Shown: positions 1 through 64,000 of the stretch, one piece after another
Layout: each line of letters begins with the position of its first letter
How positions within the stretch are numbered: position 1 is the stretch's first letter
Assembly: GCF_041146345.1 (NCBI RefSeq)
Contig: NW_027191402.1
Location: 744,001-808,000 of the forward strand
Direction of reading: 5' to 3'
From: Neodothiora populina
Taxonomy: Eukaryota
Length of the DNA stretch: 64,000 bases
Position numbers and translations under genes: made by a program
Notes under the pieces: model-generated
The model's input: only the letters and a program-made list of their open reading frames with translations
Databases searched by the model: none
What the model was told of the DNA's origin: nothing

Positions 1-330
1 GCCTGCAAAAGTGAAGCCTCCGGCGTAGCTGTGCGGTCCCTTTGCTCCGTTGGGAATGTAGAACCGCAAATTGACGCGGAACAATGCATACAGATATAAG
101 ACGATAATCTCCGGCGCGAGCCCCAGTCCATAGAAGATTCCCCGGCTGAAATACCACGGTGTCGCCTCGCTCACCAGTGGGTCGCTACCAGGCACTACTT
201 GAGGGATTGGTCGTAGGTGGGATGTCCCGGCTTTTATAGCATCCGCAGATGTTAGCAGGAATGACGTTATGCAGACGAGTATGATCTTGGTCCGCATGCT
301 GCCAGCACCGAATTTGTCGTATTCCTGCTT

Positions 331-774
331 GTGCTTGATATGAGGGATCTGACGGACAAGAGTCGAGAGCACCACCACAAGGAGCGGTACAAATGCAACG
401 GCTGCAAAAGTTGTCTCGACACAGAGCTGGATCGTACGATCGATGCGGCGAGTGTTTGTGCTAAGGGTATAGAAAGACTGAATGGAGACCACGATGACCA
501 TGATAACGGAAAGAACCAATATGCCGCAGAACATTGGTACGATTGGCGAGAAGAACTTGCTCCATCCAAAGTGAGGGTGTTGCGCGCGTACAATGCGCTG
601 CGTGAAGAACAGATTGACGAAATACAAGAGGACGGTTCCAACATTCAGGAATATTCCGGCTGCGATCCCAAGTCGGATACTCTGTGGATATACTGCCCAC
701 GCCATTCGCAAACTCATGGTCACGAGTCGGATCCACGAAAGACCTGGAATCGCTCGTCAGTACGCATTTATTAG
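331..774 (+). CDS. Possible exon or remnant of a hypothetical protein (HHHxxxYxCxxCxxC motif)
   Basis: 147-codon ORF with protein-like composition, but a GTG start, stops upstream in all three frames and no recognisable family. Confidence 0.2.
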   Translation: MLDMRDLTDKSREHHHKERYKCNGCKSCLDTELDRTIDAASVCAKGIERLNGDHDDHDNGKNQYAAEHWYDWREELAPSKVRVLRAYNALREEQIDEIQEDGSNIQEYSGCDPKSDTLWIYCPRHSQTHGHESDPRKTWNRSSVRIY

Positions 775-2499
775 TTTCTGACAATGGTTGCCTTACCAGC
801 CATCATGCCACAAAAGACGAACTTTCGACCCATCTTCTTGTCCTTGATCAGTATCAATTGGTGCCAGAGACCTGACAACAAATACAGTGCCATAAAAGCA
901 CCGCATATTGGGATATCAGGTATGATCGTTGGCGTGCCGCCCAAGGCTTGATCAGTCGGCCTGTAGGGAGCTGTCTAGTACATACATCTTCAGCAGATTG
1001 ATCCAATGACACATCTCGCAAGCAGTCAAAAACATACCTGTGTAGTTGAATCAGCCATATCTACAACTCAGTGTTTCCACCAAATAGTGCAAATGTGCAG
1101 CGGATACAAAGAAAGAGTGCGATCTGAAGCAGAAGCGCCTCTGCCACGAAGCAGCGGCCTCCCATGCCTCATGTACGAGCATCATCGCCTGCTACACGAT
1201 GATGCAGTAGCAACAAACGAGGATCCAGCAGCAATGGGGTGGAGAGCCGAAGCGGATCTCAAGAGCATAGTAGAATTAAGGTGTACTTTATCAAGAGATA
1301 GTCGCAGCCACAGCAAAGCAGAGTTCAGTGTCCCTGGGCGGCAGCCCGGATGGCGCTTTGAGCTTGTAGATGCATGACGTTTCGATGTGGCTGGACGGTT
1401 GGACTTTCACGACATGAGAGCCGCATGAGTTTTTCTTGCTCTTATTCGTATATTACGATAGACCTCGAGCGTCTCGAGTAACAGTTGCATTTTCGAGACT
1501 GCATATTACGATATGGACGTAACAGCAAATACACTTTTCGACCGGCAGTGAAAAGGCTTAGAAACCATGTACAGCTCAAATATATCGAGTAAAGTATCTA
1601 TTACGCGGGGTTGGAAGGATAAGGTAAGGTATGTAAGATAGTAGTGGCAGAAGGATGAAAGCGGCACACAATCGTACAGTAAGTACATGCACTGCCTGCA
1701 TAGCATCCATGCAACAAATCAAGATCCCGGTAAACCTCGTCGATCCTGTCCATGCAGACATGCATGCATCAACCTGGTCCAGGGTCGCAAAGTACAGTAC
1801 TCTTCACCCCTCAACGCTGCTGCGATACTTCGACACATGAGCTTGCACGGCGAAGCGGCGGTGGAAATCCCGTTGTTTCTTGATGCTCTGAGATCAAGTT
1901 CGTGTGCTGTGTGCAAAGGTTTCCTGACATGTGTGTCTCACGGTCGATGAAGTCGCCGATGCGCCGACTTTGTTGACTAAGATACCTAACCTGCCTGATA
2001 CAGTACCAGCCTCTCGCGTGGTCTTGACCTGCCTCGTCATGAACTCAATTAATCGTAGACTTGGGTTCATGCCCATCAAGGCTAGGCTCTCAGGATCAAA
2101 TATTGAATATGCTGACTGGGAAGGTCCTTGCTGGCGAGCTTGAGTGTCGCATACTTGGTTGTAGGCTTTGCATGTTGTAGAAGAAGACTACCTGATCTTG
2201 CGTTTTGTACTTGGGAGTTGTTGAAATGGCATGTGCCACACTCAAATGATCATGCTGAACGAAGGTGAGAGAAGAGCCGATCGCTTTGAATCTTTCTGGC
2301 TGCTGTCGCAAGATACTCTGTTGGAGCGATCTCGTAGATAATAAATAATTCGATTTCCTCGATGCGCACAACTTCAATTTCGAAGCGATATCGAGTATGA
2401 ACACGAACGGAAACTTGTGAACGAAGATTACAAGTATCAAGGCGGATGGGTGAGTGACCCTCGAATTACTGGTTGACGCCGGGGCAAAAAAGAGATTCC

Positions 2500-2596
2500 T
2501 GGCGAATCTGGGAATCGAACCCAGGTCGAGACGGTGCTGTAGACCCAATTTCTAGAGCATCCACAACGTCGCATGCTACCCCTACACCAATTCACC
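2500..2596 (-). tRNA. tRNA-His(GUG) with 26-nt intron (2535-2560)
   Basis: Minus strand GGTGAAT/ATTCGCC-A acceptor stem, TGGTGTAGGGG A-box, GGTTCGATTCC B-box, anticodon loop TT-GTG-G^C, intron after position 37, T6 Pol III terminator at 2486-2491. Confidence 0.93.
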
Positions 2597-3039
2597 GTGC
2601 TGTGACGAGTTCGCAAGTGGGTTGGCCCACTCGAGGAATCATGCAAATGACACTTCTTTTACCCGATATATAGTTTGGTGCTCTGCTCCTGTCGCACTGT
2701 ATGTTGAAGGCATGTGGCACGTTCTCCAGTGACATTGTACCTGTAGTGATTGAGCATCTCTGTTACAATCTTCTGCCCAATCAAAAAGGATCAGTCGCAG
2801 ATGTATCGTGCAGTTGCCGATTGCAGTCCTACATTTCCAATGGTAGATAACCTATCACATAAGGTAAGGTATACGACGGACCCTGTGCGACTCGGAGCTG
2901 GCTTCGCGCGTTGGTGGAGCGATCGTATCAAATCGCTTACTGCCATCTGCTGCATCTGGTGGATCCCCCCTAACCATAATCAATCTCTGCAGCAAAAGAC
3001 AGCGATCACAGGCTAGTCGCTGAAAAATGTAAAATAAGA

Positions 3040-3139
3040 TGGACTAGCCGCGAATCGAACGCGGAACCTTCTCCACTCAGGATCACAGCTGGGAAGCTGC
3101 TGATGCTAAGAAGATGTCATACCATTAGACCACAAGCCC
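3040..3139 (-). tRNA. tRNA-Ala(AGC) with 28-nt intron (3076-3103)
   Basis: Minus strand GGGCTTG/CTAGTCC-A acceptor stem with the G3:U70 Ala identity pair, TGGTCTAATGG A-box, GTTCGATTC T-loop, anticodon arm TCTTC-TT-AGC-A^T-GGAGA. Confidence 0.93.
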
Positions 3140-3854
3140 TGGTCACTGATTACTAAGCATTATGTTCCAAATATATCTCTTTGAATAATAATCTAACAAC
3201 GACGATTTTGTATCGCCTCGCCCATGCCGATGATAAGGGGACCCTGTCCGTTCGCGCTGCAGATGACTATATTTGGACAAAGTCCATATAATGGTCATAT
3301 ACAGCCCATTTATATGGCAGATCATGGTGCAAGTGCGGAGTTTTTGAGTCTATCTACAATGACAAACGGTCATTGGATCTTTACTTGGATTTGCCTTGAG
3401 TCGTCCAGATCTTCAACTTCGCGGAAGCATTAGTATTGACTCGTATGGGCATAAATGACGGTCCACTCTGAACGACTCGCAGGCTTGACCAGAGTTGTTT
3501 AGTTTAGCGAGAATCACTCTGGTGCAAAATAATGACCATATGACGTGATTAGAAAAAGTGCTTCACAGCTAAACCAGGCTCGTTGTGGTTGTATGCTGTC
3601 ATGAACGGCGCCACCTATATGACGGTGGACTTCGATCCAGGGCAGGCACAGTATACCATTTGTAATCGCGAAAGACCAAAGGCGAAGGACGCGAAAAAGG
3701 ACACAGACTGTACCGTGCCCTCAGGCTCTCACGAACCATGCCATGGCCAAGACCGGTGCAGCGTCGGCGGGAAGATCCGAGTGATAATCTATGAAGAACA
3801 CAGGCAAAGAACAAAGTGACTCGTTATTTGGGGTGACATGACATGGTCATGGTA

Positions 3855-3874
3855 ATCACGTGAGATATGATTGG
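3855..3874 (-). promoter_or_regulatory. Candidate CBC:HapX bipartite site (CCAAT-N12-GAT) overlapping an E-box CACGTG, upstream of sreA
   Basis: Minus strand CCAAT CATATCTCACGT GAT matches CSAATN12RWT; second CCAAT at 3908-3912; sreA is a known HapX/CBC target in Aspergillus. Confidence 0.65.
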
Positions 3875-4320
3875 CCAGCGGTCATAGTGACCTACGGCTA
3901 GGGTGTGATTGGTCGTGAAGCCCTGCTCTTACACAAAGTACCTCAATGTGACTTTCGCATCCAGGCATTTGTGGGTTGAATAATCAAGCAGTCGCCATTG
4001 AACAGGCAGAAGTTGTCGCTGCGTGCCAGATCCATCTGTTCTCCAATATAGACAAAGGGAGACGGCGTACCAAGAACAATTTCAGCATTAGTTTTATGGT
4101 TTGCCCTGGCATTGCGCCACTATCTGCAACGCAGCTGCGATCAACATAAGACTAGTCTGCTTCCCCGGTTTAGTGTCGAGGCTCGCCAGGCACATCACGT
4201 TCTCGGACCCTCTCCCCCAAGACACACAACGTCAAGGCAGAGAAAGACTGAAAGGTGGTGGGTATATACATGCCTTTATAGCAAACCATCAAAGGGGCCA
4301 GCACGCCACAGTCCTCCGTC

Positions 4321-6186
4321 ATGTCCAATCCGACTCCCTCTGGTCCCTCTGCGTCAAGTGCCACGGCAGCGGCCCTTGCGCCTGGAATCCAGATGCCTCC
4401 AGAACGGACCAAGGAGGAACTGGAACTCGCAGAGCGACTCATCGAACATTCGCAGGGTGCGCGTGTCAACAGTAGAGAACACGCGGCCGCGACTGTGTCA
4501 AAGTCAGAAACACAACCGAGTCAGGCTCAGTTTCAGTCTCATCAAAAACCATCGCAACAACATCAGCAGCAGCAGGAACAACCTCAGCAGCAACCTCAGC
4601 AGCAATCGCAACATCATAATCATCATCTTCATCATCAGCAGCAGGATTCCCAGCTACAACAAGACCAACCACAACAACGTCTAAGTCCTCTTTCTAACGA
4701 TGGCGGACACCGAAGCGGTGAAGATGAGCAGCGACAGACGTCCGAAGAAGGCAACTCCCCCGGACAGAACCTCAGCCTGCCGTCCATTCACGAATTGACC
4801 TGGGTCAAGCAACGTAAACCATTCAATACGGGATTGGGAGGTGCAGGCCAAGTGTGCAGGTGAGTCGCTAATTGCAAAACACTTCTTCATAAATGATGGT
4901 TTACTGACAGTCGCAGTAATTGTGGAACAACGAGAACGCCGCTATGGCGAAGGTCTCCCGCAGGCGACACAATATGCAACGCGTGCGGACTATATCTCAA
5001 GGCGCGTAACCAAATGCGACCAGTCAACTTGAAGCGCGGTTCACAAGGCCCAGCTCCTTCACAGGAACCACCTACCCGAAGTGAGCGCGACGAATCTCCC
5101 AAAGGACTGACCGGAGGTGCAACCTATGTCACGGCAGACACGACAGCCAACGGAACGTGTCCAGGTGGAGGTCGCTGTAATGGAACGGGAGGACACGACG
5201 GATGTAATGGTTGTCCTGCGTACAACAATCGCGTGTCAAAAACTGCGCAGATTGCTCTAGCCCAATCGCGCGATGCTCAAGGAAACACACACGCTGGCGC
5301 CAGCTCTCCTTATCCGCACGCTCAGAACAGCCCCGGTCCCAGTCACACACCTGCTTCATCGGCCAGTGTTGTGGTTGCATGCCAGAACTGCGGTACCACC
5401 ATCACACCTCTATGGAGACGAGACGACAATGGCCACACGATCTGCAATGCATGCGGTCTTTACTACAAATTGCATGGCGTCCATCGTCCTGTTGGCATGA
5501 AAAAGTCGGAAATCAAGCGCCGTCGAAGAGTGATGCCTGCCAGTCACGATGCCGTCCTCGCTCCCTTCTCTGTACAAGCCACACAATCTGTGTCACCGGA
5601 GCCTGCCAGCAGAGTGGCATCTTACAACCACCCTCACGACTCCGAGACTTCACGACCGGTACCCTATACTTCGATCAACCATCAAGCGGGCCATCATCAA
5701 CATCATCACGATCACCACCATGCAGAACCGCAGTCACCGGAGCCGAACAATCGTATACGAGGACCGATCGCCGTGGATTTCACCAATTTCCGCAAGGAGC
5801 CCCGAGCCTTTGTGCCAGAGTCGAGGCAAGAGGACCGTATGTTGCCACCACCTAATCCAAACCCTCGGAAACGTTCCTTCTCATACAGCAACGCTTCCGA
5901 AGAGAGTGGCTCGCCGAGGTCACAACCGAGGCGTTCTCCTCTTACTCCCAAAATGGCGCTCATGGACAGCAAAGAGAAGAACATCGATCCGTCATTGTCG
6001 AGTCTACCACGTTCGCGATCGCCATTAGCGCCCGTCAGCACGCAAGAAGCACGACGAACGGCACCCAGCAGCAGCCCGACTCCCGGTGACTCGAGAGATG
6101 AGAAACGCAGGGCGCTGGAGCTGGAGATGAAGCAGATGCGAGAAATGCTCGCCGCAAAGGAAAGGGAGATGGCAGCCTTGAGCTGA
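4321..6186 (+). CDS. sreA: Iron-responsive GATA repressor of siderophore biosynthesis (SreA/Sre1/Urbs1); exons 4321-4859, 4917-6186
   Basis: Two GATA fingers ([14 protein letters not shown]...CNACGLY after splicing; [14 protein letters not shown]...CNACGLY) flanking the Cys-rich [19 protein letters not shown] region; C-terminal coiled coil; GT-AG intron with CTGAC branch point restores the frame. Confidence 0.96.
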
Positions 6187-7341
6187 GAGGCAAAAACAGG
6201 GGATACAGAAGGAAAAGAAGGTCCATGTAAAAGGGGCTACGAATTACACGAAAGGCATTTTCACAGAGAGTACAGGCGTAGAGAGAATTCGCCTAAGCCC
6301 AGCCAGAAAAAGGGGCCAGGTCTTGGTGGGTCCTTGAAGAAAGGACAGGGCGGAAAAGAAATCAAATAGGAAATCGCGCAAGGGGACGACGGAGCGAGAG
6401 TACTACTTTTACAAGTTCGGTTGCTGTATCCAGCCACTTGTAAGAGGTTTTTTCCTTTTTCTGGTATCGGATCAAGTGAACAAGGGAAACAACAGGAGGA
6501 ACCAGGGGCCGCGCGCATGTGCCTGTTTACAAGCCAGCCCAACGCATCATCAACCCTTTTTGTTTTTCTTCTAGGCGTTTATTTCTGAGTCGAGGTTTCA
6601 GAGACTTCTCTTCTCTACTTATCTTAATTGCATACCCCTATCAATCCACTCATTCCTTCCCCCAAAGCTTTCTGTTTTGCATAGACAATTGTCATGTGAC
6701 GACGACGCTCGACGTGAAATGTGCAGAACCAAGCTCTTCGTCTTAGTTTCCCGATGTTTCCGCTCATTGGTGAATGACCGATCTGTACGAAAACAGCATA
6801 GAGTGCAAAAACCAAGGTCTTTATACCGTAACGTCGTCTACCAGCTACGGATCACAAGTATGAAACAATGTCTCTACCAGCGACCTCAGTGGCCGAAAGT
6901 CAGTCACCCTTTTTCTGGGCATCCGTCTCTGCCAATATATGCTTTGGACACGCTACTCTTATCGCGGGTTGAGACTGGTATCTTAAGTCGTATTTTCTTT
7001 TCTTTTCCTCGTTTCTGGAAGGGGCGTTTAGTGTGGGGGATTGTCTCGTCTGCTGGGTTTGGTCGTCGTTCTTGAGTTGAATTGAGGTGTATATGCTGCC
7101 GTGGCTTTGGTAGGTATAGAAGGACGGTTGGGTCAGAGAACAAGAGGAGAAAGGGAAAGGACTGAAGGAGAAGCAAGACATTGGAACCCCAAGCGAGTCG
7201 AGGTCCTGTTTTCATACATGAAGATAAGCTCCCTAGCAGAATCACCCCATCGCCTAAAGACAAGTCTCCTAGTCCGTGTTCCAGGCATCTTCCCCACTGG
7301 CCAAATGCTCTCCCTACTCTATCCAACCCTTGACCACCTCC

Positions 7342-8239
7342 TCAAAAGGTCACAGTCTCTGTCAAAATGAACGTTCCACACCCCGTCGGACAGCCGGTTA
7401 CGCAGCTCGTCTCGAACGCCGTGACCGTATCTCTCGGTTCTGGACAGCCGCTCTGAAACGCTGGCACAGTAGTGATGGACTCTATGACGCACAGAGGCCG
7501 GATACAGTCCGAGGTATCGACGAAGGGGCAAGTAGGGTTCGGAAGAGTTGTTGTGGCCGTGTAGCAGGATATCGGGGACGGGAGGGGGACGGGGGTTATT
7601 GTTGTTATCGAAGGAGAGTAAATTGGAGATGGGAGGGGTACTGGGGTTACAGAAAGAGAGGAGGGGATCGGGTAGTGAGGTAGAGAGGAGACAGGAGAGA
7701 GAGAAAAAGATGGCAGAGGAGGAAGCCAGACGGGCGGAAAAGGCCTGAAGATTGTAATCGAGGAGAAAGTCGTAGGGATCGGGTCTGTTGGTCTTGTGGG
7801 TTGTCCTGAAACAGTGCCGCTTACACTACTAGTGCTGGTGTTGTAGGTTGCGTAAGGAGGGATGAGATTCGCTGTGGCGGTCACGGTCGTTGTAGTCACT
7901 GCGCACCCGGTCTGGCATGAACAAGACGCTGTGGTGATTGATGTGGGCGTGACGGAACAGAGGCTGTTTGGTGGAGGCAGAGTCACCGTTGTCGTCTCTA
8001 GTCTTATGCATTGCGGTACTGGTGGGCATAGTCTAAGAGATAGACAGCTGAAGTCTTGGACTGTGCTTGTTGCTGTGTAGCATGATGCTGCGTTTACGCT
8101 GGTACATGCAGTGCTTAGTGGCTTGTTGCGAGAATGAGGTGGATGACGGATTGAGGACAGGACTTGTGAGGAAGGTATCGGCCTACCTCGAGCCAAGGGC
8201 GAGAAACAGCAGCAACAGTGAAAGACTTATACACAACAT
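7342..8239 (-). CDS. Secreted Thr/Pro/Cys-rich protein (about 269 aa) with two 8-Cys modules; exons 8239-8187, 8098-7342
   Basis: ATG 8239 encodes signal peptide MLCISLSLLLLFLALGS; intron GTAGGC...CTAAG...CAG (8186-8099) joins it in frame to the 7342..8196 ORF; both modules begin SCYTAT. Confidence 0.8.
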
Positions 8240-9504
8240 CTTTGAAAAGTCCTTTGAAATTGCAGACAAGGACGCGGTCAATGTTCTGGTCAGGAGTCCT
8301 CGAAGGTAGTCGTAATGGACAGGGTGTCTCTATCTTAGTACAGGACTCGACAGCTCAGAAGCAAGGAGGCGCCAATTATCTTGCTGGTATGTATAGGAAT
8401 GGAACAACAAACCACGGCGAGGAAGGACAAGATATATAAAGCAAAGCAAACGATACAACGAAAAAGACCTACCCATCCACTTACACAACCCAATGGAATG
8501 AGGATGTAACTGTGCAACCTACAGCACCTTGCCTATACAGTCCCTCCTGCGGCGATCTACAAAACCGTACGGATCTAAACAACCCCCCCTTCATCCTTCA
8601 TGGAAAACGGTCGATGGCCTAACATGTCAGATGGCATCGACGAAGGATCCCGCTCAGTCCTCAACCAAGTAATACATAAAACCCACCTCACCTTACCTGT
8701 TCTACTGTTTTTCATGTGCACCCCGGGTTTTTCTGTGTCACTTGTTCATGCACTACGACTATTCTTCAGAAGATCGACGACCGACCCCACAATTTGCTGT
8801 TGACCATTACGTCGCACTTGGGAAACGATGCGAGACAGTTTTGTGCGACGGGTGCCTTGGATATGCTGATGGATGTTTAGTCGTTGCGGAGGAAGCAGGG
8901 TGCATGTGCGTGCAGGGCCAAGTGTTCAAGGAGTGCATTCCGATGGATCGTCTCGTGGTTTGCTCCGACGATCTTGGCCTGCATTGATGTCACTTTGTAT
9001 CGCAGTGCCAAGGTCCTGAGTGTCATTTGTCTGAGGTGAGTATGAGATTCAATGGTGATTCGTGATTTTTCTTTTAAGTTGGCGACCCGCGAATATCTCA
9101 TGGGAAGTGGTGATGAAACAGTAAAAGGTCGAGAAAATATAGAACATTTCATAATGGTACAGGACAGTGATACAGAGAAGGAAAAGGAAAGCAGCCCCCG
9201 CTCATTGCAGCAACACGTGAGACTCGTCTCTCTGTACGTGTGACATATGGGGTCCGTCGGTGGTCAGATCAATAGGGTCTCGTCAACGTCTCTTTTCAGA
9301 GATCGCAGTGACGAAACGTACTGCTGCACACGCATATATCAGCAGTCACCTGCGATGACTGTGCTTGGGGGCCTTGAACAAGCAGCCAAGAGCGTTATAT
9401 CACTCCTTCAGACGACATGAGGGGGTGGGATACCATGGAGAAGATGTAACGCTCGTGTTTTGAAAGAAGAAACAGTAACCTAGGTATGCTCCCCCCCCCC
9501 TTCT

Positions 9505-10268
9505 TTACGGAGCCTTGGGCTTCTTGGTGCCGTACTTTGATCGACTGGTGATTCTGTTTCCAACACCACCCTGCGAACGTGTGTTAGACTCTCACCCCTG
9601 CAGGTCGTCAAATGCATTAATGTAATAGACTCACGAGATCGAGGGCGCCTCTGACAAGATGGTACTTTACACCGGGACAATCTTGCGATCTACCACCTCG
9701 GACTAGCACGACCGAGTGCTGCTGCACATTGTGTCCTATATGAAGATCAAGATGTCAGCAGGGGTCTTCGATAACAATCGATTGCCTCAGTTCGATGTCC
9801 ATAGCATGCAAGTTCGTGTCACAGCTCATGTATCAAGTCGAGGATAATCCTCAAAGGGCATAGGAAAAACGTACCTTCACCAGGAATATAAGCAGTGACA
9901 ACCCTTCCATTACTCAATCTGACCCTCGCGACCTTCCTCTCTCCCGAATTGGGTTTCTTAGGCTTCGTGATTCCCACTCTGACGCACACACCCTTCATCT
10001 CAGGTCTGTCTTTGAGCTGGGGAGAAGTGGGCTTGCGCGCACGCTGCTCCACTCTGCAGCCTCGCACTACTTGCATCATTGTCGCGTTGTGTATGGGCGT
10101 CGAGGAGAAGTTTTGGCGGCGGATCAGAGAGGTTATGCTTGAGGGTGATGATATTGATTGGGTCTGCTTGAGGGCGGAGAGTGTTGATGTCGGGGCTGTG
10201 GCGAATGTAGGCGTCAAGCGCGTCGACGCTGGGAGCTGGATCAGGCGGCGGAACATGTTGAGGGCCAT
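9505..10268 (-). CDS. MRPS12: Mitochondrial ribosomal protein uS12m; exons 10268-9875, 9735-9635, 9570-9505
   Basis: [68 protein letters not shown] motifs; Arg/Ser-rich mitochondrial presequence. Confidence 0.96.
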
Positions 10269-10627
10269 GATGATGTTGTGTATGGCTCGTGTAAGTGGTG
10301 ATGATTGTGTTAATCGCCTTTGGGATGGTTTCGAACTTCGAGATTCGAGTTGCGGCGATGCGCGGGAAAGCCAAGACTTTTGTCTTCTACAGAACGACAG
10401 CCCGTGCTGATACTTACGCTGTCAGTATGTGATTGTACTTGTATATACTTGATTTCCTTTATTGCTGTGTTGGATCATTGTAATATTCTATATTCATCTG
10501 TTGTATCCTGCAATATATCTATGGAAAAGTCTATGAAAAGCCGAACTTCCAAGACACTCTACGAGATTTTTGCACCACATGATCCACCTCGTCACGCATA
10601 AATCTCAAAGTTGCATAGGGAACCATC

Positions 10628-11802
10628 TTAGTTGGGGAGGCCAGCCTCACCCTTTCTCCATGCCTCGACACCCTCCTTAGCGGCATCTTGAACGCTGACC
10701 TTGCCCTCGCTGGTAGATATTAGTGTATGCTTTCTGCCAATTACACGGGATAACCTACACAATGCGCTTGACCTCGCTGTGAATCTCCTTCCAGGTATCG
10801 AAGACCGTGAAAGGAATTTTCTCTGATAATCAAGTTAGCTTGGAGTACATCTAGTATATCGGAAAGATGTCTTGCCTGTGACGCAGAATTGGATCAGGTC
10901 GTGGCCCTTCTTGGCGAAGAGGAGATCGGTCTCCTTGGCAGCGGAAAGATCAGAAACACCATCTCCAGCGTAGAACAGAGTTGGTCTCTGGTCGGCAGGC
11001 AACTGTGCATAAGGACGGATGGTCAAAGACTTGTCATGGCCGAAGTCGCTGAGCGTTTTTAGTACAGTCATATGGCAAAGTCACTTCGGGGCAAGAATAC
11101 CTCTCATCGTGGAAGACGAGCTCCCAGCCAGCCTCGTCCTCGAGAGTCTTGCCGGGTCGTGCGCGGACGTGGTTGCTGACAATGTCAAGCTTCTTGGCGT
11201 TCTCACCAACAAGATTCGTCAGGACTGCTCTAATGATAGGCTCCATTCCGGAGGAGACAATGACGGTAGGGATGTCATTGGCAAGGGCCCATGTGAGATA
11301 GTCGTTGAAGCCGGGATCAAGCTTGACGTTCTTGACAAGGTACTCGATACATTCAGGGTAAGGAGTGGTGATGGAGTCCATCATCTCCTTGAAAGACTGA
11401 CTATGATTCAATGAGCATTTACCGGGACAGGGTGAAGCAGAACATAATAGGCTCACCGAAAGCTCTTCTTGCCAACGAGCACATCCTTGTTACCCTGCTT
11501 ACGGAGGTCGGTTCCAAACCCGATGGTGTCGGTCTAAATAGACAGTAAGTCTTCGTTGATCCGAGTATAGGGGCGAATGTTTGCCTACCATGAAATCATT
11601 GCCTATAATTTATTAGCTTCAATTTACATGTGGAACCGCATTTTCCTTTCGGGTTGCCGTGTCTGTTCTTTTATCTCGACATGGGCAACAAAAAAAGGGC
11701 AACATGTGACTCACTGTCTTGTAGAGTAATGGTTCCGTCGAAGTCGGTGAAGAAGATGAACTTAGGGTTCGTCTTCATGGCGGGGAGGTTTGATGCAGCC
11801 AT
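10628..11802 (-). CDS. HAD-family phosphatase (PYP1/YNL010W/MtnX-like); 7 exons: 11802-11715, 11602-11589, 11533-11457, 11400-11101, 11048-10876, 10822-10759, 10709-10628
   Basis: HAD motif I FFTDFDGTIT, motif II IVSSGM, GHDKS lysine, motif IV YAGDGVSDLSAA; six introns reconstruct one frame. Confidence 0.92.
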
Positions 11803-12209
11803 GATGTTTGTTGTTTCTGATGCAAAATACACAAAGTATCGAACAATATGCAGGATATTTAGCGAGATAAGGGAGTGTTATGCAATAGATAAAGAGGGAC
11901 AAAATATTCTAGAACAACACGAGAAGAAGTCGGCGTTGAGGAAATGTTCAACGACTTTAGGTACGAATACCTTAATTTAGCGATTTCAGAAATCTCATGT
12001 TGCGACTGCAGATGACGAAATCGGGCAGGTGATGGACACGGAGGCAGGTCGGCGGACTAAGTCTTGGCTTTCCCGAGCTCTCCCCCGCGGCGGTTGGCGG
12101 TGGGTGTACGTCGGCAACACACTCGAGATACTGAGGACGTATAGTACAAAGGTGTATCAACAACAAGAAGCTTGAGGGAGCTCTGCACATCCGCCCAGCT
12201 TGGACTGAG

Positions 12210-13978
12210 ATGAGCGCAAAAACGTCGCAGACTGTGCGTCCGTTACTGCGATCCATTCAAAAGACTTTTGCCAGGTCTACAGCAGGAGACGGGTTTGTCT
12301 GCTCGCAATGTCGGTATAGAGGACTCTCTGCTTGGGACAAGCAAGCGTCGAGACAATATGACCATGCACGATTGAGTAACAAGGGCCAATGGACCCGGAG
12401 CTGGTCTTCTTTCGCTGCGAGGCAGTCTCCAAGCGAGAGAGACAAGCCGTCCGATCTCTTTCACATGCCACCGCCAGCAAGTCATGTCGAAGACGTAGGA
12501 CCAGATGATAGCCTTCGCAAGCCTCCTCCATCTAGTCATGCAGAGGCAGATTCTTCAGCCTCGTCCGCTAGAGCTGCTGAGAGTATAGCGATGCCACCGC
12601 CGACGTCAGAACAGAACCAACAGCCAGAGCTACCCTCGGACTCCATTCCAGACATCCCCCCAACCAGGCCGTCTCCCGTCGGGGAGCCTTCGATGAACAA
12701 GCATCCAGAACCAATCGAGTCGCCTCCGGATCCACTGGAGACTCCTGCGTCCCAAGCAGAGCCACGATCGATTCCTAGCGGGGATGCTGGGCATGTATTT
12801 ACGTCATCACCCGCGAAGAACTTGCCATCGGATACCGAGAAGGGCAGATGGCAATTGTCCAAGAACATGCAGGCGTGGATGGATGATTTCCTTGCCAAGG
12901 CTGCCATCTTCAGTCAACAATTGAACACGTACACGGGCACAGACTACTCAGGAATTGTCTCATTGCGACAGGAGATTATTGAGCAAGGTGAGTTTGCCAT
13001 TGGATCGTAGTGAAGCAGTAGACTTTAACATTTCGGACAGAGCGAGACGTCAAGAAACGCCATGCAGCGATTGCAACGGCCAAGGAGGCATACTCACAGG
13101 CGCAAATGGCACAGACTGCCTCTCAGAAAGAAGTGGTCGGTCTTCTCGAACGCAAACACTCTTGGTCCGCTGGTGATCTCGAACGATACATGTCTCTGAT
13201 CCGCTCTGAACACTTGAACGAGCAAGCCGTGCAGCGAGCCAAGGAAGAATTGGCATCGGCTGAGCGAAGCCTCGAGGACGCTCGGAGTACGCTCGAAAGA
13301 AAAGAGAGGAAACAGTATCACGAAGAGCAGATTTGGAGTGACACAATCAGGAGAAACAGCACCTGGGTAACATTTGGGCTGATGGGTTTGAATATCGTCT
13401 TACTGCTGGCCAATTTGGCCATCATCGAACCCTGGAGGAGAAGAAGACTGGTCAAGGAAGTCAGAACTGCCCTGGAAGAGAACTCCATCGCGACGACAGC
13501 ATCAATCACTGCGGCAACCGCTCAAGCTCCTACTGCAAAGCAGATGGTTGAGGAGCAAGTAGAGGAGGTCATGGAGTTTGCGGGTTCCGCGTTGGAGAAG
13601 GTGGAGGAGAGGGTGGAGGACCTGGGGCAGTCTGCGCTAGAGGCTGTGGTGGCAATTGACGATGAAGAAGCTCCCGTCGGCGAGACAACCTTGGCAGCAG
13701 GAGAAGTCCTGCCCGATGAAGCTGTCGAAGTGGTCCCGAGCGACACAGTCGAGTCAGCCATCGAGGAGGTTCCAGAGCCGCCAAAGGCATTCAACCTGCA
13801 GACACTGCAGAAGGACGTGAAGAAAGGATGGGAACAACTGCGGGCTGTTGTACTGGACATGTTTTCTGAGAGAGTTGTCACTCTCAAGAAAGTGGACGTG
13901 ACAACGGTAGCTCTCGAGGGCGCCGCTGCAGGTATCGCAGTTATGGGTTTCTTGGTGTTGATATTCAACCCACGATGA
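12210..13978 (+). CDS. SHE9: Mitochondrial inner-membrane protein She9/Mdm33; exons 12210-12987, 13041-13978
   Basis: LNTYTGTDYSGI, SQKEVVGLLERKHSWS, QYHEEQIWSDTIRRNSTWVTFGLMGLN, EPWRRRRLV motifs; two TM segments. Confidence 0.93.
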
Positions 13979-14064
13979 GGTAGATGATTTCAATCTTCTG
14001 GAAGGAAAGAAGAGAGAACTGAAGTTGTAACATATTGTAAATTATATCCCGAAAGTGCTCGTCC

Positions 14065-14862
14065 TCATTGAAACTCTCCGAACTCGCCATCGTCAAACCC
14101 GAGATCCTGCGCTGATGGCTGAGCTGCAGCGGGTGAGGGAGTTCTATTCGCTGTCGCTCTGGCCGGAGGTGGAGGAGGAGCCAGCGAAGCGAAAGCTGCA
14201 TCCTGTCCTGGAGGCGGAGGAGGTTTAAGAGAGAACAGAGCGGCGCCATCTTCCTCTTCGTCTCTCTTCTCCTCTCTGATCCGCCTTCCTCGACCGCCAA
14301 TGTTGACCGTGATGCTCTCTCCTTCCTTTAAACTAAAGTCCTGTTTCGGCTGGTCCCCAGCATCGCTGCCAGAGGCGCTGCTGCCTGCTCGTTGTCCCGA
14401 GGTGCTGGCGGGGTCCATACCCAGAACCTTCCTCACCTCGGACAAGGTAATACTGAAGTCGAATGCATCACTGCGCTCCTCGAATCCCATACCCAGAGTA
14501 GCTTTCATTCCACCCTCTCCCACTACACGCACAGCAAAGAACCTCGAGCTGTCAAGGGCTTGTTGCAGCACAGCAGGAGCGGTGTAAGGAGCTGCGGCAA
14601 AAAGATCTCCAGTGGAGGGATCTTCAAGGACAATGTCGGCCTTTATCGTTGAATTGAGGGAAGTCTCGATGATTCTGACGCGGGCGGTGAAGATCTGTTG
14701 CGCCGTGGGTCGTGGGGGAGCTGTCCATGATGTGGCAGTGAAGCCTTTGGTGCTGGTGAGGGGCGGGATCTGGTAGACGTGGACCCGGGGACACACGAAT
14801 AGAACTCGTTGGATTGCAGACTCCGACAGAGATTGACCGGTAGCCGGATCAATGGTAGTCAT
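14065..14862 (-). CDS. Adaptin ear-binding coat-associated protein (NECAP/DUF1681)
   Basis: VHVYQIPP, TGDLFAAAPY, DSSRFFAVRV, LGMGFEERSDAFDF, DFSLKEGESITVNIG; C-terminal DDGEFGEFQ acidic-Phe adaptor-ear motif. Confidence 0.93.
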   Translation of the reverse strand: MTTIDPATGQSLSESAIQRVLFVCPRVHVYQIPPLTSTKGFTATSWTAPPRPTAQQIFTARVRIIETSLNSTIKADIVLEDPSTGDLFAAAPYTAPAVLQQALDSSRFFAVRVVGEGGMKATLGMGFEERSDAFDFSITLSEVRKVLGMDPASTSGQRAGSSASGSDAGDQPKQDFSLKEGESITVNIGGRGRRIREEKRDEEEDGAALFSLKPPPPPGQDAAFASLAPPPPPARATANRTPSPAAAQPSAQDLGFDDGEFGEFQ

Positions 14863-16083
14863 TTTGTTTTGATCTTATGATAGCGACACAAAGATGAAAC
14901 AGGCGTGTTTCTTTGTTCGATAGAGCTTCAGTGTCCCACAATCCATTATCAATGGACCCATCAATGGACCCCAGCCGTTGATCTTGCGATGTTCAGGGTC
15001 CTCGCGGGTCATTTGTGCATGTGAGCCACTCAAGCTCGAGCCAGCAGTTCGTGCATTATTCACTTCCCACAAGGTACAGGACTGTACATCTTGTACTCTG
15101 GAAATACTCTCTAGTAATTACTCCTAACTTCAAGTGTGACAGAGGCACATTCACAGAAATCAAGAATGTAAGGTAGGCTTCGCCTAGACGCAATCTGGAA
15201 TCAGTCGAGATCTGGCAACTAGATATGGCACTAGCAATATGCACATTTCCATCACAACAGGTCCGGCCGGCACTTTGATGGATGGCATGATTTATCACTG
15301 GATAGTGCTTCGCTATCCGCATGAAGAGATCAAAACACAGCGGAAAGAATGCATCCAGCACACGGATCTTCATGCCTCACGTCGTCCCGCAAGCACATGG
15401 TGTCGCCCTGGCTGACTGCGGTCCATCTCTTGACCATGCCCACAGTACGCGGACTGGTGGTTCTGCCACTTTCATCGTCGACGCCATTCAGAGAAGCTCA
15501 GACTTCGTGACTGTATACAGGCCATTGCGGCCGACCCTGTCGCTAATGTGTGAATAGAAGCCTAGAACAGGTACAGTCGATGGGCGGTGTCTCCCGCAGG
15601 CATCGATCTCGTATTGACAGATTAAAGTGCATGAAGCTATGACAACAGTGCTAGCTACACTATGTTCTAAAGCTGCAGGTCTGTTGATTTCCTCGAAGCG
15701 CCATCGAAGCTTTTTCACTTCTTGTCACTGCTGCTTATGGCAAATGCAGATACGCTTTTTACTACCCACGAGCCGTTCCATCATGTCCAGGTGATCCCTG
15801 TGTTTCCACGCTGAGCAGTTGGTAGATCAACGACAAGAACAATTCCATAACTGAGATGGGTTTCGTAATCACATGCGTCCGAGGTCTGTCCGAATATACA
15901 AGCAGGCAGATGTAATCGAGGTAAACTCTAAACTCGGACTAAACTCCTGTAATTATGACGCCTGCCATGTCCCAGACAATACGAGATCGGACCCTGGCCA
16001 GACGAAGTTGAGGCTCACGAGCACACACACGGTGACAGCATGTACAACGATGGTGCACAGCAGGACTTTGTGGCCTGATGCAC

Positions 16084-16231
16084 GTGGGGAAAGGAGAGAA
16101 TTGATCTTGCATAAGGTATGTCTTTGGTGCAGAGCAAAGAAGTTTGGGGTATCTCCATATGGATCTCGGCCTGCCCGTGTGGAGGATAAGCGTCACCCCG
16201 CCGTTGATTTCACGGACCCACGGGGCTCCGC
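16084..16231. promoter_or_regulatory. Cluster of four CreA/Cre1 consensus sites (SYGGRG) upstream of xlnR
   Basis: GTGGGG 16084, GTGGAG 16179, CCCCGC 16196, CTCCGC 16226; CreA repression of xlnR is established in Aspergillus. Confidence 0.5.
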
Positions 16232-16425
16232 GCACCCGCACATCTGGCCAGCCTGCACGGAAAGTCTCACTTCCTTTGCCATGTTTGCATTCATCTGAGT
16301 GGTCTTCGGTCTTGATTATACGAGCACTTGGCCCATCTCACATGGGCGTCCTTGAAAAGTGTATGCTGGTCCATGAGTGAGACTGTCATCACGCATGAGG
16401 TTTGCGCCGACTTGGACCACCGACC

Positions 16426-19400
16426 ATGCTGTCTTCAGGCCATCAATATCAATCCCGATCTAGCCAGTCTGGCGATAGAAGAAACATGATGACACAACTC
16501 GATAACATGGATCCGTCACAGCGACAGTTGACAGGCTTGGACGCCCTCGCCCAGGGATCCCACTATGCGCTTCAACAACTGCATGACGCTGCAGTTTTCA
16601 AGTCTGGTCTAGAGAATACACGCGATAGAGAGTCGCGCAGCGTTGAAGACGACGGCAACAACGCCGACAAGACAGAGGATGGAAGCGCAAAGACCAAAGA
16701 AAAATCAGACAGTTCTCTTGTGCGGCGAAGGATCAGTCGAGCCTGTGATCAATGCAACCAGCTGAGAACCAAATGTGATGGTAAAAACCCTTGCGCTCAT
16801 TGCGTTGGTGAGTCTGGGTGTTTTTCGCAGTCCGCGGCACGTCATAATTGCTGATAGTAAGCAGAATTTGGGCTTGCTTGCGAATACAACAGAGAGAAGA
16901 AGAAGCGTGGCAAAGCATCGCGTCGCGAACTTGAGAGGCAAAAGCAAACGTCGTCTTCCGCAGACCAAGGCAGACAAGAGAGTCCACCTTCAGTCACCGA
17001 GCGCGGCACAGGCAGTGTCGATGCACGCGATACAGCAGGCACAAGCAAACCGGCGCTGAAGAGGCAAAAGCATAGCCACTACCGCGACGCTAATACACTG
17101 CACGACCGCTCACAGGATACCGTAGGCCAAGAGATGGTGAACAGCAGCGGGACTCGCTTACCTCCAATCTCGCGTGCTGCTCCGTTAATGAACCAGCACA
17201 CGAGAGATGCTTTCACAAGGGACGGCTACCCTACTACGCAGATGGCCCTTGCCAGTCAAACCGGCGTCAACATGCTTCCCAATCCCCGTCTACCGCTGAA
17301 CGGCTTGCACGACCGCAGTGGGTCCATAGGCGCAGCTGAATATGGAGGTTCTATCGACGACTACCACCGACAGACGATGAACCAGAACGGGCATGCTCTT
17401 CTTCATGGAGGACTGCATCCTGCCATAGGTACACCTACTGGCGTCATGCATTACGGAGATTCGCCGTACAACTCTGGTCACAGTCCCCACAGCCAAAATG
17501 GCCTCGGCGCTTTCAGACTGGGTGAATCTCCCGTGTCAGGTGGACAAAATCACAATTTCTTTGGCGCTTCTCCAAACGCTGGCTCTCCTGCCTGGATACA
17601 ATTGCCCTCTCCGTCGGCCGCGTTGTATACTAGCATCAACACACAGGCACCGAGTCAGCATCTCAGATACCCGGTTTTGAAGCCCATATTGCCTAGGATA
17701 TCTGCAATTATTCCTCCAAGTCTTGCCTGTGATCTGCTCGAGCTTTATTTTGCAAGTTCGTACAGTTCTTTTGTACAGCCCGAATCGCCTTACGTTCTAG
17801 GATTCCTTTTCAGGAAGCGGTCTTTTATGCGACAGTATAGTCCGCGACACTGCAGCCCTGCCTTGTTGGCAAGCATGCTCTGGGTGGCAGCCCAGACGAG
17901 TGAATCGTCTTTTCTTACATCTCCACCATCAGCACGGGGCAGGATTTGTCAGCAATTGTTAGAGCTGACTATAAGTCTCCTGAGACCGCTTATCCACACC
18001 CCAGCCGAGGGCGTATCTTCACAGAGCATGAATCCTGTCATCAACGGTGTAGCTTTAGGTGGATTCGGCGTTGCTTTGCAAACTGCCAGGCACGACAACG
18101 AAAGCGGCACCATGGGTGCGACTGGCGCGCTCGACGATGTGGCCACTTATGTTAATCTGGCCACTGTTGTTTCTGCGAGTGAATACAAAGGAGCGAGTCT
18201 GCGATGGTGGAATGCTGCTTGGTCCCTGGCTAGAGAATTGAAGCTGGGCAGAGAGTTGCCCCCCAACCCTGAAACGCCCTTGCACGCCGACGAAGGCACA
18301 AACGAGGACGGCTCTGCAGCGGTTGACATCAGCATGCATGCGCAACAGCGACGTGTGAGCCCGCCAGGAACCGTTTCTGAAGAAGAAAGAGAAGAACGTC
18401 GTAGAATATGGTGGCTGCTTTATATTGTTGATCGACACTTAGCGCTGTGCTACAACCGTCCGCTCTTCCTTCTCGATGCCGAATGCGAAGGTCTGCTGCA
18501 ACCCGAGGATGACTCGGCCTTCCAGGCAGGCGAGTATTATCCGCTTGATAAACGACAAGAAAACTTCTTCCGGCAGAGAGGGCCTGGTTTCGAGTGTGTA
18601 GGCCATGGTATCTTTGGCTACTTTCTACCACTCATGACCATCCTTGGCGAGATTGTTGATCTGAATCATGCGCGCAATCATCCACGTTTTGGAGTGCGTC
18701 TTCGAAGCGGGTCCGATCTCGATGATATGCAGCATGAAATCAGCCTTCAATTGGACGCTTATGAACGAAGCTTGGAGGTGTTCAGAGCACGACATGCCCC
18801 CGGAGAGAAGCCGAACGGTAATCCAGACGACAAAGCAAGTCCTGCGTCGAGCACGAGTAACAATCGAATGACGGAACCGGTGCTTCTCACCAAGATACTG
18901 GTTGCTTATGGCACACATCTCCTGCACACTCTGCATATCTTGTTGAACGGCAAATGGGACCCTATCAACATGATTGATGATAACGACCTGTGGATCTCGT
19001 CGCAGTCCTTCATTTCTGCGACCGCTCATGCTGTGTCTGCCGCCGAAGCGATCAGTGGAATACTCGACTATGACCCAGATCTCAGCTTCATGCCTTTCTT
19101 TTTTGGTATATACTTGCTCCAGGGCAGTTTCTTACTTCTCTTGATTGCAGACAAACTGCAGGGTGAAGCCAGCCCATCTGTGATTAGAGCATGTGAGGCG
19201 ATTGTGAGAGCGCACGAGGTTTGCGTTGTGACGTTGAATACTGAGTATCAGGTATTGTTTCCTGCCTCCTCTTGTTTTACCCTCTGAGAGATCGTACTGA
19301 TATGTTTCGACAGCGTAACTTCCGCAAGGTCATGCGATCCGCACTGCAACAAGTCCGAGGTCGAACGATTGAGGACCCTGTCGAACAGCAGCAACGAAGA

Positions 19401-19457
19401 CGAGAGGTGCTCGCACTGTACAGATGGTGTGGCGATGGCACCGGCCTCGCTCTATGA
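16426..19457 (+). CDS. xlnR: Xylanolytic transcriptional activator XlnR/Xyr1 (Zn2Cys6); exons 16426-16807, 16865-19251, 19314-19457
   Basis: [20 protein letters not shown]...CAHC...CEY...[30 protein letters not shown]-terminal [19 protein letters not shown]. Confidence 0.97.
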
Positions 19458-21246
19458 AGCCATTGCACGAGAGACTTTGTCTATACATGTCGATATGAGC
19501 AAGGTCTGTTGTTACATGGACCTTGTCAATATTTTCTTTTCTCCTTTTTGTTGATGATGATTTCCTTATCTTTTTGCGGACTTGCAGCATATTCAGGTCG
19601 AGCCATATACCCTGGGGGGCTTTCTCATTTTATTGGCCGAGGCGGTCATGACAGAAGATGAGAGGAACGAACGAGTGGAACGAAGTTGGCAGCTTTCCGT
19701 CGCTTTTGCATCACACTCACGAATTGTATGATTATGTAGACAAGCAAATGAAGCAGGAAAAAGGCCTAAGAAACAGAAAGTGACACTTTGATCGAGAATC
19801 ACTGTTTTAACTGTGAGTGTAAATGATGTAGATGAACAACTGAAGAAGCGTGCCGAAACCGACTAGATTGATGGTAGAGCTTTGGTATGTTTGTACCTAC
19901 CTACTTTTTATTCCCATTACCTCCATTATCTTGTTTTCTCACCCCCTGTTTCCATTCTTTCTCTTCCGTTTCTTGCCACCAATATGCCTTTCCTGAAAAT
20001 ACTACTATCTCTCGCTTTATCTCGTTTAATCGCCCCCTGGAACTCGCTGCCCGAAAGACTTTCACCATCATCTCGCGCTGGGGTCGTATGAGCAAACTCG
20101 CACGACACCAAATTCTCGCCTGCACACATCCATGACCACACACAGATCTTGACAGACTGTATATTGACACCGAGCATTTCAAGTCATGCTAACTCCATGA
20201 ACAGCCCAGAGACACAGCTCATCCCGGCAAGTAACGCTACGCAAAAGATCATGCCACACATTACGAAAACGATTCACTTCCCGTAAGAACGTGCCGGCTC
20301 ACTTATTCACTTTGTGCGCTTGCTTCCCAGATGGAATCGGATGAGGGCAGTGTAGTTGCATGTGTGAAATGGGCTTAGGTGTGTCATCGAGCCAGGAGTA
20401 GACGGATGGATTGGAAGTGAGTTCTGCCTCCTGGTCTCTCATGATTTCTGTTCGAAAGTGATAGGCAAGCGCTACGCAGCAGTGAACATGGTCCTGAGCA
20501 TAGTCACTGTCTTGCCTAGAACATATGTTCCTAGTATAGTGGGAACGGCATGTTGCACTACCAGTCTGCCGCCGTGTGTTGAGTTTCTCATGAGTTGGAG
20601 CTAAGAGAAGTGATGAATTCGTTTCCACTCTCGTAGCCTACATGTCTATTAGAGTGTACTTCACTACACACCAGTATAGACAAACTATGGCCATGAGCAA
20701 TAAAACGAGTTGCCCCGTGTAGAGGAGAAAAAAGTATATTGCAACACAAATGCTCGGCAGTGGATTGTGTTCCTCACAAGTTAGATGCAAGAAAAGTGAT
20801 AAGTTCGTTGCGGGCGCCGAGCAACGCAATACACTTAAGCACTTGTGTACCTTAGCTATATAACCTGTCTTTCTCTGACCTTACTACAAGAATCATTACT
20901 TAGGTTGTACATTACTGCTCATACAGAAACATTCACCAAGCATTTTCGTTGAGTGAAAGCATTCGTGGTTGAACAGTTGATTTTCCACCAGAGCACTTCT
21001 TCAGCAGAATCATTCTGTTTGCTGTTCACGTTTACGATTCACTTGCGAGATTCAGACGAGTGAGGGGTCAGTGTTCTTCTTCACATAGAGAAGGAACACA
21101 GCACAGCGAATACCTATCCCAGAGCCACCGAGCATCCCCATCTTACTCCAATCTTCTCTGCACCGCATCCTCCACCACCATTACCCAGGGCGTCACCACG
21201 GTGACCACTACCACCACCACCACCGCCGCCGCCGCAGCCCCTGAGG

Positions 21247-22476
21247 ATGTGTGGCCGCAAGCACGCAAACGCGCGCACGCACTACGCAGGCGGCTATGGC
21301 TCTGCAGCGAGGTACGCACGCAGACACGGTGTGCAGGCAAACACCCGCACATCCATCTCCGGCAACAACATCGTCAACAGCAACACTGGGGGTTCTCCTG
21401 CTGCTGCTTCTGGAGCTCCTAGAGACGGGACCTATGGGGGAGGAGAGGCCCACGAGGGAGAGGAGGGCAGCTCAGAAGAGGAGAGCGACTACGACTCCGA
21501 CTGGGAGTCAGATTCCTCAGAAGCGTCTTTCGAGCCCCTGAGCAACGATCCGGAAGTCTACCGCCCTGGACGTATTGTCGTGAGAGTCGAGGCAGGTGTA
21601 GTGGTGCGTGATCGTGCGCCTGCTCAGGATGTCGTTGCTCCGATGCAAGCCCAGACATCTGCCACTGCTGGTGCTGCTTCAACCACTGCTCGTGCTGATG
21701 CTTCTGCTGCTCTGGAGCAGGGCACAGCAAGTCACCCGATCGTCATCGACGAGGACGTCGAGAGCAGTTCTTCCGCAGTGCCTGCATCTATGCCTGCTTC
21801 TGCTTCGGGAGAAAGCAAGAAAAGCAGAGTTTCTCCATCTTCTCAGTCACGGAGAAACGCAGTGAGGTCTTCACTTGCTCGCGCACAAGCCGCATCATAC
21901 GCGCTGGCAGCAAGAATGCAAGCTGGGGATCCGACCGGAATGGGCAGATCCAGGGGCGACAACAGCCGCAACGCCGGGGCTTCATTCAGAAGAAATACGG
22001 CGCGAAGGACCAGGACAGAACACAGCGAGCAGCAATCCGGCGGCAGAAACGGCGGCAGTGAGGAAAGAACGGAGCGTCTGCTGCTCGCATCGCCATTTAC
22101 TACCCCACGACCACTTCCTCATTCCCTTACCCTCCAGGAAAACAACGTCAGCACCAACACCAACACCAAAAAGCGTCCTTCCCCATCAGCAAACCTCGAT
22201 GTACAGACGCCCACAGAAAAGCGAAAAACGCCTTCACCAACCTTCACTAACAACCTCTACACATCCTACGCTCTGTCCCAGGAACGTGCGTCGTCAGCGT
22301 GGGCGCGGACTGTCACGTCACCATCGCCATCGAGAAGGTCCGGGGTGATGGTGACCAGCAGACGTGTTTCGGTAGCGGAAAGAAAGGAGGAGAGAGTGAG
22401 GAGTGAGGAGGAGGCAAGCGATGAGAGATATTATCGCGAGGCGAGACGCAGGCTGAGGAGGGCGAGGAGGGAGTGA
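21247..22476 (+). CDS. Hypothetical low-complexity, probably disordered protein (409 aa)
   Basis: Long ATG ORF; acidic block, Ala/Ser-rich middle, PIVIDED motif, Arg-rich C-terminus; TATA-like TATATAA near 20857; no family recognised. Confidence 0.55.
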   Translation: MCGRKHANARTHYAGGYGSAARYARRHGVQANTRTSISGNNIVNSNTGGSPAAASGAPRDGTYGGGEAHEGEEGSSEEESDYDSDWESDSSEASFEPLSNDPEVYRPGRIVVRVEAGVVVRDRAPAQDVVAPMQAQTSATAGAASTTARADASAALEQGTASHPIVIDEDVESSSSAVPASMPASASGESKKSRVSPSSQSRRNAVRSSLARAQAASYALAARMQAGDPTGMGRSRGDNSRNAGASFRRNTARRTRTEHSEQQSGGRNGGSEERTERLLLASPFTTPRPLPHSLTLQENNVSTNTNTKKRPSPSANLDVQTPTEKRKTPSPTFTNNLYTSYALSQERASSAWARTVTSPSPSRRSGVMVTSRRVSVAERKEERVRSEEEASDERYYREARRRLRRARRE

Positions 22477-23108
22477 GGTTTGATTCATTTTCATCTTCTG
22501 ATTCGAACTTGAACTTGGGCTGAGGTTGGAGTTGCGGTCGAACCTTCAGGGCTTTGACTTGGCTCGGAATTGATTTGGTTCGGTTTAGTCTGAAGGATGG
22601 GGCCTTGGATTCGGAGCATACTGCGTCATGGCAGGCTTTGGCGTTAATCTTTGGGTTCTTGTTGTTTTGATGAGATCGCCACGCGGCGTGGCTTCTACCT
22701 TCATCTGTACTTTTGATCAGATTGATACTCTATCGGTGTGACTATTAGCATCCACCGAAATCAACCTTTGAGCTTCATCAATGTTTCATGCATATCTAAT
22801 GACTCGACCCACTGAACTATCTTTTCAAGTCCATTATAGCTTTCATGTACAAGACTCGAAGTCAACTAATTGATTTCAACATCAGAGTCAAGCTTCATTA
22901 ATTCCGGCAAATGCATTAAACAGTAAAGAATTAATCAAATGTCATATTGCGAGGGGGTATCAATTTTTTGCCAAGTGTGAGGTAATAGTTAAAAGAAAAG
23001 CTGTTTTGAGCAAAATGTAAACACGTCCGAACCGAGTAAAAGGAACCACCAAATCACTCACTACATCTTCACCAGTGGCGTTTATCAACATGTAATTGGT
23101 GTCTGTCC

Positions 23109-24027
23109 CTACTCGCGTCCGGCAGTGTGCTGCCACCTACGCTCCAAAATCTCATCGACGAGATCCTTGGGCTCCGAGCCGTTCTCGCAATCAGTCCACT
23201 TGCCACCATCTCTGATGCAGTAGACCTTGTCGTCGACTCTGACGGTACAGCTCTTGGTGACGCCATTGTCTGCGCTTCTCTGTATGCTTTTCCTGAGCAT
23301 GCTGACGCCTCTTTCGCCGTCGTCGTCACTGACGCACTGGTTCAGCTTGCCAAAGTCCATGCCGTGCTCGAGGGCACAGTCCTGAAGAAGGTTCTCGGAG
23401 GGAATGTCGCTGTACTGGTTTGATAGACACATGGTGAAGCCGAGATATTGCTTTGGGTCCGGGTAGATGTGCGCGGCACAGAGCTCGACGATATTGCCGA
23501 GACATTCGGTCTGGCCATGCATACAGACAACTCCGTCATCGTGGTCAGTGGTACTAGAGAAAGTCAGGTCAGTCTAAATATTGACGCAAGAGCGGAGAAT
23601 GGAAATGCACTTACGATCCAATGTATGAAAGCTTGAAGTCCACCAATCCACTGACATTGACCATCGCAGGCAGGACCAAGTCGTGTAGACAATCTCTAGC
23701 GTCCGGGCACTTGCTCATGATGTGAGCCTCGAGCGGAACTCTGCGTGGCAAATACTCCTCGACGGCATCATCGTCCATCAAAGCGATACAGAAGATACTG
23801 GTGATAGGAAGCAAAGCGATGACTGCCAAGAGACCAAAGAAGAAGACCTTGAAGACCCGTCCTCGCGGCGTGCGAGCCCATGCTGATTGGTAAAGGCGCT
23901 GTGCGGCGAAGAGATCACGTTGTGCGGTTTGAGCGTTGATTCGCGCCTCTTCGACTCGGACGGAGAGATCCTGCAGCGTCGGCTCGACGACGTCTTGCTG
24001 TTGCTCGATCAGAGGCTGTTTCTCCAT
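23109..24027 (-). CDS. GILT-family (gamma-interferon-inducible lysosomal) thiol reductase, type II membrane-anchored; exons 24027-23615, 23553-23109
   Basis: VPLEAHIMSKCPDARDC (CxxA variant of CXXC), LSYIG, CMHGQTECLGN signature; one TM helix upstream. Confidence 0.9.
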
Positions 24028-24809
24028 CTTGATGTTTAGTTTTGGAGATGTGAATTGTGTGATGTTGTTTTCGAAAGATAGGAACAGGTGAAGTGTTGCC
24101 TTTTGACCCTCGAAGACTCCAGACGCCACCCAGGGTCCAGACATGTGGCTTGACCGCAAGAGGAAAGCCGCAAACCATGCGTCATTTGACGACTGCGCCA
24201 CATGACTTTTGACTCTCTTGGCATCAACTCGTCTACACTTCATCTCGTATAGTAACATAGTACGAGAAGTGCTTCCTTGACTTCAGTATCCTTTGAGGTA
24301 TCGTAAGGTAGTTCGCAAAGTGCCATGATATTCGACGCTGGCCCACGAAGACTCTACATGTTCGTGTGCACAAACACTACTATCGACAAGGGTGGGCTGA
24401 GTTCAGCCTTGCTCGAATACCTTAACAGGACACCGCAGCACTGCTAGCACTGTGTTTATAATCTACACGTATCTTTCCATCCACAAACAGCAGGCTGTAG
24501 ACCTATACCCTCCATTTGGTCTTATCTCGACGAATAATATTGTTTCCATGAAATGGTAGCCTACGAGTATCGCGTCCCGGACTTTGAGGCAGCAACCTCG
24601 AGGCCTCCACGGAGATATCGGACGTAGGTATATTCGGAAAGTCAAGATCATTCTTGGCCACCGCTTATACCGTAAGACGATCACGATTATATATATATGT
24701 GTGTGTAAGAAGTCCGCCAAGAAACAAGTGACTATCATCTCAAGCATCAGTTGCATATTGTCAAAATTCTGTCTGTAAAGCCGTTGTTATTATACTTCCC
24801 ACTACCGCC

Positions 24810-25872
24810 ATGTCTACTTCCAAGTTTCAGAACTTCGTCACAAAGGACTTTGTCTACAAGACTGTCAATGGACATGATCTCGAGACCACAGTATGTGTGC
24901 CGAAGGATGCCGCACCAGGAAAACACCCCGTTGTTATCCATTGGCATGGAGGCTGCCTCATTAATGGAGACAAGATGTACGAGCCATGGGTAGCAACATG
25001 GTAAGTCTTCGTCATTCATACTATATAACAAACCACATGGCATTAACCGGAGACAAGGCTCGTACAACTTACTGAATCGAAGAGCGCCATATATGTCAGT
25101 CCCAACTACCGCCTGTTGCCGGAAGCAACCGGCAAAGACATAGCAGAAGACATGACAGCCTTCTACGACTGGTTCAAAACTTCTTTCGCAGATGAAGTCT
25201 CCAAGATCTCCCCGAACGTCGAAGCAGACTTGACCCAGACCCTAGTGGCAGGCGAAAGCGCAGGCGGCTATCTAGCCACACAGTCCGCCCTGCGCTTCCC
25301 AGAAATCAACTTCAAGGCAGTCATCTCCCAGTACGGCATGATCGACCTCGAAGACCGCCATTATACCGAGGCCTACCCTAAGAACCTTTTCGGGACCCCT
25401 AGAGTCGAGTCTGCCGTCGAGGATTATCTCAAGACTTTCAAGCCTGGCACTATCAGGTCCTCGGCGACGGATGTTGACTCTACGTGGATGTTCGTTGTTG
25501 AGGTTATGCGACAGGGTAGATATCTCGAGTTCCTGGGCACAGACAAGAATCTGTTCCCGATGAGACTGATCGACGAGGCGGAGAGCCTGCCGCCGTTCTG
25601 GTTCATCAGTGGTAAAGATGACGAACTCGTAAGTGAAAGCCAAGAGGAATCCTGCCCCTATGAACCCCAGAATGAGCATGAGTGGTTGATATTTGACCTA
25701 GGTCCCCATCGACGGTACCGAGAGATTCATAGCCAAGATCAAAGAGAAGCATCCCGAGACGCCCTTTCTCTACACCCTGGAGCCTGGCCCTCATGGCTTT
25801 GACGTCGGTAATGTCCTGAGTGACGCGTGGGTCAAGCAAGGATGCGAGTTTCTCGACAAGTACTGGCCATAG
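24810..25872 (+). CDS. Alpha/beta-hydrolase (HSL/abhydrolase_3-like); exons 24810-25000, 25058-25628, 25702-25872
   Basis: HWHGGC oxyanion motif, PNYRLLPE, GESAGG nucleophile elbow, GKDDELVP Asp, PGPHGFD His. Confidence 0.9.
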
Positions 25873-26861
25873 ATTATCTACGCTGTGAAGACGCTAGACT
25901 ATCTGTCTGTACAAATGAAATGATGAGGACCAGCATTTCATCTGTTCCAAGTTTGCAGCTGCATTGGCAGACTCGATCCTTTGCCGAAGTGACTGTTGTT
26001 TCTGGTTGACCGGTGTGGTCGTACCCTGTATGCATGAAGTAGCCAAGCACGCTAATGAAGGGGCAGCTCTATGATTGTGCCCCTTCTCCCGCCTGCAAGA
26101 GACCAGGCACGTGTTCACGCGGTCGAACCGCGATAGCACATACCGAGGACAATGATGCCTCGCCAATGGCGGAATACGGTATCAAGCAACGCCTTGATGA
26201 ATATGACTCACAAAAACGCAGGTCTTGTCGAGGTTTATGGTGTTGTCCTTATTTAAGGTTTGAATTAAAAAAGACTCGTTACGAAGGCCAGAGTTCTACC
26301 TCAGCCTCTTTTACAATAATGATCCAGACTCTCGTATACACCTCGAATCAACAACTTGATCAGTGTAGCTAGAGTGTAGAAATATTGCAATTATCAGCTC
26401 CTAATGTATCTACAGTGGACAGTGAAACCATTTAACGCCCAAATTCAACGGCTAGCGATGATGAACAAGTATCTTCTAAGCATATTATGGTAGTCTTAGT
26501 CGTCAGCTCTCCTTAGCTGCTTCTGTATTATACGACATGGCCCAATCCAAAATGTCCGACCTGTTTTGTCCCTTAGGGTGATGCTCTGAGATATGTACAG
26601 TAGCATAACGAGTAAAGGACAAGCTTCGTTTGAGATGCAAACTATTACGCTTACCATTTCGAGACATAGCTTCAATTCAGCATAAAGCATAGGCTACCTA
26701 GCCATCTTTATATAGCTTGTCTCTCTGCATATCTAAGTGTAACTTGACCGTGAGATCCTACGCGGTGACACATTATTGTTATTATGTGAGTCGAGCGGAA
26801 AACGTGTTATTATTCCTTGAGCTTTGTGCTTATGAATGCAGCGCCACCTGATCATCTATGC

Positions 26862-27263
26862 TTAACTCCACGTACTATTGTATGATATGACCTGCTCCTC
26901 CTGATATCTCTTCAATCCATCCCAATCTACGCAAGAATGTACTACACCCCAACTCAACCCATCTTTCCAGTACTCCTCCGGACTCCCAGGAGGTGAATCG
27001 CTCTCGAACACCATATAGTCTCCGCAGGTAATACTCAGCCGAAGATACTCGAAGCAGTGTTCCAGATGCGTAATCCAATCCGCATCAATCGGATTACTAG
27101 ACAACTGATCTACAGAATCAGCCTCGTATACAAGCTTGTTGTACCGCGTCCTTATCATGTCAACGCAATGCAAACACTGGCTGGGGCGTTGAACATGAAT
27201 GCATAGATTTCGAAAGGTTGAGGCTTTTTCAGATTGAGCAAGAAGCAAAGTATAATATGACAT
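26862..27263 (-). pseudogene. UstYa/DUF3328 oxidase homolog, apparently internally deleted (no TM, first HxxHC incomplete)
   Basis: SQCLHCVDMIR and HLEHCFEYLRLSITCGD...WGVVHSCVDWD are DUF3328 motifs; only about 133 aa; TATATAA at 27295-27301 precedes ATG 27263. Confidence 0.7.
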
Positions 27264-27378
27264 GGCAGAAAGATGTTTAGTCTCAATAGATGCCTTATAT
27301 ACAGTATCAGAGTATCGGGAACTGTAGTTCAACTAAAGCTGTATTCATGTACTAGACATGGCATCGAGTGACGATAAT

Positions 27379-28014
27379 CTAAGTAGATTTGAAACCATAC
27401 ACAGCCAAGTCATCTGCCATTCCAGGAAGAGTCCAAACTGCTCCCTGAACCCCACCAAAAACATGCAATGGCATAACTCCTCTGTATTCAAAACCAAGGC
27501 TTCGAAAAACTCCTTCAGATGCCTTATTCTGAGGATCGAAGAGGCCCAGCACAGCGTCAACTCCAAGTGTATCTTTAGCGTACCCTAGCAGCCCATGGAC
27601 AGCTTCCTTTGCATACCCTTTTCGCATCTCTTCTGGCAAGATAGCGAACCCAAGATCCGGTACAGTGTATGAGTTTGCGCCTTCGCCGCGCATCAAGGAT
27701 ACTGTGCCAATGGGCTTACAATGTGCAAGTATACCATTGTCTCGATCAACCGCCCCTTCTAGTATCTGTTCGGGTTTCAGACTGACTAGATACGTCCCAT
27801 ATCCATTGCGAGCATGCTCGGCTCGAAAACGGCCTTCAAGCTGTCCTCGAGCCTTTTCCACGGTAGTAATTGAGGTGGGCTTGCCGCCGATAGAGCCAAT
27901 GAATTCGGGTGTGTTGTAGAGCTTGATCAGGAAATTGCAATGAATCTCATTACTAGGTCGCAGGTAGGATAGATACATTCGAGGTGTCTCAATTGAGAAA
28001 TGTGGATCGGTCAT
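27379..28014 (-). CDS. GNAT acetyltransferase (RimJ/RimL, Acetyltransf_3-like), intronless
   Basis: IETPRMYL start, PDLGFAILPEEMRKGYAKEA acetyl-CoA motif A, NKASEGVFRSLGF motif B. Confidence 0.9.
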   Translation of the reverse strand: MTDPHFSIETPRMYLSYLRPSNEIHCNFLIKLYNTPEFIGSIGGKPTSITTVEKARGQLEGRFRAEHARNGYGTYLVSLKPEQILEGAVDRDNGILAHCKPIGTVSLMRGEGANSYTVPDLGFAILPEEMRKGYAKEAVHGLLGYAKDTLGVDAVLGLFDPQNKASEGVFRSLGFEYRGVMPLHVFGGVQGAVWTLPGMADDLAVYGFKST

Positions 28015-28842
28015 CTTTTTGTGTCATAGACGAGAAATTGGAAATGTAGATGTTATGACTTGAGGATAGGGAAGTGACTGGCATGGTCAATGAGCAGGGA
28101 GCATCCGAAATTTATCGTAGTCTGTAGTTCGATTAGAAATGACAATGTCTCTTATCTCGCATTGAAGCTATGCCATTTCTCTGAGGGGACAAAATGCATT
28201 TGACACGTTTCGTGCACTAGATATGGAACAGACAGAATGGCTACACACCTAGTATGTCACCGATGATACTGTAGTGTCTCCTAGAGTCAATCAGGACCCT
28301 GAGAGAAGTCTCGCTTAACATAGTGCTCAGATCCTACTGTATGTTGTTATTTTAGCGGGATCTGCACGGCCAAGACCTTCCATATGAGGCTAGTAAACAA
28401 GGCCCACACCGAGCATTGTATAAGATAAGTACTGTATCATAGACATGACCGCCTCAGGACAAGTGCATACGGCACATCTACCCTGATTTGACACAGGATT
28501 CAGCAGCAAAAGTCCTGATTGGTACCCGAGTCGCGAACGTGTTTGTCGCACAATGTTGCCACATGATTCAGGAGGCGCACGCTTGTCGCTAAAGAAAGGG
28601 CAGTCGTTCAGACTACATCACTTGTATACAAGATGCAGAAAAGGGCAGAATATCGGACTCATCAGCCACCTTGGGGATTTTGCAGACATGAGAAAAAGGG
28701 CAGAAAGATGCAGCTGAGAGATCAGAAGTGGCAAGTAACAGTGCCCTTTTTGCCCATGACTGCTTGTATTAAATGCTTTGGGTTTCAGTGCTGGAGTGAG
28801 GTTTTCGATTCCGTGTATATGCTTCCATCATAATCTATCGTC

Positions 28843-29609
28843 ATGTCTTTCGAGAATGAAATTGACCTGACAGACATGACTTTGGTTTCTGCCAGAGTCT
28901 CCTCAGCAACCACACCTGAGCAACAAAACGGATTGTACATACGTGTCGTAGTGCCACAGGGTAGATCCCACGTTATGCACTCGATCATTCTCGACTCCAC
29001 CGAGAGCAGCGAGGTGTTCTTCAGAAAGCTCCAATCGATATATAGACAGCATCAGAGCTTCATTGAACAATACTTCGGACCGCTGCTGCGTGCATTTTGC
29101 ATGCAAATCATTGCCATAAGCGTCGTCACTATCAGCTCAGTAAGTAAGACGGCCCAAGTCGTGTAAGATACACGCGCCGAGTATTTGTCCAGTTGGACCT
29201 TGAAACTCAGAGCTCTCCACAACAAGTGAGCATTGAGTCTTCCCAAAAGAACGAATATTTGACCAAGCTTTGGCACAATCATGGGATGCTGAGGGAAGGA
29301 GGCGACCTGATGACCCGGTATGCCTCTTTTGGTATCGATGATGCTGATACTACGAATGCACTCTTGATCGGTCCGGGTCTCAGTCAAAGTTCGGCCTGCA
29401 TCTGGTTAGCTACAGCCATACTACTATCAACAGTCATTGGCATCTGGAGTGGTTCTCGAAGCCATAGTGTGGTGAATGGCATTGAATTCGGGAGCGGTCT
29501 GTTGGCAATCTTGACTGCTGTGCAAGCCGCTTTCATCTGGCAGAACAAGCAGCAGATACTTTGGCAGCACGTGAACTATGATGCAGAAGACGAGAAACCT
29601 TCCTGCTGA
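28843..29609 (+). CDS. Hypothetical membrane protein with two C-terminal TM helices; exons 28843-29139, 29193-29609
   Basis: Two ORFs joined in phase 0 by GTAAGT...TCCAG intron; hydrophobic segments ACIWLATAILLSTVIGIW and FGSGLLAILTAVQAAFIW. Confidence 0.65.
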
Positions 29610-29888
29610 ATCCTTGCTATGATGGTGATCACAATTCAGGATAGAAAATTGTGTAATTTGAGATACTGGGATTAGTCCAACTCTATAAGACGGAAAGCAT
29701 ATACGAAGTGGTGCAGAACAGAAGAACACAGCATCAGGAACAAATTAGTGAATGAACGTAGTACCGTATTCCCACAATCGCTCGGAAGGTTTCCCAGAAG
29801 AAGTTTCTTCGTAATCAGCCAGTCCGAACCACCCAATGCGTACTATGAAAAAGGGGGAAGATCATAGAGAATCAGACAATGTCATCTT

Positions 29889-31386
29889 TCAAGGACGAGC
29901 TGTCAGAGTTGGCGATTGTGGGTGAGGGGCGAGGTCCTTAAAGACAGGGTGGATGATGAGCCTTGGCTCGACCATAAGCATCTGCTCACGAACTGAGAAC
30001 AGACTCTGTGGGTCTCTCCATTCTAGACTTGGGCGACGTTGATGATTTGAGTCTTTCCTAAGGACTTCGTCGTACGGGAGATAGCAATAAGGTTCTTAAA
30101 AACTAGGCAATTCAAACCAGTCCTTGACAAGGGCCCAATTCCGAAGGATATGCTGCTCAGCAACATGCTTTTGAAGTTCTTGAAGGTCGTGCTTTATCCA
30201 ATCGCGACTGCGATCTTGCCAGTGGACGACGTGACCACAGGCTGGACAAGCTAGATTCCAGTCCCGCGGGTTAATAGACCTAACACGAAAAGCCTCATCC
30301 GCGGCTTGGACTTCGGCCTTGTTGTGGTCTGACTCGAGATGCTCGCGTGAGATGGCTTTTGAGCAGCGAGCAATAGGGTCATTTTTTACGAGACATAGAC
30401 ATGGCTCCAACAATCATATGCGCAATGCTGAGATAATCACGTTTCAGTGTCGGTAACAAGTCATTCTTGCGACAGTGATGTCTGAGATGACCAGCAAGAA
30501 GGACCAAGCTGGACATTTTCATTTTGCAATCATCCACTAGGCATGGCCAGAACAGGGCTTCAGGATGACCTTGACAGAGGTGTGCAACAAATTGATCTCG
30601 GCGGTAGTTGCCTCTGGATCCCCGTTTTTTGCATGTACGGATGGGACAGTCGATTCTTGGCCCATCGTGAATTAGCTGGTGCCTTTCGAGCTCAGAAGCT
30701 CCACTGCAGACTCTGGAACAAGTCTCGCAGTGGTATCCAGAGCCTGGATCTCCAGTGGCAGACTTGTGCTTTCTCATGTGTACACTTAAGCCACCTTTTC
30801 GGCTGTATACCCTCAAACATATGGAGCATGCTTGAGGTCAACTGTCAGATACTCCCATTGTTTGAGATCCGCTTGATAGTAGCTCTTGCTCGGAGCGTTC
30901 ACTCAGCGCGTTACGCTGCACATCTGCAAGCATAACTTGAGTATTTATGCAACGATCCTGATAGGGCTGGTGTCCGGCCGGTCTTTTCGCCCCTTTGTTA
31001 GCTCATGTCTTTTTTTTTACTCACCTGCAGGGACCGTCTGGATCAGCGGTGTATGCAGATTCCTGGAAGCGGTTCGAAATCTCAAGGGGAGTAGCGCTGT
31101 CGTCGGCGACTGGTGGTTGGTGCGCAGTGGCGGCTGCAGGCTGACAGACTGCACTGGCATCAGAGCCTGTGACGTGATCTTCATGTAGCCTCGAAGCCCA
31201 ATTCTGAGTTCCGGTTGACTCCTGCAGTGGATCGACCAGCTGTAAGGAAGTTTCCAAGGCAGGCGCGCCAATTCGGATCCAGTCTTGCAGCTCAGGAGTC
31301 CGCTGGCGTACTTTATCGAAATGGATCCATTCAGGATCATCAGGCTCGGGTACGTATTGAGAAAACCAGGGTATGTAGTCGCTCAT
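29889..31386 (-). pseudogene. Multi-C2H2 zinc-finger gene with two in-frame stops and one frameshift
   Basis: Fingers CSICLRVYSRKGGLSVHMRKH, CETCSRVCSGASELERHQLIH, CPIRTC..HLCQGH, CLVDDC..HLRHH; lesions TGA 30840-30838, +1 nt at about 30379, TAA 30098-30096; frame continues to ...HPVFKDL...TGA 29889. Confidence 0.75.
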
Positions 31387-32695
31387 GGTAGGCGTGACGT
31401 GTCAAAGTGCTGTGTTTGCTGTAGGTTGCCTGGATTTTGACGCTGATGCTGTGATAAGGTGATGTGGCTTGCAGGTGTGCGTGAAGCACGGGATCGTGAT
31501 CGAGCTAATAAGCACTTTGGAGGGCGAGTTTTGGAGACGCAGAGTGCAAAATCATAGAGGAACAGGGCCCGGGGGCATGGGGGACTTTATGTTCGAAGCG
31601 TGTAAGAAAGGGCTGTGTTCAAAGGCCCCGCATGCTTGTCGGCGTGGGTTCACTTCGATCTTCGCTTCGTCATGACCAGCCCACCGTGTCACAAGTTGGA
31701 TTCGGCAAGATGTTTCAATGTTGAGTGATGGCCATGATGTTCCACTTTTTATGTGGTCTTGTCAGCGCTGGCCAGCCTACCTTACCTTTCCATACCTTGC
31801 TCAGTGTTTGTACTGTAGCTCTGGCGTGCAATTGAGTACTACAAACGGAAGAGCAATTTTGTTGCACCTGCTTGCTCTTGTACATGCTCAACCGTCACTT
31901 AGTGTAAGTCCCTGCCTGCTTCAGTAAGGTAAAAGATACATTCGCCTATGAGTACTACCATCACCAAGGCGACCCGGAATCCTGCGACACAGCGTAAACA
32001 ATTCTGCCAAGTATTCCTATATCAAAGCTGGCAGCTCTACTATTCTGGTACGATGTGGTAAGGCGAATGATTCGTCCTCTGGCAGGTTTGAGCATCGACA
32101 ATCGAGTCCTTGCAAGATAGGTACGATCTGTACAGTGTGCTGGGTCGTGCTGAGTAGAAGCAACAGCTTTTGTAGCACCCTGTGACTGGCAACAGTGTCG
32201 TTCCAGTACATGATTACCTTATCTTATGATACACAACCCTGCGACTTGCACACTGCAAGCACTTGTACAGTACAAATCAGCTTTCGGGCGATTCTGCTCA
32301 GAGCCTCATCAAAACAATCATATAGACTCGCAGACGAGTCCCAGTCGCGCGAAAAGGACTTGGCTAAGTCGCACTTTTTGGCCACGTTCGGCGGGCGGAG
32401 ATGGATATTGATAAGGGAGTGACGCATGGTGTTAGTGACGGGCCGGCTTCGGGTTACTTGAGAGGCGACAAGAGGGTTAAGGTTAGCTGAACGTTTCGCA
32501 TTACCTTATCGTGCCCTGGAGGTATCGTAAAGTGAAGCTACTGTTAAGTAAGTGGGATGATGTCGTTTCTGGAGGGGCTCTGCAATATCATGATCTTCTG
32601 ACAAACGTATTCTATCGTAATTGCACAACTTTTCTTTTGATCTTCTCTCTGACCACACTTCCATTGTCTTTCACTACCCTATCATTCAGGCAAAC

Positions 32696-34099
32696 ATGGC
32701 AGAAACAATCACCACCATCTCGCCAAACACTAATAAGCCCGTTGTCGAGCGCAAGGGTCTCACAGATGGCGAACTCAAGGACCTGACGGCAAGATCAGCC
32801 AAAGCATTCCAGTCATTCAAGAAGACTACGCTTGCCGGGAGAAAGGCCATTGTCAAAAGGGCACTTGAGCTGATCACAGCAAAAGAGGATGTGCTGGCCA
32901 AGGAGATCACAGAGCAGATGGGCAGACCTATCGCATATACGGGCAAGGAGGTGTCCACCGCTGTCATGCGTGGCGAGTACCTCAGCAAGATCAGCGAAGA
33001 GGCTCTAGCAGACACTCCTGGCGAGACTCAAGAGGGCTTCAACCGCTATATTCGCAAAGTCCCATTGGGCGTTGTCCTTGTTCTGTTCCCATGGAACTAC
33101 CCCTACCTGACCCTCATCAACTCCATTGTCCCTGCCATCCTTTCCGGAAACTCGGTCATCCTCAAGCCTTCACCTCAAACACCCACTGTTGCCGAGCACA
33201 TCACCTCTGCATTCAACGAAGCCGGTCTTCCCAAGGATGTCATGCAGTACTTCCACTGCGGCGACTTTTCGCAAATCGAGAAGCTAGTCAAGGCTCCGGA
33301 GATCCAACTCGTCTGCTTCACCGGCTCCGTCCCCGGCGGTCTCGCCGTTCAAAAAGCAGCAAGCGACAGCGTGAGCAAGCGCGTCGGACTCGAGCTCGGC
33401 GGCAAGGACCCAGCATACATCCGCTCCGACGTTGACCTCGCATGGGCAGCCGAAGAGATCGTCGACGGCGCCATCTTCAACTCCGGCCAGAGTTGCTGCA
33501 GCATCGAGCGCGTATACGTCGACGAGAAAGTGCACGACGACTTCGTCAAGGAACTCCAGATGGTTCTCGCAGGATACAAGCTGGGCAACCCCTTCGACAA
33601 GACCACCCACGTCGGACCCGTCGTCTCCAAGCGCAGCGCCGAAACCATCAAATCGCACATCCAAGACGCCGTCTCCAAGGGCGCAGTCGACGCCACCCCC
33701 AAGAACTCCACCTTCGACTCCCCACCTCCCGACGGCAACTACGTCGCGCCCACGCTTCTCACAGGCGTCAACCACAGCATGACAGTAATGACCGAAGAAA
33801 CCTTCGGGCCCGTAATCCCCGTCATGAAAGTCTCCAGCGACGCCGAAGCCATCGCGTTAATGAACGACTGCCAATTCGGGCTGACAGCTAGTATCTGGTC
33901 CAAGGACGTGGCGAAAGCCAACGAGCTGGCCGACGACGTCGAGGCCGGAACGGTGTTTGTCAATCGATGCGATTACCCTGCGCCTGATCTCGCTTGGGTC
34001 GGCTGGAAGGACTCTGGTAAGGGCCAGACGTTGAGCAAGTTTGGCTTCGATCAGTTCTCGAAACTCAAGAGTTATCATATCAAGAACTGCCCTAAATAG
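32696..34099 (+). CDS. NAD(P)-dependent aldehyde dehydrogenase, intronless
   Basis: FPWNYP, LKPSPQTP, FTGSVPGG, LELGGKDP, FNSGQSCCSIER, EETFGPV motifs. Confidence 0.96.
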   Translation: MAETITTISPNTNKPVVERKGLTDGELKDLTARSAKAFQSFKKTTLAGRKAIVKRALELITAKEDVLAKEITEQMGRPIAYTGKEVSTAVMRGEYLSKISEEALADTPGETQEGFNRYIRKVPLGVVLVLFPWNYPYLTLINSIVPAILSGNSVILKPSPQTPTVAEHITSAFNEAGLPKDVMQYFHCGDFSQIEKLVKAPEIQLVCFTGSVPGGLAVQKAASDSVSKRVGLELGGKDPAYIRSDVDLAWAAEEIVDGAIFNSGQSCCSIERVYVDEKVHDDFVKELQMVLAGYKLGNPFDKTTHVGPVVSKRSAETIKSHIQDAVSKGAVDATPKNSTFDSPPPDGNYVAPTLLTGVNHSMTVMTEETFGPVIPVMKVSSDAEAIALMNDCQFGLTASIWSKDVAKANELADDVEAGTVFVNRCDYPAPDLAWVGWKDSGKGQTLSKFGFDQFSKLKSYHIKNCPK

Positions 34100-35057
34100 C
34101 CGAGGGTATGGATAAATAGGGGGCTTGGCTGAGGTGAGGGGCAGAAGAGGTGGACATGCTTGTGGAAGGCTTTCGTTTCTTCGCTAGTCTGTAGCAGATG
34201 GTTCTGGGACTTGATATTTGTTCCATCCCCTCTTCTACCCTCCACTGATATGCTACCCGCCCCGGTATATAGCACGCTGTCACAATGAAATCAAGTAAAA
34301 ACGCACGACCCGAAGAAGTCTGTCCACTCAACCAACTATGAGCAATACCCGTAAACCGTGCCAGTGAGTGAATCCACACCAGGAAGAAGACCTACTCCGC
34401 CCTCTGCACAGCATGACGCCCAGTATAGAATAAAACAAAATGGGAAAGCCACAGCGAAAGCGGCAGTAAAGAGCTTCGACATCAAAGACTTTGCATGATC
34501 ATGCAAGATTAATCGAACCCACTCCGGTTCTTTTCGGATAGCATATATACACAGATGCAGCAAAGGTGCGCTCGAAAAGCATGCTGATTCAATCGCTTTT
34601 GCCGCTTTCCCACTTTTCATATCTTGCTGCTTCGATCTCTAATACACCTGCCATGCTTGCTTTCCGTTCTCGATGTCAAAATAGGGGGAGAGTCTTGGAA
34701 CGCTGTAATGCGCTATGCCTATTCTTTCTCTTCTTTCGCCTCGTGCAATAAATCCCAATGGCTGGCTGTTTTCGCAGACTTTTGGAGTGTAAATGTGGAG
34801 CGTCTGATGGTGGTCGTAGTGCTGCGCTGGGAGCAAGAAAATGTCGACAAGTCCTTTTTGGCTGCTTCTCAAGTCGTTGGTTCGAATGGACCCCACTGTA
34901 GCATACAAGGGTTCGCGATTTCAGAACCTTGCGTGTCCAGGCTGTCATGGTTTCCAGATACCGATCGATCGCTGTTTGATTCCCGTGGGAGCCTTTTTCA
35001 ATTCCAACTTCATCGGGATCCGGAGGTACCATGCTGGCACAGTCACATCTCTTTCTC

Positions 35058-36099
35058 TCAAGAAGTAGTATCCATATCATTGTCGAGCACGCCAGGAGGT
35101 AGTTTACCCTCATTGAGGTCCTTTTCCAGCTTCGAAATCTCGGCGAGTGACTTGGCGTTACTAATGAGTTTTCCGAAGCGAGCCTTTTCTTGCTCGTTGA
35201 GCTTGAGCTTGAACGGTTTGGCAGAGGTGGAGCCATTGAGGTTCGTCGATGATGAGAATGCTGATGCGGAGTTGTTGCTTCGGTTTGCTAGGATCTGTGG
35301 ATGTTCGTAAGTTGTCTGCGTACAATAGTACAATAGCTAGGATATGATGAAAGTGAACGTACGGTTTGTGTGAGTTCTGTGGGCTCTGCAACGCTGCCGA
35401 AGAGCTCTTTGGCTTTGCTGCGCTCCGAGTCTTTGACTTTGGAGAAGTCGAGGAAGCGCACTGATGGACATCTTGCAATGACCCAGTATCGGTAGTTCTG
35501 TCATCCTCCGTCAGTCTCCTCAATTCATCGTTTGAAACTGATTACTGGACTCTGCGCGTACCTCCTTCGACGTGACCGGGTTCTCCACCAGGCTCAAATG
35601 AATCAACTTCTTGAGTCCCGAGAGTGGCTCGATGTCCGCAAGCTCGGCGATTTGGTTCTGAGTCAAGACCAGGGTGTGCAGGTTGCCTATGCTTTTCGAC
35701 AAGCCATTGGCGATGGTCGTTATACGGTTCCTGGCCAGATACAGCGCTTGTAATCGGGGCATGAGCGGGAAGTTGGCCAGAGTCGGGATGTCATTGTCGG
35801 TGAAGTCTATGGCGTCTTGGTCCTGTTGCGCGCGCAAGTATCAGATATCAATGCGATTCATACTGAGAATCAGACGAAGAAGAAAGGCAAAAGAAATGCT
35901 TACCCTGATGAGACCCAGATTCTCAAGGGCGGGGATTTTGTGACCTTTGCATCGCCTATGAATAAGCCAGTCCAAGTGTAACATCTGTTCTTTTCGACTC
36001 CAAGCAAGGGGCAATAATACCTCTTAGGTCTAGTTCGCGCTCTTTCAAGGGATTGAGGTAGGACAGCGAGTTTTGCACGAGATCGACGGTGAGCCTCAT
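35058..36099 (-). CDS. LEA1: U2 snRNP protein A' (LRR); exons 36099-36021, 35944-35904, 35822-35562, 35497-35363, 35294-35058
   Basis: MRLTVDLVQNSLSYLNPLKERELDLRGHKIPALENLG, DAIDFTDNDI, NYRYWVIARCPSVRFLDF, SLAEISKLEKDLNEG. Confidence 0.95.
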
Positions 36100-36848
36100 G
36101 GCGGGCAATCTTGGGGGTTTCTTTGATGCTCAAGCGGCTGTTGTGTTATTTGCGATGAAGAGAGGGAAAAGGTGGTTGATGGCGCAATTGGTTGATTTAT
36201 TGTTATTGTTATCGTTGCGCGTGCAGTTAATGGCAGAAGATGGTTCAAAGTTCCACATCGCGACGCCATCGACATGCGAATTGGAGATGCTGCTCAGAGT
36301 CTTGGCACTGATGCATTCACGATAACACAATCACCTTTGAGTTCTCGTTTCGCATATACTCCCAGTCATATTTGCTTCACTTTACTAGTATGATTCACTT
36401 GAGTCGACGGAGGAGAAAAAGACAATATCGGCCGTGACAGTCATTGTCATCATTCCATGGCAATGCTCTGACTGCTTGAATATATGTATGCGGCTGAAAG
36501 CAAGGCGAAGCAATATCCAATTGTGACCGAGCTCGAAGACCGACCTGCCTCCAATCCCATCACATCGTAAAACCACACTTTCAGCCTGGTTCTTTCCGTC
36601 TTCTTTCCTTCTTCTTCTCTCCTGGGTCTGCCAGCACCATGTTGCCGTGCCGCTCCTGTGATCAGAGCGCAGGCGCATGCTAATGTTGCGAATAATCAGC
36701 GCGAGGCTGGTACTGCTCCTACTTCCATGCGCCATCGCAGAGTGTATGTGATGCCGCCCCTGAGTCCCGAGGTCGCCATGGAGGTCTGGCGAGCCTCTGA
36801 CAAGACAGACCACTACAGGACTGCTCCAACCGAGTCTAAAACTCGACC

Positions 36849-37360
36849 TTACACCTGCTCGGCACCCCAGCCGTCGTCGGCGCTACGCATGTTCGAGGGA
36901 GGCTGCTCAACGTCAGTACAGAATCCACAAACCAAGAAGATGACAGCTTGCGCACCTCGATGCTAGGAACGTATTCCAGAATAACGTAGGCAATGCCGAC
37001 AAACACAATGATGGATCCGGCAGTGTACTTCCACCAGTAGTCGCCCATGCAGATGCTGCCTACGAAGATATAGAATGCTCCGCGACCAATGAAGGAGAAC
37101 ATGAAGGACGCATAGCGGGCGATCTGAGGAGGTATTTGGAACTCGAGCAGAGCGTTGGCGACACCGAACAGGATGACGTAGACGGCGACGATGATGTTCT
37201 GGATGCCGATGTGAGGGAAGAATTGGCCGATGCCACCAAGGATCATGAAAACACCAATGGCCAGATTGGCAATGCGACTGCACAAGGCATCAGTATTCGA
37301 ACACGAGTCGCAATGGTCACAGCAGTCGGGCCAAGCTCACAATGCGTCAGAGAAGTCCAT
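36849..37360 (-). CDS. TVP15: Golgi membrane protein Tvp15 (COPI-associated); exons 37360-37341, 37277-36956, 36902-36849
   Basis: MDFSDAFRIANL start, ARYASFMFSFIGRGAFYIFVG, LEYVPSIEPPSNMR...WGAEQV; 4 TM helices. Confidence 0.92.
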
Positions 37361-38051
37361 TTTGCCGAAGCCGTGTAGTTGTAATCCGCGATACCGGTGT
37401 CTTTGAGGATTGTCTGTTGGACTGGGAGAGTATACTCGAGCTTCTTAATGTCAATCAACCATGCGAAAGAGATACAGAATGGCAGCTGGAGCTGTCGCGT
37501 TGCCGCAAGCGGACGCTGACGATTTCGCCAAGGAACGCAAGCTCCAGCCCGCTCCGTCATGGTTAGTGCGCCATCCCGCACCTTGCCCTCGGGGTATCTT
37601 TGTAGTCCAGGTGATGATCAGGCAGGAGCCCCTCCAATAATGTGTTACCTGTCGTTGTCATCTCGTTCAACCATCTTCTTCATCGATTCCTACATCTTTA
37701 CTCTGGCGTCTAAAGGTGTGATAACATCGTTCAAATAGTGCGATCATCGTAAAGACATGCTGAGATGCGACCCTCTCGGCCGACACTCATCGCAGCTAGT
37801 ACACCACGGAAGTCTCGCCACTTGTACAAGACTTGATCCGCCGAATGTCTCATGGATCACACATCAATCCTGAATCGAGACTCGGAATCATCTTGGTTCT
37901 TCACATTCCTATAATGCCAGATGCGACATGCCCATGAGGACACTGCGATGGAGATATTACCAACGACGAGGTTGAAATGAAATGACCAAACTACATATTT
38001 CCTGGCGTGGCCGCTGTCTGCATCAATCAGGAATATCCTGTATCTTCACTC

Positions 38052-38123
38052 GGTTGTATGGTGTAATGGTTAGCACACGAGATTCTGATTCTCGTGATCC
38101 CGGTTCGATTCCGGGTACGACCT
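38052..38123 (+). tRNA. tRNA-Gln(CUG), no intron
   Basis: GGTTGTA/TACGACC-T acceptor stem, TGGTGTAATGG A-box, anticodon arm CGAGA-TT-CTG-AT-TCTCG, GGTTCGATTCC B-box, T5 terminator just downstream. Confidence 0.96.
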
Positions 38124-38700
38124 CTCTTTTTCGTCGTTAAAAGTTGTCTCAACGGCCCGACGTAGGCATTGATTATTTTGGTGAGAATAACATTCGAGAC
38201 GGAGACTTGTGCAGGTAGTCCTTGCTATGTATCGATCAAAGCGACGCTGGATAGGTCAAAGTGTGACGATAGTAGTCCTTCGAGGATTTGGTGCACGCCA
38301 TCAAGGTAGTCAAGCAGACTGGACCATGGAGTCGTTGACATGGAAAGCCATGGGATGGGATGGATGCTATCCCAGGCATACTTTTATCAAGTAACACAAC
38401 ATGAATACTTGACAAATCAATCCCATTGTGACTCGGAGAATTGGCAGCCGGTATGCTATAGTAGTGAGCAAGATGTGGTGACAATCAGAGATAAAATGGA
38501 CATGGATGGTTATGGCGGGCAGATGATGGAGGGAGAGAGCCAAGACCTCAGTGAAAGAAAACCCCCGCAACAAGCCTCAAAAGATGATCCCACTTTGGGT
38601 TGACAGAAAGATCAAAAAACTTCTGGTTCCTTAATTCTTCCAGACCGCCGCCGCCCTTCGACTCTTATTCACAAGTCAGATCTAATTTCAAAGACACACA

Positions 38701-39780
38701 ATGGCGCCCTCAGCAGTCTCACCACAGCAGCAGCATGCCTCCATCGCCGTCGATCCCACAGTCGCTGCCCTGCGCAAGACACTGACCTCCGAATCCTCGC
38801 CGCTCGCCGCCCGCTTTCGCGCCCTCTTCTCCCTCAAGCATCTCGCCGCACTAGAGCCTGCCACCGCTCAGACCGTCCCCGCCATCGAGGCCATCGCCGC
38901 TGGCTTCGCATCACCCTCTGCCCTCCTCAAGCACGAACTCGCCTACTGCCTCGGTCAGTCTGGCAAGACTGCCGCCATCAAGCCTCTGAGAGATGCACTC
39001 GAGGACCGCGAGGAAGATGCCATGTGCAGACACGAGGCCGCCGAGGCCCTTGGCGCTCTGGGCGACAAGGGCAGTCTGCCTCTTCTGAGACAGAGAAGAG
39101 ACGACCCCAACGAGGTTGTTGTCGTCAAGGAGACCTGCGTCCTCGCTGTGGATCGCATCGAGTGGGAACACTCCGAGGAGAGAAAGAAGGAGAAGCTGAA
39201 GCAGAGGTGGGACTGAGTCTATTGAAGAGGAAGAAAGACTTCTACTGACATGCAATGCAGTGATTTTGCCTCGATTGATCCTGCACCACCAATGGCCCAC
39301 ATCAACTCACAGCCTTCTATTCCTGAGCTCGAGAAGACGCTGCTCGACACCGGACTGCCTCTCTTCCAGCGCTACCGTGCCATGTTCGCCCTACGAGACC
39401 TTTGCTCTCCACCAGACCTCCCCACCGCTGTCCCAGCTATCAAGGCCCTCGCTGCGGGACTCGACGACCCGTCTGCCTTGTTCCGTCACGAGATCGCATT
39501 CGTCTTTGGCCAGCTCTGTCATCCGGCTTCGGTCCCGGCGCTTATCCAGTGTCTGAGCAACACGGGTGAAGAGAGCATGGTTCGCCACGAGGCAGCCGAG
39601 GCCCTCGGCAGCTTGGGTGACGAGGAGGGTGTCGAGGACGTATTGAAGAAGTTCATCAACGATCCTGAGCAGGTCGTCCGAGACAGCATCATCGTCGCAC
39701 TAGACATGGCCGAGTTTGAGAAGAATGGCGAGATGGAGTATGCGACCATCCCGGTCGGCGAGGAGGTTGCGGCAGCATAG
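38701..39780 (+). CDS. LIA1: Deoxyhypusine hydroxylase (diiron HEAT-repeat enzyme); exons 38701-39206, 39261-39780
   Basis: Four HE motifs: LLKHELAYCLGQ, CRHEAAEALGA, FRHEIAFVFGQ, VRHEAAEALGS; SIDPAPP linker. Confidence 0.97.
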
Positions 39781-39896
39781 ACGAAAAAAGTAGTCTTCCC
39801 TTTAGATGCATGGGGCGGCGTTGGTGGATTCTCTTTGGGTATATGGTAGAAATGGCTAAAAAGGTCGAGATATGTAACGAAGAAAGCTTTGACGAA

Positions 39897-40348
39897 TCAA
39901 TTGTTGGTGTTCCACTTGTAGCCACATCCTTCCTTGCAAGTGTAGAAGACTGTGCTACCCTCGTCTGCGGATCGTAGCTGCTTGGTGTAGTAGAAGACTT
40001 CTTCCCTGCCACACTTGGGACAGGTCTCTCTGATCTTGGCGGATGTCTCCATGTCGTCTTCGGTCAAGGTCTGGACATCTGAACGTTTGTCTCGGAGTGA
40101 TGAAGGGAATGCGTCAGGCTTGGATTGTGTCGTGATCGTTTTTGCAGAAGCATCTGTCGATTGCAGAAAGATCCCGTCAGTCATCATACTTGAGAAGACA
40201 CTGTTACGACAGCGACATGTCTGAACAACAAACCTTTGCACTTTGCGCCGCAAACTTCGCAAACCAGAGTGGTCTGTTGCTGACCACTGCTGCTGTCCAG
40301 CAGATTACCGCAATCGGTGCAAAAGACAAGTGAGCCGATCGCAGACAT
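39897..40348 (-). CDS. RPA12: RNA polymerase I subunit A12; exons 40348-40234, 40153-39897
   Basis: GSLVFCTDCGNLL..CEVC N-terminal ribbon; CPKCG..QLRSADEGSTVFYTC TFIIS-like ribbon. Confidence 0.96.
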
Positions 40349-41005
40349 CATGAAGTGAAACGTGGGAGTCTTGGGTGTGTTGATGTAGTGAAATTAATTG
40401 CCTGACCAAAAAGCGAGACGGGAATATAAAAAGCGAGGGCTCGATATCTCACTACCGGCGGAGAATTCGGGGAAGCGCAACATTTGTCGCCAGAGGGTCG
40501 TCCTCTGTCTGTCTTGGCGTTTGTGCTCTCTTCCTCTCTCTGTCTCTACTAATATAACAATATGTCTCGGCGTAGGGTGCACAGTGCAGCATCATACTGA
40601 GACGGCTAAACCAAAGAAAAACCCTTGCCCCAGATTCTCGCAGTATTGCGTCGACGAGCGGCTAACCCTCGATATCCCACCGCCTGGCATAACTCCCGCC
40701 TTTTGATCACTTTCCAAACAACCCACCTGATTGTCCATCATCAACACGATAAACACCCGACGACATAAGCAAATCTGCCATGTCGATGGGATTATCTGGG
40801 TCGCGTAATCTTGGAGATTGTCATGATACCATCGCGCTCCTGATCTAAGCGCCGTGGGAGACCCGAAGACGGATAATCCGCAACAATCACATCATCTTCG
40901 ATGCAGCGCCTTCCCTTATCGTCTGGCACTGTCGAATAACGTAGGGGGGGGAAGGGGCCGCCTCATGGACCGTCATTACTGCAATTCCATTCTCTCTCTC
41001 GTCTT

Positions 41006-44000
41006 ATGAATCACTTCAATCCCGCTGCCTTCCCGGGCGGCGCTGCGCAGCAGAATAACATGCAAAACCAAAATGGAATCAACAATATACCCGGGCCTGG
41101 CAACGGCGCCGGTCGTGCTAATGGCATCACTGCCCCTCGCATTCCAACTGTGCATGAAGTCCTCCCTTACTCGCCGTTCAGCTCGATAACTCCCTTTTCG
41201 TCCGGTGTGTCTTTCATATCGCATACATCCATTCACTCATCCACAGGAGACTTCAGTTTCACTTCTTGGCCATCACTCGGTCTTCACTAAAACAACACTG
41301 TCGGGAATCATTGCTGACTGACTTGCAGATGTTGTGCCGCCCCCTTGGCTCGTCCCTCGTCGTCGTCTTCTGTGTTTCCTTCAAATGACCAACGTCTCTC
41401 TGCACAGCGCATGCTCGACAGTCTCAACACCGAAGCAGGAAATGCTGAACGAGCCTCTGAGCGCTTGCAGAAGACTGTAAAAGACTTGCAACAATTGCTC
41501 AGTCCGGGCAACCTGACAGTATAGTAAGTGTAGCATAGATACTTGTTAATGCTGCTTCCAGCTGTTGACACAATCTCACAGTAATTTCAAAAAGCCAGCT
41601 CGACTCGCCAACAACGTGACACGCTCCGGGGCTAGCAAGCCCAATGGTACACCTGCACATCCTACACAGCAGCCTCAGCTCACGTCATTCGCCAACATGG
41701 TGTACAATTCCACTCGTGTAGACTACCGCTATCCGACACCCGAATCTCCCTCGGTCAAACAGCGTGGAACTGCGTCTAGCGCTGCTGGATCAAAGCCAGC
41801 AATACCACATACTCGCCCTGCAGTCGCCAATGGAAGGCCAGCTGCTACCGCGCCGGCGCCTAATAGCGCCAGAGCTACCCCTACTTCATCGACTACGCTA
41901 CAATCTTTGCAACCTGCCTCTGATCCTCGTCCATCCCTCCAAAAGCGACCGTCTTCTACTTCGCAGTATAGCCAGGTTGAGGTACTCATCGAGACTCCTT
42001 CTCGTGCCTCTCAAGCACCTCGCCCGCCGGTCAATGCCAGGCATAATCCACAGACCACAGGTTATCACCATGGAGATGCGACTCATCATCATACACAGCA
42101 ACAAATGAGACCTTCACAAAGCAATGTTGCTGTTGTCATTCCATCTCGCTTAGGGGATAATGTTGGTCATGCCGTCAAAAGTTCCGTTCATACCGAAAGA
42201 TCAACTCAGCAGAAGCCTTTACCGACGAACCACTATCACGCCCATGACGAAAGACCTGCGTCTCAAACTGCGTTCAGGTCATCGCAAACCGATCTCGCCG
42301 TCGTAGTGCCCGCCGTCTTATCACAGGCGGAGAGGGCGGCCTATATTTCCATTCCAGATACGGAAAGCGCCGTGGTGATAGACAACAACAGCCTATCGAG
42401 GCCTAAAGCGCTTGCAGAAGACATACCGGAACATCAACTTACATCTGCTACGCTTGACCAGCGTGAGAAAGCGAATGGGGCGGCTTCCAGATTACAAGGC
42501 TTGATGTCTGACATCTTTGAAGCCGAAGATCAGTTGCAGCCTGATACATCTGGAGTCCAGTCCACCAATGCCGCTCATTACTTCCAGGTCGAAGACGGTG
42601 CGGATATCGAGCGACCCGTCTTGCAGCCTAAATACCAAGGCCAGCTAGATCTCTTTCTTCAGAAGGTTATCAACAGTAACCGCTTCGCAAGCATTGATGT
42701 CGAGCAGCTGGGCCGAGTCATGAAGCTCTGTGAGAACGCGATTTCTGCTGGGAGCGGAACCTCATTTCGTATCGACGAGGACTCCCTTCGAGATGGCGAT
42801 GACTGGGCGCGAAGAATGACGGCGGGTGAACAAGGCCTATATGCCTCGCGTAGTCTGCTACGAATCATGACCGCCGGAAGGGAAGAGAAGCAACTATACT
42901 CTGAAGATACTCTGAGAAATCTCCTTGACTTTTTGTCGCATGTCGTGGATACGTGCATCATACCGACCGTGGAGATGAGGCATGACATTGGAGAAGCCTT
43001 CAAATTTGCTTCTCATCAGCAAAAGTCGCTCTTGCCTGTCCTCTCACAATGCAGTCGTGTTATGAAATTACTTGGCGATTTGCTGCTCAAGACCGATGTC
43101 GATGAGAGCGCTATCAACACCGTTGAGTCTATCTGCAAAACATTAGTATTTGTCGAGAATGCATCATCAGAGAAGGATTCGGCTCTGGGCGTACAAAAGT
43201 TCGAGAGCGTTCGCTTAGCTGCAATGGACGTTCTCTCAAAGCTGTTTGCTCGTTACACGGAGCAGCGACAATTCGTCTTTGACGAAATCCTCACTTCGCT
43301 AGAGAAGCTGCCAGTCAGCCGACAGAGCGCACGTCAATTCAAAATGGTAGACGCGAAGCCTATACAGTTGGTGTCTGCTTTGCTCATGCGACTCATTCAG
43401 ACCAGTGCCACCAAACCCCCAAGGGACCAGAGGCCAATTGGGAAGGAACTGGACTCGAAAGGGGCACCAGACCAGTCCGACACCGACATGGAGGATCAGT
43501 CAGAGTACGACAGCGACTCGTCTACGATCAAGGTTACCAACAAGAAGCGAAAGAAGAGCTCTAAGAAATCCTTCGGCGCAGAAGGCGACCTTCAATCACT
43601 TGTCAATCCTCTGTACGAAGCAGCTCTCAAAGACACGTACTATGTCATAAATTACCTCCTGCAGCGCGCAATGACATCGACAAAAACTGGAGACACACCG
43701 TATAGGAACTTGCTCGACATCTTCACGGAAGACTTTCTTAGTGTACTCGGGAATACGGACTGGCCGGCAGCCGAACTACTGCTCAGGGCGTTACTATCCA
43801 GATTACTCGAAATCAGCGACAGCAAGACCAGCTCGGCCCCATCCAAGTCAATGGCCCTTGAACTGATGGGTTCTATGGCAACCAGGATCACTGCTGTGAG
43901 GCTACAGGCACAGCAAGTAGCCAGACATAATCATTCCGAAGAATCAGAAATCAGGCCTGGGCTTTTAGAACTACACGAGGGCCTTCTATCCGATGACTTG

Positions 44001-47000
44001 ACGGAAGCGGACTTGCTTGCCTTTGACGGACCATACAGAGTCGTCCTCGAGTATCTCCAGGCTCGCCACGTCAATGATACTCAGCTCCTGAGCGCCCGTG
44101 GCTACCATACTATGCAGTGGTCGAAGTTGCTGCTGAGCTTACAGAATCCATCCGCCAGTACTCGCGAAGTTGAGAAACGACTTGCTCACATGATCTGGGA
44201 TGCGCAATGGCTCGAAAACGAATATGAATTCACTCAAGTATCGACAGAGGACGGTAGATTCGCATCTTTGTTGAGTACACTCCACCTACCGTTCTGTCGG
44301 GCTTTCAACCGTATCTTTACCAAGCTGTTGAATTCGATGGCTGGTGATCAAGCTTCGTTGAGAAGTAAGAGCTTGAAGAGTATTGAGCAGCTAATCGAGA
44401 TGGACCCGTCGATGCTCGATCGCGGCAATTTTGTCATGCACAACATCACCAAGTGCCTGATGGACACGTCGACTCAAGTTCGTGACTCTGCCCTGGGACT
44501 TATTTCGAAGTGTTTGAGCCTTCGACCGCGTCTGGACACGGAATTGTGTGATCGAATCATCCAGCGATCGCACGACGCTAACGTCCACGTCAGGAAGAGG
44601 GCGATGAAGATGCTCAAGGATATCTACCTTCGCCATGACACTTTCTCGTTGAAGGCTCGCATAGCCGATGCTCTGGTCTTGCGTATAGTGGACGTCGATG
44701 AAAGTGTTGTGGACCTCGCCCGTCATACCTTTGAGGACATATGGATGTCGCCATTCTACGCTGCATCTGGTTCCAGTGGAGCAAATGTCGACGCCACCAT
44801 TCGCCTGCACGAGCAAGCTGCGCTCATTGTCAACATTGTCAACAAGAAAAGCGATAGCTCCGAGAACGTTCTCGCCGAGCTCGTGCAGGGCGTGCTGTCA
44901 CCTGAGAAATCGAAAAACGCTAAAGACAATTTCTCGGTGTGCAGGCAGATGGTCAAGACGATGTTCGAGGCCATCATTGATAGCGCAGAGCTCCCTGGAA
45001 ACCTTTCCCAGAACTCTGTTCTGCAGACATTGACGGTATTTTCTTCTGCTGATGCGAAGCTATTCATGCCAGACCAATTGCAGACATTGGTACCATACGT
45101 TAAGAACCTGACCACCGATGACAACCTCTTGACATATCGCTCTGCGATAGTTATTCTGCGCCACACTCTGCCGCACATGCGGAACCTCAACAAAGACTTC
45201 TTGGCCGAAGTGCAAATATCACTCATACAAAACTTTCAAAAGCTTCCAAAGGCAGAGTTGAGCGAGGTCGCAGCATGTTTGTGGATGCTTGATGGTGGGC
45301 TGAAAAACACCCAGAAACTCGCTAGAATCACTGGATCGGTCCTGGCACAAGTCAAGAAGTTTCAGAGTGCAGCTATCAATGATGCCACTGCTACCAAAGT
45401 CAAACGACTCACTACTATCGCCGGCGCTTTCGTCAAGGCTTTCAACCTTGACACAGACCTGCAAGCACCGGATGGTCAGCTCAAGAAAATTTTCCCCGAG
45501 TACAAGGGAAACAGTGTGGCCTCTCTCGCTGTGGACATTATATGTCCTCTCACAAGCCCTAAGCAGACTTCACAGCTCCGCGAGGCCGCGCTAGAGAGTG
45601 TTTCCATGATCTGTCAGACATGGCCGAATCAACTCATGCGTGCTGATGTTTGCAATGCGTTCGAACTTGTCTTTGCATCTGACGACCGCCAACTAGATTT
45701 CATCCTAGTGTCTGGACTGAAAGAGTTCTTCTCTTCAGGAGACAAGCCCGGAGGCGATGGCGCTGCCGTTATTGAGCTCGGCGGTGGTGTTGCTACTGGC
45801 GAGGAGAGACTTGGAAACACGTATGTCGCCACCGACCGTGATGGTGCTGCAACTTCCATTGCGCAGCGGTTCTTGCACTCCATCCTGCGTGTCTCGATTT
45901 CCTCCGCGGATGAGCTCGCCTTGATTGCGGCCCAAGTAGTGGCCAGTATCAATCGTCAAGGCCTGGTTCATCCGAAGGAGTCTGGCCCGTATTTTGTGGC
46001 TTTGGAGACATGTCCAGACAACAAGATCGCCAACGTCGCCTTCCAGGAGCACAGAGCGCTCTACAGCAAGCATGAGACCATGTTCGAGAAGGAGAATATC
46101 CGCTCCATCCAGCAAGCCTTTGAGTATCAACGCGATATCATCCACGACGCTCTAGGCTATGTAGGAAGTCCTCCTGCGGCTAAGCTGAACATGTTCTGGG
46201 AAGTCTTGAAGACCGGAACTGCAAAACCTCGTAAGAAGTTTCTTACTACCATTTGCACCAAGATGAACTTTGTGCCAGCCAAGCTTGATGTGTCCGGTGA
46301 CATTCCTACACATGTCAGTCTGGTGAGGTTCTGTGTTGAGAATCTTGCATTCTTTGACTACAGCAAGATGGATGAACTACAGCATCTTGCTGCCACGCTG
46401 GAAAGGGTTGTCTCTGATACTGGCACCGGTATCTCGCACGCGATTGAAGTTGAGCTTCTCAAGCTCCGTATTGAGAATGTGCCAATGCTCGACGTCCAGG
46501 CAATCATCGGAGATGGCGCTGCGGTGAAGCCGGAGCCCCTGCAGCAAGCTGACGACGGGCCAGACCAGAAGACGACTATCGACCCTCTGCGTCTCCGCCA
46601 GCTGACCGTGTATTCTCAAATCCTACTCTTGCTCTGGGGACTTCGCACATACCTGCGCAGATTATGGAACCTGGCCAAAGCAACAACGACCAGCCGCGGC
46701 CGCCCTCCAGCCGCCGGCAAAGACGCCCCGGCAGTCGTTCGAGCTGCCCAACGCATTCCCAATTCGGCAAACTTGACTGAGCGATTCCTTGCACGCACTT
46801 CCGAGATCGTGTCAGCACTACAGCAGGGCCAAGACAAGCAACGCGCGCTCTGTGCATCATTCGCCGAACTCATGGCCGTAGACAACGAGCTCAAAGTCGC
46901 CGCCGACGGCGCTGACGACGACTTCGAAGATACTTCACTCCAAGACACGTCCATGACCGCCCCTGGAGCGGCCAACAACAACGGCGACATCAACGGTGGC

Positions 47001-47234
47001 TACGAGACACCCAGCGAAGGATCCGTTCGAAGCGCCTCCGCCGCGCCGTCTGTGCCTGGTAGTGCCCACAAGCGAGGTAAAAAGAGAAAGAGCGTCGGAG
47101 ACTCGAGATCGGCGTCAAATACTCCCAGGAAGAAGGGCAAAGGGGCCTTTCACTCTCAGCAGCAGGCGGGTGTTAACCAGAGGAGGACGAGCAGGGATGG
47201 CGACGACGAAGATGATTTCGTCAAGTGGGAGTGA
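41006..47234 (+). CDS. SCC2: Cohesin loader Scc2/Mis4/NIPBL; exons 41006-41204, 41329-41523, 41582-47234, with an apparent 1-nt deletion at 41340-41344
   Basis: LPYSPFSSITPF N-terminal motif, EILTSLEKLP..RQSARQFK, WPAAELLL, LRSKSLKS..VRDSALGL..VRKRAMK cohesin HEAT repeat, QGLVHPKE. Confidence 0.95.
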
Positions 47235-48233
47235 GCTAGCCGGTAGAACCATCTTGTTCTCTTCGATTCGGGTGCAACGACACCATGAGAAGACGAATAT
47301 GATTCAAGGCTGCATGACATGCCGCCACACAATATAATAGTGGTAGTATCCGCCTAGAAAGCAAATATTTGTAACAGTCTAGCGTTATTATATCCTAGTA
47401 GTACGATCCCGACACCAGCTTGCGGAGCAAATCAACTCATCATCATTAATGAACGACATACAAACAACAATTGCAGCAAGGAAGGTATTCCCGAAAGCGA
47501 ACATTCAAACAGCCCATCACAGAATAAGAGTCAGATACCACACCAGCACCCTAAGGAATGCAAAGAAAAACAATTTCATATTTTCGGTATATACTCGAAG
47601 CACAAGGACAGGGTCCCCGTCCATCCAGTCGTCTTCTGCCGGCCTTTCGGGTATGTTATACAGTACGTGCAAAGCACAGAAAATGTCTAACCAGGCGTGT
47701 GGATTTCCGTCTCTTGCATACGGAAGATGGTATGCATTTCTTCTGCGAGTTTACTCTGATGTCACGACCGGTGGAGCAGCGGTATCGGTACTGGATACTG
47801 GGATATTGTGCACCCGTTACATTAACGTCACTTGTCTTGGATCTTTATTATCTACCTTATACGCAGCGATGATCAAGCACGCATCCGTCGGCCCTCTCCT
47901 GTGGATGCTTTGCTCTCATGTGAAAATGTGATTGCAGTAGCCATTTGTGATCGAGTCTGTTTGATTGGTAGAACGCGCTGTGCTGCTTATCCCGTGTTTT
48001 CGCTATTCTGTCATCCGTTGAGCAGAGATCTAATGCAGACTGCTTAGCGGAGAGAAAGAGAGAAAATCAACCCATCCTGCTTGCTTGGCATTTATCCAGC
48101 GAAACACCTCTCCAATACCATCAGACTGCTTCATCGTCGTGTGAAAACACGCGCGTATTCATTTTGTGAACGAGCACAGACGAACAGAGAGGGCGTGACC
48201 AGCTGCAGCGCAGCTCATCGTCCTGTCTTGTAC

Positions 48234-49454
48234 TCATCGATCAATGACTTTGATATGAAGAGTGTTCTTCTCATGTACTTGTTCAGCTTCGTCTTCGTCG
48301 TCTTGACCCGAGTTTGGTTCGTTCCCACAGGATAAACGCAAGGTTGAGCGTGGATCGACGGTTCGTAAGTCAAAAGGAACATGCATTCCCTCGATTACTT
48401 GCCTGGTCTTGGCCCAAGGTACACTAAAGAGGCCTGAGTTGATTTTGCACATGATTAGTTGTCCGGTGGTGATTGAGGTTTTTTCGGATGCAGTCAAACT
48501 CTCATGGTTTGTTACATCTTTAGTTTCTTCGCCGCTGCTGTTGTCCATTTCGAATGCTGCTGCTGCTGCCAATGCGCTCGAATTCCATGCTTCGATTTGC
48601 TGTAACAAGTCCAACATGGCTGGACCGGTGTTCTGCAGTATTGTGGCAGGAGAGTCTCTATTACGGCCTTTACTGACGGATGTGAAGAGACAACCTATGA
48701 AGTGACCGTTGATGTCTTCGTCCAGTTCTCCCGTTTTACCTTGGTGTCTCTTAGAGCTAGCAGATAAGCTGCTCCTATCAGACTTGGTTTTCGAAGGCGA
48801 GAGCTTAGTCTGAAATTGAAGAATTGAAGGAATGAGCAAAGCAGTGCCAGCCAATTCGGTCTTCCTGTCTTTGTGGGCCTTGCAATGTTGCAAATAGACA
48901 CAGAATGCACGAGGGTAGTGAGTTCTGAAAGCTAGCGCTATGCCTGCGCCCCATGAGCCTTCGGTGTTGCATGCGTGGATCAGTACACTCTGTGGGGGCG
49001 AGGAGAAGATGTCGCCCTTTACTTCGTGGATGTGACACCGAGCATTTGCTTCCAGAGAAATAGAAGGGTATGAAGTGTCTTGCGAGTTGGTGCTCATTCC
49101 ATCGTGTTGGGACGAAGGATAGGTTTTGTCGTCGTTGCCGCTGAGTTGAGCTGCGGTTTCGAGCATCGACTTGTTTGACAATATACTTACTTCGGATGGC
49201 TGAATTGTGTGCCCCTTCTGAATCTCTTCTCGTCGTAGAGTTATGCGACCTAGACCATCTGAGTCGTGGTCGAGATCTTGTGATTGTGAGGCAGTCACAG
49301 CTTCATTTGTGTAACTCGCACTTTCCTCTGCTGCAATTCTGGCAGACCTCCGGCTAGACTTACCACCCCCACGACGGCCGTCTGGACTATAACGAGGCGC
49401 CTTGCGAGCAGGAGCATTTGTTTCGTCGGTCAATGCAAGTTTTCGTTTACCCAT
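48234..49454 (-). CDS. POA1: Macrodomain protein, ADP-ribose 1''-phosphate phosphatase Poa1/TARG1-like, with long N-terminal extension
   Basis: KGDIFSSP..LIHACNTEGSWGAGIALAF, IGCLFTS, MCKINSGLFSVPW motifs. Confidence 0.88.
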   Translation of the reverse strand: MGKRKLALTDETNAPARKAPRYSPDGRRGGGKSSRRSARIAAEESASYTNEAVTASQSQDLDHDSDGLGRITLRREEIQKGHTIQPSEVSILSNKSMLETAAQLSGNDDKTYPSSQHDGMSTNSQDTSYPSISLEANARCHIHEVKGDIFSSPPQSVLIHACNTEGSWGAGIALAFRTHYPRAFCVYLQHCKAHKDRKTELAGTALLIPSILQFQTKLSPSKTKSDRSSLSASSKRHQGKTGELDEDINGHFIGCLFTSVSKGRNRDSPATILQNTGPAMLDLLQQIEAWNSSALAAAAAFEMDNSSGEETKDVTNHESLTASEKTSITTGQLIMCKINSGLFSVPWAKTRQVIEGMHVPFDLRTVDPRSTLRLSCGNEPNSGQDDEDEAEQVHEKNTLHIKVIDR

Positions 49455-49854
49455 CTTGTACTGCTGTTAGATGCAAGTTGGTTGACAATAGTCTGGTAGT
49501 ACAAAGCTCTACAGGGTGTTGGTGGTGGTGTTGTATATGGTAGGCAGGTTCAGAAAGTCATGATGGTGTTGGCTGTTGGGGCTCGGAAAGATTAGGAGCC
49601 AATGAGAGAGCAGAGGTTGTCAGAAGTCACGTGCAGGCACCAGAAAGTGTTGACGCTGGGGCCAAGTTGCTTTCGCTGGATTCGAAGTTCCCGAAACGAG
49701 AACGACGGGGACATTCTTGTATCGCCAGCGACGACGACGACAGACTCACACTGTGACTACGAGATCCTCTCTCTCTTCCTCTCATCTCTTCACCCCAACG
49801 TCCATTTCTCCTCGCCTCCTGCCTCTTCCGGCCACTCCGAACACACACACCGCA

Positions 49855-50706
49855 ATGTCTCTCCTCTCCCAGGCAACGGCCTCAATGGCCAGATCCTGCG
49901 CCAGACAGCAGGTTCCCGCCCTTCGCAGCTCCGTCGCCGCCATGCAGAAGCGTAACAACGCAGATGTTGTCGCGCCCACCAACAGCCCCTTCCGTGGCGT
50001 CAGCAGCCACAAGGACACCACCGCGATTCCCTCATTCAAGAAGTACAGATCCTCCGGCGGCGAGACCGGTCCCAAGCTCTTCCAATACTTCATGGTCGGC
50101 ACTTTCGGCGCCATTACGGCCATGGGCGCAAAGGCTACTGTCCAAGGTACGCCACAAGAGACGGCATCAATTGCTCAATCGCATTGTGCTGTGGCCACAG
50201 ACTAACCACAAAACCCAGACTTCCTCGTCAACATGTCCGCCTCCGCCGATGTCCTGGCTCAGGCCAAGGTCGAGGTCGACCTCGCCGCTATCCCCGAGGG
50301 CAAGAACGTCATCATTAAGTGGAGAGGCAAGCCCGTCTTCATCAGACACCGTACCGCCGACGAGATCAAGGAGGCCGACGACACCAAGTGGGAGGCTCTC
50401 AGAGATCCCCAGCCCGACTCGGACAGAGTGAAGAAGCCCGAGTGGCTCATCATGCTCGGTATGGAACTTCATTATCATTACGACCAAAACCGCGACGCGA
50501 CGTTGCTGACATGTACACTAACAGGCGTCTGCACACACTTGGGTTGTGTGCCCATTGGTGAGGCTGGTGACTTTGGTGGCTGGTTCTGCCCTTGCCACGG
50601 TTCTCACTACGACATCTCCGGCCGCATCAGAAAGGGACCTGCTCCTCTCAACCTCGAGGTCCCTACATACGACTTCCCCGAGGAGAACAGCTTGGTCATC
50701 GGTTAA
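49855..50706 (+). CDS. RIP1: Cytochrome bc1 Rieske Fe-S subunit; exons 49855-50146, 50219-50458, 50525-50706
   Basis: [29 protein letters not shown] and CPCHGSHY Rieske motifs; mitochondrial presequence. Confidence 0.98.
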
Positions 50707-53021
50707 GCCGGCTGACCCTTTAACTATACCTGCCAACAGACAGATAAATCGAGGAGTTTGGGCGTGGAATTGTTTCGGTCGCAAGATCTAGATTTTGGCT
50801 CAAGCTCCCGAATGAAGGGGAGAGAGATTCGAAGAAAGATGCATGAGGAGTACGAGAAGCCACCCGATAAACATACCTTTTTCTTACCACCAACCACTAC
50901 TCTTGTACATGTACTTGCAGCTGCCGTTTTCTATTAGCACGAATGTACAAAAGCGTTCACAAATCACCTATATTCCACACTTTTTGCTGTACATTTCTGC
51001 TGCTGTCACATTGGCGGATGTGACTTGTTGATACTTTAGGATCAAACAGCATTCGATGCGCGTTGGCAGGCAGCTGCCTTAACCGGATACCGATGCCAGA
51101 GACTCCATGCGACAGCTGTGCGCGTCAAGGCTCCGGCTGGCAACATCTCGAAAAGAATGGCAAGCACTGAAGCCAGGCGCTGTCACGACACTATAACGAA
51201 GATGCCTCGCCTCTGTCCGACAGCCCAACAACCCAACATGCGGAATTAGAGTCTAGATTTTATGGTCTTGATCACCAAGATGTCTCCTTTGGCGAAACCG
51301 CGACAGGCGGCCTGATGCAAGTGAAAAGTACGGGAGAAGCCCTCGCACGAGGGAGCCACGTGAGAATGGAAGCTACGTTGACGCCTTATGTTTCAGGGCG
51401 ACACTCGTGCTGCGCCGCAGCTCAGTGCATCCCGACACATAACAGATGATATATAGTCTTAGCGAAACGGTAGTAAGTACACCCTTGGACGTGTGGATGT
51501 ATGCTTTTGTGTCGGTGCTGGTGGTTAGTCTTGGTAGACCTTATCGCTTCTCGAGCCAAGCCGAGCTCACCGCGACCCGTCGCTACGACCATGCCATATT
51601 ATTTTCTCGGTCCTCCTGAGCTTGGCCGCGGCTGAAACACTGGTCACCTAGCGTGTTGTGCTGGTGATGCAGTGCCTACCTGAGCAATGCAGAGATGGGA
51701 GAAAGGTGCTAGAGATATTGGTAGGCCTGATACTATACTATTGATGAGGTTCTCCTGCACACAACGCAATAAGGCAGCTCCATTAGAGGCATATTGCGCC
51801 ATTGTGTCAAATGCGTGCGACTGGTGGGTGGGCAAACAAGACATCCATAGTTTCTCAAAGCGCTTGCACGATATCTGAAGCAAAAGAACTTGGTCTTGGT
51901 CATTGATCATCATAAGCGAGACTCACTCTGGATGCACCGCTGTTCCCGGACAGATGGAGCAAGCGGTGAATTGGCCATCTTGACATTCAGCACTGACAGG
52001 ATCATCATTAAGCTCCATCCATTTCCCGATGATCCTCGATACATTGTTCCGGCACCGCATGCAACCCTATACCATTGTTCCAATCGAACACTCCCTCCAA
52101 ACTAGACGGCGCGATTGTGTAAGCGTAATATCTACGATAGGTTGACAGGTCAAACGATCAACACTCGTGCCGTGCCGCATTCCTGCAAGACAGCAAAGGC
52201 CCTGCGTCTGGAAGATCACATGCGAAGGGGATAAAAGTCATCTATATTGCTTCTCCAATATGTTTCTTTGCTTGACCAACAGCCCCCTCACACACACGAG
52301 AACCTTACTGTACCAAGGCGAGCCACGGTGTATCATCGCCGCGAAGAGCCCATTAAACGAAACAGCCGGGAGGGGAACCAAGCCACCAAGCCTCGCTCCC
52401 GCTTTCGCAAGACGTGGAGAGCTGACTGCGGTGCGCTCTCTGTGCTGCCACGAAACCTCCTTCCCGCATTACCCAGACGCTGTTTCATGGTGCTCGAAAC
52501 GACAATCCACTCTGGCTGTCAACAAGGATCGTCAAACTCACCCATGACGGGCCCTGACTAGGAATATAGAAGTCTCTGAGGTCGAGATGCAGGTCCCGGA
52601 TCTTCCATCAATCAGTGCACGCACCCCCCTCCCTTGTCCCTTTTGCGCTGGCGCCATTGCTCTTGACAGATGGTCCCGCTCTCGCTCGAGGCATCACAAG
52701 GTGTATTTTCGTAGGTAACTTGGCAGATCTCGCTCTACAATATCACGAATCGTGTTGTCTCGTGGGGAGGGGAAACGCGGCGTTCGTAGTGTGCGGAAGG
52801 GGGTGATTGATGTGTTTGAAGTAAACATGTTTTTCCTTTCATCTGCTCTCGCTTGCGAGTGATGCCATGAGAGGGTAGTGATGAATAGCATATATAAAGT
52901 GGTAGGTATCGAAGTGTTGGATATTCGAATCACTCAGTAATACAGCCTCGACTTTCTTTTTACCTATATCTTCTTATTTCAGTTCTCGTTAACTCTTTGA
53001 AAGAGCATACATTCCATCACG

Positions 53022-54042
53022 ATGATTTCTATCTCTTCTATTGCTTCGCTGGGTCTGCTGCTTCTGCGAAGCGCTGATGCAGCTACACTATATTTGGCCG
53101 GTGATTCGACCATGGCAGCAGGGGGTGGTGGTAGTGGCACACAAGGTAAACACATTCCGTTTCACATGTCAAGTCACTCTATACTTTTACCTTGTCCTCA
53201 AACACAAGGTCTATCATAGACGAAGAGTGTAAAGAAGTACATGTGGTAGTAACAACAACGCTCACTCACACAATCGAAACACAGGCTGGGGCGAATACCT
53301 CCACTACTCCCTCTCTATCCCAGTCGTGAACGACGCCAAAGCAGGCCGTTCAGCCCGCAGTTACACCGCAGAAGGCCGCTTCGATACCATCACCGAGGCG
53401 GTCAAGTCCGGCGACTATGTTCTCATTGAGTTTGGACACAACGATGGTGTCAGCAACCCCGACAACGGAAGGAGTGACTGCCCAGGAAGCGGCAACGAGG
53501 TCTGCACAAAAGTATACAAGTAAGTAAACACCCTTTCGTCTATCACTTTCCTGTCTGCCATACAACAGGTCTTCAAGCCACAAGTCAACACAACTCTGGA
53601 AGAAAGAAGATACTAATATCCCACCCCCTCTCACAGCGGCGTGACCGAAACCGTCTACACCTTCCCCAAATACCTCGAATGGGCAGCCGCGAACCTGACC
53701 GCCAAAGGCGCGCACGTGATAATATCCTCTCAAACCCCCAACAACCCCGACGAAACGGGCGTGTTCGTAGACTCGATACCGCGCTTCGTCGGCCTTGCCA
53801 AAACCGCCGCCACCGCCGCCAAAGTCGACTATGTAGATCACAACGCTTACACTTTCGCCGCGTACAAGACCAAGAGCGTCTCTACGGTCAACAGTTATTT
53901 CCCCAATGATCATACGCATACTGCGCCGGTTGCTGCGGCATTGGTTGCGCAGACCTTCGTTAGGGGACTGGTTTGTGGTAACAGTGGGCTCAAGAGCTAC
54001 GTTAAGAATGCTACTAGCTCTATTGAGGGTTCGTGCTTGTAA
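53022..54042 (+). CDS. Secreted rhamnogalacturonan acetylesterase (CE12, SGNH); exons 53022-53145, 53285-53519, 53637-54042
   Basis: Signal peptide; [44 protein letters not shown] at 52891. Confidence 0.95.
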
Positions 54043-54223
54043 ACGTGAGAAAGCCGTAGCGACGGCGCTTTGCAGCAGTAGCAGAGGAGAAAAGAATCTT
54101 GTGCGTCCAGACACAGTGATTAGTGGTTTATCATGAGTGTAGATAGTTTTTACGTCTGGCACGTTTTTCTTAATTGACACTCATCTACTCTTCAGTCATC
54201 ATTTCGTCTTTCCAGTGCTCTGT

Positions 54224-55665
54224 CTATAGCTTCGAGCGAGGACTCTCCTGCAGTGCCGAAACCGCCTGTTGCCCACCCACTTCTCCAGAGCACAGCGCGC
54301 CCTCCATATACCCTTTCCACTCGCTGGCGAACTCAGTCCCCACAAAGTGAAGATTGCCCACGGGCTGCCTATACGCAGCATCCTTGGACAGCATACCCTT
54401 GTCGCCGAGAATCGGACAGACCGCGCCCTTGCTGAATTCCTCGTTGATCCACTCCTGCTCGAAGATCTCAATCGGCTTGTACACGGCATCGTGCTCGCCG
54501 TACATGGTCGCGATCTGAGCCAGGACCTGCGCGCGTCGTTCGTGCTGTGGCAGCTTGCTCCATGTGCGGCCTGGCTCGCCGTTCACGAAGCATGTCAGGG
54601 AGAACTGCTTGTTGGCTGCCACGCTCGTGTCTCGGGCTACTGCGACGGGGCCCTCGAACGCGAGTGTCAGGCCGCTGTAGCCGGCTTCTAACCACCAGGG
54701 CTCGTCGTAGCATAATATCACTTTCGTGTATGTTCCCAGGAAGGTGCTTGATGTTACTAGGTCTTTTGCAGCTGGTAGGGGTGGCGAGAAATTTACGTCT
54801 TTGTATAGTGGAGTTGGCAGAGATATGATGACTTTCTTGGCCTTGAATGCTTCGCCGGTTGTGGAAGTCACGACGACGTGGGCTTTCTTGTCGTCTATTG
54901 CCACCACGGGCGTGGAAAGACGCACACTGTTCTTTGGTAAACGGACTGCGATGCCTTTCGCGACAGACTGCGAACCTGTCTTGAAGCGAAGGTACTGGCC
55001 ACCGTGTTTGCTGTCCGATCGCATCTGCATTAGACCACCACCTCGGCGAGCATAATCGATAAAGAAGCCCGCTGTGCACTCTGTGTGTTCACATCCGATC
55101 ATTACGCGGGTCCAGAGGTTGACCATCTTCTGGGTCTTCTCGCAGCCTTTGTGCTTGGTCACGTACTCGGCGAGCGTCATGCTGTCCTCCTCGGCTAGAT
55201 TATATGTCTTCATAGATGCATCATGGATCATGTCGCGGATGCGCTCTAGATCTGCTACTTCTTCTGCTGAGAACTTTGCGTGTGCGTCAGAGCCTGATCA
55301 CATTGAAATGTTTCTGTCTTCAAGATAGAAACACGGAACCAACTTACATTTGGACTCTTGCCAAAAGGAAAAATATGCGTTTCGCCACCTTCCTCGAGCA
55401 TCACACACTTTCCCTCGACGCTCTGGGTGACCATCTCCAATCCGAATTGCTGAGCATACGCCCACATTCGTCTCTGGTTCGTATCATTGATCCAAGCGGC
55501 GCCGAACTCGACACTTCCACGACCAGAAGCGAGAGGAACACTCCAAGTCTTGCCGCCTACACGATCACGGGCTTCGACGACAAGCACTGATTTGCCGGCT
55601 TGATGAGCAGTGGTGGCAGCTTGTAGACCACTGAGGCCGGCACCGACAACAAGGATGTCGTACAT
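54224..55665 (-). CDS. Flavin-dependent amine oxidase (MAO/putrescine-oxidase family) with PTS1; exons 55665-55348, 55273-54224
   Basis: VVGAGLSGL, EARDRVGGKT, FGAAWIN, LHFVGTE..WKGYMEGA; C-terminal SKL. Confidence 0.95.
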
Positions 55666-56993
55666 TTCCTCGGATATGAGAGCTGATTATGGGAATCGAC
55701 GTGACAAGACAACACAAACCTACGACAATCAAGAGGACGGTAAGGTAATGGATACGTCTACAGGACGCTGCAATCAGGTATTACTCCTTATATAGACTCT
55801 AATTTTCCACCGCGAGAACGGGACGGCCGCATCTCCCTGTCTACAGACTACCGACGAACATCTCTAACAATACCAAGAGAGTACAGGGTTATCGTACTCG
55901 GTCAACTGTTGTGGGACCTTGGAAGGCCGGAATAGAGTCAACTTGCCTATCGAGATATCCTATTGCACAACACCGCCTATCTGGGGTTGGGTGCCTTTAA
56001 CAGATTGCAACCAATTTGGCAAGTGACCCCCGACGCCAAGGTTACGTGGCACAACACCATAGCGTAAGACTCCGTACTGTTAAGGTAACGGCATTCACAG
56101 CTGTACTGCTTCGGTAATGGCCTTATACTTCCGAGGTGTCTGCTCTTAGATTGAATCGTTCGTCATACGAACATGTAAGCATTGCTTGTATATAGTGTAT
56201 AAGCTGCTTTGTCTGTCTCACTCTACGAATGACCGATCATTGTAGCACACATTAGTAAATATAGATTGTGAACAGTATGCATGAATGTTGCTTGACTCTG
56301 ACTATATGGTTCTTAATAACTTATCTTCCTCAATCCAGAGTCGCACGAGATAATGAGTAAAGCAGCGTCTGGAACTGGCACGAGACGACGTCCATGATGA
56401 TACTCGCAGCATGAAAGCTCAATCCAACACGCCCTATTCAACAGCAGCATGACGGATAGCTGACACATGAAAGCCATTCTACATTGTGATATTTGCTCAT
56501 CAAGCTCTTCCTCTGCACCGGAATCACATTACCCGAGTAAGAGTGCGTCACATTGTACATATAATCTGTTCCCATCCACAACATACCTTAAGGTATGTTT
56601 GTAGACACAACCCCGCATCAGCATCTCGGTGTAGACCTACCATACTAAAAACGGATTGGGGTAGCGAATTTGGCTTCTACCCTTATCCAGCCCCTTATCT
56701 ACAGCCACCCTCGCTCTTGCTCCGCAGGACATCGAGTGTGCAGTATGACTCGAAGGGGAAGCCGAAGATGGGGGAGGCTGCGGAGTCGTGATAGACATGC
56801 TTACCATTTATGTGGTGGCACTATCGGCTCTTCTTGCTCGGATAGATAGAAACTACCGTCAGCATCATACATAAGAGCAGCATCTCATCCACCACTTGTC
56901 ATCTTTCAAGACCACAGCATTGCCTTTTTGTTTCTATCGTAGACAAGTTCTCCCAATAAAAAGCTCATCATATAACACCTATACCAAGCAAAC

Positions 56994-58058
56994 ATGCCAG
57001 GAACCGTCCCATCCCTAAAGAGAATCCATGTCTCCGAGACGGAGAACATCATCAACTGCATCAAAGAAAATGGCTGTTTGATCATCAAGAACTTCACAAC
57101 CCCCGAGGTCGTCGACCAGATCAACGCCGAGACTCGACCATATCTAGACAAAGACAAGCCATGGAAAGGCGACCTCTTCCCACCCGAGACTCGACGCTGC
57201 CCACGCCTTGTAGCTCGCAGTAAGGCATTCCGTGAAAACTTGCTCGTTGCCCCTATTGTCTCTGCTCTCACTGCCGAGTTTGTCGATAAGACGACAAGCA
57301 ACTTCTACGGCGAGACGCAGCATACATACACCAGCAAGGCCATCATGAGCATCAGCACGACCATGGAAATCGGCCCCGGAGGCAAAGCCCAGCGACTGCA
57401 TCGTGACGACAAGAACTATCACGTGGACCACAAGGATCAGACGCAGACTGGGTATCAGAAGCATTCGGACGTGGAGCTGTCGTTTCTGATTCCGGGGATT
57501 GACACGACTATCGAGAACGGGGCAACGCAGGTAAGAATTTTGTGCTTCTCAAAGGTTTTTGTACAGTAATGAGATGAGATGAGATGCTGATGGCTAGCAG
57601 GTAATCCCTGGCTCGCACCTCTGGGACAACAACCGCGTCCCATTGTTCGAGGAAGTAGACTACGCCGTCATGAACAAAGGCGACGCCTACGTGATGCTGG
57701 GATCCACCTACCACGCGGGCGGAGCGAACCAAACCACCGACACCAAGAGACCTATGCACGGCATGTTTTTCTGCCGGGGTTACATGCGATCGGAGGTCAG
57801 TAGTTTCCCGCATTCCTCAAGCAACGTTTTGCAAACTGACAAACGATGCAGGAGAATCAATATCTTATCCACTCCCCGGAGGAAGTCATGTCCTGGTCTC
57901 CTGAGGCACAGAGAATCATGGGCTACACTGTGTCGGCGCCTAATATTGGCTTTGTCGATTTTATCGACCCCGGAAAGTACTTGTCTGGAGACTATGACCC
58001 TGATAACCTTCATGACTTTGATCCGTCGCAGGAGGTCAAGCCTTGGAATGTCAAGTAG
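56994..58058 (+). CDS. PhyH-family Fe(II)/2-oxoglutarate dioxygenase; exons 56994-57530, 57601-57795, 57852-58058
   Basis: IGPGGKAQRLHRDD (HxD), ENGATQVIPGSHLW, YHAGGAN (distal His), R...CRGYMRSEENQ. Confidence 0.94.
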
Positions 58059-58505
58059 ATCGAGGTGCAATTATTCACGCAGATATCTAGAATGATTAAT
58101 GAATACGCATATATATCATATAAGAAACTTTCCCGAAGTGCGCAATGTAATATTGTGTTGGGCTTGTAATCTATCAACGATGTCTGGATCTTGTGTGCTC
58201 AGAGCGGAGTCTGGGAACGCTCTCTTGAGGCCAGTGTGTATGGCGAGGAACAGCAATTGCAACCCTTCACTACTGCTATGTGTCTCCGCCACGCTCCGCC
58301 AGAGAACCCTCTAAGATCAGTATGCTACATGATCAATATCAGAGCTGCGAGAAGTGAAAAACATGCAAGTCAAAAGCGCTGAAAGTGTGCTGAATCGAGG
58401 CTGCATGATATCGTAAGCTTTTCATTTGCGTCGATTCTCTATTCTACTATCTTCATCTCGGCCACCCGCTGTCGTGACAAGCAGGTGGCATCATGCCGCA
58501 GAACA

Positions 58506-59637
58506 TTACTTGGCTACGAAGGACTCCTTGGGAGGTATCTTGACCACTCCGTTGATCTCCTTTGTTCGCCACTGAATAGCCTTCAGCAAGTGGTAGAGCA
58601 CTGTCAGAGTAGGCATGGGTACTCCGAGAGCCGTACCAGCTCGCAGAGGCTCGCCCAGAATGTTCTCGTATTCCGTGTAGTTTCCCTGTGGGTTGTGTCA
58701 GTGATCGAACTTAATCAAGCGACGATTTGTCGATTATACCTTTCTGACATCCCCCAGCATGCTCGGTGGCAAGTACATGGTGACGGGATCAAGATTGATC
58801 ATGAAATCACACACATCAGCAGGCAACTCGACGCCGTTAGCTTTCGCCGCGGCTCTGATCTCCTCCATGGCGGGTCTGACAAGACTGTCGACAAGGTCAT
58901 CTGCTAGACGAAGTCGTCCAGTATCAAGACCCGTGAGGGCACAGATCGAGTTCAGGCAGGCGTTATATATCAGCTTTCGCCATCTAGTGAACGGGACATC
59001 ATCCGTGAATTCGCAAGAGCACTTGCCGGATGCAGAGTACAGCTTGACGTATTCTTTAGCGGCGGCTTCTTCCTTCGCTGGGTCTAGTCGAGGGTTATGG
59101 AATGGGCCGATGAAGCTACGATCGTTGTCATCGTGCTCGATGACACCATGTTGAACTTCGTGAGAGCCGATCAGACTGACTCCGGACAGGACAATGTTGT
59201 CTGGGAAAGCTTTGAACATTGGTAGCTCGATATTGAAACCATTCTGGACCAGGACAATCACGGTATGACCTGGGACCACAGCAGGAGCGATGAGCTCGGC
59301 CAAGGTAGGAGGACAGTCTGGGACGTTCTTTGTCGTGCACACAATGTAGTCAAATTTCTCCTCTGAGGTAAGAGGAATGGATTTGAGAACTGACGAGCAC
59401 TATTAGATTCGATGGTCACGAGAGATTTTGGGAAAGGCTACCTTTGCTAGGGCGCCATCCGCTGACTGTGCCATGATCACAAGACTTGATATCGAAACCC
59501 TTGTTGATCACGGTGTTATAGTTGGACCGCAACACAGCAGTCACTGATGTAAGTCCACCGGCCTCTAGATTTAGAGCTGTGATGGTGCCAACTCCACCGC
59601 CTCCAAAAAGGAGGACTTTGGCTTTTGAGGATGCCAT
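58506..59637 (-). CDS. Ketopantoate reductase (ApbA/PanE)-like oxidoreductase, 3 exons
   Basis: LLFGGGGVG, LRSNY, CTTK, LVQNGFNIE, RWRKLIYNACLN, PSMLGD, EYENILGEP motifs. Confidence 0.92.
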
Positions 59638-60044
59638 TAAAGCCTCACACTGTAGTAGATGGATAAAGAGCCAAGGATGTTTCAATCAAGTCGAATGTTC
59701 TTGTCTCTATTACTATGGACTACTTGATATATCTATGGAAGTCATATTGGAAGACTTGCGCAACGTATCAACTGACTACGGGCCGAGTGGTGTGTTGGAT
59801 GGAGGCTGATAGTCCGACGTCGCTTGCCTGATCTAGAGGTCGTCCGTGCAGCTCGGCTACCATCGGCTATCAGAGGACCCTTGGCCGGGCTCTGTCTCGA
59901 AGCGGTTGTTCTCCAAATGGAAGGCCAACCCCGACGTGAGGACTATCCCACCATGCTCGTCCAAAGCTATTATCATTCTACCGATATCCTGATGATTTCG
60001 GCTTTCGGTCATGAAGTTTATGTCTGCTTTCATATCAGCAGACG

Positions 60045-62206
60045 ATGATGGGTCGGTCTGCCGCTGCCTGCTCGACATGTCGAACGAGGAAGGTCAAGTG
60101 TGACCGCAGGGAGCCCAAATGCTCACCTTGTGAGAGGTTGAAGTTGCAATGCGGGAGCAACAAAGTCGCCCCAAGGCTGTCTTGGATGGAAGCCAAGGAT
60201 GTAGATGATGAACAATGTAATAATGAACACGAAGTCAGTGCACGACGGAAAGCTCTGTTTTCTGGTCAGTCTATATCAGCTCATACCTAGGTGAAACGAG
60301 ACTCGACTGACCTCATCAAGTCGCCGAACGTGAAGCAGAATGCAAAGTGCTGCTTGGACAGGTCAATGGTCAGAAAGTCGAGACCTTATTGCAAGACCTC
60401 GAATCATTCACAGGACCACATGAAGATGTCCATAACACTACTCTTAGCAGTGGTCCCTTCAGCGTATTCACAACGAGTGTATCAGCAAGCTCCATAGAAA
60501 GTCATAATGAAATTCCAAGCGATCAAGAAGACCAGCCGATCAGTAACACCATCGAAGACGACATCGACGAAGTGATCAGGCAATCACACTGGGACGAAGT
60601 GATTGATGTAGCCCCGAATCGCCATGTCGTTGACCTGGACTTCTTCGACACAAGGTCGCGGACACCGGTGTTCAATGATTCGTTTGACACTTTGTTTGAG
60701 TTTCCCGCGTCCTTGAGCATTGAAGAAGACATACAAGATGTCGATCTTTACAAGGACTTGCTGAACAGCTCGCCGACCGAATACCTGCAACGGACGCCTT
60801 CACCGCGAGAGTTGGCTATGCCTCTGGAGATTGCAGGTGATTTTGGCGACCTCGCTCCTCTGATCACCAATACTCTGCTCGTTCATTACAAGGAAGCGAT
60901 GTTGCAATGCTTTGTCCCGCTCAAGCAGGAGAAATCACCATGGAGTATTGTGCATCTACCTTGCGCCATGTCTGCGTACGGCGAAATGGCCCTTCTAGGC
61001 GACACCAATAACGCGAAAGCTGCTTTGTTCTTCGCAATCTGTGCCATGAGCGCGTTGAATCTTGAGCAGATACAAAGACAAGAAACAGGAACGACGTCGC
61101 AGTGGCAGACTGCAGGCGAACGATACCGAAGCAAAGCCAAGTCTCGGCTCCAAGCAAGCCTTCGTGAGCAGGGCGGCAGCGTCAAGAAAGCCAAATACAA
61201 AGAAGTGCTGATGGCCTTGTTGAGCATGGTCACGATATGCGTCGTCTCTGGACAAATGGAAGACACGAAAAGTTTCCTCCTCGACGCCGAGCGATTCATC
61301 TATCTCCACGGACTCTCGAAGCGGCGCAAATCGAAAAAGGTCCTCATGCTCCACGCCATATTCTTGTATCTACGAGTCGTGCAAGAAAGCACATGCATCA
61401 GTGATGCAGCCTTGCAAGCATCACTACCCAATGCGACCTACCACGAACTCAGCGCCGACGGCTCATTCTCCTGCCGCTACCCATCACTATGGACGGACAG
61501 ACTCAAACTAAGTCTGAGCCTAGACACGGACAACCTCGAAATGCAACTAATGTCGTATCCCTCGGACGCAGCCGAGCCGACCATCTTCGAGCACGTCTAC
61601 GGCATCCCAGAGTATCTATTCAGATACATATCGCACGCGACCTACCTAGCCAACGAACTCGAGCGACACCACAGCAAAGTAGCGAACCACCGTCTCGACG
61701 CCTCGATCAAAGCTCTCGAGAGCCGAATCTGCAGCTACCAAAACCCGTACAAAGCCATGGCGGTCATCGGACCCCGTCGCTCGCCCGACGAGTTCGAGTC
61801 CCGCTGCTCGCTCTACTACGACTTCATAGAAGCCATCCACTCGGCGCTGATGATATACTATTACCGGCGCGTGCGAGACGTCAACTCGCTCGTCTTGCAG
61901 CACTACGTCAAGAAAACCATCCATCACCTGCTTGTGCACGAACGCAAGAAAATAGAGCAAAACGACGCGTCGGCGAATTTCTGCTGGCCGGGCTTTGTTG
62001 CCGCGTGTGAAGCCTTGGATGCCAAGGATCGAGAGACGGTATCGAAATGGCTTGAGAGGTCGTATACCAAGAGTGGACTGGGCTCGTTCAATACTGCCAG
62101 GGACGTCGCGGAGAAAGTCTGGGCTGCGCGAGGAAGGTCTGGCAATGCGGATATGTCGTGGCACGATGTTCTCGCGAGGGGAAAGACGGCGTTGATTCTG
62201 AGTTGA
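60045..62206 (+). CDS. Zn2Cys6 transcription factor with Fungal_trans_2-type domain (Arg81/ArcA-like); exons 60045-60264, 60321-62206
   Basis: ACSTCRTRKVKCDRREPKCSPCERLKLQC; KAKYKEVLMALLSM, ALMIYYYRRV, WPGFVAACEA. Confidence 0.92.
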
Positions 62207-62345
62207 AGCTGAGCAGCACTCCTGCGCGAATCTTGCAATTGTCGTCCCCGTGACCATTTTGTAACAGAACAGAACATGGCTTCTGAAGGTTCACAGCGAT
62301 ACTCACAGTAGCACCCAGTAAATATGTTGTCTGTATCTTAATCAA

Positions 62346-62372
62346 TTTTTTTTTTTTTTTTTTTTAAAAAAA
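62346..62372. repeat. Poly(T) run of about 20 followed by A7 between convergent genes
   Basis: Direct reading of the homopolymer. Confidence 0.8.
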
Positions 62373-62895
62373 CGTCGGTACCTTTGCAGAAAAGCGCAGA
62401 GGCAAGGAAAATGGGAAAGAAAAAGGTCAACTCCCTCAGTTTTAGAGTTTTCGATTTTCGATTTCTATTTTTCTTTGGTAATCTTTCTTCGCAAGCTCTC
62501 TCAATAGAGAGACAAAACGCGGGTACAAATGCGTGATCGATGAACACATGGTTTCTCGACTCTCGTCTTGCTTTGCTTTTCTGCTTGAAGCCGAGCTTTC
62601 CATGGCAACGGTGAAGAAAGCAGACACAGGGAGAAGAAGGACAAAAAGAAAATCAATACACGTCCATCTTGCGGCTCATTTCGGGTCTGCCGGAGCTATA
62701 GTCTCTGGGGACGGTCCTCTCGAAACCCCTGACCCTACTCGTAGCGCCGCCGCCTTTCTTCATGGCCGCGAAGCAATTCATACAAGGTCTCAAGAGCAAC
62801 AGTGAGGCGAGCAGGAGAAAACAAGCTACCAGAACAACGAACAAAGCAATGCCCACAGTGGGCCAAAAGGACGATCCACGGTGACTACCGGAGAG

Positions 62896-64000
62896 TCACT
62901 GTTCCTTTTCGTAGCCTTCTGGCTTGGGCATGTTGTTGAGCTCAAAGTAACGATTCGTGCCTAGATTCGAGGTATGTCAGCACAATTGATCAATTTACAG
63001 AAATACAAAAAAGCAGACTTACAAGAATAGCCGTTCCAGTCAAAGTTCTCCTTAGGGTTGCAGTGGCACTTGAGGTCGAGTCTCTTCTGCTCGCCAGTCG
63101 GGCAGTGAGTAAAAGGAACGTGGTAGTAGGCAATGTCATTGAAGAAATGGATCTCGTCCTTGGGAAGCATGAGACCTGCGGCGATGGAGTGGACGGGCGC
63201 GTCACCCCAGCGTTCGTAGAAGAAACCACCCTCGTGGTCAAGGAAGTCAAAGTAAGAAATGTAAGCATCAGATCGGAGCCTGATCGCAAATCATTAGCTC
63301 GTTGGACTAGACAAAATGCAAAAAGGTATTTACGTACCAGTCCAGGTTGCCAACCTCAAAGTTGGACCAAAAATGACAGTGGTTGTACGTCTCACCACCA
63401 TCGTCGGACAAGAAGTTCATGCTGTTGTCCTGAGCAATGTGCTGGGGGTTGGCCTTGATCCACTTCTTGGTGCTGTCCCAGAGAGTGGGGATGGTCTCGA
63501 CGTATTCGTAGAGACTCAAAACGAAAGAGTACTTCTTCTTGTTGTCGGCCATGAACTTGAATGGATCGTATGCAATGTCACAGAAAAGCTCAATGGAGGG
63601 CTCGACACGCCAGTACCACTCGTAGTCAAGGAGCAGAGGGTGTCTGAAGAAGAAGCCAGACTCATAACGACACATGTGGCGGTAAGAGACGCTGTCTCCG
63701 TAGATGATCTTTCTGGCGGCCATGTCGGCGCGAGTCTTGGCGGCCTTGTCCTGGTCGATGAAGTCCGGGAAGGACCAATGCTCTTTCGGGATCTCGCCAT
63801 ACTTGGTCTTGCCAGAAGTCAAAGCGGACGTGACCTTCTTGAACTGCTCGTCGAAAGGCTGGTCGTTGAGGAAGACCCAGTCGTAGTTGTATGCGTGGTT
63901 GAAGCGATCCTCGACCTGGCGGATGGAGCGGGCGATCTCCCAGACATCGCTGTTGCGGGCAAGGGTGACAAAGGTGGCGTTCATGCGCTCACCAGGAGCC
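62896..64000 (-). CDS. KTR1: GT15 alpha-1,2-mannosyltransferase (Kre2/Ktr1/Mnt1), 5' end outside the window; two introns in the window
   Basis: [52 protein letters not shown]. Confidence 0.95.

Follow-up and report, generated by a model that had tools for sequence, protein, structure and literature searches.

A recurrent grouping of amine oxidase, PhyH-type dioxygenase, PanE-like reductase, and Zn2Cys6 regulator genes in filamentous ascomycetes: a candidate unit for amine catabolism

The 64,000-nucleotide stretch of Neodothiora populina DNA analysed here (the window) contains, at positions 54224–62206, four intact genes arranged as two divergent pairs: an amine oxidase gene (minus strand) and a PhyH-type dioxygenase gene (plus strand), followed by a PanE-like reductase gene (minus strand) and a Zn2Cys6 transcription factor gene (plus strand; Table 1). 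A Pfam profile search places all four families at these coordinates, and gene models built by hand are identical, at every residue, to deposited proteins P0001 (455 aa), P0121 (312 aa), P0241 (341 aa), and P0518 (700 aa), the N. populina counterparts being AAFC00_001872–1875. On the left flank, an open reading frame (ORF; 53617–54042) matches rhamnogalacturonan acetylesterase 1deo (5e-41), confirming its CE12 label; on the right flank, a match to Glyco_transf_15 (7e-104, Pfam) confirms the KTR mannosyltransferase label. The 68 ORFs of at least 110 aa upstream of position 54200 (54 kb) gave no Pfam match to a PKS, NRPS, or terpene synthase domain, and no backbone synthase of the PKS, NRPS, terpene synthase, or DMAT synthase type was detected among the 98 window ORFs scanned (these 68 and 30 others), in a scan that reaches position 64000, 1.8 kb past the transcription factor gene and not past the KTR gene. 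The original prediction, made from the sequence, of four consecutive genes in two divergent pairs, lying between a CE12 gene and KTR1 and lacking a PKS, NRPS, or terpene synthase, thus agrees with the matches within the window. The cluster in the window contains no transporter gene.

Table 1. Coordinates of the genes, exons, and divergent spacers of the four-gene cluster (exon coordinates include the stop codon).
Feature	Positions	Strand	Length	Details
MAO-like FAD amine oxidase, AAFC00_001872	54224..55665	-	455 aa	Pfam Amino_oxidase and NAD_binding_8; 100% identity to P0001
Oxidase exons	55665-55348, 55273-54224	-		74-nt intron 55347-55274, GTAAGT...AAAG
Oxidase/PhyH divergent spacer	55666..56993	.	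1,328 bp	Presumed bidirectional promoter
PhyH-type Fe(II)/2-oxoglutarate dioxygenase, AAFC00_001873	56994..58058	+	312 aa	Pfam PhyH; 100% identity to P0121
PhyH exons	56994-57530, 57601-57795, 57852-58058	+		
PanE/ApbA-family (ketopantoate-reductase-like) NAD(P)H reductase, AAFC00_001874	58506..59637	-	341 aa	Pfam; 100% identity to P0241
Reductase exons	59637-59442, 59389-58740, 58685-58506	-		
Reductase/transcription factor divergent spacer	59638..60047	.	410 bp	Presumed bidirectional promoter
Zn2Cys6 factor with Fungal_trans_2, AAFC00_001875	60048..62206	+	700 aa (isoform)	Pfam; P0518 and P0368 are the deposited isoforms
Transcription factor exons	60048-60264, 60321-62206	+		

The two exons of the oxidase match the Pfam Amino_oxidase profile (1.6e-36 and 1.3e-17), covering profile positions 1–86 and 110–435 of 443, and the protein also matches NAD_binding_8 (5.4e-14) and carries a GxGxxG FAD-binding Rossmann motif at its N-terminus (residues 6–13, VVGAGLSG). 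Over its full length, the oxidase matches solved structures of MAO-B (1.1e-56), MAO-A (~1e-51), cyclohexylamine oxidase (3e-47), and putrescine oxidase (6e-40), with which it has in common the FAD fold of PF01593 and the equivalents of Lys296 and Tyr435. Specifically, alignment to MAO-B, using MAO-B residue numbers (Lys296, Cys397, Tyr398, and Tyr435), shows that the Lys296 and Tyr435 equivalents are kept, the Tyr motif being present in all 104 full-length homologues, while the Cys397–Tyr398 pair is replaced by Ala-Val in the window oxidase and by AL (81), AP (12), or AV (11) across the family (n = 104). In this alignment the oxidase lacks the Cys of covalent, 8-alpha-S-cysteinyl FAD attachment, and the two-tyrosine aromatic cage is only half present.

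The oxidase differs from MAO A/B in having a PTS1 in place of the C-terminal membrane anchor. No outer-membrane anchor is present, with the protein ending at residue 455 and the MAO-B alignment stopping at 459–460 of 520, and its last three residues are SKL. C-terminal [SA][KR]L occurs in 47 of the 104 full-length homologues, P[KR]L in 8, ANL in 20, and ASL in 7, and the oxidases of metagenome contigs L004 and L002 end in AKL; PTS1-like endings are absent from PhyH and reductase homologues. The SKL end and the PTS1-type ends in the family predict a peroxisomal oxidase, as had originally been proposed. An Fms1-type polyamine oxidase identity was considered and is not supported: exon 2 matches MAO-B at 4e-43 but maize polyamine oxidase at only 4.5e-6, and the 36 PDB matches to the oxidase (E up to 1e-5) include no chain of Fms1, an enzyme with solved structures.

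The dioxygenase matches PhyH (PF05721) in two exon pieces (2.3e-8 and 5.8e-7; 35 and 30.4 bits versus a cut-off of 22), and the residues of its HxD...H motif, H136, D138, and H217, which we take from the family motif to be the iron triad, are invariant in 14 of 14 homologues. Structure prediction (pLDDT 77.3, pTM 0.82) gives a modelled double-stranded beta-helix fold like that of solved members, with Foldseek matching the model to AsqJ (E 1.5e-18, TM 0.69–0.74) and, at a TM of ~0.7, to AsqJ, 8zyb, PrhA, and FtmOx1. At the sequence level, the protein matches SwnH1 (2.5e-16) and is 24–32% identical to AsqJ, PrhA, and FtmOx1. SwnH1, DhiD/8zyb, AsqJ, PrhA, AusE, AndA, FtmOx1, and EasH belong to the same Pfam family and have the same fold; however, the clusters of these tailoring dioxygenases also hold a PKS, NRPS, or terpene cyclase, whereas the window PhyH is accompanied by none of these. 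The nearest solved relatives are all secondary-metabolite tailoring enzymes, which would suit a biosynthetic role too. The subfamily is 55–66% conserved across classes, with a single lower row (Zalerion, 49%). In the Atlas it falls into an automatic cluster of 448 members, most of them from Ascomycota.

The reductase contains ApbA (7e-13) and ApbA_C (1e-14) domains, matches the bacterial ketopantoate reductase (KPR) 3i83 over its full length (2.7e-33), and has the lysine motif W-x-K...N, which 53 of 54 full-length homologues share. It passes the subfamily model TIGR00745 (150.3 bits versus a cut-off of 141.35); among the 15 matched families, no equivalog KPR model was passed (best, NF004887, 149.5 bits versus 360), and because those models are built on prokaryotes, this weakens, without excluding, assignment as a ketopantoate reductase. 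The likeness to PanE/ApbA enzymes such as yeast Pan5 accordingly comprises both domains, the lysine motif, and the TIGR00745 score, and no equivalog match. The original prediction had raised a link to pantothenate by analogy with Fms1 and Pan5; we do not retain it, the oxidase being MAO-like, not polyamine-oxidase-like, and the reductase passing the subfamily model only. The fungal ketoisovalerate reductase KivR of enniatin and beauvericin producers presumably belongs to the same family. Aplosporella has two reductase paralogues among those listed, and the copy linked to the transcription factor is the less similar one.

The regulator contains Zn_clus (9.3e-10) and Fungal_trans_2 (PF11951, 1e-60) domains, and its CX2CX6CX6CX2CX6C six-cysteine motif is readable in P0518. 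Among 16 homologues looked up, the closest (46%, 40%, and 34%) are factors with no assigned name that adjoin cluster genes, and those with the automatic name ARG81 (P0431, P0441, and P0452) are 27–28% identical (27–29% for homologues so named overall); the proposed Arg81/ArcA-type label is supported only at the level of the PF11951 domain. No shared motif or conserved CGG-type site was established in the promoter spacers of the cluster; TCGGCT occurs three times in the 410-bp reductase/transcription factor spacer versus a window-wide frequency of 0.59 per kb, a weak, post hoc observation.

A new observation is that the four-family grouping recurs across fungal lineages. All six pairwise links among the families reappear elsewhere, with order and orientation changed, in Saccharata, Xylona, Onygenales, Claussenomyces, Zalerion, Ilyonectria, Aspergillus egyptiacus, and four independent metagenome contigs; in these seven named lineages beyond that of the window, and on the four contigs, at least two of the four families lie within four genes, and co-localisation spans at least five classes of Pezizomycotina. 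Adjacency in the named genomes was taken from consecutive accessions or locus tags and matching contig sizes, not from DNA. In particular, Saccharata proteae has PhyH, reductase, and oxidase with consecutive accessions (KAF2087296, -97, and -98); Xylona heveae has reductase (KZF20048), oxidase (KZF20049), and transcription factor (KZF20051); and Emmonsiellopsis PD_5 has oxidase (FQN50_006595) and PhyH (FQN50_006599), a pattern repeated in two further Onygenales. Reductase and PhyH are linked in Claussenomyces (M1818_003375 and M1818_003376) and in Zalerion (PhyH KAJ2903514, reductase KAJ2903517), and reductase and transcription factor are linked in A. egyptiacus (KAI9373281 and KAI9373283) and, with consecutive accessions, in three Ilyonectria genomes. 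The metagenome contigs carry transcription factor, PhyH, and oxidase (L002); PhyH and transcription factor (L003); oxidase divergent from PhyH (L004, equal to L005); and transcription factor divergent from PhyH (L007). Oxidase and PhyH also occur together on four Logan contigs (10111, 34065, 5345, and 7830 bp), paired by equal size. On L003, a haem-dependent N-demethylase-like gene lies divergent from PhyH, at the place that the oxidase has in the window, and this pair is flanked by three amino-acid-type transporter genes; these neighbours indicate an amine or amino-acid-like substrate.

In a 45-row PhyH tree, linked copies occur in every major clade, and neither of the flanking genes, CE12 or KTR, accompanies the four families. 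The best homologues of oxidase and PhyH are unlinked, i.e. far apart or on different contigs, in Aspergillus brasiliensis, A. nanangensis, A. crustosus, A. varians, A. undulatus, A. venezuelensis, and A. unguis, and in Neonectria punicea, N. magnoliae, N. ditissima, Dactylonectria macrodidyma, and Rhizodiscina lignyota; the best Xylona PhyH lies ~217 accessions from the Xylona cluster. On synteny, which the original prediction had named as a check, all six pair links recur across lineages, and in many Aspergillus and Nectriaceae genomes the best homologues lie apart. Because same-family partners recur together in other lineages, the grouping exceeds chance.

The recurrent co-localisation strongly supports the original proposal that the four genes form one functional, probably undescribed amine pathway, and we regard a functional link among the four genes as highly probable. 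Judged from sequence comparison, the cluster is likely a metabolic unit of four genes, conserved and inherited together among filamentous ascomycetes. Literature searches yielded no description of this four-family combination, in agreement with the earlier view that it is not a recognised characterised cluster. Our preferred reading, for which we claim moderate confidence as a whole, is a regulator-controlled unit for amine catabolism or detoxification that leads from amine to alcohol. In the presence of a particular amine, the Zn2Cys6 factor would turn on the three enzyme genes through both divergent promoters. The PhyH-type Fe/2OG dioxygenase, in the cytosol, would hydroxylate or otherwise oxidise the compound, and the peroxisomal MAO-like flavoenzyme would oxidise the C–N bond to an imine, whose hydrolysis would give a carbonyl, with ammonia (or a smaller amine) and H2O2 set free; either of these two steps could come first. 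Using NAD(P)H, the PanE-like reductase would then turn the carbonyl, be it a 2-oxo acid, ketone, or aldehyde, into a hydroxyl. Overall, the amine would yield usable nitrogen and a hydroxylated alcohol or hydroxy acid. Such a net reaction, deamination and carbonyl reduction, suggests catabolism or detoxification of an environmental amine, not synthesis of a scaffold. PanE-family enzymes classically act on 2-oxo acids, whereas MAO-type oxidases usually yield aldehydes or ketones, a point against this reading, in which the hand-over from oxidase to reductase is putative.

The proposed chemistry has parallels in known systems. In kanamycin biosynthesis in bacteria, the PhyH-family dioxygenase KanJ removes an amine by oxidation and leaves a ketone, which the NADPH reductase KanK converts to an alcohol; the logic of this pair, which has neither flavin oxidase nor regulator, resembles that of the window cluster by chemistry alone. 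AnFAO (UniProt A2R252) is a fungal FAD-dependent MAO-type enzyme that converts a primary amine on a secondary carbon through an imine to a ketone (PMC9415688); it thus gives a fungal precedent for the MAO-type amine-to-ketone step, and its product is of a type that a keto-reductase could take over, a likeness of chemistry. The catabolic nicotinate (hxn) cluster of A. nidulans is like the window cluster in serving nitrogen-compound use in a eukaryote, in having its own regulator, and in pairing a flavin oxidoreductase with a dioxygenase that uses 2-oxoglutarate (PMC5746545). However, the regulator HxnR is a C2H2 factor, versus Zn2Cys6 in the window, HxnY is PF14226/PF03171, not PhyH, HxnT is Oxidored_FMN, and a molybdenum hydroxylase and two MFS transporters are also present (PMC5746545); none of the four families is common to both clusters at the Pfam level.

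Chance adjacency of four unrelated genes, already disfavoured, is very improbable: although the genes lie amid housekeeping genes with no backbone synthase, and many Aspergillus and Nectriaceae genomes have their best homologues in separate places, all six pair links recur in other classes and on metagenome contigs with order and orientation changed, and the CE12 and KTR neighbours are not carried along. A division into two separate modules, oxidase with PhyH and transcription factor with reductase, belonging to different pathways and merely neighbours in this genome, would account for the oxidase–PhyH pair occurring alone in L004/L005, the four Logan contigs, and Onygenales, and for the transcription factor–reductase pair occurring alone in three Ilyonectria genomes and A. 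egyptiacus. Links across the modules are, however, about equally common, including consecutive PhyH, reductase, and oxidase in Saccharata, reductase, oxidase, and, one gene on, transcription factor in Xylona, reductase–PhyH in Claussenomyces, PhyH and reductase in Zalerion, and transcription factor–PhyH in L002, L003, and L007, and we consider such a division quite unlikely.

A backbone-free biosynthetic mini-cluster is also unlikely. Here a primary metabolite, e.g. a branched-chain or other amino acid, would become a small hydroxylated hydroxy acid or alcohol, which could be pantoate-like and serve as metabolite, signal, or vitamin-like precursor. The biosynthetic relatives of the dioxygenase, the ketopantoate-reductase subfamily score, and a patchy distribution like that of many secondary-metabolite clusters are consistent with such a role; hydroxylation and deamination of an amino acid would give a gamma-hydroxylated 2-oxo acid, a PanE-type substrate; and PhyH homologues carry an automatic name from yeast YJR154W, and the duplicate of that gene, BIO1, acts in biotin synthesis, a lead only. 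Arguing for catabolism instead, the oxidase is MAO-like, neither L-amino-acid-oxidase-like nor Fms1-like, both the PTS1 of an oxidase that produces H2O2 and the amino-acid permease genes of L003 are typical of catabolism, the reductase passes no equivalog-level KPR model, and identity of the enzymes between classes is 50–70%, a high value for secondary metabolism. Within this range of products, we hold as improbable a widespread, undescribed pathway of filamentous ascomycetes, likewise backbone-free, in which an amino compound would undergo gamma- or beta-hydroxylation by PhyH, peroxisomal oxidative deamination, and PanE-type keto-reduction to give a diol or a hydroxylated 2-hydroxy acid, pantoate-like or a signal. 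If true, it would provide a second, regulator-controlled route to pantoate-like blocks or a new signalling metabolite, beyond nitrogen scavenging.

Stop-to-stop open reading frames (ORFs) and Pfam scans bear out the four genes originally predicted at 54224-62206, with intron-exon models made by eye using canonical GT...AG introns of 52-74 nt. Each product is identical to a deposited Neodothiora populina protein, and mapping these proteins to the window recovers every exon, indicating that the four genes are consecutive and intact. The predicted lack of a backbone synthase likewise holds within the window, where none of 98 scanned ORFs has a domain of a PKS, NRPS, or terpene synthase, and the sequence ends 1.8 kb past the Zn2Cys6 transcription factor (TF) gene.

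Genes of the window cluster and arrangement of the same families in metagenome loci
Feature	Location or arrangement	Strand	Basis
Flavin amine oxidase	within 54224-62206	-	Pfam; AAFC00_001872, 100% identity
PhyH dioxygenase	within 54224-62206	+	Pfam; AAFC00_001873, 100% identity
PanE/ApbA reductase	within 54224-62206	-	Pfam; AAFC00_001874, 100% identity
Zn2Cys6 factor with Fungal_trans_2 domain	within 54224-62206	+	Pfam; AAFC00_001875, 100% identity
Locus L002	TF, PhyH, and oxidase in a 3.1-kb stretch		tblastn
Locus L003	PhyH then TF, TF 32% identical over 650 aa		tblastn
Locus L004/L005	oxidase and PhyH divergent, same as window		tblastn
Locus L007	TF and PhyH divergent		tblastn

The cluster is real and conserved, and its togetherness across at least five classes of Pezizomycotina marks it as functional. 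Linkage was read from locus tags, consecutive GenBank accessions, and homologues on contigs equal in bp, with the DNA itself used only for metagenome loci. On this basis, the synteny expected of a co-regulated unit is found in part: each of the six possible pairings of the four families is linked again in other named genomes or in metagenome contigs, with order and orientation altered, but best homologues are unlinked in many genomes. In particular, consecutive accessions link PhyH KAF2087296, reductase -97, and oxidase -98 in Saccharata proteae, and TF and reductase in Ilyonectria destructans, I. robusta, and Ilyonectria sp.; accession numbers also place reductase KZF20048, oxidase KZF20049, and TF KZF20051 together in Xylona heveae, PhyH KAJ2903514 near reductase KAJ2903517 in Zalerion maritima, and reductase KAI9373281 near TF KAI9373283 in Aspergillus egyptiacus. 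Locus tags link oxidase FQN50_006595 and PhyH _006599 in Emmonsiellopsis PD_5, with an oxidase-PhyH spacing of 3 in two further Onygenales, and reductase M1818_003375 and PhyH _003376 in Claussenomyces. Four Logan contigs, 10111, 34065, 5345, and 7830 bp in length, have both an oxidase match (73-81% identical) and a PhyH match (75-79% identical), and in Penicillium brevicompactum, P. hispanicum, and Aplosporella linkage is known only as a shared contig. The Xylona TF is 46% identical to the window TF, ranking fourth among the 150 representatives listed and being the closest named match outside N. populina. The one gene between the Xylona oxidase and TF, KZF20050, is a candidate for a divergent PhyH or for an additional member of the pathway.

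A metagenome scan with the PhyH alignment yielded 24 loci, in which partners were sought by tblastn. PhyH is at least 50% identical in eight of them (L001-L008), L004 and L005 being equal in sequence. Partners were found in the loci listed in the table; L006 (4 kb) has none by tblastn, and L001 and L008 are too short to judge. In L003, a haem-dependent oxidative N-demethylase-like gene (4101-4658, minus strand; PF11927, 1.4e-53) is divergent from PhyH and occupies the position of the window oxidase, and the PhyH-TF pair is flanked by two AA_permease genes and one Aa_trans gene (892-2304, 11309-13720, 14883-16557).

Unlinked best homologues, defined as lying on different contigs or far distant, are called tentatively, since contigs matched by bp can mix assemblies: oxidase and PhyH lie apart in A. 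brasiliensis, A. nanangensis, A. crustosus, A. varians, A. undulatus, A. venezuelensis, and A. unguis; oxidase and reductase in A. heterothallicus, A. pseudonomiae, A. egyptiacus, Neonectria punicea, Dactylonectria macrodidyma, and Rhizodiscina lignyota; PhyH and reductase in N. magnoliae; and TF and reductase in N. ditissima. Moreover, the best Xylona PhyH is ~217 accessions from the Xylona cluster, and 14 tags separate the oxidase and reductase of Helicocarpus. Sixteen TFs were checked of the 150 representatives listed; besides the window's own, four directly adjoin, or share a contig with, a member of a cluster family; for three, the partner that could be checked is not linked; and eight are without partner information. 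In a quick IQ-TREE PhyH tree of 45 rows (36 hand-chosen named homologues of the 120 listed, plus 9 metagenome rows), linked copies occur in every major clade. Specifically, N. populina and Saccharata are near the base, L003 groups with Zalerion and L002 with L007, L004 sits beside Cadophora sp. M221 among Leotiomycetes, and Emmonsiellopsis falls within a Eurotiomycete clade that also contains unlinked Aspergillus copies. The topology fits an old linkage with repeated loss or reshuffling.

Alignments spanning the whole oxidase were obtained with human MAO-B (1.1e-56), MAO-A, cyclohexylamine oxidase, and putrescine oxidase; exon 2 alone matches MAO-N at only ~6e-7 and maize polyamine oxidase at 4.5e-6. 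The equivalents of MAO-B Lys296 and Tyr435 are retained. The position of MAO-B Cys397-Tyr398 is Ala-Val in the oxidase, and AL, AP, or AV in all 104 full-length homologues among the matches listed, implying that FAD is not bound covalently via that cysteine and that the substrate cage is unlike that of MAO A/B. The protein ends in SKL, and among its 104 full-length homologues (of 120 listed) the C-terminus is [SA][KR]L in 47, P[KR]L in 8, ANL in 20, and ASL in 7, endings from which predicted peroxisomal targeting can be read for the oxidase family. No such ending is present in the PhyH and reductase homologues.

PhyH residues H136, D138, and H217 are invariant in 14/14 homologues, and the AlphaFold model of the protein has a pLDDT of 77 and a pTM of 0.82. 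Its automatic Atlas cluster carries generic names only; an Aspergillus awamori homologue with 65% identity (database protein P0150) bears an automatic name that refers to yeast YJR154W. Yeast BIO1, which serves biotin synthesis and is PhyH-like and oxygen-dependent, is said to stem from a YJR154W duplication (PMC7187267, PMC7267198). The reductase has both PanE domains, and its lysine motif is present in 53/54 homologues; it narrowly passes the TIGR00745 subfamily cut-off (150.3 vs 141.35 bits) and passes no equivalog model.

All six cysteines are present in the TF, as is a full PF11951 domain. The factor is annotated as two isoforms, of which the 654-aa P0368 begins at Met47 of the 700-aa isoform (exon 1, 60048-60264) and thus lacks the whole Zn2Cys6 DNA-binding cluster; the shorter isoform may reflect genuine alternative transcription or be an artefact of the annotation. 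Spacers of 1,328 bp and 410 bp separate the divergent oxidase and PhyH genes and the divergent reductase and TF genes, respectively. Among CGG/CCG pairs with 0-14 spacing, no site is common to eight regions of the window, L002, L003, L004, and L007 (six promoter spacers and two further stretches between genes), and the two window promoters have two 9-mers and no 10-mers in common. Counted on either strand, the hexamer TCGGCT appears at three places in the 410-bp spacer (59853, 59863, 59998) and at two in the 235 bp before the PhyH start (56760, 56824), compared with 0.59 per kb window-wide; these counts are post hoc, and TCGGCT, a possible half-site for the resident factor, was kept out of the evidence. 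One sequencing run, probably DNA, gives six contigs of 180-294 nt, without joints, on 54000-62400 and carries no information about expression or splicing.

At the level of sequence, then, the enzymes appear competent, a resident factor is present, and co-localisation is conserved. In the proposed pathway, the TF would induce the unit; PhyH would hydroxylate or oxidise an amine; the oxidase would convert the C-N bond, inside the peroxisome, to an imine that hydrolyses to a carbonyl, with release of ammonia and H2O2; and the reductase would take the carbonyl to an alcohol or hydroxy acid. KanJ/KanK follow a similar amine-to-alcohol logic. A fungal precedent is AnFAO, a MAO-type enzyme described as taking an amine to a ketone (PMC9415688).

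We favour a catabolic or detoxifying role, because the family C-termini point to a peroxisomal oxidase and because L003 carries an N-demethylase-like gene and amino-acid-type transporter genes by PhyH. A biosynthetic unit, including one that makes a pantoate-like product, would accord with the PanE-like reductase and with the nearest solved relatives of PhyH, which are fungal tailoring dioxygenases (24-32% identity); we consider it unlikely. The pantothenate reading of the original prediction, modelled on yeast Fms1 and Pan5, is not retained as the main explanation: the oxidase is MAO-like, and the reductase is without an equivalog match.

The closest known kind is the fungal catabolic cluster that carries a regulator of its own, the hxn nicotinate cluster being one example; the hxn cluster has none of the four Pfam families. 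No description of the four-family combination was found in the literature, of which subscription-only papers or closed supplements could contain one, and as far as the literature searched shows, the combination is, as predicted, not a characterised cluster. Small clusters without a scaffold synthase are numerous in fungal genomes and are skipped by standard genome-mining tools. The chemical logic of the present one is clear (hydroxylation, deamination, reduction), and the cluster includes a predicted peroxisomal step and its own regulator. Identifying its substrate, for which plant amines, alkaloids, and sphingoid-type toxins are candidates, would extend fungal nitrogen or xenobiotic metabolism by one pathway, and would also give function to a large, well-conserved PhyH subfamily (the 448-member Atlas cluster) and to the MAO-like oxidase family predicted to be peroxisomal. 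AnFAO, the known fungal MAO-type enzyme, is under development for mycotoxin detoxification.

The cluster is flanked on the left by a rhamnogalacturonan acetylesterase gene (CE12; 1deo, 5e-41) and on the right by a Glyco_transf_15 (KTR) mannosyltransferase gene, both rejected as members since neither has a tblastn match in any of the 24 metagenome loci. The 54 kb upstream are mostly housekeeping, encoding among others Nipped-B, aldehyde dehydrogenase, HEAT-repeat, and TFIIS-type proteins and a Rieske protein. As a candidate amine N-demethylase, the Rieske gene (49.6-50.7 kb) was rejected, its UCR_TM and Rieske domains identifying a mitochondrial complex III subunit; the ~2 kb between it and the CE12 gene (50800-53000) contain no ORF with a Pfam match. 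Among the housekeeping genes, a UstYa-like ORF (PF11807, 1.2e-14) adjoins a GNAT acetyltransferase ORF (PF13302, 1.5e-16) at 26865-28023 on the minus strand; UstYa proteins are otherwise familiar from ribosomal-peptide mycotoxin clusters. Distant from the cluster, on the plus strand, are another Zn2Cys6 factor, which belongs to the Fungal_trans (PF04082) type, at 16399-19284 and a GATA factor at 4897-6183.
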